NCBI GenBank assembly: GCA_964505725.1
Contig: CAZDJK010000008.1
Location: 506-64,505 of the forward strand
Length of the DNA: 64,000 nucleotides
Reading direction: 5' to 3'
DNA from: an uncultured Bifidobacteriaceae bacterium
GTDB lineage: Bacteria; Actinomycetota; Acidimicrobiia; IMCC26256; DASPTH01
The notes under the pieces are model-generated. The model ran no database searches. It was given only the letters and a program-made list of their open reading frames with translations, and had not been told where the DNA came from. Below, piece by piece: positions 1 through 64,000 of this stretch. The position numbers and the translations under genes were made by a program. Within the stretch, counting starts at the first letter, position 1, and each line of letters starts with the position of its first letter.

Positions 1-1
1 C

Positions 2-88
2 AGCCCGCTCGCCGACCTCATCGACTTCGCCAGCGGCGTCTCGACGCCCATGTCGGCGATCGCCGCCAAGGGGATGCGCCACGACTGA
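2..88 (+). CDS. 3' end of an unidentified CDS cut by the window edge
   Basis: Open frame from the edge to TGA at 86-88 (...SPLADLIDFASGVSTPMSAIAAKGMRHD*). Third codon positions are almost all G/C, as in the clear genes here. Confidence 0.4.
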   Translation, partial: SPLADLIDFASGVSTPMSAIAAKGMRHD

Positions 89-130
89 GCGGGGCCACAC
101 TCGACCGGCGTGTGCCGGGAGTCCGGGCGC

Positions 131-1066
131 TCAGGCGCGGAGGGCGGCCCGGTAGTCGCGCCAGCGGCGCGGCAACCAGCAGTCCTGATCCTCGCCCCAG
201 CCCTGCCACCCGTCGCAGCGCCAGTCCATGAGGCTGTTCCAGCACAGCATCGACGGGTAGGTCTTGAACACGTTGTTGTTGACCGCGGTGCCCTCGGCCG
301 CGAACGTGCGGCCGAGGTCGTCGGTCGCCTCGATCGCGACCGTGATCGGGTGGCCCTCGTCGTCGCGCACGACGGAGCGGTGGCCCTCGTGCACCTCGGC
401 CCACACGCCGTCGCGCACGAAGAAGCCGGTCGTGACGTTCCACACGTCGGTCGCCTTGCACTGGGTCACCGCGAGGAACGCGCTGTCGGCATCGGCGGCC
501 GCGTAGTTGTAGCCGACGGTCGGCTGGCGGCCGTCCCGACGCGGCCCCCACGACCGGTCGCGCATCGCGAGGCAGTCGATCGCGGTCGTCTCGCCCTCGA
601 GCGTCATCTCACCCGTGAAACGGCAGATCTGGTCGATGTGGCCCTTGTTGAAGGGCGGCGTGCCGTTGGTGACGAGCGGCTTGATCACGCCCTCGACCTC
701 GAGGTGCAGCTCGAGGTCACGGCTCGTGTACCCCAGCTCGTAGCGGCGTGCCGGCTCGAGGCACTTGATCGTCATCCCGTTGGCCAACGCCGCGTCGCGC
801 AGGTCGAGGCCGTCGGGGATCTCCTGGTGCCAGTCGTAGTCGAACACCGGCACCTCCCACTCGACGTCGCCGCGGTCGTCGTAGACGACGACGCCGCCGA
901 ACTGCACGCCGATGTTGTGCCGGAAGACGGGATAGAAGTAGCCGATCATCTTCTTCTCGGGCACGAACCACGCGTTCCACCAGGTCTCGGTCCACCACCG
1001 GTCGTCGGTGCGAGGGTGGAACATGTCGTCTTCGGGCCTCAGGCCCCACTCGTCGAGATAGCTCAT
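131..1066 (-). CDS. conserved hypothetical protein (Trp/Asp-rich, no motif assigned)
   Basis: 311-aa ORF with balanced composition (not Arg/Pro-biased). ATGA start/stop overlap with the upstream gene at 1063-1066. Confidence 0.8.
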   Translation of the reverse strand: MSYLDEWGLRPEDDMFHPRTDDRWWTETWWNAWFVPEKKMIGYFYPVFRHNIGVQFGGVVVYDDRGDVEWEVPVFDYDWHQEIPDGLDLRDAALANGMTIKCLEPARRYELGYTSRDLELHLEVEGVIKPLVTNGTPPFNKGHIDQICRFTGEMTLEGETTAIDCLAMRDRSWGPRRDGRQPTVGYNYAAADADSAFLAVTQCKATDVWNVTTGFFVRDGVWAEVHEGHRSVVRDDEGHPITVAIEATDDLGRTFAAEGTAVNNNVFKTYPSMLCWNSLMDWRCDGWQGWGEDQDCWLPRRWRDYRAALRA

Positions 1067-2406
1067 CGGGCTCCCTTCGTCGACTCGGTGATCGGATCGC
1101 CGGTCATCGGCTCTTCGGTCGCGCCCAGGCCGATGCGCTGGGCGCGCTCGATCCGGCGTACTGCATTGGGCAGGGCCATGGCGGCGCGGTCCGCCGCGCG
1201 CGCCAGCACCGTCGCGACGGCGAGCAGCTCGTCACCCTCCGCGTGCTCGATGCGCGCCGGCAGCTCGCTTCGCGGGGGCAGGGCGCGGGCGCGGAGGTCG
1301 TCGTCGAACTCGGTGCGCTGCCATTCGTCCTGCGCCGCGCATTCACGGAGGTAGCCGACGACGATGGCCGACTCCTTCGACAGGTCGGTCGTCGCCAACA
1401 GATGCTCAGCCGGCTGCGTCGCCGGGGTGACCCGGCGCACCGGCACCTGGTCGAGCAGGTGGAGCGAGCTGCCGAGGAGTCGCAGCAGCTGTGCCCCGAG
1501 CAGGGCGTCGTAGGTGAGGATCACGATCGACTGGACGAGAGCGGCCGGCGTGGGCGGGCGGTGGAGGTCGGCGTACATGCCGACGCAGCTCTTGAACATC
1601 ACGAGCGCGAGGTGCCAGCGGAGTCGTTCGGGGTCGATCCGGCGCCCGGCTGCGGTCTCGTACTCGGCCACCCGCAAGCGTGGATCACCGAACGACGTGT
1701 GCGCGCCGCGCATCCAGAGCCACGCGACGTCCTCGTGCGGGTCGCCGACGTGCGCGAGCTCCCAGTCGAGCATGGCGGTCACCCGGCCGTGCTCGACCAT
1801 GAAGTTGCCCGCCCCGACGTCGCCGTGCACGAGAACCGGCCGCTCGTCGCTCGCGGGCAGCGTCGCGGCCAGCACGCGGGCCGCGAGTTGCAGGAGCGGC
1901 TCCTCCAGCGCGCCGCGCTCGTCAGCGTAAGCGGTCCACCACGCCAGCTCGTCGCCCAGCGCGTCGGTGGTGGTGGCGAACTGCTCGACCGGAAAGGCGC
2001 CGGGGTCGGCCGCGTGCACGCTCGCCACCAGCGCGAGGTACTCGGCCGCGACGGCCTCCGTCTCGTCGGGGTCGGGCCGGCTGGTGCCCGGCACCACGTT
2101 CATCAACAGGCCGGGAGGGTCGCCGGGCGTGCCGAGCAACGCGGGAACGGGCCAGCCCAGCGCGTCGGCCACCGCGAGCACCTCGGCCTCGCGGCGGAGA
2201 CCGTAGCGGCGTCCCGCGAAGCCGCTCTCGCAGCGGAGGAAGGCGACCGCGCCCGGAGTGCCGATGGTGTCGTACACCTCGTAGGCCAGGTGTCCGGCGC
2301 CGCCGGCGGGCGCGGGCCGTAGCTCCACCGCCCGAAGCCCGAGGCACGTCGCGACCTCGGCCTGCAACCCGTCCAGGCCTTCCGCCACGACGCCCGCCCC
2401 GGACAC
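1063..2406 (-). CDS. phosphotransferase family protein (aminoglycoside/choline kinase-like fold)
   Basis: APH-type catalytic block LVHGDVGAGNFMV...MLDWELAHVGDPHEDVAW. GTG start at 2406, 7 nt after the amidase stop. Confidence 0.85.
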   Translation of the reverse strand: MSGAGVVAEGLDGLQAEVATCLGLRAVELRPAPAGGAGHLAYEVYDTIGTPGAVAFLRCESGFAGRRYGLRREAEVLAVADALGWPVPALLGTPGDPPGLLMNVVPGTSRPDPDETEAVAAEYLALVASVHAADPGAFPVEQFATTTDALGDELAWWTAYADERGALEEPLLQLAARVLAATLPASDERPVLVHGDVGAGNFMVEHGRVTAMLDWELAHVGDPHEDVAWLWMRGAHTSFGDPRLRVAEYETAAGRRIDPERLRWHLALVMFKSCVGMYADLHRPPTPAALVQSIVILTYDALLGAQLLRLLGSSLHLLDQVPVRRVTPATQPAEHLLATTDLSKESAIVVGYLRECAAQDEWQRTEFDDDLRARALPPRSELPARIEHAEGDELLAVATVLARAADRAAMALPNAVRRIERAQRIGLGATEEPMTGDPITESTKGAR

Positions 2407-2413
2407 CGAGCCC

Positions 2414-3802
2414 TCAGTCGACCGGTCGCTCGGGGCGCGGGAAGGCCTCCTGGAACGCCTGCGCGACCCGGAACATGCGCGCGTCGGTGCCCGGACGCCC
2501 GATGATCTGGAGCCCGACTGGCAGGCCGTCGACGAACCCGCACGGCACGCTGAAGGCCGGCAGCGAGCACCAGTTCTGCAGCATGGCGTGGCTCACGTAC
2601 GTCGCCGCGAACGTGCCGTGGGTGTACCGCTCGCCGTCAGTGGTCCACGCCGCGTTCCAGTCGTCGACCGCACGCGCGGTGAGTTGGGCAGTTGGTGCGA
2701 GCAACACGTCATGGCTGTCGAAGACGCGCAGGAAGCGGTCGAGGTTGCGGCCGCGCGCGTCGGTCATCGTGATGTACTCGTCCTCGTCGGGACGCTCGCC
2801 CATCATCCGACCGCCGCTGCCGAACATGCGCGACGTCGTCTGGAAGTGGTCGAAGAAGTCCTCCCACACGGTGTCCGTCGGCTCGACGGTCGCACCGAGC
2901 GAGCTGAACCCGTGCGCCGCGTCACGCACCGCCGCGATCACCCGCGGGCTCTCCTCCAACGCGTACATGGAGGCGAACCCGAAGTCGTCGGTCCAGGCGA
3001 AGCGCATGCCGTCGACCCCGTCGCCGATCCCCGACACGCAGTCGAACGACCAGTCCTGGAGGCTGAAGAAGTCGCGCCCGTCGGGTCCAGCGAGGGCCTG
3101 GGTCATGACGGCCGCGTCGCGCACCTCGCGCGTGAGCGGTCCGGTGCTCGCGGTGAGGGCGATCGAGGGCGCGTGCGCATACCGCCACGGGATGCGACCC
3201 GGGGTGGCGGCGACACCGACGACGCCCGAGTACGCCGCGGGCAACCGCGTGGACCCACCGCCGTCGGACCCGAGCGCGAGAGGTACCATGCGCGAGACGG
3301 TCGCGGTCGCCGACCCCGAGCTCGACCACCCGGGCACCCGGGTCTGGTCCCACGCGCTGCGCGCCTCGACATCCCAGTTGAAGACCTCTCCCCGCTTCCG
3401 CGCCTCGCGCATCCCCGAGCCCATCTCGGTGTTGGTGCCGACGATCACCGCGCCCGCGGCGCGTAACCGCTCGACCTGGATGTCGTCCCGCGGCGCCACC
3501 GGCACGTGCCGCTGGGTCGCCATGTCGAAGTAGGGCAGGCCCTCGACCGAGATGTGGTCCTTGATCGACACGGGGATGCCGTGCAGCGGCCCCAGCTCGT
3601 CGCCGTCGAGCACCGCTCGCTCGGCGCGCTTCGCCTGAACGCGTGCCGCTTCGGCGTCGACCACCTGGAAGGCGTGCAGCCTGGGTTCGAGCTCCTCGAT
3701 CCGGCCGAGGAAGTGCTCGGTGACCTCGATCGGCGACACCTCGCGGTTCGCGATGAGCGCCGCGATCTCGTGAGCAGGCAGCCAGGTCAGCTCCGTGGTC
3801 AC
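2414..3802 (-). CDS. amidase (amidase-signature family)
   Basis: AS-family blocks IPVSIKDHISVEGLP and GWSSSGSATATV. GTGA overlap with the upstream gene at 3799-3802. Confidence 0.85.
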   Translation of the reverse strand: MTTELTWLPAHEIAALIANREVSPIEVTEHFLGRIEELEPRLHAFQVVDAEAARVQAKRAERAVLDGDELGPLHGIPVSIKDHISVEGLPYFDMATQRHVPVAPRDDIQVERLRAAGAVIVGTNTEMGSGMREARKRGEVFNWDVEARSAWDQTRVPGWSSSGSATATVSRMVPLALGSDGGGSTRLPAAYSGVVGVAATPGRIPWRYAHAPSIALTASTGPLTREVRDAAVMTQALAGPDGRDFFSLQDWSFDCVSGIGDGVDGMRFAWTDDFGFASMYALEESPRVIAAVRDAAHGFSSLGATVEPTDTVWEDFFDHFQTTSRMFGSGGRMMGERPDEDEYITMTDARGRNLDRFLRVFDSHDVLLAPTAQLTARAVDDWNAAWTTDGERYTHGTFAATYVSHAMLQNWCSLPAFSVPCGFVDGLPVGLQIIGRPGTDARMFRVAQAFQEAFPRPERPVD

Positions 3803-5031
3803 GCCCGCGCCCTCTCGCTCGTCGCGGTTCCGGCAGCCGCACCGTGGTCGGTGCCGAGGATACGGTCGAGGTTGCCGCCCATCACCTTCGCGATGTCGGC
3901 CTCGGGGAGCCCGACGAGATGGTCGGCGAAGTCGAGCGGGTTCGCCTGCCCCTCGGGGTGCGGGAAGTCGGACCCGAACACTGCCGCGTCCGCGCCCACC
4001 AGCCGGGTGAGCTCGACCGGATCACGATCGCGGAAGAGGTGGACCTTGACGTTGCGCTTGACCTGCTCGACGGGGTCCTCCTCGAAGTAGGGGCGACCCG
4101 CCGCGTACACCTCGCCCAGCCGCGTGATGGTCGGCCGCACCCATCCCGTGCCCTGCTCCGCGGGCAGGATCTGCAGCTCCGGGAACCGGCTCAGCAGCCC
4201 GTGGCACACGAGCGACGCGACGAGGTCGCCGGTGATCCGCTCGTAGCCGTTGCCCATCACGAACATGCGGAACGCCATCGACCCCTTGCTGCGCTGCTTG
4301 AAGTGCTCGACCTCGGCGTCGGGTGTGCCTTCCCACTCGTTGACGTAGCGGTCCTGGCCGCCGTCGCCGGAATGCATGCCCACGACGACACCGGCCTCCA
4401 CGACCTTGGCCCAGAACGGGTCGAACTCGGGGAGCGCCATCGACTTGCGGCCGCGGTCGGTCGTCACGAACCCGGGCTGCACGTAGATGATGCGGGCGCC
4501 GTGGTCGACCACCCACTCGAGCTCGGCGATCGCCTGGTCGAGGATGCTCAACGTCACCAGCGGCGCCGGGAACAGCGCGCCCTCGTAGTCGAACGTCCAT
4601 TGGTCGAGCAGCCAGCGGTTGTAGGCGTGCACCATCACGTGGCGACCCTCCGTGTCGCCGCGGAGGCGTTCCTCGAGTGACAAGCCGAGTGTGGGGAACA
4701 GCACCGCACGGTCGATGCCGGTCTCGCGCATCCACCGCAATCGCGGCTCCGGCTCGAAGAACTCGGGCGGGCTCACGATGATGCGCGGCTTGTTGTCGAT
4801 GTCGTCGTAGTAGCCCGGTGGTGGCACCTTCTCGAGCGTCGGATTCGGCAGGATGAAGGCGAGCTTCTCCTTGACCACCAGCGTGACGCGACCCTCGATC
4901 TCGACGAACCGAATCATGTCGGCCCGCTCGGGCGGCAGATAGCGCGTGAAGGCGTCCCTCGTCTCGTACAGGTGGTTGTCGGCATCCGCGATCGGGTAGC
5001 CGGCGGTGCCGTGCGCCGCGACGTCGTCCAC
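3799..5031 (-). CDS. amidohydrolase-2 family metal-dependent hydrolase
   Basis: N-terminal IADADNHLYE metal-ligand motif and a TIM-barrel hydrolase-like sequence. GTG at 5031 preceded by GGAGGGAG. Confidence 0.8.
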   Translation of the reverse strand: MDDVAAHGTAGYPIADADNHLYETRDAFTRYLPPERADMIRFVEIEGRVTLVVKEKLAFILPNPTLEKVPPPGYYDDIDNKPRIIVSPPEFFEPEPRLRWMRETGIDRAVLFPTLGLSLEERLRGDTEGRHVMVHAYNRWLLDQWTFDYEGALFPAPLVTLSILDQAIAELEWVVDHGARIIYVQPGFVTTDRGRKSMALPEFDPFWAKVVEAGVVVGMHSGDGGQDRYVNEWEGTPDAEVEHFKQRSKGSMAFRMFVMGNGYERITGDLVASLVCHGLLSRFPELQILPAEQGTGWVRPTITRLGEVYAAGRPYFEEDPVEQVKRNVKVHLFRDRDPVELTRLVGADAAVFGSDFPHPEGQANPLDFADHLVGLPEADIAKVMGGNLDRILGTDHGAAAGTATSERARA

Positions 5032-5113
5032 GAGGACTCCCTCCGTGAGTCGGCTGCGACGATGCTATGTTTCAACGCCGTTGACTGCAGCGGTGGCCGT
5101 GGAGGGGTGTCGA

Positions 5114-6175
5114 ATGGGCGACGAGACCGACGTCGTCAAGGTGCACGTCCGCGGCGCCATGCCGCCGCTGATCCCCGAGCTCGCCGCGTTGATGCCGGAG
5201 TCGCCCGAACTCGTCGACCGGCTGGCGAGCGAATTCGGGCCGACAGCCTCCACGTTGTCGACCCCGCAGGCCTACTGGGTCGGCTTCAACGGCTGGATGA
5301 CCGACCGGCTTTCGGGCTCGATCATGCAGGGCACCGTCGCCCCCGACGAGGTCGGTGCGCAGGCGTGGGCGATCTACGCCACGAGCGCCTGGGGCGGCAT
5401 GGAGCTGCGCGAGCACTGGGGCACGCCGCCGGTCATCGCCGCCATGGGTGAGGACGCGCCGAAGCCCCCGTTCGCCGACGTGCAGCAGGGTGTCGTCGCG
5501 CTCATGACCGAGCGCATGGGGGCGCTGCGCGCGGGCGGCGAAGCGAGCCTGCGACTCCTGCCGTCGATCCTGCGCGAAGCCTCGACGTCGGGCCCGATCC
5601 ACGGCGTCGGCTACAACGCCGGCGTCCAAGTAGTGAAGACGGAGGACCCGCCGATCGGGCAGCGGCGCCCCCACCGCCGGCCCAAGCCGGGCGCCGTCCG
5701 GATCAACGGGCGCGACTTCCTGCGTGTGGACTACGACATGCCGACGCCCTCCTACTTGAAGGAGTGGCGTTCGGCGTTCGAGCGGTCGGTGGCGTTGCAC
5801 CCCGACGCCTACGAGCAGCTGCTCGCGGGGGGCGAGGACGATCCCGATCTCCGAGAGCTGTGGCGGAACGCGGTGGCCTTCGGCAATGTCACGTGGGGGG
5901 GCGACTCCCAGGACGGCTGGACCGACACGTACTGGGAGGAGACCATCCGCTGGAGCTCCATCCTGACCTTCGGCATGGAGGCCGCGGGCATGGCTGCATT
6001 CGTCGCGCTGCTCGAGGGCGACGCCGACGCAGCCATGCGTGCGGTGATGTGCAACGCGCTCTACCTCGGGGCCACCCCGGGGTGGTTCGTCGGCTTGCTG
6101 GACACGGGCGCGGTGCTGCCCGAGGTGACCCGGGGAGAGGCGCGGGGCAGGGGTCGTAGCCGTCAGGATCGGTAG
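5114..6175 (+). CDS. hypothetical protein
   Basis: ATG at 5114 with GGAGGGG at 5101-5107; the track start at 5006 looks like an extension. The last ~25 codons are Arg/Gly-rich, so the 3' end may not be native. Confidence 0.6.
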   Translation: MGDETDVVKVHVRGAMPPLIPELAALMPESPELVDRLASEFGPTASTLSTPQAYWVGFNGWMTDRLSGSIMQGTVAPDEVGAQAWAIYATSAWGGMELREHWGTPPVIAAMGEDAPKPPFADVQQGVVALMTERMGALRAGGEASLRLLPSILREASTSGPIHGVGYNAGVQVVKTEDPPIGQRRPHRRPKPGAVRINGRDFLRVDYDMPTPSYLKEWRSAFERSVALHPDAYEQLLAGGEDDPDLRELWRNAVAFGNVTWGGDSQDGWTDTYWEETIRWSSILTFGMEAAGMAAFVALLEGDADAAMRAVMCNALYLGATPGWFVGLLDTGAVLPEVTRGEARGRGRSRQDR

Positions 6176-6387
6176 GAAGGATGTTGCCGTTCATGTCCTC
6201 GATGTTCTCGAAGCTGGCGGCGACGCCCTTCTTCGAGACCGTGTTCGGGAGACCGGTGTACGGGTTGCTCTTGACGTCCTTCATCACGATCGGCTGACCG
6301 ACGAGCTTCGCGGTGCTACCGACGAGTTGGGAAGAGGCCGATCATCGGGTGAAAAGTCGGATGGGCCTCGGTCATCGCGACCTTCAT
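6150..6387 (-). pseudogene. 5' fragment of an unidentified gene, frameshifted and truncated
   Basis: AGGAGG (6390-6395), then MKVAMTEAHPTFHPMIGLFPTRR* in one frame. It continues in another frame as ...AKLVGQPIVMKDVKSNPYTGLPNTVSKKGVAASFENIEDMNGNILPTDPDGYDP with high GC3. Protein-like sequence ends where the convergent gene 5114..6175 ends. Confidence 0.35.
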
Positions 6388-6454
6388 CACCTCCTGCACG
6401 CAAATGGTCCCGGTGGACGAGGTGCGAGTTCGGACCTTGCTTCGGATCGGGGAA

Positions 6455-8101
6455 TCAGCTCCCGAACCGGAGATAATCGTGGACCGATCTCACGGCCGCC
6501 GATCCTTCACCAACGGCTGCGGCCACCCGCTTGGTCGATCCGGAGCGAAGATCGCCGACCGCGAACAACCCGGGGTGGCTGGTCTCGAAGGCGAGCGGAC
6601 GTCGGCCCAGGTCGTTCCACCGGCCGTCAAGCTGGCTCTCGAGAAGAGATCGGTCGGTCAGGACGAACCCGCGGTCGTCGAGGGTGGCACATCCGGAGAG
6701 CCAGCCGGAAGCGGGCTCTGCACCGATGAAGGAGAACAGTCCGGCGACCGGCACGGACCTCTCCCCTCCCGCCCCAGACAGGCGCACAGCACGGAGCGAC
6801 CGCTCGCCCTCCAGACCGACGACCTGGGTTCGGGTCAGCACCTCGATGTGCGGGTGGCTGTCGAGCCGGTCGACGAGGTAGCGGGACATCCCTGCGTTCA
6901 GGTCCGCACCCCGGATCACCACCGTCACCTGGCTCCCCTGTTCTGCCAGGAACACTGCCGCCTGCCCGGCCGAGTTGCCGCCCCCGACCACGATCACGGG
7001 CTCACCGGAACACTGGCGCGCCTCGAGGTCCGTGGCGGCGTAGTACACCCCGCTGGACTCGAACTCGGAGAGCCGGTCCACCTCCAGTCGCCTGTAGCGC
7101 GCACCGGTGGCCGCGATGACGGCGCGGGCCACGAGCTCCGTGCCATCGGCCAGCTCGGTGACGAGATGGCCTGCTAGTTCCCGTAGGCCCGCCACTGCGC
7201 AGGGGGCACTCAGGGAGGCACCGAACTTCTCGGCCTGCACGAGCCCGCGCTGGGTGAGGTCGCTCCCGGAGATGCCGGTGGGGAAGCCGAAGTAGTTCTC
7301 GATGCGTGAGCTCGTTCCTGCCTGACCGCCCGGGGCAACCATGTCGACACAGATCGTGCGCAACCCTTCGGATGCCCCGTAGACGGCGGCGGCGAGGCCG
7401 GCCGGCCCACCACCCACGACGACGAGATCGACGCACCGCTCCGGCACGTTGGCGACGGTGAGCCCGAGGTACTCGGAGAGTGCGCCCGGGCTGGTCCGGC
7501 GCAGGACCTCGCCGGAAGAGATCACCACCGGCAGGTCGGTCGGTTCGATCTGGAATTGCTCGAGCAACGACTCCACCTGCGGATCGGTGTCGGGGTCGAG
7601 CCACTGGTAGGGCAGGCGCGTTCTCGCCAGGAACTCCCGGATCTGGAGGGTCTCGGGTGAATACCGCGAACCGATCACGCGCGTCGTTGCGGCCGCGCCG
7701 GTGATGAGGTCGGCTCGCCGCGCGATGAAGGTGGCCAGGATCTTGTCGCTCAGCCGGGGTTGGGCCGCGATGATCCTGCGGAGGGTCTCGACCGGCACGG
7801 CCAGCACCTCGCCCGGCTCAGCCATGCGGGCGCTCACGAACACCCGGAGCCCGGTCAACAGGTTCAGCTCACCGAGGAACCGCCCGGGAACATGGGTCGC
7901 GATGACGCGACCTTCACCGTCGGCATCGAGCAGGATCTCCACCCGCCCTGACAGCACGACATAGAAGTCGTAGCCCGTGTCGCCCGCCCGGTAGAGGTAG
8001 TCGCCGGCGTCGACCTCTCGGCGGGTACCCAACGGCTCGAGGAGGGCGAGGTCAGCCGCATCGAGGGTCGGGATCGAGCTGTCCGCGTCACTCATCGACA
8101 T
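6455..8101 (-). CDS. cyclic-nucleotide-binding domain fused to a thioredoxin-reductase-like FAD/NAD(P) oxidoreductase
   Basis: N-terminal cNMP-binding beta-barrel (FLGELNLLTG...). FAD motif VVVGGGPAGLAAAVYGASEGL and NAD(P)H motif VIVVGGGNSAGQAAVFLA. Confidence 0.85.
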   Translation of the reverse strand: MSMSDADSSIPTLDAADLALLEPLGTRREVDAGDYLYRAGDTGYDFYVVLSGRVEILLDADGEGRVIATHVPGRFLGELNLLTGLRVFVSARMAEPGEVLAVPVETLRRIIAAQPRLSDKILATFIARRADLITGAAATTRVIGSRYSPETLQIREFLARTRLPYQWLDPDTDPQVESLLEQFQIEPTDLPVVISSGEVLRRTSPGALSEYLGLTVANVPERCVDLVVVGGGPAGLAAAVYGASEGLRTICVDMVAPGGQAGTSSRIENYFGFPTGISGSDLTQRGLVQAEKFGASLSAPCAVAGLRELAGHLVTELADGTELVARAVIAATGARYRRLEVDRLSEFESSGVYYAATDLEARQCSGEPVIVVGGGNSAGQAAVFLAEQGSQVTVVIRGADLNAGMSRYLVDRLDSHPHIEVLTRTQVVGLEGERSLRAVRLSGAGGERSVPVAGLFSFIGAEPASGWLSGCATLDDRGFVLTDRSLLESQLDGRWNDLGRRPLAFETSHPGLFAVGDLRSGSTKRVAAAVGEGSAAVRSVHDYLRFGS

Positions 8102-8189
8102 GGAGGGTATCGGGACTCCCTTGATCGGCAGATTGCCCTCACCCGGGCGTGATCACGGGAGCGGTCGACTGAACCGGTCGATCGTCGAC

Positions 8190-8580
8190 TGATCACGTGA
8201 CGGACGACGCGGCGCGCGTCGCGCCCGACGCCGGTGACGGTCTCTGAAGTCGCCGAGTATTGGAACAGCAACCCGACGAACTACAGGCCCGGTTGGTCGC
8301 GCACGAAACCGCGCTCATGGATCGGCTCCTGCCCGTCGCCGAACACCGGCAGATCGATCCACGAGAAGCCGGTCCGTATCCCGTGCACCAGAGATCACGT
8401 TGGCAACATCGAGTGTCTCGCCGTCGGCGGTCACGGGCAGCCCGTCCTGCACCTCGACGATACGGCCCACTCGAGCGACGCCGGCGTCGCTGAGGTCCGT
8501 CGGCTTCACGCGGATGAGCGGCGTCGCGCGCGAGACGAACCCCGGGCGCGCCTTGCGTCCGATCGGCGTTCAGAGGGTGA
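8190..8580 (-). pseudogene. C-terminal remnant of a CzcO-like flavin-dependent monooxygenase/oxidoreductase
   Basis: Spread over three frames: ...TPLIRVKPTDLSDAGVARVGRIVEVQDGLPVTADGETLDVANV / LWCTGYGP / GFSWIDLPVFGDGQEPIHERGFVRDQPGL*FVGLLFQYSATSETVTGVGRDARRVVRHV. That is two frameshifts plus an in-frame TAG where family members have PGLYF. The N-terminal ~250 aa are absent. Confidence 0.6.
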
Positions 8581-8682
8581 GCACGTGGTGGCCGCCTTCA
8601 TCCGGACGCGGGCGAACCGATCTGGACCCGACGCCGCCCCACGTGTTGTCATACACAGGACCCGGCTCTGAGGGGGACTGTG

Positions 8683-8904
8683 ATGCGACGGCGCTTCTAC
8701 ATCGAGGGAGGGCTCGCCGTACTCGCGGGCGTGCTCGCGATCGTCACTCTGTTCTGGCACGACTGGATCGAGACCGTGTTCCGTGTCGATTCGGACGAAG
8801 GCAGCGGCGCGTTCGAATGGGCCATCGTCATTGTGCTCGCACTCGTCGCGATCGGACTCGCCGTCGCCGCACGCGTCGAATGGCGGCGCTCGGCCACGAC
8901 CTAG
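8683..8904 (+). CDS. small two-helix membrane protein
   Basis: 73-74 aa with two hydrophobic helices flanking WHDWIETVFRVDSDEGSGAFEW. GAGGGGG lies upstream of ATG 8683 (GTG 8680 is an alternative). Its stop shares the palindrome CTAG (8901-8904) with the convergent gene. Confidence 0.55.
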   Translation: MRRRFYIEGGLAVLAGVLAIVTLFWHDWIETVFRVDSDEGSGAFEWAIVIVLALVAIGLAVAARVEWRRSATT

Positions 8905-11900
8905 ACGAGCTGCACGCTCAGGGCCGCCACGTGCGGCGACCGCAGCACCAGGTCGTTCGCAAGAGTCGCGTCACTCCCGACGCCGCCACGCAAATCGGCC
9001 GGGCCGATCTGGTTCGTCCCACTCATCACAACCGCTATGAGCACGAACGTCGCGCCGTCGGCGTCCGCGGTGAAGTCGACGTCGAACGTCACCGGGCGTG
9101 GCATACGGGAGTCAACGTCGACCAACGGGCCCAACCACACCGCGCTCCCGGCCGCCGTCCAGCCGTCCGGCAGCGACGCGGGCGGCGTCCCCGAACCCGC
9201 CGCGCTCACCAACGCCGGCCACAACCCACCGAGCGGCACGTTTCCGTCGGCGGGCAGCGCGTGGCGCACCAGCGCAACATGAACGTCACTCGCCGGTGCG
9301 GCCGTCAACCAGCGTTGGTGCACCAGAACGTGCACCTTCGCGACACGCGTGTCGAGCCGCTTTGCGGCGCGCGGCGATGGGTGGTCGTCACCCCGCACCA
9401 CGAACAGATCCGCCTCGGTCGGCGGCTCGGCCCACGCCCGACCGGTCGTGTCGATCACGATGTCGGGGCTGTCGTCCCAGCGGACCACGCCCTTCTCACC
9501 CGCAGTCGGCGGACCGGTGAGCGGTGTCGGGATACGCCGGCGCGTGTCGCTCGGGAACACCCTCACGAACGTCAACGGACTCGACGTCGTGTTGACGAGA
9601 TCCGTCTCCCAGACGCCCCGCGCCTGAAGCGCGGCACGCAACAGGCCGGCGCCGTCGGAGCGGTGGATCGACAGATCCTGCACCGCCGCCTCGGGCAGGC
9701 CGTTCACGAACTGGTCCCACGCCCACGTGTACGTCGCATTCCCGTGGCCGTCGTCGCCGATCGTCAGGTGGCCGCGCACGACCCCCACGCTCGTGCCGAC
9801 ATAGACCGTCGCCCGGTCGGCGGGATCGACCACGACGGCGAGCGCGGGCGCGGTGACGCGCGTCCCTGTCCACATGCCGTTGGGATGGTTGACGCGCAGG
9901 CCGCATGGCACCCAGGTGCTGTCGCCGTCGAAGAACCACAACGTGTCGCGATGGGCGCCGGTACCGGTCAAGGAGGCGTCGCCGACCGTCGCCACATAGC
10001 ACGACCCGAGGGGGCCGTGGTCAGGGTCGTGCACGCAGACGTCGCTCACCTTCCCGGCGGCGGGCAGGAACAGCAGCGAGTCGCCGTTCGTGAAGCTGGT
10101 CGTTTCGCCCGTTGTGCTGGGGTCGCGGAAGAGCTGCGCGGTCCGGCGCGTCCACGCAAACGGTCCCGTGCCACTGGTGGCGCGCGTCCCTTCGAGCCAC
10201 ACCAAGCCGGTGGGATACAGCGCGAGTATCCGCAAGATGTGATTGTCGCCGTTGTCGGCGGGCACCGCGAATTTGACCGCGAGCACGCCGCCCGAGCCGG
10301 TGAAGATCGTGCCGTGATACGTGCTCGTGCAGCACAGGAACGTCGGCACCTGGTCTGCGTACGTGCCGTTGGGCGCGGCCGGGTCGAGCAGGTCTTGCTG
10401 CAGGTCGGGATTGTCGCTCGCGCGCGGATCGGTTGCGGTCGGCAACGTCGCCCACGACCGGCCCCAATCACGCGTGTACCAGATGCGGTTCGTCCCCATC
10501 GCGAAATGGGTGTCGCCGCCGTGCACGACCGCGTCGCCGCCCGAGTAGAAGAGCGCGCCGCCGTTGTTGTAGTCGCTCTCCACGGTCTCCGACGTCTTCA
10601 CGCCGTTGTCGTGCGGCGGGTGCCGACGGAACACGGGCTGTATGCCGTCCTCGTCGCTGTTGTCCCACTGCGCCGTGGTGTACTGCCGGTAGTAGCGGCT
10701 GGTCGTGCCGGGCTCGAACACGACGCCGCCACCGTCGCCACGGAACTTCTGCCGCCACAAGCTGTCGCCGATCCGCTCGGCGGTGCCGTTGTCCTGGAAG
10801 CCGGCCACGACGATCCCCGGATTCGTCGGATGCGACGCCACGTAACCCGCCTCGAGCACAGCCAACCCGTCGTTGCGGCTCCGGAAGCTCTTTGGGTCGC
10901 CCCCCGCGTCGGAACGGAACACGCCGCCGTCGCAGCCGACCCACACCGTTCGATCGGTGGCGGCGTTGTTGGCCTTGGGACCCACGCGCAGCACGTGCAC
11001 GTCGGGGTGCACGCCCTCACCGATCAGTTCCGCGGTCACGGCCGACGCGGTCGTCTCGCAGCGGTAGATCGCGCCGTTGTACTCCCCGCCGATCGAGACC
11101 GCCGCGCCCCCTACGTAGACGCGCGACGAGATGTCGGGATGCACGGCGATGCACATGTCGTAGCTCGACTGGTCGCCGGTCGACATGAACAGGCGCGCCG
11201 GCAGTCCGGGCAGCTCCGTGCCCTGCAGCGTGGCGAGGGCGGCCGTCGGGACCGTCGGGTCGACCACCCAGAGGTGAGCCGACGGCACCGTCTCCTTGTC
11301 CTTCGGCTTGCGCTGGCCGAGCACGTACAACTTCGCCCCGTCGGCCGATTTGGCGAGCTGCACGCGCCGGTTCTCGATGTTGTTCAGCTGCACCGACTGG
11401 AATGTGAGCGTTCCCGGCGTGATCGGGACGGTCGCGTCGCCCGTGAACTCCGCGACCCACAGCTGCCCCCACCCGGCAGCCCAGATCCGCACGTGGCCCG
11501 TGTCGGGCCTCGTCATCAAGACGTCGACCGGGAACAGGGTGCCGGCCGGGGTGGTCCATGGCGCGACCGCCGCCTTGGCCCACGGTCCGAGTGGCGGCCA
11601 CACGTAGATCCCGTCGGTCGTGCCGGCGACAAGCTGGTCGCGCCGGCCGGGATCGTCGGCGATGCGGAACACCGCGGTCCCGCGTGGCGGCGTCGGGTTG
11701 GGGGCGATCGACCACCCGGCACCGGCGGCGGGACCGAGCGCGTGGAGGATGCCGATCCCCCTGAGCTGGCCGCCGGGCAGGCCGCCGGCGCCGCCGGTGA
11801 GCTCACCGGTTCCCACCCACACCTCGTCCTGCGAGCCGTCGGTCGCCGCGCCCCACAACACCTCGATCGCGCCGCACGCGAGCGCATTGCCGACCGGCGT

Positions 11901-12302
11901 CAACGTGTCGCGGTTCGGGGACTGCACGAACTCGTCGAGCGGACGCCACGACGCGCCCCGATCAGGCGAGTACCACACGCCGCCCGACGCCGACGCGGCG
12001 TAGACTCGCAAACCGTTCGTGGGCTCGACCTGCAGATCGCGGATGCGGCCCGCGACTTCGGGCGTGCCGGTGGCCTGCCCGTTGACCATCACCGACGGTC
12101 CGATCGGGAACCACAGGTGGTCTCCTCCGACCGGCGCGTCGCCGAACACCTGACGGGCGGCATGCGGGCTCGGCGGCGGCTCCGGCGGCACGCCGTCGGG
12201 CGCGGTCACGTTGGGCACGGGCCGGACCCGGTCGAGGTGCACGCCGCGCCCCGCGGGATCGTCTCGGCGGCGCGGCGGCGCGGGCCATTCGTAGCGACTC
12301 AC
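8901..12302 (-). CDS. large Asp-box (BNR) beta-propeller repeat protein, operon gene 6
   Basis: Track ORF 8901..12416, trimmed to GTG 12302 (GGAG 4 nt upstream, 7 nt after the upstream stop at 12310). Asp-box-like motifs YSPDRGASW, YTRDWGRSW and FRSDAGGDPKSF, plus recurrent GG[VI][WFY] strands. No signal peptide. Confidence 0.8.
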   Translation of the reverse strand: MSRYEWPAPPRRRDDPAGRGVHLDRVRPVPNVTAPDGVPPEPPPSPHAARQVFGDAPVGGDHLWFPIGPSVMVNGQATGTPEVAGRIRDLQVEPTNGLRVYAASASGGVWYSPDRGASWRPLDEFVQSPNRDTLTPVGNALACGAIEVLWGAATDGSQDEVWVGTGELTGGAGGLPGGQLRGIGILHALGPAAGAGWSIAPNPTPPRGTAVFRIADDPGRRDQLVAGTTDGIYVWPPLGPWAKAAVAPWTTPAGTLFPVDVLMTRPDTGHVRIWAAGWGQLWVAEFTGDATVPITPGTLTFQSVQLNNIENRRVQLAKSADGAKLYVLGQRKPKDKETVPSAHLWVVDPTVPTAALATLQGTELPGLPARLFMSTGDQSSYDMCIAVHPDISSRVYVGGAAVSIGGEYNGAIYRCETTASAVTAELIGEGVHPDVHVLRVGPKANNAATDRTVWVGCDGGVFRSDAGGDPKSFRSRNDGLAVLEAGYVASHPTNPGIVVAGFQDNGTAERIGDSLWRQKFRGDGGGVVFEPGTTSRYYRQYTTAQWDNSDEDGIQPVFRRHPPHDNGVKTSETVESDYNNGGALFYSGGDAVVHGGDTHFAMGTNRIWYTRDWGRSWATLPTATDPRASDNPDLQQDLLDPAAPNGTYADQVPTFLCCTSTYHGTIFTGSGGVLAVKFAVPADNGDNHILRILALYPTGLVWLEGTRATSGTGPFAWTRRTAQLFRDPSTTGETTSFTNGDSLLFLPAAGKVSDVCVHDPDHGPLGSCYVATVGDASLTGTGAHRDTLWFFDGDSTWVPCGLRVNHPNGMWTGTRVTAPALAVVVDPADRATVYVGTSVGVVRGHLTIGDDGHGNATYTWAWDQFVNGLPEAAVQDLSIHRSDGAGLLRAALQARGVWETDLVNTTSSPLTFVRVFPSDTRRRIPTPLTGPPTAGEKGVVRWDDSPDIVIDTTGRAWAEPPTEADLFVVRGDDHPSPRAAKRLDTRVAKVHVLVHQRWLTAAPASDVHVALVRHALPADGNVPLGGLWPALVSAAGSGTPPASLPDGWTAAGSAVWLGPLVDVDSRMPRPVTFDVDFTADADGATFVLIAVVMSGTNQIGPADLRGGVGSDATLANDLVLRSPHVAALSVQLV

Positions 12303-12309
12303 GGTGCTC

Positions 12310-15300
12310 CTATCCCCCCGGCGCCGGCGCGGGGGGCGGGTTCGGGTCGATGCGCACCCAACCCTCTTGTACCTCGGGCGGGGTGTCGGCCAACAGCGCG
12401 GCCTGCGTGGCCGCAAGGATCGGATCGTCGCGCCACGACGACGGGGTGTCCCGGCGCGTGAACAACTGCTCCGCCGGGAACGACGCGACCTTCGGCAACC
12501 GCACCTTGTCGGGGTCGATCAGGAGCGGCCCGGTGCGCAGCGACGGCGCGAGCTTGGCCAGCCCGGGCTGCACCCAGTCGCGTGCCAGCGCGTGCGCAGT
12601 GCGAGGCAGGATCCCCGACGTCAGGTTCACCGAGCCGCCGGGATGCATCAACAACGTGATGCGCACGGTCTGGCCGGGGTGGATGTGCAACACGCCCGCC
12701 GGGTCGACGTACGGGTGGTCGATGGGCACGGGCGTCACCGGCGACGAGCCGTCGAGCGCGAGCACGCCGAGCAGCCGCCCGCTCGGCAACGCGTTCGCGA
12801 CGACGACGCGATCGACCACGTGGAAGTGCAAGTAGTCGTCCTCGACGAAGTAGCCGAGCAGGCTGTCGTCGGCGCGGGTCAGCTCGCCGAGCCGGACGGT
12901 GATATCGAGGGCGGCGAGCGCGTCGTACGCCGCGACGCGGCCGGCTTGGAGTTCGGGCGCGGCGTAGACCACGGCGTCGACATCGCGTTGCACGTCGAGC
13001 GCGAGCCGGGCGGCGACCACCGCAATTGGCCGGCCAACCAGTCCCGCGATGTGCTCGTTGCCGAGCGTGCCAAACGGGTCGACGTTCCACAACGTGGTGT
13101 CAATGGCCCGCAGCATCGCGGAGAGCGCCGACTCGGTCTCGGGCCGGTCGGGGCGGCCCTGGCGCGCCGTTGCGTCGGCGGCGACGAGCCCGGCCGCGAT
13201 CCAGCCGACGCGGTGCCTGGTGACGTCGGGATCATCGGTGGGCCCCGCGCCCGGCCCGACATCGACCCGGCCCGGCGCGATCTCCCACGACACTGCGTCA
13301 CTGAACGGATCGTGGAACAACTGGCCGAGCGGGGTGCCGTCGGTCGCGAACACTTCGAGCGCCTCGTCCATATGGTCGGGCAGCAAGAAGCCGGCGACCG
13401 GGTTCACCTGCTTCGTCACATCGGACTGATCGACGCATGCAAGCGCGGCGTCGGGTGCCGAGGTCGTGGCGTCGACGAGGTCGAAGCGCCACCGGCAGGG
13501 CGCGGTGATGCGAGGGCGCGCGCGCATCGTCGCGGGCGCGCCGTCGGCGACGCGCGTCGGCACGAGCGCGGCGCTCGCGGGCAGGTCGAGGGTACGGCCG
13601 AACGCGTCGACGAGGCGCGCGGATGTGAGCTGGACGTGCCCGGCCGCGAGCAGGCGCGGCAACTCGTCGACGGTCGGGCGCCGGGTGCCGTCGGCGGCTT
13701 GGTCGTCGTCCTTGTGGAGCAGGCCGCGGTCGTAGGCGAGCCCGAGCAGTTGCTCGCGCACGCCGTCGAGCGCGAGCGAAAGCAGGTCGAGCTCGGCGAG
13801 GTCTTGTTGCAGCGCCGCGAGCGCGGCCTCAGTGTTGGGGTCGGCGAGCGCGTCGCCACTGCGTTGCCGCTCCTGGGTGAGCCACAACCCGATGCCCGCG
13901 GCCAGCGTGCGGGCGACGCCGTTCACGAGCGGGCTCCGCCCGGTGTACGTGACGGTGTCGGGCGTGGTGACCGGCGGGGCGTCCGGGTCAGTCGTGGGGT
14001 CGTTGTCGGTGGCGCCGAGATCCCAACCTAGGAGCGGTCCGAGCTCGAGCGTCACTTCCCAGTCGCAGAACAACGGCCGCCACGGCTGGTTCCACATCGT
14101 GACGCCTTCGGGATGCGACCACACGCCGTCCGAGAGCGAGAGGCGCAGCAGTCCCTCGACCGCGCGTTGGCGGTCGGGGGCTGTCGTGACTGGTGTGTTC
14201 ACGATGTTCGTCAGGCGGGTGTTGTCGGCCGCGTAGTACGAGTACGACACCGCGGCCTCGGCAACGAAGCGGCTGTTGATCAGCGCTGGGTTGATCCCAG
14301 GCGGGCTGGCGCGGCGGGTGCGCCACGCTGTGAGGTAGGGATCTTCCGCGAGCGCCTCCCGGGCGAGGTCGAGTGCTTCGGGCGGAACAGCACCGCTCCC
14401 GATCGTCGTCAGCAGGTCCTTCGCCGAGAGCACGCCCGCGAGACCATTCGTCACCTGGTTCGACAGCCGGCACATCAACACGCCGTTCGCCTCTTCGCGC
14501 TCGACCGCGCTCAGCTGGCGGCCGCCGCCCGCGACCGCGACCACCGCTGCCGAGGGGTACTGGAAGCGTGGCGCGGGCCGCGGCACCTCGCGCACGGTCG
14601 CGTCGGGCGTCGGCGGCACGGCGTTGGGGCGCGCGTCGAAGTGGGCCGCGACGCGTTGCGAGAGGTCGGCGGCGCCGAACGCCGACGTCATCGTCGCGAC
14701 CGGCCGTTCGATCGCGTTCCAGAGGACCGTGGCGCTGCCCAAGCCGAGCGCGGGCGCGAGCAACGCCCGTTGGTTCGTCGACCCGACCGCGCCGGGCCGG
14801 AACCCTGCGCCGGGATCGGTAGGTGCGCCGGGCCGGTCGAGGAACCGGTCAATCGCTTCGGTGCCGCCCGGCAACGACCCGAACCCTTGGGCGTGCTCGT
14901 ATTCCTCCACGTCGGCCCACACGTCGCTGTCCTGCAACCGCATGATCAGGCCGGCCGAGAAGGCCCCGAGCAGCCGCTCGGCCGAGCGGCGCTCGTCATC
15001 GTCGGTTTGCCCCATACCCGTGCCGGCCGCCGCGAGTGTGGCCGCGAGGTCGGGCGTGTTCGAACCGAGCACGACGCGCAAAGCATCGGTGCCGGGGCGG
15101 GCGTCGGGCGCGGCCGCGCCGTGCAACGGCACGCCATGCAGCCGGCCGTGCAGCAACGTCGAACGGGTCGGCGCGGGCGGGATGAGCGCGGCGCTGACCG
15201 CTTCGGCGAGAAAGCCGCTGAACGCGGGCTGGAACACCTCGGCGGTCGGCGCGACCTCGCCCGCGAGCGTTGTGCCGACGGCCCCGCCGCGACGCGCGTT

Positions 15301-16200
15301 CGCGGGCGGGGCAAGCTCGATCGGCTGCGTGTAGCGCGACGGCGACGCGACCCCGAACGCGGCGCCGAGCCGGTCGCGGGCGACCGCGTCGTCGCGGCGA
15401 TCCTGCGCCGACGCGGGATGGTCGGGATCGTTCCAGCCCAGCTCGGCGAGGCGCGCGTGATAGGCGGCGTCGGTGCCGACGCCGTCAAGCGGATCGTCGC
15501 TGCTCTCCGACCACCAGCCCGCGACCACATATGTCACCGCGTCGCCCTCGAGTTGCACACCCGCGAGATCGTCGAGGGGATCGTGTAGTGCGAGCCGGCC
15601 GAGGGCGGCGTCGTAACACTGCGCCCACGCGGGCCCGCCGACGTGCATCGTGAGCAGCTCACGCTCGATCGCTTGCCCGAGCGACTGCGTATTCGTGGTC
15701 GTCGTCGGCCAGTCGGTCAACGGGGTGACCGACGCGGCGTCGGACTCGATCACCCAACCGCGCACCGACGGGTCGGTGGCACCCGTGGCGACGGCGAGAC
15801 GGAGCACCACCCAACGGTCGGGCAGCGGCGGCAGTTGGAGGCGGCGCCGGATCGCGTCGCCGGGCGCGGCTGGGTCGTCGACGAGTGTGCCCGTGCCGAG
15901 CGCGGCCGGGACCGTCCACAGCAGGTGCACGCCCGGCTCCCGCGCCAGTCCCGGATCGTGCACGTCGAGGGTCGGCAGCGTCTCGCTGTCGCGGAACGGC
16001 AGCCGCTGCATCGGCTCCGCGGGGCCGCTCGCCGGCACGACCACGGCTTGTACGTCGACCGGTACGAGCAGCCGGGGTTCGCGCACCAGCGCGGTGTCGA
16101 AGTTGTTGAAGTCTGCGGCGGCCGCGTCGAGCGAGGCGAGGGCGGTCCATCGCTTCGACTGCACGGCTTGCAGGATCTGGTCGTTGGTGACGTTGGTCAT
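12310..16200 (-). CDS. 1296-aa hypothetical protein, operon gene 5
   Basis: ATGA overlap with the upstream gene (16197-16200). Protein-like Asp/Ala/Leu/Trp composition, versus Arg/Pro-rich alternative frames. Conserved-looking blocks WNQPWRPLFCDWEV and VAGFLLPDHMDEALEVF. No assignable domain. Confidence 0.8.
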   Translation of the reverse strand: MTNVTNDQILQAVQSKRWTALASLDAAAADFNNFDTALVREPRLLVPVDVQAVVVPASGPAEPMQRLPFRDSETLPTLDVHDPGLAREPGVHLLWTVPAALGTGTLVDDPAAPGDAIRRRLQLPPLPDRWVVLRLAVATGATDPSVRGWVIESDAASVTPLTDWPTTTTNTQSLGQAIERELLTMHVGGPAWAQCYDAALGRLALHDPLDDLAGVQLEGDAVTYVVAGWWSESSDDPLDGVGTDAAYHARLAELGWNDPDHPASAQDRRDDAVARDRLGAAFGVASPSRYTQPIELAPPANARRGGAVGTTLAGEVAPTAEVFQPAFSGFLAEAVSAALIPPAPTRSTLLHGRLHGVPLHGAAAPDARPGTDALRVVLGSNTPDLAATLAAAGTGMGQTDDDERRSAERLLGAFSAGLIMRLQDSDVWADVEEYEHAQGFGSLPGGTEAIDRFLDRPGAPTDPGAGFRPGAVGSTNQRALLAPALGLGSATVLWNAIERPVATMTSAFGAADLSQRVAAHFDARPNAVPPTPDATVREVPRPAPRFQYPSAAVVAVAGGGRQLSAVEREEANGVLMCRLSNQVTNGLAGVLSAKDLLTTIGSGAVPPEALDLAREALAEDPYLTAWRTRRASPPGINPALINSRFVAEAAVSYSYYAADNTRLTNIVNTPVTTAPDRQRAVEGLLRLSLSDGVWSHPEGVTMWNQPWRPLFCDWEVTLELGPLLGWDLGATDNDPTTDPDAPPVTTPDTVTYTGRSPLVNGVARTLAAGIGLWLTQERQRSGDALADPNTEAALAALQQDLAELDLLSLALDGVREQLLGLAYDRGLLHKDDDQAADGTRRPTVDELPRLLAAGHVQLTSARLVDAFGRTLDLPASAALVPTRVADGAPATMRARPRITAPCRWRFDLVDATTSAPDAALACVDQSDVTKQVNPVAGFLLPDHMDEALEVFATDGTPLGQLFHDPFSDAVSWEIAPGRVDVGPGAGPTDDPDVTRHRVGWIAAGLVAADATARQGRPDRPETESALSAMLRAIDTTLWNVDPFGTLGNEHIAGLVGRPIAVVAARLALDVQRDVDAVVYAAPELQAGRVAAYDALAALDITVRLGELTRADDSLLGYFVEDDYLHFHVVDRVVVANALPSGRLLGVLALDGSSPVTPVPIDHPYVDPAGVLHIHPGQTVRITLLMHPGGSVNLTSGILPRTAHALARDWVQPGLAKLAPSLRTGPLLIDPDKVRLPKVASFPAEQLFTRRDTPSSWRDDPILAATQAALLADTPPEVQEGWVRIDPNPPPAPAPGG

Positions 16201-17249
16201 GGTTCGAGGACCTGTTTCGCGAGCGCGAACTTCTGCACGAGCTGAGCGACGTTGAGCGTGGCAACGAATGCGTCGGTATTGGGCGGCACGGTCGTGTCGC
16301 CGAACACTTGCCGCAGCGGGAACCGCAACATCTCGATCGCGAACTCGGCCGCGTCGACCGGACCCGTCATGTGAGCAGCGGTTTGGCTGACGAGCCGCTG
16401 GTTCAGCACGCGCATGTTGATGACGCCCGGCGACCCGGCCCGGAACGGCACCGGCACGGTCACGTCTTGCCCGCCCGACTGGAGCGGTTCGGCGGCCGGG
16501 TGCGTGACGTCGCGCACACCAAGTACCGCGCTCTGCTGCGTCGGGTCCGACGCCGCGTCGAGCCGTACACCGAACTGCACACCGGCCCGCGGCTCTTCGA
16601 TGTGCACCACCGCGGGCACCCCGTCGAACAGCACGAGCAATACCGCCGGCGCGAGCCGCTCCATGCGCAACAGGCGGACGCGATCGGGGCTGGTGTCGAT
16701 CTCGGGCACGTCGGCGTCGTCGGGGTGCGTGTCGGCCGAATACGCCCGCACGTGCATGCCGGGCCAGCCCGACACCAGCCGCGAGCGCATCACGAAGCCG
16801 GTAATCGGACCGGCGACGCCGATCGGCCGGCCTTGGGCGTCGACCTGCGGCGCGTCGGAGTCCTTCATGCGTACCAGGCGCTCGGCCCGGTCGACCTCGT
16901 CGCGCACGATCCCGTAGAGCTGCGCGAGCTGCACGTGGTCGGCAGAGTTGACGGTGCCGACACTGAGCGCACCTTCGACGAGCGCGTCGGTGAAGTTGCG
17001 GTCGAGATAGAAGAAGCGGATCGTCTCCGCGGGCAACAGCTTCGCGTCGGCGACGAGATAGTCGAACGGCACCCCTTCGAGCAGCCGTAGGCGGGCGAGG
17101 AATCGAACGAGGTCGGCGGGGACGACACCGTCGGGCGGCACGCCGTCTTCGACGCCGCTCGGCGCCCCCACGATGTCGACGATCTGCGTGAGCTGCAGCG
17201 CCGATACCTGGATCGCGGCCCAGTGCGTGGCTGCGGTGAGCTCGCTCAC
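16197..17249 (-). CDS. 350-aa hypothetical protein, operon gene 4
   Basis: Track frame 16197..17870, but the first ~207 codons are Arg-rich and overlap the upstream gene. GTG 17249 forms a GTGA overlap with that gene's stop (17246-17248). Blocks LRLLEGVPFDYLVADAKLLPAETIRFFYLDRNF and ITGFVMRSRLVSGWPGMHVRAY. Confidence 0.75.
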   Translation of the reverse strand: MSELTAATHWAAIQVSALQLTQIVDIVGAPSGVEDGVPPDGVVPADLVRFLARLRLLEGVPFDYLVADAKLLPAETIRFFYLDRNFTDALVEGALSVGTVNSADHVQLAQLYGIVRDEVDRAERLVRMKDSDAPQVDAQGRPIGVAGPITGFVMRSRLVSGWPGMHVRAYSADTHPDDADVPEIDTSPDRVRLLRMERLAPAVLLVLFDGVPAVVHIEEPRAGVQFGVRLDAASDPTQQSAVLGVRDVTHPAAEPLQSGGQDVTVPVPFRAGSPGVINMRVLNQRLVSQTAAHMTGPVDAAEFAIEMLRFPLRQVFGDTTVPPNTDAFVATLNVAQLVQKFALAKQVLEP

Positions 17250-35318: not shown

Positions 35319-36443
35319 TCAGAGCCCGTGGATCGTACAGATGCGCTCGCGGTGCCACGCGGGTTGACCGTAGAGCGCGGCGTCGGTGGTGATGCGCCGC
35401 AGGAACAGATGGTTGTCGTGCTCCCACGTGTAGCCGATGCCGCCGAAGACCTGCCAGCACGTCTGGGCGACGTCGATACCGGCATCGCCCACGAACGCCT
35501 TCGCCATGCTCGCGACCTCGGAGGCGTCGTCGGTGGGCTTCTGGACCGCGCGCACCGCCCCGACCGAGACGCCGTTGCTCGCCTCCAGCAGCATGCTGGC
35601 ATCGGCGAGCTGGTGCTTCACCGCCTGGAACGACCCGATCGGACGGCCGAACGCGGTGCGGGCCTTCGCGTAGTCGACGACGACCCCGAAGAGCTCGTTC
35701 ATCGCACCGACCGTCTCCGCCACCGTCAGCACGACCGCGATGTCGAGCTGGCGGTCGACCAGCGCGCCCGCGCCGTCGAGCTCTCCCACCAGCTCGGCCT
35801 CGGTGAGCTCGACGTCGTCGAAGTGCACACGTGAGAAGCGGCGGCTGAGGTCGAGCCGGTCGAGCGGCTCGACGCGGATGCCCGAGGCCGACGCCGGCAC
35901 GAGGAACTGGCTCACGCCCTGGTCCGAGCCTGCGGTGACGAGGATCCAGTCGGCGAGGTGCGCGTCCTGGACCAGGCCCGCGCTGCCCGAGAGCACGAAC
36001 CCCATGCCCTTGGTCGTGACCCGCGCCGCGGCGCCGGCGTCGTAGCCGCCGTGCTCCCCCGCGACGGCCCAGGTTGCGACGGTCTCACCCGCCACGATCG
36101 ATGGGAGCACTTCGGCCTGCTGCGTGGGGTTGCCGGCCTCCGCGAGCGCGAACGCCGCCACGTTCGCCGGTACGAACGGACCGGGTTGGAGCCCGCGGCC
36201 CCGTTCCTCGGCCACCACGGCCGCGTCGCGCAGGCCTTCGCCCGAGATGCTGCCGCCGCCGTGCTCCTCCGATACGAGCATGGCGTACCAGCCGAGCTCC
36301 GCCGTCCTAGGCAGATAGTCGGCCTCGATGCCGGTCTCGCTCTCGGCGAGCTCGCGCACCTTCGTGAGCGGGCAGTCGGCGGCGATGAACTTGGCCGTGG
36401 TCTCCCGGAGGAGATCCTGGTCGTCGGTGAGGTTCAGATCCAC
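35319..36443 (-). CDS. acyl-CoA dehydrogenase
   Basis: 374 aa, ACAD-like throughout (FGGIGYTWEHDNHLFLRR). Its stop is 14 nt upstream of the next ACAD start. Confidence 0.85.
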   Translation of the reverse strand: MDLNLTDDQDLLRETTAKFIAADCPLTKVRELAESETGIEADYLPRTAELGWYAMLVSEEHGGGSISGEGLRDAAVVAEERGRGLQPGPFVPANVAAFALAEAGNPTQQAEVLPSIVAGETVATWAVAGEHGGYDAGAAARVTTKGMGFVLSGSAGLVQDAHLADWILVTAGSDQGVSQFLVPASASGIRVEPLDRLDLSRRFSRVHFDDVELTEAELVGELDGAGALVDRQLDIAVVLTVAETVGAMNELFGVVVDYAKARTAFGRPIGSFQAVKHQLADASMLLEASNGVSVGAVRAVQKPTDDASEVASMAKAFVGDAGIDVAQTCWQVFGGIGYTWEHDNHLFLRRITTDAALYGQPAWHRERICTIHGL

Positions 36444-36509
36444 GGCGCTATCGCACTCGATCCGAAGCCGCCGTGTCCAATGGTGGCGCGATCACCCACG
36501 GCCGCAACC

Positions 36510-36536
36510 GTGCGGCAGGTGCGGCAGGTGCGGCAG
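36510..36536. repeat. 3 x 9-bp perfect tandem repeat GTGCGGCAG
   Basis: Read directly: gtgcggcag gtgcggcag gtgcggcag, in the 94-nt spacer between two minus-strand genes. Confidence 0.9.
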
Positions 36537-36537
36537 G

Positions 36538-36831
36538 TCAGTAGGCCGCCTCGGCCCGCCGCCGTTGCCGGGCCTGCGCGGCTCCGACGTGGGTCCCGAC
36601 GTCCACGATGAAGGCGAAGATCACGATGAACCAACCGAACCCGGTGACGCCGGCCCGCGGGGCGTACGCGACCGCCCACGCGAGCGTGGTCCACGGCAGG
36701 AAGAAGAATCCCAGCAGGGCGATCCAGAACGAATTGAACGCGTTGCTCATCCGGTCCGAGAAGAGCCAGACGAGGAAGATCGCGAGGCGCGGCGAGAGCA
36801 TCGCGGCGAGCGCGACAAGACAGCCGCACAT
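36538..36831 (-). CDS. small integral membrane protein
   Basis: 97 aa with three hydrophobic segments and a basic C-terminus. ATG 36831 lies 2 nt after the upstream stop. Confidence 0.6.
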   Translation of the reverse strand: MCGCLVALAAMLSPRLAIFLVWLFSDRMSNAFNSFWIALLGFFFLPWTTLAWAVAYAPRAGVTGFGWFIVIFAFIVDVGTHVGAAQARQRRRAEAAY

Positions 36832-36833
36832 GG

Positions 36834-37811
36834 TCAGGCGTCGCTCTCGGCGGCGCCGAGACCCATCGCCCGGGTCAGCGCGTCGGTGACGTCACGGCGG
36901 CAGCGCTTCGCAATCGCGGCCGACGGCACCATCATGTCGAAACCGTGGACGGCGCCCGCGTACACGTGCAGCTCGGTGGGAACTCCCGCCGCGAGGAGGC
37001 GCAACGCGTAGTCGATGTCCTCGTCGCGGAAGACGTCGAGCGTGCCGACGCCGATGAACGCGGGTGGGAGGCCCGACAGGTCGACGGTACGGGCGGGTGC
37101 CGCGAACGCGGGCATGTCGTCGCCTCCCGGCTCGCGCCCGAGGTACGCGCGCCAGCCGAGCTGGTTGGCGTCGCGCGGCCAGATCGGGGCCCCGACGATC
37201 CGGCTCGAGTGGGTGACGTTCCGGTCGTCGAGCATCGGGTAGATGAGCAGCTGGTACGACACCGGGACCTCGCCCCGGTCGCGCGCGAGCTGCACCAACC
37301 CCGCCGCGAGCCCGCCCCCGGCGCTCGCGCCGCCGACGACGATGCCGCCGGGGTCGATGCCGAGCTCGTCGGCCTGCGCGGCCGTCCACACGAGGCCCGC
37401 GTAGCAGTCGTCGAGGGGTGCCGGGAACGGGTGCTCCGGGGCCAGGCGGTACTCGACCGAGACCACGACGCAGCCGAGCCGTTCGACCCAGTGGTCGAGG
37501 CGCGTGTCCACGCCGAACGCGGAGCCGAACATGTACCCCCCGCCGTGGACCCAGTAGAGGCACGGCCGGCCGGTTCCGTCCGAAGGTGGCGAGTAGACGC
37601 GCACCTGCGCGGCCGAGGCGCCCGAGGGGTCGGGGATGGTCACGTCGCGGTGCACTGTGGTGGTCGGCGGTTGCTCGATCGCGTTCGCCGTCGCCATCGC
37701 CTCGCGCACCTTCGGGATGGTTTCGAGCGTGAGCGTCGAGAAGTCGAGGGCGCGTGGTACCGCCGCGAGCGCCTCGGCGAGCTCGGGGTCGAGGGTGCTG
37801 GTGACGTCCAT
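36834..37811 (-). CDS. alpha/beta hydrolase, hormone-sensitive-lipase-type esterase
   Basis: Oxyanion motif VHGGGYMFGS and nucleophile elbow GGASAGGGLA. Confidence 0.85.
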   Translation of the reverse strand: MDVTSTLDPELAEALAAVPRALDFSTLTLETIPKVREAMATANAIEQPPTTTVHRDVTIPDPSGASAAQVRVYSPPSDGTGRPCLYWVHGGGYMFGSAFGVDTRLDHWVERLGCVVVSVEYRLAPEHPFPAPLDDCYAGLVWTAAQADELGIDPGGIVVGGASAGGGLAAGLVQLARDRGEVPVSYQLLIYPMLDDRNVTHSSRIVGAPIWPRDANQLGWRAYLGREPGGDDMPAFAAPARTVDLSGLPPAFIGVGTLDVFRDEDIDYALRLLAAGVPTELHVYAGAVHGFDMMVPSAAIAKRCRRDVTDALTRAMGLGAAESDA

Positions 37812-37884
37812 GGGCCGGGAGCGTACCGTCGTGCCATCCGGCCGTCACCCGGCGGCGGCCCGGCAGCGACGTGCGTCGGCCCGG

Positions 37885-38658
37885 TCAGCCCGCGTCGACC
37901 AGCCAGCTCATGCCGATGTCGCGCAGGCCGTTGGTGAGGCGCGCGGTGACCTGCGACAGTTGGTTGGTCAGCAGGATCACGCCGAACACCGCGAGCACCG
38001 CAGCGGAGACGAGCGTGATCACGCGTGAGTGGCGGCGGAACCACGCCAGCGCATGGGTGAGCTTCCCCATCAGCAGGCCGCAGGCGAGGAACGTGACGCC
38101 GAGGCCGAGCGAGTACGACACGAGCAGCGCGGTGGCCCGCCCGATGTTCTGGCCCGCGGCGGCGAAGCCGAGCACCGCGCCGAGGACCGGGCCGATGCAC
38201 GGGGTCCACCCGAGACCGAAGGCGACACCCGCGACCGGCGCCGCCACCGGACCGAAGCGCTCGAGATGGGGGTGGAACCGGAACTCCTGGTAGAGCCGCG
38301 GCGTCGTCAGCAGCTGCGACCCCGCGAGGTAAGCGGCCATGAGCAGCACGAGCCCGCCCGAGATGCGGGTGAGCGTGTCCTGGTTCTTGAACAGAGCGGT
38401 GCCGGCCGCGGTGGTGACCAGCCCGAGCAGCACGAACACCGCGGTGAAGCCGAGCACGAAGAGGCCGGTGTTCAGCGCGATCCGCCCGAGGTAGTGGCGG
38501 TCGCCGTCCTGCATCTCGCCGACGGAGAGGCCGGTGACGAGGCTGAGGTAGCCAGGGACGATCGGGAGGACGCACGGCGAGAGAAACGAGATCACGCCGC
38601 CCCCGAACGCGGTCAGGAGATAGAGGTTGCCGCCGACGTCGGCGCCGAGCACGGACAT
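37885..38658 (-). CDS. ccdA: cytochrome c biogenesis / thiol-disulfide transporter CcdA (DsbD-core) family
   Basis: ATG 38658; the upstream part of the track ORF is Arg/Pro junk. Motifs FLSPCVLPIVPGY and GWTPCIGPVLG in a multi-helix membrane protein. Confidence 0.85.
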   Translation of the reverse strand: MSVLGADVGGNLYLLTAFGGGVISFLSPCVLPIVPGYLSLVTGLSVGEMQDGDRHYLGRIALNTGLFVLGFTAVFVLLGLVTTAAGTALFKNQDTLTRISGGLVLLMAAYLAGSQLLTTPRLYQEFRFHPHLERFGPVAAPVAGVAFGLGWTPCIGPVLGAVLGFAAAGQNIGRATALLVSYSLGLGVTFLACGLLMGKLTHALAWFRRHSRVITLVSAAVLAVFGVILLTNQLSQVTARLTNGLRDIGMSWLVDAG

Positions 38659-38704
38659 AGTGGTGTGGAAGATGGTACGGCCATGCCCCCCGCCGAACTC
38701 CCTT

Positions 38705-38757
38705 GCAAACTTGCGTCGCTTGGACGGGTTATTTCCGTTCGAGCGACGCAAGTTTGC
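38705..38757. terminator. 16-bp perfect-stem hairpin spanning the stop codon of the DUF4430-like gene
   Basis: GCAAACTTGCGTCGCT (38705-38720), a 21-nt loop, then AGCGACGCAAGTTTGC (38742-38757). The stop codon 38729-38731 lies in the loop. No U-tract. Confidence 0.5.
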
Positions 38758-39589
38758 GGCGGCGGACCCAGACGGCGGCGGCGACGGCGACCGCGAGGAG
38801 GGCAGCAGCGACAAGGACGCCCGTGGGCGAGCCGTGGTCGGGCCGACCCGCCGAGGCGGCGGCCGCCTCGACGCCCGTGCCGTGGCGCGTCGTCGCCGGG
38901 GCGCCGCCGGTCGTGCCGGCCGGGGTCGACGAGGTCGGCGTCGAGGCGTCGGGCGCAGTCGAGGGTGTCGTGCCTGGGTCCCGCGTGGCGCCCGCTGCGG
39001 CCGACGTCCCTCCCGACGCGCCCGAGGCGCCTGGTGTTGCGGCCGCGGCGCCGCCCGGCGAGCTCCCTGCGGTTGGGAGAGGAGCCGGCGGCGGCGCGGC
39101 AGTCGGAGGTGGTGCGCACGCGACGTAGCTGCAGAAGTCGGCCGACCCTCGCGGCGGGCTCTGGCCGGCTTGCCAGCGCCACCCGTCGACGTCGCCGGCG
39201 CGGATCGTGGAGCCGCCGGCACCGACGGACGAGAAGCTCCAGGACCCACCGCGTCCGTGCCAGTACGACCAGAACTCGCCGTTGGGGCCCTCGAGGCACG
39301 ACGGGCCGGCCGGGTTCCCCACGCCGTCGATCGCGCACACCGCGGCGCCGGGCCCGGCGAAGCCCTGCGTCGTGACCGATGCGACCTGCTGGAGCGCGGC
39401 GAGCCCGCTCTCGCCGCTGCCGACGTCGACCTGCGCGGTGCGTACGTGCGAGCCGTAGTCGATGACGATGACGGCGATGGTGCTCCCGGCCGCGGGCGTG
39501 GCCGTCGACAGCGTGGCCGCGCCCGTCGCGCCGGCTGCGATCGTCGCGAAGCCGACGATCGCAGCGAGCGCGCGTGCGACGCGGGTCAT
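38729..39589 (-). CDS. DUF4430-like secreted protein with Pro/Thr/Ala linker and C-terminal membrane anchor
   Basis: ATG 39589 in ATGA overlap with the upstream gene. Has a signal-like N-terminus. Pattern IAVIVIDYG...GLAALQQV...CAIDGVG...FWSYW...GAGGSTIRAGDVDGWRW matches the DUF4430 / transcobalamin beta-domain pattern. C-terminal hydrophobic helix followed by RRRK. Confidence 0.75.
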   Translation of the reverse strand: MTRVARALAAIVGFATIAAGATGAATLSTATPAAGSTIAVIVIDYGSHVRTAQVDVGSGESGLAALQQVASVTTQGFAGPGAAVCAIDGVGNPAGPSCLEGPNGEFWSYWHGRGGSWSFSSVGAGGSTIRAGDVDGWRWQAGQSPPRGSADFCSYVACAPPPTAAPPPAPLPTAGSSPGGAAAATPGASGASGGTSAAAGATRDPGTTPSTAPDASTPTSSTPAGTTGGAPATTRHGTGVEAAAASAGRPDHGSPTGVLVAAALLAVAVAAAVWVRRRKLASLERK

Positions 39590-40992
39590 CCTGTGAACGC
39601 GGGTTGGAGGTTCGCCCCGTCGGCCGCGACGGGACCGGCCGCGGCGGCGCTCACGGTGATGTCGACGCTGGTGCTCACTTCCTGCCCGTTCGGATCGAGT
39701 CCGCTGACCACGAGTTGGTGCACGCCGGGCGGGGTGTCGAGCGGGATCGTGACCGTCACCGAGTAGCTGCCGGTTGCGTCGGTCGTAGTGCTCGCGAGCA
39801 CGACCGGGTCGCTGCGCAGCGTCACGGTGAGGGTGGTGCTCGCGGCGAACCCGCCGCCGGTGAGGGTCACCGCGTCGCCGGGCGCAGGGTTGGTGGTGCT
39901 CGACGTCGGCGGCGCGGGAGACGGCGGCGTCACCGCGCACGTCTCTGCGGGCGCGCGCACGATGGGTAGCCACGACCGCAGGAGACCCTCGACGGCCTGT
40001 GCGGTGGCGAAGGTGTTGACGGGCGGGAACGCATCGTTCGGGCTCGCGATGTGGCCGTCGGGTTGCTGCTGCGACTCGGTCCACGCGTCGGGGCTCGTGT
40101 ACGGCGTTCCCGCAGCCGCGGGGTCGACGGTGTCGCGCCAGCACGAGCTGGTGACGTCGAACCCGGCCGACGTGATGCCCAGCACGGCGAGCGCGGTCGA
40201 GTTGGGATCGTCGGCGCCGAAGGCCTGCCACGCGCCGCTCGGCTGGTGCTGCGCGGCGAGGAACGCGAGGCCCGCGTGCACGTTCGCGTCCGACGCGTTC
40301 GCCCCGCCCGCGACCAGCGCCTCGATCGCGAGCGCGCTCGTGTCGATGTCGAGGTCGCTGCCGTCGGGTTTGCCGCTGAAGCTCCACCCGCCATTGACCT
40401 GCTGAGCCGCCCGGACCGTCGCGAGCGCCGCGGGCGGCGCGGCCCCGCACACGAGCGTCTTGGCGAGGATCCCGTAGAGCGTGTCGTTGAACACCCCGAA
40501 GCTCGGAGTGTTCGCACCACAGCCGGAGTCGAGCTTCGATGCGAGGTCCACCGGGTTCCCGTCGCCGTTGGCGTCGAACGCCGACGAATCGAGCCCGAGC
40601 GGGAACGCCGATAGCACGATGGTCTTGGCCGCGGCGCCGGCGGTGATGTCGCTCGCCGCCTCGGCGTCGAGCGCGTCGAGCGGCGTCGGCCCGCTGCCCC
40701 CGCCGAAGTGGATGGCGGCGAGCGCGGCGCGCGCCTCGCCGGTGCTCCACGTACCGGACGTCTGGGCGTTCTCGGCGATCGCGAGCGACGCGTCGCGCGT
40801 CTCGAAGCCGGGGAACTGCGCGACCTCGAAGCCGCCGTCGCTCTGCTGCTGGGTGACGAGCCACGCGACCGCGGCGGACGCGGTCGACGCGGCGTCGGCC
40901 GCGCCCAGCGGCGGCGGCGACGCGAGGCCGAGCGAGGCGACAACGAGCGCGCACGCGCCCAAGAGGGCGAGCACGCGGGGGGAGCGTGACAT
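39586..40992 (-). CDS. secreted prenyltransferase/squalene-cyclase-repeat (alpha/alpha-toroid) protein with a C-terminal Ig-like domain
   Basis: ATG 40992 after GGAGG. Signal peptide MSRSPRVLALLGACALVVASLGLA. Repeated motifs QQSDGGF, QVNGGWSF and HQPSGAW are typical of terpenoid-cyclase-like toroids. Confidence 0.75.
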   Translation of the reverse strand: MSRSPRVLALLGACALVVASLGLASPPPLGAADAASTASAAVAWLVTQQQSDGGFEVAQFPGFETRDASLAIAENAQTSGTWSTGEARAALAAIHFGGGSGPTPLDALDAEAASDITAGAAAKTIVLSAFPLGLDSSAFDANGDGNPVDLASKLDSGCGANTPSFGVFNDTLYGILAKTLVCGAAPPAALATVRAAQQVNGGWSFSGKPDGSDLDIDTSALAIEALVAGGANASDANVHAGLAFLAAQHQPSGAWQAFGADDPNSTALAVLGITSAGFDVTSSCWRDTVDPAAAGTPYTSPDAWTESQQQPDGHIASPNDAFPPVNTFATAQAVEGLLRSWLPIVRAPAETCAVTPPSPAPPTSSTTNPAPGDAVTLTGGGFAASTTLTVTLRSDPVVLASTTTDATGSYSVTVTIPLDTPPGVHQLVVSGLDPNGQEVSTSVDITVSAAAAGPVAADGANLQPAFTG

Positions 40993-41039
40993 GGTGAACC
41001 TCCGTGTGGCCCCTGGTCCACGAGGGCCTGTCGTCGACT

Positions 41040-41215
41040 GCCCGGAGGCAGCCCTCCTACCGGAGCACCGGTGGCCCGGTGGACAACGGCGGGTAGCCTG
41101 GCTCACGGTCTGCGGGTCAATTCGGACCGCAGTGCCGCTCACAGTTGCGGGTCAGCGTCGGTCTCGCACCGACTTCCCCCGTCCGGCGACGGCCAAGCCT
41201 CCACCGGACCGCACG
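41040..41215 (-). promoter_or_regulatory. cobalamin (B12) riboswitch
   Basis: The minus strand reads ...GGGGGAAGTCGGTGCGAGACCGACGCTGACCCGCAACTGTGAGCGG...GTGAGCCAGGCTACCCGCC.... It contains the conserved GGGAA..GGTG...GCTG.CCCGCAACTGT core and a B12 box (AGCCAGG.TACC.GCC). P1 pairs GGTCCGGTGGA (41200-41210) with TCCACCGGGCC (41073-41083). It sits directly upstream of CDS 39586..40992. Confidence 0.8.
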
Positions 41216-41263
41216 CAACATCCGGGTTGCGCGCAACCGCTGTCGAGGGTGCACCCTAGAGAC

Positions 41264-42388
41264 GTGACGAGCACCGCGCAAACCGTGCCCGCGCCCGTCG
41301 GTGGGCACGCGCGCGGCGAGGTTCGCGCCGGCATCGCACTCGACGCGCCGTGGCACGCGGGCGTGTGGCTGGTGTGGGCGTTGTCCGCCGCCGCGGCCGT
41401 GCAGCTCGCGCCGAGCCCGTTGTACGTGGCCCTCGTCATCGGCATCGCCGCGCTCGCGGTCGGCGCGCACGCGCGGCCGGGCCCGTACACCCGCGCGTTC
41501 CCCCTCCTCGTGGGCGTGGGGGTCTTCTTCGCGGTGGTGCGGATGCTGCTCACCGCGATCACGACGCACGGCTTCGGCCACGTGCTGTTCACGCTGCCGC
41601 AGGCCACGCTCCCGCAGCTGCTCGGCGGGTTCACGGTCGGCGGATCGATCGAGCTCGACGTCATCCTGCAGTCGCTCGCCGAGGGCTTCGCGATCGTCGG
41701 CGTGATGGCCGCCTTCGGCGCGTTCAACGCAGTGGTCTCCCATTCCGAGCTCGTCCAGAGCACGCCGCGCGCGTTCTACGAGGTCGGGCTCGTGGTCGTC
41801 GTCGGCCTCGCCTTCGTCCCGTCGACGCTCGTCGCCATCGGCGACGTGCGCGAAGCCGACCGCGCTCGGACCGGCGGTCACGTCGTCCGCCGCGGGCGGC
41901 TCCTGCGCCAGGTGGTCCCGGTGCTCGAGCTCGGCATGGAGCGCGCGGTCACGCTCGCGGAGTCGATGGATGCCCGTGGTTTCGCGCGTTCCGGGGGCGG
42001 CACGCGCGACCACGTCGCCGGCTGGACGGGGTTGGCGTCGCTGCTCGCGCTCGGCGCAGCGTTCGTGGCGCTCATCGGGCGGGCCGAGATCGCGGCCGCG
42101 GTGCTCGGTCTCGGCGGCGCGCTCGGGCTCGCGGTGGCGGTCCTCCTGGCTTCGTCGGGCACGCGGCGGGCGCGCTACCGGCCGCGGCGGATGACCGGAG
42201 CCGACTGGCTCGTGGCGCTGGCCGCGCTGGCGGCGCCCGCCGCCATGGCCGTGATCGCGATCGTGGGTGACGGGAGCCTGGTCTGGTACGCGAGCCCCCT
42301 GCGGTGGCCGGCGCTCCACGTGCTCCCGCTGCTCGCGCTGCTGCCGCTGCTCGTGCCGGTGCTGGCGCGGAACCCGGGAGCGGCATGA
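41264..42388 (+). CDS. ecfT: ECF transporter transmembrane (T) component
   Basis: The track frame is open from 40481; the earliest plausible start outside the riboswitch is GTG 41264 (start uncertain). Multi-helix protein with CbiQ/EcfT-like C-terminal Arg-rich coupling region (ESMDARGF). Confidence 0.75.
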   Translation: MTSTAQTVPAPVGGHARGEVRAGIALDAPWHAGVWLVWALSAAAAVQLAPSPLYVALVIGIAALAVGAHARPGPYTRAFPLLVGVGVFFAVVRMLLTAITTHGFGHVLFTLPQATLPQLLGGFTVGGSIELDVILQSLAEGFAIVGVMAAFGAFNAVVSHSELVQSTPRAFYEVGLVVVVGLAFVPSTLVAIGDVREADRARTGGHVVRRGRLLRQVVPVLELGMERAVTLAESMDARGFARSGGGTRDHVAGWTGLASLLALGAAFVALIGRAEIAAAVLGLGGALGLAVAVLLASSGTRRARYRPRRMTGADWLVALAALAAPAAMAVIAIVGDGSLVWYASPLRWPALHVLPLLALLPLLVPVLARNPGAA

Positions 42389-43947
42389 CCGCGATCGAGG
42401 TGCGCGGCGTCTCCTTCGCCTACCCCGACGCCGCCCGTCGCGCGCTCGAGGACGTCGACCTCGGCGTGGAAGCGGGCGAGCTCCTGCTCGTGATCGGTTC
42501 GTCGGGATCGGGCAAGAGCACGCTCCTGCGCACCATCAACGGGCTGGTACCGCACGCGAGCGGCGGCGCGTTCGGCGGCGACGTCGTGACGTTCGGGCGC
42601 TCGACCCGGACCCACCACCCCCGCGAGCTCGCCGACGTCGTGGGCTTCGTCGCCCAGGATCCCGAAGCGCAGTTCGTGGTGGACCACGTCGAGCGCGACA
42701 TCGCGTTCGTGCTCGAGAACCTCGGGTTCTCACCCGCGGCAATGCGCCGGAGAGTGGAGGAGACCCTCGACGCGCTCGGCATCGCGCACCTGCGCGATCG
42801 CGACCCGTCGACCCTGTCCGGTGGTGAACGCCAACGCTGCGTGATCGCCGGCGCGCTGGCGGCCGCGCCGTCGGCCCTCGTGCTCGACGAGCCGACCTCG
42901 CAGCTCGATCCGCAGGGCGCCGACGACGTGCTCGCGGCGCTCACCCGGCTCAACCACGACCTCGGCACCAGCGTCGTGCTGGCCGAGCACCGGCTCGACC
43001 GCGCCGCGCCGCTCGCCGACCGGGCGGTGCTCGTCGACGCCGGCCGCGTCGGTGCGCCGCAGTCGCCCGGCGCCGCGCTGGCCACCTACCCGGGCGCGCC
43101 GAGCGTCACCCGGCTCGGCCGCGTGCTCGGTTGGGATCCGCTGCCGCTCACCGTCCGCGACGCGCGCGCGCTCGCCGCTCGCGACGCGACCGCCCTCCCG
43201 CCACCTCCCGAACCGGTCGCCCGGGAGCCGGGCGCGCCGCTCGTCTCCGCGGAGAAGATCCGCGTGGAGCTCGGCGGCCGCGCCGTCCTCCGCGACGTCG
43301 GCGTCACCGTCTCCGAGGGCGACGTGGTCGCGCTGTTCGGGCGCAACGGCGCGGGGAAGACGACGCTCCTGCGCGTGCTGGCGCGCCTGCTGGCGCCCGC
43401 CCGCGGCACCGTGTCCGGCGACGCGCGCGCGGCCTACGTGCCCCAGAACCCGAACACCCTCCTGTTCGAGCCGACGGTGCGCCGGGAGGTGGAGGCGACG
43501 CTGCGGCTCCTCGGACGCAGCGACGGCGCCGCGGTGGCGCGATGGCTCGACGCCCTCCATCTCGCCCATCTCGCCGACCACCACCCCCGGAGCCTCTCGG
43601 GCGGCGAGCGCCAGCGCGTCGCCATCGCCGCGGTGGCAGTCGGCGGCGCGCCCCTTCTCCTCCTCGACGAGCCGACCCGGGGCATGGACGCGGGCTCACG
43701 GGACGCGCTGGAGCACGCCGTGCACGCGCACGCGAAAGGAGGCGGCGCGGTCGTGCTCGCCACCCACGACGTGGAGCTGGCGGCGCGGTGCGCCACCCGC
43801 GCGGTCGTGCTGGGCGACGGCGAGGTGGTCGCGGAGGGCGACGCACGCGGCGTGCTGGCGGGCTCGTTGTTCGCGCCCCAGGTGCTCCGTGTCCTTCCTC
43901 CCTACCTCACGGTCGAAGAGGTCGAGGCGGAGATGACCCGCCGATGA
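42385..43947 (+). CDS. fused tandem ECF/ABC ATPase (EcfA-EcfA')
   Basis: ATGA overlap at 42385-42388. Two full ABC modules: GSSGSGKST...LSGGERQR...LDEPTS and GRNGAGKTT...LSGGERQR...LDEPT. Confidence 0.9.
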   Translation: MTAIEVRGVSFAYPDAARRALEDVDLGVEAGELLLVIGSSGSGKSTLLRTINGLVPHASGGAFGGDVVTFGRSTRTHHPRELADVVGFVAQDPEAQFVVDHVERDIAFVLENLGFSPAAMRRRVEETLDALGIAHLRDRDPSTLSGGERQRCVIAGALAAAPSALVLDEPTSQLDPQGADDVLAALTRLNHDLGTSVVLAEHRLDRAAPLADRAVLVDAGRVGAPQSPGAALATYPGAPSVTRLGRVLGWDPLPLTVRDARALAARDATALPPPPEPVAREPGAPLVSAEKIRVELGGRAVLRDVGVTVSEGDVVALFGRNGAGKTTLLRVLARLLAPARGTVSGDARAAYVPQNPNTLLFEPTVRREVEATLRLLGRSDGAAVARWLDALHLAHLADHHPRSLSGGERQRVAIAAVAVGGAPLLLLDEPTRGMDAGSRDALEHAVHAHAKGGGAVVLATHDVELAARCATRAVVLGDGEVVAEGDARGVLAGSLFAPQVLRVLPPYLTVEEVEAEMTRR

Positions 43948-44771
43948 CCGCGGCGACGACGACGCCGACCACCCCCAGCGTGCCGGCGCGGCGAGCGCTC
44001 GCGACCCTCCGCCCCGTGCTCGTGTACGTGCTCGTCGTGGTGGTGGGCGCCGCCGCGTTCCTGTACCCGTTCTGGTTGCCGTCGACGTCGTTCACGAGCG
44101 AGGCGCACAGCGGCGATGCGCCACTCGTCGCCGCGCTCGTCGGCGCGCTCGTGGTCGCCGCGGTCGTGCTCGAGGTTCGCCGGGGCACCATGAACGGTGC
44201 GACCGTCGCCATCCTGGGCGTGCTCTCGGCGTCGGCAGGGCTGCTGCGGCTCATCGACCTCCCGGGCGGCGGCAGTGGCATCTTCTTCCTCGTCGTGCTC
44301 GCCGGCACCGCGTTCGGCCCGCGGTTCGGGCTCCTGCTCGGCATCTGCGCGATGGCGGTGTCGGCGATCGTCACCGGCGGGATCGGTCCGTGGCTGCCGT
44401 TCCAGATGCTGGCGCTCGGCTGGATGGGCGGTGCCGCCGGCGCGGTCGGGCTCTGGACCGCACGCGTGACGCCGCGGGTCGAGGTGGTCGTGCTCGCCGC
44501 CTACAGCTGGGTGTGGGCGTTCCTCTACGGGGCGATCATGAACATCTGGTTCTGGCCCTTCGCCCGCGGCGGCGCCCTCGACTGGCACCCGGGCCTCGGC
44601 TTCACCGCGACGCTCGCGCGCTACTGGAGCTTCTACGTGGCGACCTCGCTCGGATGGGACGCGGCGGGCGCGGTCACCAACGCCCTCCTCGTCCTGGTGA
44701 CGGGCGCCGCGCTGCTGCGCACGCTCCGCCGCTTCGCCCACCGGCTCGAGCCGGTCGTGGATCTGGTCTGA
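43944..44771 (+). CDS. ECF transporter substrate-capture (S) component, substrate unknown (corrinoid inferred from context)
   Basis: ATGA overlap at 43944-43947. A 275-aa polytopic membrane protein, last gene of the ECF operon. Confidence 0.65.
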   Translation: MTAATTTPTTPSVPARRALATLRPVLVYVLVVVVGAAAFLYPFWLPSTSFTSEAHSGDAPLVAALVGALVVAAVVLEVRRGTMNGATVAILGVLSASAGLLRLIDLPGGGSGIFFLVVLAGTAFGPRFGLLLGICAMAVSAIVTGGIGPWLPFQMLALGWMGGAAGAVGLWTARVTPRVEVVVLAAYSWVWAFLYGAIMNIWFWPFARGGALDWHPGLGFTATLARYWSFYVATSLGWDAAGAVTNALLVLVTGAALLRTLRRFAHRLEPVVDLV

Positions 44772-44787
44772 AGCCCGCCGGGCTCCG

Positions 44788-44955
44788 TCAGCCCAACTCG
44801 GCGATGAGCTCGACCAGCGCGGCGCGGTCGGTGGGATCGGACAGGTCGCCCACGAACACCGCCGTGCGCGCCCCGGCCTGCTCCGCCGCCTGCGCGACCG
44901 CGGCCGCCGCTTCGGTGTCGCCGCCGACGACCACCGCGAGCGTTGGGCGAGTCAT
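44788..44955 (-). CDS. 55-aa hypothetical protein
   Basis: ATGA overlap (44952-44955) with the flavin reductase stop suggests coupled translation. Sequence is MTRPTLAVVVGGDTEAAAAVAQAAEQAGARTAVFVGDL.... Confidence 0.4.
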   Translation of the reverse strand: MTRPTLAVVVGGDTEAAAAVAQAAEQAGARTAVFVGDLSDPTDRAALVELIAELG

Positions 44956-45449
44956 TCCGACACGTACATGCGCGTGTACGCGCCGCGGAAGAAGATCAAC
45001 GGGCGTGCACCCTCGCGCATGTCGAGGTCGATGACGCGACCAACCACGATCTTGTGGTCGCCGCCGGGATACTCGGCCTCGAAGTCGCAATCGATGTAGG
45101 CGATGGCCTCGTCGAGCACCGGCGAGCCCGACACCCCCGAGCGCCAAGGGATGCGCCCGAAGCGGTCGGCACCCCGCTGCGCGAACAGCCGCGACAGATC
45201 CTCGCCCTCCTCGCCGAGGATGTTCACCGCGAACTTCCCCGCCTGCTCGATGCGGGGCCAGGTCGTCGACGAGTACGCGACGCAGAACAGCACGAGCGGC
45301 GGTTCGAGCGACAACGAGGTGAACGAGTTGGCCGCCATGCCGACCGGCTCGTCGCCGTCCATGGCGGTGACGATGGTGACCCCGGTGGCGAAGTGACCGA
45401 AGACGTCACGGAAGCGACGATCGTCGGGAGTGACGATCTCCTCAGCCAT
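44952..45449 (-). CDS. flavin reductase (NAD(P)H:flavin oxidoreductase, HpaC-like)
   Basis: FRDVFGHFATGVTIVTA...PVGMAANSFTSLSLEPPLVLFCV is the family signature. Confidence 0.9.
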   Translation of the reverse strand: MAEEIVTPDDRRFRDVFGHFATGVTIVTAMDGDEPVGMAANSFTSLSLEPPLVLFCVAYSSTTWPRIEQAGKFAVNILGEEGEDLSRLFAQRGADRFGRIPWRSGVSGSPVLDEAIAYIDCDFEAEYPGGDHKIVVGRVIDLDMREGARPLIFFRGAYTRMYVSE

Positions 45450-46320
45450 CGCGTGGGGTGGCGGTGACGCGCATCGAGTCGGCCGCCGCGATCACCTCGA
45501 AGCCGCCCGTCCGCGAGGCGAGATCCTGCGCGCCGCGCAGGATCTCGTCGATGGCATCGTCGCCGTGCGAGGGGCAGTGGTGGAAGAGCGCGAGCCGGCG
45601 TGCGCCCGATTCGTTCGCCACGTGCAGCGCGTACTCGATCGTGCAGTGCCCCCAGTTGCGCTTGTGCTCGTACTCCTCTTTCGTGTGCTGCGCGTCGTGG
45701 ATCAGCAGGTCGACGCCGTCGCACAGCTCGAGCACGTCGGCGGGGATGTAGTCGTCGGGGTGGTCGGGCACCGTCCCCGGGCCGTGATCGGGGAGGTACG
45801 CGACCGAGACGCCCTCCAGATCCACGCGGTACCCGAGAGTGGGGTCGGTGTGGCGGATCCACCGGGTGCGCACCTTCGCACCGTTCACCGCGAAGTCGTC
45901 GCGGTCGACCCCCTGGAAGGTGACGTCACCCCGAAGCTCGTGCGGCTTGATCGGGAAGTACGGCGGTCGCATCACGCCCTCGAACACGCGGTCGAGGGGT
46001 CCTGCCGCCTGCGCCGGCCCGATCACGTGCACCGACCCGCCACCCGCTGCGAGCGGCGCGAAGAACGGCAGCCCCTGGATGTGGTCCCAGTGGAGGTGCG
46101 ACAGGAGGACGGTCGCCTCGTAGCCCCGGAGCCGGCCGGCTCGCGCGATCTGCTCCCCGTAGTTCCGCAGGCCGGTGCCGAGGTCGAGGATCAGCGGCGG
46201 GTGCCCGTCCGCCGAAACCTCGACGCACGACGTGTTGCCGCCGTACCGGTCGAACTGGTGGCCGTCGCACGGAGTGGACCCGCGCACGCCCCAGAAGGTG
46301 ACCTCGGCACCTCGAGCCAC
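45442..46320 (-). CDS. MBL-fold metallo-hydrolase
   Basis: LLSHLHWDHIQG metal-binding motif. GTG start at 46320. Confidence 0.85.
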   Translation of the reverse strand: MARGAEVTFWGVRGSTPCDGHQFDRYGGNTSCVEVSADGHPPLILDLGTGLRNYGEQIARAGRLRGYEATVLLSHLHWDHIQGLPFFAPLAAGGGSVHVIGPAQAAGPLDRVFEGVMRPPYFPIKPHELRGDVTFQGVDRDDFAVNGAKVRTRWIRHTDPTLGYRVDLEGVSVAYLPDHGPGTVPDHPDDYIPADVLELCDGVDLLIHDAQHTKEEYEHKRNWGHCTIEYALHVANESGARRLALFHHCPSHGDDAIDEILRGAQDLASRTGGFEVIAAADSMRVTATPRDG

Positions 46321-46349
46321 GATTTCAGGTTACCCAGATGCGGCGCGGC

Positions 46350-47204
46350 TCACGTGAGGACGCGCTTCTTGAACCCCTGGATGCCGACCCAGGTGAAGAG
46401 CGCAGAGAACCCGATCATCGCGGGGTAGACCGCCCAGAGGCTCATGTGCGGGACGTTGGTCAGCGCCGCCCGGAACCCCTCGCACATGTAGACGAGCGGG
46501 TTGAACAGGACGAGCACCTGGAGCCAGTGGATCCCCTGGAGCGACGACCACGAGTAATAGACGGCGCCCAGGAACGTGAGCGGCAGCACGATGATGCCGA
46601 ACAGCATCGGCACGGTCCGGGGCTCGAACCGCGTCCCGAACGTGAGACCGATGGTGCCGCACATGTAGCAGGCGAGCGGCGTGAGGGTGAGCAGCACGGG
46701 CCAGTTGATCGCGAGGTGCACCGGGGTCGCCGGGACGACCGCGGCGATCGGGAACACCATCGCGGCGGAGAACAGCCCGCTGAACGCCCCCCACACCGCC
46801 TTCTCGATCCCCACCAACCCCACCGGCAACGGGGCCAGCACGCGGTCCTCGATCTCGCGGGTGTAGCCGAACTCCTGGACCATCGGGAGGGCGGTGGACT
46901 GGATGCCCTGGAACATGATCGCGAGGCCGACGACCCCGGCGACGAGACGGGTGGAGAAGTCGCCGGCCGCCGCGCCGCCGCCCCCGACTCCCTGGCCGAT
47001 CTTCGGGAACACGTACGTGAACACGAAGACGAGCAGGAACGGCTGCAACAGCGTGCGCGGGATGAACTCCTTCAGCGTCTTGCGCAACACGACGAGGTCG
47101 CGCAGCAGGAGCGCGCCGAACGCCACGCGAGCCGCGCGCGGCGGGCTGCGCCGGGGCACCAGCTCGGACGGGCTGACGACGTCGGGGGCGGTGACAGCAG
47201 TCAT
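46350..47204 (-). CDS. ABC-2 type exporter permease
   Basis: 284-aa six-helix membrane protein. ATGA overlap with the ATPase gene (47201-47204). Confidence 0.85.
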   Translation of the reverse strand: MTAVTAPDVVSPSELVPRRSPPRAARVAFGALLLRDLVVLRKTLKEFIPRTLLQPFLLVFVFTYVFPKIGQGVGGGGAAAGDFSTRLVAGVVGLAIMFQGIQSTALPMVQEFGYTREIEDRVLAPLPVGLVGIEKAVWGAFSGLFSAAMVFPIAAVVPATPVHLAINWPVLLTLTPLACYMCGTIGLTFGTRFEPRTVPMLFGIIVLPLTFLGAVYYSWSSLQGIHWLQVLVLFNPLVYMCEGFRAALTNVPHMSLWAVYPAMIGFSALFTWVGIQGFKKRVLT

Positions 47205-48196
47205 TCGCGTAGATCCTTCCCCGTGAGGTTGATGAACACCGTCTCGAGCGTCGGTTCAGCGGACGAGACGTCGGTCAGCTCGTAGCCGGCGGCTTCCGCG
47301 GCGCTGAACACGGCCGGCAGCAGTCCGTGCTGGCCGCGCACCGCGAGCTGCAGAGTGCCGTCCATGATGTCGGTGCGTTCGACGCCGGGCACCCGCTCAC
47401 GCAACGCGTCCCCGAGCTGCTCGAGATCGCCGGACGCCGACACCGACACGATGGTGTCGGCCCCGATCGACTGCTTGAGCTCGGTCGGCGACCCGAGCGC
47501 GAGCAGGTGGCCGTGGTCCATGATCGCGAGCCGGTCGCAGAGGCGATCGGCCTCCTCCATGTAGTGCGTGGTCATGAAGATGGTCTGGCCGTCGGTGTGG
47601 AGCTCGCCGAGGATCTCCCACAGCGCAATGCGGCTCTGCGGGTCGAGCCCGGCCGTCGGCTCGTCGAGGAAGAGGATCGCGGGGCGGTGCATCACCGCCC
47701 GCGCCACCATCAGCCGCTGCGCCATCCCCCCCGACATCGCGGCGACCGGCGCGTCGGCCCGGTCGGCGAGCCAGAACCGCTCGAGCAGCTCCGAGGCCTC
47801 CTCTTTCGCGACGCGCGTCGACATGCCGAAGAACCGGCCGTGGAAGTAGAGGTTCTCCCAGACCGAGAGCGACCGGTCGAGCGTGTTGGTCTGCGGGACG
47901 ATCCCGATCACCTGCTTGGCCGCCACCGGGTGGGCGACGACGTCGATCCCGCCGACGAAGGCGTGACCGCCGGTGGGGATCACGCCCGTGGTGAGCATCC
48001 CCGCGGTCGTCGTCTTGCCGGCGCCGTTCGGCCCGAGGAGGCCGAAGATCTCGCCGCGGCGGACCGACAGGGTCAGCTCGTCGACCGCGAGCACGCCGCC
48101 CGGGTAGAGCTTCGACAGCGCCTCGATGCGGATGACCTCGTCGGGATCGGAGCCGTTCGCGGCGACCGGTGCATGCGCGTCAACTTCGACGGACAC
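47201..48196 (-). CDS. ABC transporter ATP-binding protein (DrrA-like)
   Basis: GLLGPNGAGKTT, MSGGMAQRL and LFLDEPTAGLD motifs. Start set to GTG 48196, 5 nt after GAGGAGG. Confidence 0.85.
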   Translation of the reverse strand: MSVEVDAHAPVAANGSDPDEVIRIEALSKLYPGGVLAVDELTLSVRRGEIFGLLGPNGAGKTTTAGMLTTGVIPTGGHAFVGGIDVVAHPVAAKQVIGIVPQTNTLDRSLSVWENLYFHGRFFGMSTRVAKEEASELLERFWLADRADAPVAAMSGGMAQRLMVARAVMHRPAILFLDEPTAGLDPQSRIALWEILGELHTDGQTIFMTTHYMEEADRLCDRLAIMDHGHLLALGSPTELKQSIGADTIVSVSASGDLEQLGDALRERVPGVERTDIMDGTLQLAVRGQHGLLPAVFSAAEAAGYELTDVSSAEPTLETVFINLTGKDLRE

Positions 48197-48719
48197 GGGC
48201 TGCCTCCTCGTGGTTGCCTTCGTTCGGGTCGCGTCGCGCACGGAGCGTCCGTGCCGACGGTGGGTTGCGACGCATGCGCCGCATCGCGTCCTCGTGCGCC
48301 CCGACCACGTCGAAGTGGTCGGCGATCCGCAGGAGCGCCTTGCCGACCAGCTCCACCTCGGGCTCGGTGAGCAGCGACCTCAGCTCGGCGTCGAGATCGG
48401 TCGCCACCTTCTGGAGCGCGGCGAGGCGGCGCTTCCCCGACGCGGTGACCACGATGCGCAGCGCCCGCCGGTCGGCGGGGTCGGGACGACGTTCGACGTA
48501 TCCGTCGCTCGCCAGCCGGTCGAGGTGGCGCACCAACGTGGGCGGCTCGATGCCGATCCGCCCGGCCAGCTCACGCTGGCAGACGCCCCCGGCGAGCGCA
48601 GCCTCGCGGAGCACGATCCAGCTCCAGAGGTTCGCGCCCTCGTCCGACAGCCGGGCGTCGAGGACGTCGTGGACGGCGCGGTGCCCGAGGTAGAGGCGAC
48701 GACCGAGGGGCGGTTCCAT
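48180..48719 (-). CDS. MarR family transcriptional regulator
   Basis: Winged-HTH block QRELAGRIGIEPPTLVRHLDRLASDGYVERRPDPADRRALRIVVT. Confidence 0.9.
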   Translation of the reverse strand: MEPPLGRRLYLGHRAVHDVLDARLSDEGANLWSWIVLREAALAGGVCQRELAGRIGIEPPTLVRHLDRLASDGYVERRPDPADRRALRIVVTASGKRRLAALQKVATDLDAELRSLLTEPEVELVGKALLRIADHFDVVGAHEDAMRRMRRNPPSARTLRARRDPNEGNHEEAARVRRS

Positions 48720-48725
48720 AGGTAC

Positions 48726-48736
48726 CTAATCATTAG
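48726..48736. promoter_or_regulatory. candidate MarR operator (AT-rich inverted repeat)
   Basis: CTAAT-c-ATTAG palindrome embedded in the direct repeat ACCTAA...ACCTAA, 7 nt upstream of the MarR start. It stands out as an AT-rich patch in GC-rich DNA. Confidence 0.35.
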
Positions 48737-48796
48737 ACACCTAACGAATTCCTGTCAAGCCCCTCACCGGCCCCGCCGCCGGAACGGGCGGAGCGG

Positions 48797-49324
48797 TCAG
48801 TCCCGCTGGTCGGGGCCCTCGGCGCGCACGTTGTGGACGTGCACCAGCGCCTCGCGCAGCTGCGCGATCCAGTCGCCCTCGTGGTCGCCGACGAGGCGCA
48901 CGCACCACGCCAGCGCGTGGCTGCGACTCCGCGCGACGCCGGCGTCGACGAGGGTGTCCAGCACCTGCCGCTCCGGGAGCCGGAGCCGGGTCATCACCGG
49001 CACGCTCAGGTTCGTGAAGAGCTCCTCCCGGTCCCCACAGCGGGCACCCCACGCGACCTTGCGCCCGAAGCGCGCCTCGGCCTCGTCGGCCACGCGCATG
49101 CGCGCGGCCCGGGTGTCCTCGCGGAAACCCTGGATGCGGGCGTCGCGCGCCGCCGCCGCCGCCTCGCCGTCGGCGCCCGAGGGCAGGTCGGGTTCCGCGA
49201 GGGTGCCGACGACGACGATCTCGTCCCGGTCGGCGCTGACCTCGGGGGCGGTCGTGAACCAGTCGGCCGGCAGGCGGCCCGCGAACCAGGCGGCGAGGGT
49301 GGTGTGCGAGGTGCTCGATGTCAT
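48797..49324 (-). CDS. conserved hypothetical protein
   Basis: 175-aa ORF with protein-like composition and high GC3. Confidence 0.7.
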   Translation of the reverse strand: MTSSTSHTTLAAWFAGRLPADWFTTAPEVSADRDEIVVVGTLAEPDLPSGADGEAAAAARDARIQGFREDTRAARMRVADEAEARFGRKVAWGARCGDREELFTNLSVPVMTRLRLPERQVLDTLVDAGVARSRSHALAWCVRLVGDHEGDWIAQLREALVHVHNVRAEGPDQRD

Positions 49325-49345
49325 GCTGATTACAGTATTACAAAG

Positions 49346-49765
49346 CTAGTCGAGAAGCAAGCGGCGGATCGCCTCGGCGTGGGACGCAGCGTCGGCCTCG
49401 TCTTCGTAGCGCTGGCGCGGCCAGAAGAAGCCGCGGAGCCCGTCCCCCTTGTTGCGGGGGACCGCGTGCACGTGCACGTGGGGCACGCTCTGGCTGACGA
49501 CGTTGTTCATCGCCACGAACGAGCCGGCGGCCGCGACCGAGTCCTGGACCGCGGCTGCCACCTCCTGGACGCGCCGGAACAGCTCGTCACGGAGCGGGCC
49601 CTCGAGGTCGCGGAGGGTCTCGACGTGCGCCCGGGGCGCCACCAGGGTGTGGCCCTTGAACAAGGGGCGGTGGTCGAGGAACGCGACGACGCGCGGCGTG
49701 TCGAGCACCAGGAACGCAGGCTCCGCGCCCGCGACGATCGCGCAGATGGTGCACCTCGCCGGCAC
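49346..49765 (-). CDS. HIT family (histidine triad) protein
   Basis: N-terminal CTICAI and histidine triad HVHVHAVPR. Confidence 0.9.
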   Translation of the reverse strand: MPARCTICAIVAGAEPAFLVLDTPRVVAFLDHRPLFKGHTLVAPRAHVETLRDLEGPLRDELFRRVQEVAAAVQDSVAAAGSFVAMNNVVSQSVPHVHVHAVPRNKGDGLRGFFWPRQRYEDEADAASHAEAIRRLLLD

Positions 49766-49836
49766 CGCGGCGAGCCTACGTGCGGCCGACGTGCCCGCCC
49801 GGTGACAGGGACCCGGGGTTACCCTGGCCGGACCCC

Positions 49837-50970
49837 ATGGCCGAACCGGAACCCGGCATCGTGTCCCTCCCCGCCCCGTCTCGTCGCCACCGTCGCCGCG
49901 CGCGCGCCAACCGGCGGCGCCGCGTCGTCGTCACCGTCGTGGTCACGGTGCTCGTCGTCGCGGGCGTCGCCGCGTTCGCCACCGACACCGTGCGCTTCGG
50001 CGGCAACCAACCGAGACTGGCGCGCGCGATCGCGCCGTCGCCCACGACCACCAGCGCACCGTCGACGACGCTCCCGTCGCGCCCCTGCCGGGCGCCGCTC
50101 ACGGTCGACGACCCGCTCCGCGTCTGGGTGGGTGGCGACTCGCTCGCGGGCTCGCTCGGGCCCGCGCTCGGGACCATCGCCGGCGCCACCGGCGTGGTGC
50201 AGCCCTACTTCCACTCCCGGGTGTCGAGCGGCCTGTCGAACCCGCAGTTCGTCGACTGGCCCGCGCAGGCCGCGAAGGAGATGACGTCGTACTCACCGGA
50301 AGTCGCGGTGTTCATCATCGGGACCAACGACTACACCGCCGCTCTCGACACCACGACCGACCCCGCGACCGGCCAGCCGGCGTGGAAGGAGAAGTACGCG
50401 CAGGAGGTGGAGCAGATGCTCCAGGTCCTGATCGGCGACGGCCGCACGGTGCTGTGGCTGGGGGCGCCGGTGCTGCGGGACGACACCAAGAACACGGCCG
50501 TCCAGGCCGTCAACGAGGTGGCCAAGAGCGTGGTGTCGCGCCACCCCGAGGCCGAGTGGTTCGACACCTACAGCTTCTTCGCCGACGCCGACGGCAAGTA
50601 CGAGTCGACGCTCACCGACGCCACCGGCAAGACGGTGCTCGCGCGGGCGGGTGACGGCATCCACTTCACGACCGACGGCGCGAACATGCTCGCCCGCGCG
50701 GTGTTCCAGCAGATCGACACCCAGTGCGGGATCGCGGCCCAGGCGGTGAGCGGGGTCACCAAGCCGACCATCGAGACCCCGGGGAGCACCCAGGTGATCG
50801 GCGGCACCTCGGGTGGATCCGGGTCGGGATCGGGCTCGGGTCGGCCGCTCCAGACCACACCGCCGGCCACCGCGCCGGTGACGACGGCGGCGCCGGCGCC
50901 CGCGACCACCCCTACCGACACCACGCCGACGACAACGACGGCTCCGACTCCTTCGCAACCGCCGGCGTGA
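49837..50970 (+). CDS. membrane-anchored SGNH/GDSL-like hydrolase with Pro/Thr-rich C-terminus
   Basis: ATG 49837. Basic N-terminus plus a TM helix. VWVGGDSLAGS block (GDS nucleophile) and a DGIHFT block. Confidence 0.75.
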   Translation: MAEPEPGIVSLPAPSRRHRRRARANRRRRVVVTVVVTVLVVAGVAAFATDTVRFGGNQPRLARAIAPSPTTTSAPSTTLPSRPCRAPLTVDDPLRVWVGGDSLAGSLGPALGTIAGATGVVQPYFHSRVSSGLSNPQFVDWPAQAAKEMTSYSPEVAVFIIGTNDYTAALDTTTDPATGQPAWKEKYAQEVEQMLQVLIGDGRTVLWLGAPVLRDDTKNTAVQAVNEVAKSVVSRHPEAEWFDTYSFFADADGKYESTLTDATGKTVLARAGDGIHFTTDGANMLARAVFQQIDTQCGIAAQAVSGVTKPTIETPGSTQVIGGTSGGSGSGSGSGRPLQTTPPATAPVTTAAPAPATTPTDTTPTTTTAPTPSQPPA

Positions 50971-51011
50971 CCCAGGCCGGGCGTCGAAGGGCTCCTCGGT
51001 AGGCTGCGCGC

Positions 51012-52634
51012 ATGCCCGACCAGCTCGCGGCCGCGGCGCTCGCGATCGACTGCGCCGCGGAAGTGGTCGACGCCGCAGCGGCGCACCTCGCGCGCTCGTC
51101 GACCGTTGACGGAAGGGTGTCGGCCCAGGCGCTCGACGGCCACCAGGTGCTCGCCTACGACCTCGCGCACGCCGCGAGCGCGGTCGAGGGATCCCGCGTG
51201 ATGCTCGAGTACGGCGCACGGGGCGAGGTCGAGTCGGTGCTCGCGCGCGCGGCGATCGCCGACGCGGTCGCCGAGATCGGGGCCCGGCTCATCGGCCGGG
51301 AGGCGGTGTGGGGCGCCGAGGAGCTCGCGCTCGACGCCGCCCTGCCCTTCGTGGAGGCGCACCGGTCCCCCGCATTCCTCGACACCGCCGCGACTGCGCT
51401 CGTCGACACGGGCACGGGGCCGCGCCATCTGCCCGAGGAGCTCGAGCTGGCGTCCGAGACGTTCCACCGCTTCGCCGCCGACAAGATCCGGCCGGTGGCC
51501 GACGAGGTGCACCGCCGTAACACCGACATCCCCGAGCCGGTCATCGCCGGCCTCGCCGGGCTGGGCGGGTTCGGCCTGTCGGTCCCGGAGGCCTACGGCG
51601 GGTTCGCCACCGGCGGCGAGGCCGACTACCTCGGCATGGTGGTGGCCACCGAGGAGCTCTCGTGGGGCTCGCTCGGGGTCGGCGGATCGCTCATCACCCG
51701 GCCCGAGATCCTGACGCGCGCCCTCCTCGCGGGCGGGACCGAGGAGCAGAAGGTGCGCTGGCTGCCCCGGATCGCATCCGGCGAGCAGATGGTCGGCGTC
51801 ACCGTCACCGAGCCCGACTACGGCTCCGACGTTGCGGGCATCGCCACCACCGCCATCGCGGTAGACGGCGGCTACCGCGTGAACGGGGTGAAGACGTGGG
51901 CGACGTTCGCCGGGCGCGCCGACCTCCTCATGCTCCTGGCCCGCACCGACCCCGACCGCGCCGCGGCGCACCGCGGCCTGTCCCTGTTCGTGGTCGAGAA
52001 GGAACCCGCGCCGGGCCACGCGTTCGTGCTCGAGCAGGCCGAGGGCGGGAAGCTCGAGGGGCGCGCCATCGACACGCTCGGCTACCGCGGCATGCACTCC
52101 TTCGAGCTCGCGTTCGCCGACTGGTTCGTGCCCGCCGAGAACCTCGTGGGGCTCGAGGCCGGGCTCGGTCGCGGCTTCTACCTCCAGATGGAGGGGTTCG
52201 AGAACGGACGGCTGCAGACCGCGGCACGCGCGGTCGGCGTGATGCAGGCGGCGTTCGACGCCGCGCTCGCGTACTCGCAGGAGCGGACGGTGTTCGGCCG
52301 GCCAGTCTTCGACTACCAGCTCACCCGGGCCAAGCTCGTCCGCATGGCCGGGCTCGTCCAGACGGGCCGCCAGTTCGCCTACGACGTCGCGCACCGCATG
52401 GGCCGCGGCGAGGGCGCCCTCGCCGCGAGCATGGTGAAGGCGTCGGTCTGCCGCGCCGCGGAATGGGTGACGCGCGAGGCCATGCAGATCCACGGCGGCA
52501 TGGGCTACGCGGAGGAGTTCCCGGTGTCGCGTTACTTCGTCGACGCACGGGTGCTCTCGATCTTCGAGGGTGCCGACGAGACGCTCTGCCTGCGGGTGAT
52601 CGCGCGGCGCCTCGCCGAGCAGGCGCTCGCGTAG
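51012..52634 (+). CDS. acyl-CoA dehydrogenase (long form with N-terminal extension)
   Basis: 540 aa. ACAD blocks TEPDYGSDVAG and IHGGMGYAEEFPVSRYFVDARVLSIFEGADE. Confidence 0.9.
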   Translation: MPDQLAAAALAIDCAAEVVDAAAAHLARSSTVDGRVSAQALDGHQVLAYDLAHAASAVEGSRVMLEYGARGEVESVLARAAIADAVAEIGARLIGREAVWGAEELALDAALPFVEAHRSPAFLDTAATALVDTGTGPRHLPEELELASETFHRFAADKIRPVADEVHRRNTDIPEPVIAGLAGLGGFGLSVPEAYGGFATGGEADYLGMVVATEELSWGSLGVGGSLITRPEILTRALLAGGTEEQKVRWLPRIASGEQMVGVTVTEPDYGSDVAGIATTAIAVDGGYRVNGVKTWATFAGRADLLMLLARTDPDRAAAHRGLSLFVVEKEPAPGHAFVLEQAEGGKLEGRAIDTLGYRGMHSFELAFADWFVPAENLVGLEAGLGRGFYLQMEGFENGRLQTAARAVGVMQAAFDAALAYSQERTVFGRPVFDYQLTRAKLVRMAGLVQTGRQFAYDVAHRMGRGEGALAASMVKASVCRAAEWVTREAMQIHGGMGYAEEFPVSRYFVDARVLSIFEGADETLCLRVIARRLAEQALA

Positions 52635-52728
52635 CCCACTCCATCGGCCCGCCGACCTCGGCGCCGAGCCCGCGTCGGCGCGAGCGGTAGGGTCCGGCGG
52701 TCACAGCGCCGAGCAGGAGCACGACACG

Positions 52729-53076
52729 GTGGACATCGAGGAGTTCTACGACGCCGACCCGCGGCGGCGGTCGTCGGAGGAATTCGAGTTCGGCCGCGAC
52801 TGGCACGACGAGAAGGGCGTCCGCTGCGAGGTGTCGTGGGTGGTCGAAACCGGCGAGCTCTACGTGATGCGCGAGCCCGAGGAGCCGATCATCACCGATC
52901 CGGTCGGCGACGAGTTCGTGCCCGAGCTGCCCACCAAGCTCCTGACCGTCGAGGTGCTCGGGATCCTCACTCTGCGCGAGAAGGTCGACACGGCGCTCGA
53001 CGGATGGCAGGCGAAGATGCCCGAGGCGAACAGCATCGCCTGGGTGCGGGAGCAGGTCGCCGCAGCCCAGGGCTGA
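52729..53076 (+). CDS. conserved hypothetical protein
   Basis: 115-aa acidic ORF with a GTG start and high GC3. Confidence 0.65.
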   Translation: MDIEEFYDADPRRRSSEEFEFGRDWHDEKGVRCEVSWVVETGELYVMREPEEPIITDPVGDEFVPELPTKLLTVEVLGILTLREKVDTALDGWQAKMPEANSIAWVREQVAAAQG

Positions 53077-53087
53077 CCGCGCCCGAG

Positions 53088-54035
53088 CTATCCGCCGGAG
53101 GGTTTCATGCCGGCGCGCTCGCCGCGCGTCACGAACTTCTTCGCCATCTTCGCGCTCGCCTCGTCGATCATCTCGTCGTCGAGCATCACCGCGCCCCGCC
53201 GGGCGCCGGAGTCGTCGCCGCCGATCGCGGTCGCATAGGCGGCGAGCACCCGCTGCGCGCGGTCGAATTGCTCCTGCGTCGGCGTGAAGACCTCGTTGAC
53301 GACTCCGACCTGTCCGGGGTGCAGCACCCACTTCCCGTCGAAGCCCAGCATGCGCGTGCGCATCGCGTAGTCGCGCAGCGCGTCGAGCTCGTGGATGCGC
53401 AGGTACGGGCCGTCGATCGCCTGCAGCCCGTTCGCGCGCGCGGCGACCAGGATCTTCTCGAAGACGTAGTGGAAGTGGTCGCCCGGGTACTCGGGTACGT
53501 GCACACCGCCGGTCAGCACCGGCATCTCGACCGATGCGGCGAAGTCCGCGGGCCCGAACACGATCGCCTCGGTGCGCGGCGATGCCGCGCAGATCTGCTC
53601 GACCTCGACGAGGCCGCGCGCGGTCTCGATCTGCGCCTCGATGCCCACGGTGCCGGAACGGCCGATCGTCTTCTCGATCTGGGTGAGCAGCAGGTCGAGC
53701 GCGATCACTTCGGACGCGCGCTGCACCTTCGGGAGCAGGAGCACGTCGAGGTGCTCGGACGCGTGCTCGACGACGTGCACGACGTCGCGGTACGTCCACT
53801 CGGTGTCCCAGGCGTTCACGCGCACGCCGAGCACGGTGTCGCCCCAGTCGAGCTCGTTGATCGCCCACACCGCGCGCACGCGTGCGTCGTCCTTCTCGAG
53901 CGGCGCGACCGCATCCTCGAGGTCGACGAACACCATGTCGGCACCGAGCCCGGGCGCCTTCGTGAGCATCTTCTCGCTCGACCCCGGAACCGACAGGCAC
54001 GTGCGCCGGGGCAGGTCGCGCGAGCGTTCCGACAT
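53088..54035 (-). CDS. HpcH/HpaI aldolase / citrate-lyase beta (CitE, malyl-CoA lyase-like) family protein
   Basis: ATG 54035. Motifs CLSVPGSSEKML, DMVFVDLEDAV and VLHPGQV. Confidence 0.85.
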   Translation of the reverse strand: MSERSRDLPRRTCLSVPGSSEKMLTKAPGLGADMVFVDLEDAVAPLEKDDARVRAVWAINELDWGDTVLGVRVNAWDTEWTYRDVVHVVEHASEHLDVLLLPKVQRASEVIALDLLLTQIEKTIGRSGTVGIEAQIETARGLVEVEQICAASPRTEAIVFGPADFAASVEMPVLTGGVHVPEYPGDHFHYVFEKILVAARANGLQAIDGPYLRIHELDALRDYAMRTRMLGFDGKWVLHPGQVGVVNEVFTPTQEQFDRAQRVLAAYATAIGGDDSGARRGAVMLDDEMIDEASAKMAKKFVTRGERAGMKPSGG

Positions 54036-54078
54036 GGCCGTGAGGGTAGACGGGAAAACGGCGCGTAACGTTCGTCGC

Positions 54079-54918
54079 GTGACCACGCCGCCCGAGCCCG
54101 AGCTCACCGAGCTGGGCGAGGGCGTGTTCGCATGGGTGCAGGCCGGCGGGGAATCGGGCGTCGCCAACGCGGGCGTGGTCGTCGACGACGACGGCATCAC
54201 CGTCGTCGACACGCTGATGGTCCGCTCGCAGTGGGAGCCGTTCGCGGCCGCGGTGGCCGAGCTCGACCGGCCCGTGCGCCGGACGGTGCTCACCCACGCG
54301 CACGTCGACCACGTCGGCGGCACCAAGGCCTTCCCCCACGCCGCCGTCTACGGGTCGCGTCAGACGAGCCGCGCCCTCGACCAGACCATGCCGGTCGACG
54401 CCTACAAGGCCTTCATGCCCGCCTTCGACGAGGAGTTCGACGATCTCGAGGAGCACGGCACCCGGCCGGTCACCCACATCGTGACCGGTGCCGCGCTGCT
54501 CACGCCCCGGGTCGAGGTGCTCCCCGCCGAGGGCCACACCGAAGGCGACCTCCTCGTGCTCGTCGCCGACGCCGACGTGTGCTTCGCCGGCGACCTCTGC
54601 TTCTTCGGCGTGACCCCGCTCGCGTTCCAGGGCAACCCGGCCGTGTGGGCGGACATGCTCGACGCGGTCGGCGAGCTCGCGGACGTGATCGTGCCCGGCC
54701 ACGGACCGATCGGCGGTCCGGCGGAGGTGCGTGATCTCCAGGTCTACCTCCGTCACTGCGTCGCGGCGCGCGGCGACGCCCGCGCGATCCCGCCCGGTAC
54801 GTGGGACCACTGGCTCGAGCGCGACCGCGACGCCATCAACGTGGAGCGGGCCGAGCTCCTCGCTCGTGGCGCGGACGAGATCCCGCCGTCGATGCTGCGC
54901 GCCATGGGCATGGCCTGA
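54079..54918 (+). CDS. MBL-fold metallo-hydrolase
   Basis: THAHVDHVGG motif. GTG 54079 chosen (ATG 54034 is an alternative). Divergent from the CitE-like gene. Confidence 0.8.
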   Translation: MTTPPEPELTELGEGVFAWVQAGGESGVANAGVVVDDDGITVVDTLMVRSQWEPFAAAVAELDRPVRRTVLTHAHVDHVGGTKAFPHAAVYGSRQTSRALDQTMPVDAYKAFMPAFDEEFDDLEEHGTRPVTHIVTGAALLTPRVEVLPAEGHTEGDLLVLVADADVCFAGDLCFFGVTPLAFQGNPAVWADMLDAVGELADVIVPGHGPIGGPAEVRDLQVYLRHCVAARGDARAIPPGTWDHWLERDRDAINVERAELLARGADEIPPSMLRAMGMA

Positions 54919-54967
54919 GGCCCGCGCGCGCTACCTTTCTGCGGTCCGCACCCGACGAGGCAGGGCA

Positions 54968-55447
54968 TTGGCCAAGAATCCGGACCCCGCGATCAAGCTG
55001 ACGAGCAGCAAGGGCGTCACGCGCACGCTCGACGACTGGACCACGATGTTCCACCTCTGCGTGGTGGTCCTGCCGCCGCGGCCGGAGGCGTCCGTGTTCA
55101 TCCCGGTCGCGCAGCGCATCTTCCGAGTGTTCGGCGACGCGGACTGCCGTACCGCGTTCTGCGTCGTCGGCAACGAGTTCATCGCGAGCGGCGTGCTGGG
55201 TGCCGTCGAGGACTCGGTGCTCACGTTCGTCGATCCCGACGGCGCGTTCGTGCAGAGCCTCGGCCTCACGCGACTCCCCGCGTTCGTGCACCTGCGACAG
55301 AACGCGACGCTCGTGGCCGCGGCCGAGGGCTGGGACCCGGCCGAGTGGCAGCGCGTCGCCCGCGAGATCGGCAAGGCGATGGCGTGGACGGTTCCCGAGG
55401 TCGCGGGACCGGGCGATCCACCGGCCACCCGCGGCTGGCCCGTCTGA
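54968..55447 (+). CDS. hypothetical protein
   Basis: The frame is open from 54731, but protein-like sequence begins about TTG 54968 (LAKNPDPAIKLTSSKG...). Start uncertain. Confidence 0.55.
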   Translation: MAKNPDPAIKLTSSKGVTRTLDDWTTMFHLCVVVLPPRPEASVFIPVAQRIFRVFGDADCRTAFCVVGNEFIASGVLGAVEDSVLTFVDPDGAFVQSLGLTRLPAFVHLRQNATLVAAAEGWDPAEWQRVAREIGKAMAWTVPEVAGPGDPPATRGWPV

Positions 55448-55647
55448 CCTGCACTTTCGCGAAAAATCGGCGAGGGTCCGCGCCCGGGTGGAACCTCGCG
55501 AGCAGACTTCGCTATGGTGCCACGGTCCGCACCTCGGTGATTGGGGTGCGGACTCGTTTGTTCCAACGGGTGTCAGTGTTGTTCACGACCGTGTTCAGCA
55601 AGGACCACCGAGGCCGAGCCATCTCGACAGAGCCAAGGAGTCCCCAC

Positions 55648-56763
55648 TTGAACTACCGGGCGCCACGCTTGCTCCCGTGGACCATCGCAGTTGCGGTGGC
55701 CACGTCGCTCCTGCTTCCCCTTCTCGCAACTCCCGCGGCACAGGCCGACCAGATCTCGGACCTCCAGGGCCAGGCGAGCGCGCTCGAAGCACAGATCAAT
55801 GCCAACGGCATGAAGCTCGACGCGCTGAACGAGAAGGTCAACGACGCACAGGTCGCGCTCGACGCGGCCAACGCTGCGATCGCGGATGCCGATGCACAGG
55901 TGGCGGCCGCGACCGCGCGCATGAAGTCGTTGCGCAACGAGGTCGCGGCGCGCGCGGCGACGGCGTACGTGCAATCGAGCTCGACGAGTGGCGTGGACAA
56001 CCTCGACACCACGAGCGCGTCCGAGCTCAGCACGCGCGAGAAGTACACGAGCATCGCCGGTCAGCGCGACAAGCTGATCGTCGCGCAGCTCGCGCAGGCC
56101 AAGGAAGATCTCGCGCAGAAGAAGGCCGACGCGGAGACCGCGCGCGCGTCCGCGCAGGCCGAGAAGGATCAGATCGTCGCCGCGCAGACGGATCTTCAGG
56201 CGGGCACCGTGAAGCAGCGTGACCTGCTCTCACAGGTGAACGGACAGATCTCGGATCTCGTGGCCAAGGCACAGGCCGAGCGCGAGGCGCGCGACCAGGC
56301 TGCCGCCGCCGCCCAGCTCAAGCTCACCGCCGCCAACACCAACGCGGGCGCGGGTGGAGGTGGCGGCGGCACGATCGGCGGCCGCAGCTCCGGCGGTGGA
56401 GGGACCTTCGCCACGCCGCCGCCTACGAGCGGCAACGTCGGCGCGGTGCTCGCCTACGCCGCCGCCCAGCTCGGCAAGCCCTACTGCTACGCCGGTGCCG
56501 GCCCGAGCTGCTTCGACTGCTCGGGCCTCTCGATGATGGCCTGGGCGCAGGCGGGCGTCTCGATGCCGCACGGCTCCGACGCGCAGCTCGCCATGTTCCC
56601 GCACGTCCCGCTGAGCCAGCTCCAGCCCGGAGACCTGGTCTTCTGGGACGGCCACGTGGGCATCTACTGGGGGGGTGGTGCCGTGCTCCATGCCCCGCAC
56701 ACGGGCACGGTCGTCCAGATCACTCCGATCTGGCCGGGCGTGATCGGCGCCGTCCGGCCCTGA
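55648..56763 (+). CDS. secreted coiled-coil NlpC/P60 peptidoglycan endopeptidase (RipA/RipC-like)
   Basis: TTG 55648 after AAGGAG (55635-55640). Signal peptide, long Ala/Gln-rich coiled coil, Gly-rich linker, and an NlpC/P60 core with YCYAGAGPSCFDCSGL...GHVGIY...HAPHTG. Confidence 0.85.
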   Translation: MNYRAPRLLPWTIAVAVATSLLLPLLATPAAQADQISDLQGQASALEAQINANGMKLDALNEKVNDAQVALDAANAAIADADAQVAAATARMKSLRNEVAARAATAYVQSSSTSGVDNLDTTSASELSTREKYTSIAGQRDKLIVAQLAQAKEDLAQKKADAETARASAQAEKDQIVAAQTDLQAGTVKQRDLLSQVNGQISDLVAKAQAEREARDQAAAAAQLKLTAANTNAGAGGGGGGTIGGRSSGGGGTFATPPPTSGNVGAVLAYAAAQLGKPYCYAGAGPSCFDCSGLSMMAWAQAGVSMPHGSDAQLAMFPHVPLSQLQPGDLVFWDGHVGIYWGGGAVLHAPHTGTVVQITPIWPGVIGAVRP

Positions 56764-56790
56764 TCCGGAGCCGCTCTGCGCAGACCGGAT

Positions 56791-57792
56791 TCAGGGGATC
56801 ACGAGCATGCCCAGCTCGGCCTCGAGCTGGGGCCGCGGCTTGAGCCCGAGTGAGGCCCGCTCGAGGCGGCCGTTCCGGAACAGGCCGATGAGCGGGATGC
56901 TCTGCACGTCGTACTGCTGCGCCAGCGCGGGCTCCTCGTCGATGTTGACCTTCACCACCTTGTAGGCGCCGTCGCGCATCCGGGCGATCTGCTCGACGAT
57001 CGGCGCGACCTGGCGGCACGGGCCGCACCAGGGTGCCCAGAAGTCGACGATCACGGGGATCTCCGAGGAGAGCACCTCGGCGGTGAACGTGGCGGTGGTG
57101 ACGGCCCTCACGGGGCCCTCGGGGGGCGGCTCCGGGAGGGGCGCCGAAGGCTTCTCGCCCGCACGCACGGCCTCGAGCCAGTCGCGTCCCTGCTCCACGC
57201 TCTCCAACGCCACCTGGTGGCCCATCGGGAACTCCGCGTACACGAGCGGCACGCCGTGCTCCGTGAGGGTCTCCGCCACCTGGCGCGCCCGGGCGACCGG
57301 GATCATCGGGTCCTCGGTGCCGTGCTGCAGCAGCACGGGGACGGCGCGCGCCGCGTCCCAGTCCACGTCGAAGAGCTCGAAGCGGGCGAACGCGCTCATG
57401 GCGAGGACACCGGCGGGCCTCGCGCGCTCGGAGTGGCGCAACGCCAACGCGAGCGCGAGACCCCCGCCCTGGGAGAAGCCCGCCACGACCGCCTGGGAGC
57501 GGTCGAGGCCACGTGCAGCGCATTCGGAGTCGAGCAGGTCGTCGACGAGATCGATGGCCGCGGTGAACGCGTCACGCCCGTCGCCGCCCTCAGCCGCCTC
57601 GATGTCGTACCACGAGAACCCGGGGCCGGCCGCGAACGGCGCGCGGGGCAACACGGTGACGAAGCGGCCCTCGGGGTCGAGGTAGCTGAGGAGCGCCCCG
57701 AGGTCGCGCTCGTCGGCGCCGTAGCCGTGGAGGAGCAGGAGCAGCCGGTCGGCGCCGTTCCCTTCGATCACGTTCGTCACCAACGTCGCCAT
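56791..57792 (-). CDS. fusion of phospholipase/carboxylesterase-type alpha/beta hydrolase and thioredoxin
   Basis: N-terminal LLLLHGYGADE, nucleophile elbow AGFSQGGGLAL, HGTEDPMIP. The C-terminal ~110 aa are a thioredoxin with the WAPWCGPC active site. Confidence 0.85.
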   Translation of the reverse strand: MATLVTNVIEGNGADRLLLLLHGYGADERDLGALLSYLDPEGRFVTVLPRAPFAAGPGFSWYDIEAAEGGDGRDAFTAAIDLVDDLLDSECAARGLDRSQAVVAGFSQGGGLALALALRHSERARPAGVLAMSAFARFELFDVDWDAARAVPVLLQHGTEDPMIPVARARQVAETLTEHGVPLVYAEFPMGHQVALESVEQGRDWLEAVRAGEKPSAPLPEPPPEGPVRAVTTATFTAEVLSSEIPVIVDFWAPWCGPCRQVAPIVEQIARMRDGAYKVVKVNIDEEPALAQQYDVQSIPLIGLFRNGRLERASLGLKPRPQLEAELGMLVIP

Positions 57793-57804
57793 GAGCGGTC
57801 CGAT

Positions 57805-58623
57805 CTAGAAGAGGTAGTTCATGTTGTCGACCACGCGCGCGCCGAGCTCGACGTCACCCTGGATCGTGACATCGCCCGCGTTCCTCGCCGCGTCGGGATC
57901 GACGCGCCCCGTCGCCAGGCGGGCGAACGTCTCGGTGGTCATGGCGAGGCGCACGGTCGGCGACGCGGGAGCGTTCGGCACCATGCCCGCCCTTCCGTCG
58001 ACCATCTCCACCACGACCTCCCGCGCCAACGGGCCCGACAACGCGAAGACGACCGAGAGGCCGTCGGGCGCGCCGACCTTCTTGCCCACGATGAACGGCA
58101 TCCGCCCGGTCATCATTCCCAGCGTGTGCTCGGCGGCGCGACTGTCGAGATCTCCGGGACGGCCGACCGCCCGGCGCATGTCCTGCTCGTGCACCCAGCA
58201 GTCGAAGATGCGGAACGGCAGCGCGTCGCGCACGGTCCCCGGGCCCACGGGCGTCCACGAGTCGGCACCGAAGCCCGCCTCGTCGAGCCCGCGCAGCACG
58301 CCGAGCCGCTCCGCGGTGACGGCGCGGAACTCGGCGAGCACCTCGGCGCCCGTCCACGAGCGCCGCGCGTCGACGAACACCTCGTTGGCACGCCCCACGT
58401 CGTTCTTCACGTGCGGCAGGTCGGCCGGGAGCTCGTGCTCGGGCGCCGGCCTCCCGAGCAGCATCCCCTCGACGCTCGACAGGTGGGCGAGGTTGTCCTG
58501 GACCGACCATCCCGGACACTCGGTCGGTCGCTTCCACTCGGCTTCGGTGAGCGCTGAACCCAGGCCGTCGATCGACGCCCACACCTCAGCGAGGCAGTCC
58601 ACCAGCTCCCGATCGGTCGGCAC
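57805..58623 (-). CDS. mycothiol-dependent maleylpyruvate-isomerase-like (DinB/TIGR03083-type) protein
   Basis: N-terminal WKRPTECPGWSVQDNLAHL motif. GTG 58623 chosen (the track start 58659 is possible). Confidence 0.75.
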   Translation of the reverse strand: MPTDRELVDCLAEVWASIDGLGSALTEAEWKRPTECPGWSVQDNLAHLSSVEGMLLGRPAPEHELPADLPHVKNDVGRANEVFVDARRSWTGAEVLAEFRAVTAERLGVLRGLDEAGFGADSWTPVGPGTVRDALPFRIFDCWVHEQDMRRAVGRPGDLDSRAAEHTLGMMTGRMPFIVGKKVGAPDGLSVVFALSGPLAREVVVEMVDGRAGMVPNAPASPTVRLAMTTETFARLATGRVDPDAARNAGDVTIQGDVELGARVVDNMNYLF

Positions 58624-58674
58624 GCACCCATCGTCGCACGCGCCGCCGCGGCGCCGCACACGCCGGCGGCGGAG

Positions 58675-59511
58675 TCAGACCGGTGAGGCTCCGGACCTCA
58701 CGAGGATCCGGCGGACGGTGTGATCGGCCTGCTTCTCGAGCACGACGTCGGCGTTCGGGCGCGTCGGGAGGATGTGCTCGTGCAGGTTGCGCCCGTTGAT
58801 CGTCCTCCAGGTGTGGTCGGCGAGTGCCACCAGCTCGTCGTCGGAGTAGTCCGCGAACATGGTGAAGAACGACGTCGGGTCGTGCAGGGCCTCGTCGCGC
58901 AGCGCCCGCATGCGATCGGTGAACCAGGCCAGGATGTCGCGCTCGTCGGCATCGAGGTAGACGCCGAAGTCGATCCGATCCCGGATGGACGGGCGGAGCA
59001 GGTGCAGGCCTTCCACGACGAGGACGTCGTGGTCGTCGAGCGGCTCCGTCTCCTCGAGCACGTCGTAGCGCTCGTGGGAATAGACCGGGACGCGCAGGCC
59101 CCGCTCGCCGGCGTGCACGTGGGAGAGGAACTTCACCAGCGCGGGCTCGTCGTAGGACTCGGGGAACCCTTTGCGGTCGAACAGGCCACGCGCCCGGAGC
59201 TCCTCGTTGGGGAAGAGGAAGCCGTCGGCGCTGACCACGGCGGCCCGCGGGCCGTCGGGCAGCGCGCCGAGCAGCGCGGCGAGGACGCGCGCGGTCGTGC
59301 TCTTGCCCACCGACACGCTGCCCACGACCGCTATCACAGGAACCCGGGTGCCTGCCGCACCGACCGCGTCGCGCACGCGCTCCGCGAGCGGCGCGTAGAT
59401 CCGGACGACGTCGGCCTCGCGGATGCCGTGAGCGGCGGACCGCGGCGGCGCTGCGGGTGGGACCGCGGCCGCCCACTCGCCGACCGTGTACGTCACAAAC
59501 CCGTCGAGCAT
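58675..59511 (-). CDS. coaA: type I pantothenate kinase
   Basis: P-loop VVGSVSVGKSTTARVL, followed by DGFLFPNEEL, KGFPESYD and VPVYSHERYD. ATG 59511. Confidence 0.85.
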   Translation of the reverse strand: MLDGFVTYTVGEWAAAVPPAAPPRSAAHGIREADVVRIYAPLAERVRDAVGAAGTRVPVIAVVGSVSVGKSTTARVLAALLGALPDGPRAAVVSADGFLFPNEELRARGLFDRKGFPESYDEPALVKFLSHVHAGERGLRVPVYSHERYDVLEETEPLDDHDVLVVEGLHLLRPSIRDRIDFGVYLDADERDILAWFTDRMRALRDEALHDPTSFFTMFADYSDDELVALADHTWRTINGRNLHEHILPTRPNADVVLEKQADHTVRRILVRSGASPV

Positions 59512-59590
59512 CCGGCCATCATGGCGCGGCGCCCGAACCGGTTGCCTATGCTCACGCGCCGACCTCACCAACGGAAGGAGAGGGGTGGCC

Positions 59591-59887
59591 ATGCTCTTCC
59601 ACGTGACATGGGAATTCACCGACCAGTCGGAGGAGAGCGAGAAGCGCTCACTCGCCGTCTTCACCAGCTGGCAGCCTCCTGCGGGAGCCGACTTCCAGGC
59701 CTTCTACTCCTTCGCCGACGGGAGCGGCGGCGTCGCGATCATCGACGCCGACAGCCCGGAGACGCTCGCCCGCACGGCGGGCCCGTTCCTCCCGTGGATG
59801 ACGTTCACCATGACACCGATCGTGCCGATGGACCAGATCCCCGGCATCGCGGGCGAGTCCATCACGTTCCGCGACTCCGTGCAGTAG
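59591..59887 (+). CDS. small DUF3303-like protein
   Basis: ATG 59591 after GGAAGGAGAGGGG. Sequence MLFHVTWEFTDQSEE...PWMTFTMTPIVP. Confidence 0.7.
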   Translation: MLFHVTWEFTDQSEESEKRSLAVFTSWQPPAGADFQAFYSFADGSGGVAIIDADSPETLARTAGPFLPWMTFTMTPIVPMDQIPGIAGESITFRDSVQ

Positions 59888-60022
59888 CGGCGCGTCACCC
59901 CGCAGTCGAGGCCGAGGGACGCGATCGGCCGCCACCGACGAAGGCGTGCACCAGGCCACCGGGATCGTCTTGCTGGCGCTCGCGTCGGCACAGTTCCTGA
60001 TGAGCGAGGACGGTCTGAGGCG

Positions 60023-60469
60023 TCAGTCCTCGGCGAGGAGCCGGTAGAGCTGCTTGCGGGCGTCGCGGACGATGCCGATGCCCTTCTCGATCTTGGTGCG
60101 CCCGCCCAGCTTGAGCACCTCGGTCGCCGCCGACTGGAGCTCGACCACAGCCCGGCGCATGTGCGCGACCTCCGGCGCCTCCTCGGTCACGTGCTCCCAC
60201 GGGGCCCCGTGCTCGGCCAGGGTCGCCTTGGCCTCACGGCGCCCGGCCGGGGTGAGCCGGTAGACGCGGCGGCCCTCCTGGTCGCCCGAGCGCACCAGGC
60301 CCTCGTCCTCGAGGAGCTGCAGCGCGGGGTAGATCGACCCAGCGCTCGGGCGCCACACGCCGTTGGTCCTGGCCTCGAGGTACTGGATCACCTCGTAGCC
60401 GTGCCCGGGCCGCTCGAGGAGGAACGCGAGGATCGCGCGCCGGATGTCGCCGCGGCGGACGTTACCCAT
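60023..60469 (-). CDS. PadR family transcriptional regulator
   Basis: ILAFLLERPGHGYEVIQYLE...SAGSIYPALQLLEDEGLV is the PadR winged-helix signature. Confidence 0.9.
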   Translation of the reverse strand: MGNVRRGDIRRAILAFLLERPGHGYEVIQYLEARTNGVWRPSAGSIYPALQLLEDEGLVRSGDQEGRRVYRLTPAGRREAKATLAEHGAPWEHVTEEAPEVAHMRRAVVELQSAATEVLKLGGRTKIEKGIGIVRDARKQLYRLLAED

Positions 60470-60509
60470 CGACCGGTTGCCGGGTTCCACTCACGACGCT
60501 AGCCTCCCG

Positions 60510-60519
60510 CGATATATCG
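60510..60519. promoter_or_regulatory. candidate PadR operator (perfect 10-bp palindrome CGATATATCG)
   Basis: An AT-rich palindrome in the 93-nt divergent spacer between the PadR and aldo/keto reductase genes. Confidence 0.3.
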
Positions 60520-60562
60520 AGATAGTAGCGATTTCGCGTGAGCGGGTTCCGCCAGGAGGAGA

Positions 60563-61526
60563 CATGGACTACGTGACGATGGGACGTTCCGGCCTCAAGG
60601 TCTCGCGCGACTGCCTCGGCGCGATGAACTTCGGCACCGCGCCCGGATCACCGTGTGACGAGCCGGAAGCGCGTCGGATCATCGACAAATTCCTCGACGA
60701 GGGCAACAACTTCATCGACACCGCCAACATCTACACGGGCGGACAGTCGGAGCAGATCGTGGGACGCGCGGTGAAGGACCGCCGCGACTCGGTCGTGGTC
60801 GCGACCAAGGCGCGAGGGCCGCAGGGCGGCGGCCCGAACGACATCGGTCTGTCGCGCGTGCACCTCACCCGCGCGCTCGAGGCGAGCCTGCGCCGCCTCG
60901 ACACCGACTACGTCGACCTCTACCAGTGCCACTTCCCTGACGCCGACACGCCCATCGAGGAGACGATGGCGACGCTCGACGGCTTCGTACGCGCCGGGAA
61001 GGTCCGCTACATCGGGTGCTCCAACTTCTCGGGCAGCCAGATCGTCGAGGCGCAGTGGACGGCGGAGAAGATCAACGGGACTCCGTTCGTCAGCCTGCAG
61101 CCGCGCTACTCGCTGATCGCGCGCGACATCGAGAACGACATCCTTCCCGCGTGCGAGCGCCACGGGCTCGGCACCCTCGTCTACAGCCCGCTCGGTGGCG
61201 GCGTGCTCACCGGCAAGTACCGGCGCGGCGAGGAGCCTGCGCCCGACACCCGCTTCGGGCGCAACAGCGCTTACCGCACCGCGGGTGCCAGCATCCCCGA
61301 CAAGCACCTCGACGTGGCCGACGCGGTCGGAAAGATCGCCGCCGAGCTCGGCGCCACGCCCACCGCGGTCGCGCTGGCGTGGGTGCTCGGACGTCGCAAC
61401 GTCACGTCGGTGATCATCGGGCCGCGCACGCTCGCGCAGTACGACGAGAACGCCGCCGGCTTCGACCTGCAGCTCCCCGAGGACGCGGTCAAGACCCTCA
61501 ACGCGGTCTCGAAGGCGGCGCGATGA
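60563..61526 (+). CDS. aldo/keto reductase
   Basis: ATG 60563 after AGGAGGAG. AKR blocks GNNFIDTANIY, LRRLDTDYVDLYQCH and IGCSNF. Confidence 0.9.
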
Positions 61527-62380
61527 GCGCGGTCGTGCCCGCGAGCACGAGCAGGGCCGAGCGGGCGATGGCACCGCTGTGGCTGGCGTCCTTGCGCGCG
61601 CCCGAGGCGCAGGAGGAGTACGAGAAGCTCGGGCTCGATCCGAGCGAGCGCTACTTCCCCGCACGCGCCGCACCGCTGGGCGAGGCCTCGCTCGAGCTCG
61701 TCGTGGCGACGTTCTTCAACTTCAGCCCGCGCGCCGTCGCGCGCGCGATCCCCGGCGCCTGGACGAAGGCGACGCCCGAGCAGATCCTCGCCGCGCAGCT
61801 CTCCGGGATCGACCGCGCGCTCGCGAGGGCGTTCGAGAACGTGGACCCCGAAGTGATCACCGAGCTGCTCTCGCTGTTGCGCCCCGCGGCGGAAGCGGCG
61901 GCGACGCGGCCGGAGGGCCGCCCATTGTTCGCGGGCTACGCGTCACTGTCCTGGCCCGACGAACCACACCTCGCGCTCTGGCACGCGCACTACCTGTTGC
62001 GCGAATTCCGTGGCGACGGGCACATCGCGGTGCTCGTGGCGGAAGGCCTCACCGGGCACCAGGCCCTCGCGCTCCACGTCGCGATGCTGCCGGCGATCGG
62101 ACCCGTGTTCCGCCAGTCGCGCGCGTGGACCGACGACGAGTGGGGGGCGACCCTGGCCTCGCTGCGGGCCGACGGTTGGCTCACCGACGACGAGGAGCTC
62201 GCCCTCACCCCGGAGGGCGCGCGCCGGCGGCAGGCGATCGAGGACCGCACGAACGAGCTGGCCCTGCCCGCGTACGCGCCGATCGGCCAGGAGGGAGTTG
62301 ACCGCGTCATCGAGCTCGGGGAGCCGATCGGGGAGACGATGGCCAAGGCCGACCTCACCATGACGCTTCCCCGCAACTGA
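61523..62380 (+). CDS. conserved hypothetical protein (LREFRGDGH motif)
   Basis: ATGA overlap with the AKR stop (61523-61526). A 285-aa protein-like ORF. Confidence 0.7.
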   Translation: MSAVVPASTSRAERAMAPLWLASLRAPEAQEEYEKLGLDPSERYFPARAAPLGEASLELVVATFFNFSPRAVARAIPGAWTKATPEQILAAQLSGIDRALARAFENVDPEVITELLSLLRPAAEAAATRPEGRPLFAGYASLSWPDEPHLALWHAHYLLREFRGDGHIAVLVAEGLTGHQALALHVAMLPAIGPVFRQSRAWTDDEWGATLASLRADGWLTDDEELALTPEGARRRQAIEDRTNELALPAYAPIGQEGVDRVIELGEPIGETMAKADLTMTLPRN

Positions 62381-62389
62381 CGCTACCGG

Positions 62390-62441
62390 TCAAACCTGCA
62401 TCGCTCGGGCGAGATGCTCGACCCGAGCGACGCAGGTTTGC
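62390..62441. terminator. long-stem hairpin between convergent genes (bidirectional terminator candidate)
   Basis: CAAACCTGCATCGCTCGGG (62391-62409) pairs with CCCGAGCGACGCAGGTTTG (62422-62440) with one mismatch. It lies 10 nt after the plus-strand stop and 16 nt after the minus-strand stop. Confidence 0.55.
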
Positions 62442-62456
62442 CGTGGGGGACGGTGG

Positions 62457-62663
62457 TCACATGTTCGGGCAGTTCGCTTGGCTCCCCGAATTCCCGCTCG
62501 ACGGTGTCGTCGTCGAGCTGCCCGAGGAGCTGTTCGAGCTGCCCGAGGAATTGCTCGAGCTGCCCGAGCCGCTCGTCTGGGCGTACGCGATCGCCGCGCC
62601 ACCGCCGACCAGCGACGCGGTCAGCGCACCGACGACCAGGCTCTTCCGCAGCAGTCCATTCAT
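62457..62663 (-). CDS. small secreted Ser/Gly/Asn-rich repeat peptide
   Basis: ATG 62663, 7 nt after GGAGGTG. Signal peptide MNGLLRKSLVVGALTASLVGGGAAIAYA, then QTSGSGSSSNSSGSSNSSSGSSTTTPSSGNSGSQANCPNM. High GC3, with a hairpin downstream. Confidence 0.65.
   Translation of the reverse strand: MNGLLRKSLVVGALTASLVGGGAAIAYAQTSGSGSSSNSSGSSNSSSGSSTTTPSSGNSGSQANCPNM
62513..62575. repeat. 3 x 21-bp tandem repeat inside the small peptide gene
   Basis: Units start at 62513, 62534 and 62555. All begin TCGAGCTGCCCGAG and encode the SSGSS(N/T) repeats on the minus strand. Confidence 0.85.
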
Positions 62664-62790
62664 ACGTCATCACCTCCCTTCGCCATGCGGGACGCAGACC
62701 GCATTCAAACGAACCGCGGCTAAGAGCCGTGTAAGACCCGACGACGTTTCCTGAGAGAGCAGGCACGCACGACGCGCGCGTGACGTACCG

Positions 62791-64000: not shown

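Follow-up and report, generated by a model that had tools for sequence, protein, structure and literature searches.

A pair of secreted proteins encoded behind a cobalamin riboswitch and beside an ECF transporter in an Acidimicrobiia-type actinobacterium, and its possible role in corrinoid capture

Gene organization and the riboswitch

The window analysed here, a stretch of 64,000 nucleotides from an Acidimicrobiia-type actinobacterium, carries a pair of genes next to an ECF importer. Gene 1 (39586..40992, minus strand) translates into a 468-residue SCO2321-like toroid protein with an export signal, and GGAGG can be read 8-12 nt 5' of its ATG. Gene 2 (38729..39589, minus strand) encodes a membrane-tethered protein of 286 residues, tentatively placed in the SCO2322 family by the labels of its homologues. 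The TGA of gene 1 shares an ATGA overlap with the ATG of gene 2, and the coordinates agree exactly with the coupling claimed in an earlier note on this DNA. That note had also described the pair as controlled by a riboswitch, and a cobalamin riboswitch aptamer (RF00174; 41071..41223, minus strand) indeed lies on the same strand, 78 nt upstream of gene 1. Rfam cmscan aligned this part of the 5' leader to the full model (1-189) at 60.7 bits, above the gathering score of 31.5 (E 1.4e-12).

Between the aptamer and gene 1 lies a putative expression platform with the GGAGG ribosome-binding site (40993..41070, minus strand, read from the sequence). In the minimum free energy fold, the segment right after the Shine-Dalgarno sequence pairs with the aptamer near its 3' end. 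The mode of control is probably translational, because this fold hints at occlusion of the ribosome-binding site and no intrinsic terminator was found in the gene 1 leader. A gene for a ccdA/DsbD-type thiol-disulfide transporter (37885..38658, minus strand; Pfam DsbD_TM, 1.5e-12) starts 70 nt downstream of gene 2 and is possibly part of the same operon; a gene of this type also comes next after beta in 22 or more of the related loci.

The divergent ECF transporter seen by the earlier note is an operon on the opposite strand. It consists of a CbiQ-like T component (plus strand, candidate GTG starts at 41249, 41264 or 41285, end at 42388), a fused double ABC ATPase EcfA-EcfA' (42385..43947, plus strand; two ABC_tran domains, 2.4e-54) and an S component (43944..44771, plus strand; PF12822 ECF_trnsprt, 1.5e-9). 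The three genes are linked by ATGA overlaps, and the presence together of T, two ABC ATPase domains and S identifies a dedicated (group I) ECF transporter. The operon has no riboswitch of its own. The T component found no match in the Pfam search; it has homologous open reading frames in related loci (1e-160), and the homologue at a distant SCO2322 locus, L002, carries PF02361 CbiQ. The S component has no NCBIfam match. Neither B12-dependent enzymes nor cob genes were found among the ten other large open reading frames of the window, which is uninformative on auxotrophy.

Related loci, collected using the gene 1 alignment, show how consistently these elements travel together. The riboswitch lies ahead of the homologous genes in 11/11 loci searched with Rfam and in 77 of 80 searched with a custom covariance model. 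In two of the exceptions (L076, L081) the contig ends just upstream of the toroid gene, and in the third (L058) the toroid gene has a beta gene upstream that is truncated by the end of the contig. Where the toroid and beta genes lie apart (L040, L041), each has its own riboswitch. A riboswitch is likewise present at L002, followed by a toroid gene that overlaps the SCO2322 gene by 4 nt and sits beside ECF S/AA/T genes. This conservation strongly supports the corrinoid link that had been proposed from the window alone.

About 50 loci combine toroid, beta and ECF T/A/S genes, arranged in four or more different orders. Some loci are single riboswitch-led operons, either riboswitch, beta, toroid, T, A and S, with or without a second riboswitch ahead of the toroid, or riboswitch, toroid, T, A and S. 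The conserved synteny supports the association of the pair with the transporter that the note had suggested. In about 24 further loci the riboswitch precedes a monocistronic toroid gene, and neither a beta nor an ECF gene lies within 6 kb; these toroids share a separate clade with those of loci that transcribe the beta gene separately. Natural fusions join a toroid to one or two gene 2-like domains (P0264, P0130, P0136 and P0259). The gene 1 family profile scored P0264 alone, matching its toroid at 1.4e-22, and the other three are taken as toroids from weak Pfam Prenyltrans/SQHop_cyclase matches. The P0264 toroid also matches NCBIfam SCO2321_fam.

Architecture of the two secreted proteins

Gene 1 has 630 homologues, mostly in Acidimicrobiia. 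Its AF2 model (pLDDT 89) comprises an alpha/alpha toroid of about 14 helices (pLDDT >90) and a beta-sandwich. The toroid spans residues about 34-352 (39937..40893, minus strand; AF2 and profile match), of which the model shows the ring itself at about 31-340. It is preceded by a signal peptide, residues 1 to ~33 (40894..40992, minus strand), read off the sequence without a predictor and having an AxA-type site near LGAADA. Residues 1-30 have pLDDT ~50, and the position of the signal peptide is kept in the alignment consensus. The secreted alpha/alpha-toroid protein of the earlier note is thus borne out by both the model and the export signal. No membrane anchor is present in the sequence. A candidate lipobox (LLGAC) in the signal peptide was rejected, its Cys not being conserved in the alignment, and the C-terminal "...FTG" was rejected as a sortase signal, being explained by the GGATGA overlap and the Shine-Dalgarno sequence of gene 2. 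The toroid protein at L002, unlike gene 1, has a true LPATG signal.

The beta-sandwich (residues 374-447; 39652..39873, minus strand) has six strands in the AF2 model and weak matches to Big_13 and PGS-Ig. It contains the peptide quoted in the note, which had correctly recognized a C-terminal Ig-like module. Because only 6 of 82 related loci have this domain, we regard it as accessory.

The Foldseek neighbours of gene 1 are terpene cyclases, prenyltransferases and transcobalamin, all of them toroids. The toroid is matched best by class II terpene cyclases (E 2e-5, TM 0.53-0.58), and transcobalamin ranks 25th (E 2.5e-3, TM 0.41). By sequence, the family profile finds squalene-hopene cyclase repeats among PDB sequences at 8e-10, and the Pfam SQHop_cyclase score (18 bits against a gathering score of 26.1) reflects generic toroid repeats only. 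Pfam, single-sequence PDB and family profile searches gave no match to transcobalamin. The idea that gene 1 corresponds to the alpha half of transcobalamin therefore stands for the shared toroid fold but not for closeness: terpene cyclases are closer, sequence similarity was not found, and gene 1 falls outside the alpha domains of transcobalamin and intrinsic factor (Cobalamin_bind, PF01122). Gene 1 does not qualify as a class II terpene cyclase either, as the D-x-D-D motif is absent from all 468 residues and the protein carries an export signal.

Gene 2 encodes an N-terminal signal-like segment, a beta-grasp domain of about 110 amino acids (residues ~36-160; 39110..39484, minus strand), a low-complexity stalk rich in Pro, Ala, Thr and Gly (residues ~161-252; 38834..39109, minus strand) and a C-terminal hydrophobic helix read as a transmembrane anchor (residues 257-275; 38765..38821, minus strand) that is followed by RRRK. 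This layout agrees with the secreted, membrane-anchored protein that had been described. A similar low-complexity stretch is common to all gene 2 homologues, which also keep the hydrophobic stretch and RRR(R). We considered whether "SPTG", the hydrophobic segment and RRRK form a sortase signal and rejected this, given that homologues have "sPvG" and xPxTG is not conserved; the segment more likely serves simply as a membrane anchor. The invariant Cys residues of both secreted proteins come in pairs in the alignments, which suggests disulfides.

The core of the beta-grasp domain is modelled at pLDDT ~90, with strand order E-E-H-(E-E)-E-E-E. The two-strand insert after the helix is the hallmark of the transcobalamin-like SLBB clade (PMC1796856). 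The top 18 PDB matches in Foldseek are exclusively beta domains of transcobalamin, haptocorrin and intrinsic factor, or the bacterial structure 3u7z, which belongs to the same CATH superfamily as the cobalamin-carrier beta domains (2.170.130.30). These matches have E values of 9e-5 to 1.2e-2 and TM scores of 0.73-0.75 to isolated domains. At the 19th match the E value worsens about five-fold, to 6.4e-2, and the probability drops from 1.00 to 0.38. By fold, gene 2 thus belongs to the transcobalamin-like beta-grasp clade, and the proposal that it represents a transcobalamin-like beta half is well supported.

The DUF4430 likeness claimed for gene 2 holds for the fold and not for Pfam sequence matches. 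Gene 2 has no match to DUF4430 (PF14478) at E<=1, nor do six divergent relatives at E<=0.1, and in precomputed Pfam assignments none of 93 homologues carries PF14478, PF28005 being carried instead. This precomputed PF28005 "SCO2322" match is shared by most relatives and by P0001, a homologue nearly identical to gene 2. Against NCBIfam NF040672 gene 2 scores 25.3 bits (cut-off 85). The SCO2322 family comprises 5168 clusters at 50% identity. One single-sequence and two profile searches of PDB sequences gave no match between gene 2 and transcobalamin.

Proposed corrinoid capture and its alternatives

The analysis establishes the anatomy of the locus, the two folds, the riboswitch, and that the parts occur together conservedly and are at times fused. 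From this we arrive at a proposal that we consider probable: the pair would be a cell-surface capture module for corrinoid (vitamin B12 or a precursor), acting together with the ECF importer next to it. At low intracellular B12, the riboswitch would permit translation of the transcript of gene 1 and gene 2, possibly including ccdA. Gene 1 would be exported as a soluble alpha/alpha toroid, and gene 2 would be exported and held at the membrane by its C-terminal helix, the stalk of ~90 residues carrying the beta domain into the cell wall or past it. Modelled on transcobalamin and intrinsic factor, the next step would be that the beta domain binds the corrinoid at its nucleotide face and the toroid covers the opposite one; the ligand would therefore bring the two chains together. 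The complex would then give the corrinoid to the S component, for import by the ECF transporter (T, fused A-A' and S). Such a split carrier is physically workable, because human TC-alpha and TC-beta expressed separately assemble only with cobalamin (PMC5599065). Several observations count against the proposal: the toroid is structurally nearer to terpene cyclases than to the alpha domain of transcobalamin and has no sequence similarity to transcobalamin, searches found no tie by sequence between the beta domain and DUF4430 or transcobalamin, the ECF operon of the window does not itself follow a riboswitch, and its S component differs from CbrT, the one B12 S component that has been characterised.

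The loci with a riboswitch and a toroid alone may indicate that the toroid acts without a clamp partner. On one alternative reading, the toroid alone would bind the corrinoid or serve as a secreted, diffusible scavenger, with the beta protein only as a membrane-tethered docking receptor and no clamp. The ~24 monocistronic loci, their separate clade that includes loci with separately transcribed beta genes, and the want of a membrane anchor in gene 1 are consistent with it. Counter to this, the isolated beta domain of transcobalamin itself binds cobalamin (PMC5599065), single-chain fusions of toroid and beta domain occur repeatedly, and beta or ECF genes may sit elsewhere in those genomes, of which +/-6 kb around the toroid gene was covered. 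We judge this explanation distinctly unlikely. Somewhat less unlikely is that a diffusible toroid "cobalophore", a free B12-binding protein likened to hemophores, docks on the beta domain after loading. The ligand-induced heterodimer would then be the hand-over complex for the ECF transporter, and the split actinobacterial pair would represent the unfused state. If so, the ~24 stand-alone toroids of Acidimicrobiia would be extra scavengers for one receptor, and single-chain carriers, those of animals included, would have come from a split state.

Other explanations concern the ligand. In B12 producers, cobalt importers are often under the control of B12 riboswitches, and Rodionov et al. reportedly described in 2003 that these riboswitches regulate cobalt transporters. 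With a CbiQ-like T component, and with the closest bacterial structure to gene 2 (3u7z) bearing the deposition title "putative metal binding protein", the secreted proteins might concentrate metal at the surface as accessories to uptake of cobalt (or nickel) ions. We regard this as very unlikely: the S component matches generic ECF_trnsprt rather than CbiM and CbiN is absent, neither secreted protein has a conserved His/Cys-rich metal site, their paired Cys suggesting disulfides instead, and a toroid of 320 residues together with the beta domain of a corrinoid carrier is too large for an ion. It is extremely improbable that gene 1 is an extracytoplasmic terpenoid cyclase or prenyltransferase-like enzyme acting on envelope lipids, with an indirect link to B12. 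Class II terpene cyclases are its best structural and profile matches, yet it has a signal peptide and lacks the DxDD acid motif, and the sequence matches are to generic toroid repeats below Pfam thresholds. An enzyme would also leave unexplained the riboswitch, the corrinoid-carrier beta domain found fused to such toroids and the ECF synteny. Scavenging of heme or another non-corrin tetrapyrrole by the pair and the ECF transporter has a precedent in a Lactobacillus sakei operon of matching composition (beta-like Lsa1839, alpha-like Lsa1840 and ECF S/AA/T), for which heme is claimed, and ECF-type heme importers are known (PMC7299338). For our loci this is highly improbable, as a cobalamin-specific riboswitch occurs in 77/80 of them where iron or heme regulators would be expected, no heme-related gene is adjacent, and the beta fold is known solely from corrinoid carriers. 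The riboswitch evidence thereby touches the dispute over B12 or heme as the substrate of such systems.

If the corrinoid capture proposal is true, it provides a concrete parts list for B12 uptake in Acidimicrobiia and other Actinobacteria, which are abundant soil and freshwater lineages that include the acI group, itself without B12 synthesis. It would give a testable function to the SCO2321 and SCO2322 families, labelled "hypothetical", "membrane protein" or "FliK". A natural split carrier would also be a handy model of how the ligand induces alpha/beta assembly, as has been proposed for human transcobalamin.

Relationship to known carriers and transporters

To our knowledge, ECF transporters are generally described as lacking extracytoplasmic binding proteins, and a conserved, riboswitch-controlled surface pair on an ECF system would, if confirmed, be a clear exception among them. 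The characterised vitamin B12 importer ECF-CbrT is said to work without extracellular binding proteins. A phmmer search of all PDB sequences with the S component of the window gave no match at E<=10, and hence no detectable likeness to S components of known structure, L. delbrueckii CbrT included. In acI Actinobacteria, cobalamin riboswitches lie 5' of ECF modules (PMC5301498). We dropped a comparison with Bacteroides BtuH as a DUF4430 protein, the BtuH paper making no mention of a DUF, Pfam or transcobalamin.

The idea of a capture module is not new, having been anticipated by a prediction from 2007 and by the L. sakei pair. Burroughs, Balaji, Iyer and Aravind predicted that secreted or surface-anchored bacterial proteins with toroid and transcobalamin-like SLBB domains scavenge B12 or its precursors, and noted that their genes accompany those of CbiO/CbiQ-type transporters and that Ig-fold accessory domains occur (PMC1796856). 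The examples in the text are fusions and Firmicute or archaeal proteins, whereas the window has separate, translationally coupled genes; the actinobacteria named in the text (Corynebacterium, Kineococcus) belong with its ComEA family, and the text does not speak of riboswitch control (PMC1796856). No biochemical proof for a system of this kind was found in the searchable literature. What is new is the connection with the actinobacterial SCO2321/SCO2322 families, together with a riboswitch that stands ahead of nearly all of the related loci. The window proteins are distant members of these Streptomyces coelicolor families (NF053823, NF040672, PF28005), far below the NCBI cut-offs. The families have no functional name, many members being labelled "hypothetical" or "FliK", and we found nothing relevant in the literature on SCO2321-2325.

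The only homologous split system studied experimentally is that of L. sakei, where Lsa1839/Lsa1840 with ECF Lsa1836-1838 is claimed to be a heme importer (Verplaetse et al., bioRxiv 10.1101/864751); as reported, it counts against a corrinoid reading. It too has a split alpha/beta pair, export signals on both proteins and a complete dedicated ECF transporter, and its authors propose that the pair captures the ligand and passes it to the S component (bioRxiv 10.1101/864751). The L. sakei proteins reach transcobalamin in HHpred at 1e-21 to 1e-24, whereas no sequence link was detected for the window pair. No riboswitch is reported for L. sakei, and its phylum and anchoring differ from those of the window pair.

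The eukaryotic carriers transcobalamin, intrinsic factor and haptocorrin (2bb5, 2pmv, 4kki) likewise combine an extracellular toroid with a beta-grasp domain (2.170.130.30), and the isolated TC beta domain superposes on that of gene 2 with TM 0.73 (Foldseek). They are one polypeptide where the window has two, and sequence similarity between them is undetectable. In the window pair, the beta half is tethered to the membrane on a long stalk and gene 1 has an extra Ig-like domain. Delivery would differ as well, through the ECF transporter for the window pair as opposed to an endocytic receptor for the eukaryotic carriers.

A riboswitch-led gene pair beside an ECF importer

The earlier note had placed a gene pair at 38729-40992, and translation of the ORFs gives exactly these limits. 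The ATG of gene 1 (40992..39586, minus strand, 468 aa) has GGAGG ahead of it, and gene 2 (39589..38729, minus strand, 286 aa) is coupled to gene 1, as proposed, its own ATG sharing bases with the gene 1 stop codon (ATGA). The B12 riboswitch claimed ahead of the pair is a full-length Rfam Cobalamin match on the same strand (41071..41223; 60.7 bits, gathering score 31.5, E 1.4e-12), 78 nt before the gene 1 start. Divergent from gene 1, on the plus strand, lies the expected ECF transporter: a T component (GTG at 41249-41285 to 42388), a fused double ATPase (42385..43947) and an S component (43944..44771), all linked by ATGA overlaps. The riboswitch leader was searched for a terminator and none was found, and when folded the RBS region is able to pair with the 3' part of the aptamer; together these features suggest an OFF-type switch acting on translation.

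Several details accompany this layout. Only 26-62 nt (within 41223-41285) separate the candidate GTG starts of ecfT (41249, 41264, 41285) from the 5' boundary of the divergent aptamer, so little that the two promoters must overlap; ecfT is either leaderless or has a 5' UTR antisense to the aptamer. Related loci such as L006 show equally tight spacing. A conserved P-x-F-T-G closes gene 1 (39586-39600, minus strand) and its paired homologues; the last Gly codon of this motif, GGA, with the TGA stop and an upstream AGGA, forms the ATGA overlap and the Shine-Dalgarno of gene 2. Toroids without a downstream beta gene end differently, and it is probably the nucleotide sequence of the motif that is conserved, to couple translation. 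A gene for a thiol-disulfide membrane transporter of ccdA/DsbD type (38658..37885, minus strand) begins 70 nt after gene 2, and in at least 22 related loci such a gene comes after the beta gene. It may serve disulfide chemistry of both surface proteins, which have invariant (C284 and C352 in gene 1, C85 and C98 in gene 2) or almost invariant (C158 and C182 in gene 1) cysteines.

Elsewhere in the window (G+C 71.6%), a 3383-aa ORF (19322-29473, minus strand) has a single Pfam match, DUF6603 (1.5e-114). The 691-aa and 1205-aa ORFs beside it (17246-19321 and 8901-12518, both minus strand) have no Pfam match, and the three form a giant-protein cluster of unknown function, unrelated to the pair. An ORF at 6455-8152 (minus strand) fuses a cyclic-nucleotide-binding domain to a pyridine-nucleotide-disulfide oxidoreductase, and about 7 kb separate the module from a tRNA gene (32218-32291, minus strand; RF00005, 66 bits).

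Folds of the two surface proteins

Gene 1 begins with what appears to be a typical export signal. Its AlphaFold2 model, built on 38 homologues (mean pLDDT 89), is an all-helical alpha/alpha toroid at residues ~31-340, followed by a six-stranded beta-sandwich at residues 374-447. Signal and model bear out the secreted toroid and the Ig-like C-terminal module previously suggested, the latter an accessory domain found in only 6 of 82 related loci. The best Foldseek matches in the PDB are single-domain class II terpene cyclases (8pak and MstE 6sbb; E 2e-5 to 9e-5, TM 0.53-0.58), then drimenyl-diphosphate synthases, squalene-hopene cyclase and prenyltransferase beta subunits; transcobalamin first appears at rank 25 (4zrp, 2v3n; E 2.5e-3, TM 0.41). 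The single sequence scores under Pfam thresholds, and the family profile matches squalene-hopene cyclase repeats (8e-10) and does not match transcobalamin. Accordingly, the claim that gene 1 is the alpha half of a carrier stands for the toroid fold and falls for specific likeness: the modelled fold is common to the transcobalamin alpha domain, yet not specifically transcobalamin-like. The D-x-D-D acid motif is absent from gene 1. Given this and its export, cyclase activity seems unlikely, and we regard the protein as a secreted toroid that is probably non-catalytic.

Gene 2 consists of a signal-like N-terminus, a domain of ~110 residues, a Pro/Ala/Thr/Gly-rich stalk of ~90 residues, a hydrophobic helix and RRRK, an order that agrees with the secreted, membrane-anchored protein predicted before. 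It has no match in the local Pfam library and a weak one to the NCBIfam 'SCO2322 family'; its relatives carry PF28005 'SCO2322', and an exhaustive profile search yields 5168 clusters at 50% identity. Public databases call these relatives 'hypothetical protein' or, in error, 'flagellar hook-length control protein FliK'. The FliK label, on proteins of Kitasatospora, Micromonospora and Lentzea in NCBI/UniRef (P0284, P0294-P0296, P0300, P0318), looks like a misannotation, presumably caused by the proline-rich stalk.

[quoted passage not shown] (PMC1796856). Its 18 best Foldseek matches in the PDB comprise only the beta domains of haptocorrin, transcobalamin and intrinsic factor and 3u7z, a protein from Ruminococcus gnavus that belongs to the same CATH superfamily (PMC13385337). 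The next match has E 0.06, and the isolated transcobalamin beta domain 5no0 gives TM 0.73. The proposed carrier-like beta half is therefore upheld by structure; sequence and profile searches of PDB sequences did not detect the relation. By eye alone, the family-invariant FW..W/Y...G..(D/E)GW block can be aligned with REFWQLL...DGETIELRLVSW at the C-terminal end of human transcobalamin, a sequence verified against the PDB.

Conservation of the module

Relatives of the window come almost entirely from Acidimicrobiia metagenome-assembled genomes. Among 80 genomic loci encoding gene 1 relatives, all 11 that were tested with Rfam have a Cobalamin riboswitch immediately ahead of the gene and on its strand, and our covariance model built from these 11 found it in 77 of the 80. 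In two exceptions (L076, L081) the contig ends just upstream of the toroid; in the third (L058) the toroid is preceded by a beta gene that the contig end truncates. The dominant gene order, in about 45 loci as in the window, has riboswitch, toroid, beta gene and an optional ccdA divergent from T, A and S. Elsewhere the ECF genes lie inside the riboswitch-led operon, as beta, toroid, T, A, S (some with a second riboswitch before the toroid) or as toroid, T, A, S. In a further order, a riboswitch and beta gene diverge from T, A, S, riboswitch and toroid, so that each surface-protein gene has its own riboswitch, as Rfam confirmed in L040 and L041. Two riboswitches, in tandem or one per surface-protein gene, occur in L037 (5418-5556 and 5797-5907) and L041 (4601-4733 and 5806-5923) and, by our covariance model, in L053, L060, L065 and L033; both copies are Rfam-confirmed in L037, L040 and L041.

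The two domains also occur as natural single-chain fusions: beta-beta-toroid (P0264), beta-toroid-beta (P0130) and toroid-beta-beta-CWB2 (P0136). Among fusions the gene 1 profile matched only the P0264 toroid (1.4e-22 over full length), those of P0130, P0136 and P0259 being identified from weak Pfam toroid matches. In the distant locus L002, a 459-aa toroid overlaps an SCO2322 gene by 4 nt, behind a riboswitch and beside ECF S/AA/T genes. The genome is that of a distant actinobacterium, and its toroid (5625-7004) has at the C-terminus a sortase sorting signal made up of LPATG, a hydrophobic stretch and RRRR. The toroid of that lineage is predicted to be attached to the wall, whereas the beta protein alone appears tethered in the window.

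About 24 loci have a monocistronic riboswitch and toroid, with no beta or ECF gene within 6 kb. A neighbour-joining tree groups them with the beta-first and separately transcribed arrangements as a second toroid clade, and puts the window toroid in a clade where toroid and beta are always coupled. In these stand-alone loci (L015, L017, L018, L019-L021, L027, L028, L030, L031, L036, L037, L039, L044-L048, L053, L054, L060, L065) the toroid mostly lies at ~5850-7040, and the gene after it is usually encoded on the other strand.

Proposed function and known systems

We consider it likely that the pair is a surface corrinoid-capture device feeding the ECF S component. Arguing for this are the riboswitch, which would link both genes to B12 status, the predicted extracytoplasmic location of both products, a gene 2 fold that, among solved structures, only corrinoid carriers are known to have, and the repeated joining of toroid and beta, by fusion or co-transcription, to each other as well as to a dedicated ECF importer. 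The interpretation is partly supported: its beta half and its links to B12 and to the ECF system are solid, and the alpha half has support at the level of the fold only; corrinoid binding, clamp geometry and hand-over to the S component are inferred. Whether toroid and beta domain would clamp the corrinoid specifically as a two-chain transcobalamin seems to us an even question. Such a clamp is plausible, since separately expressed human TC-alpha and TC-beta assemble only with cobalamin present (PMC5599065).

Alternatively, the toroid could bind the ligand by itself and use the beta protein as a docking receptor, a reading kept alive by the 24 stand-alone loci, although we think it unlikely. 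Cobalt uptake would agree with the riboswitch logic and is quite improbable: the S component is not CbiM, CbiN is absent, and the size and fold of the surface proteins do not fit. A heme system, as claimed for the homologous L. sakei genes (bioRxiv 10.1101/864751), is hard to square with near-universal cobalamin-riboswitch control and seems highly improbable. An enzymatic toroid is barely credible for a secreted protein without the DxDD motif.

The split cobalamin-carrier idea is sound, but it had been anticipated. Burroughs, Balaji, Iyer and Aravind 2007 (PMC1796856) describe bacterial proteins, secreted or anchored, in which transcobalamin-like SLBB domains are fused to alpha/alpha toroids and accompanied by Ig-fold modules, encoded in CbiO/CbiQ operons; they predict that these proteins scavenge B12 or precursors and that animal transcobalamin was acquired from Gram-positive bacteria. 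In acI Actinobacteria, Kang et al. (PMC5301498) noted ECF modules led by riboswitches and regarded them as putative B12 importers. Verplaetse et al. (bioRxiv 10.1101/864751) described separate beta and alpha proteins, Lsa1839 and Lsa1840, encoded with a complete ECF system, and suggested that the pair passes ligand to the S component. In searchable open-access text we found no biochemical proof of corrinoid binding for any bacterial toroid and beta system. Seemingly unrecorded before are the predicted transcobalamin-beta fold of SCO2322, a large actinobacterial family, its toroid partner SCO2321, and the almost invariable cobalamin-riboswitch control of both in Acidimicrobiia. The module offers good leverage for experiments and annotation, but its concept will not surprise specialists. 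It resembles the L. sakei system in its split pair and ECF importer, with heme the ligand claimed there, and differs from the toroid-SLBB fusions of Burroughs et al. in encoding the two halves as separate genes.
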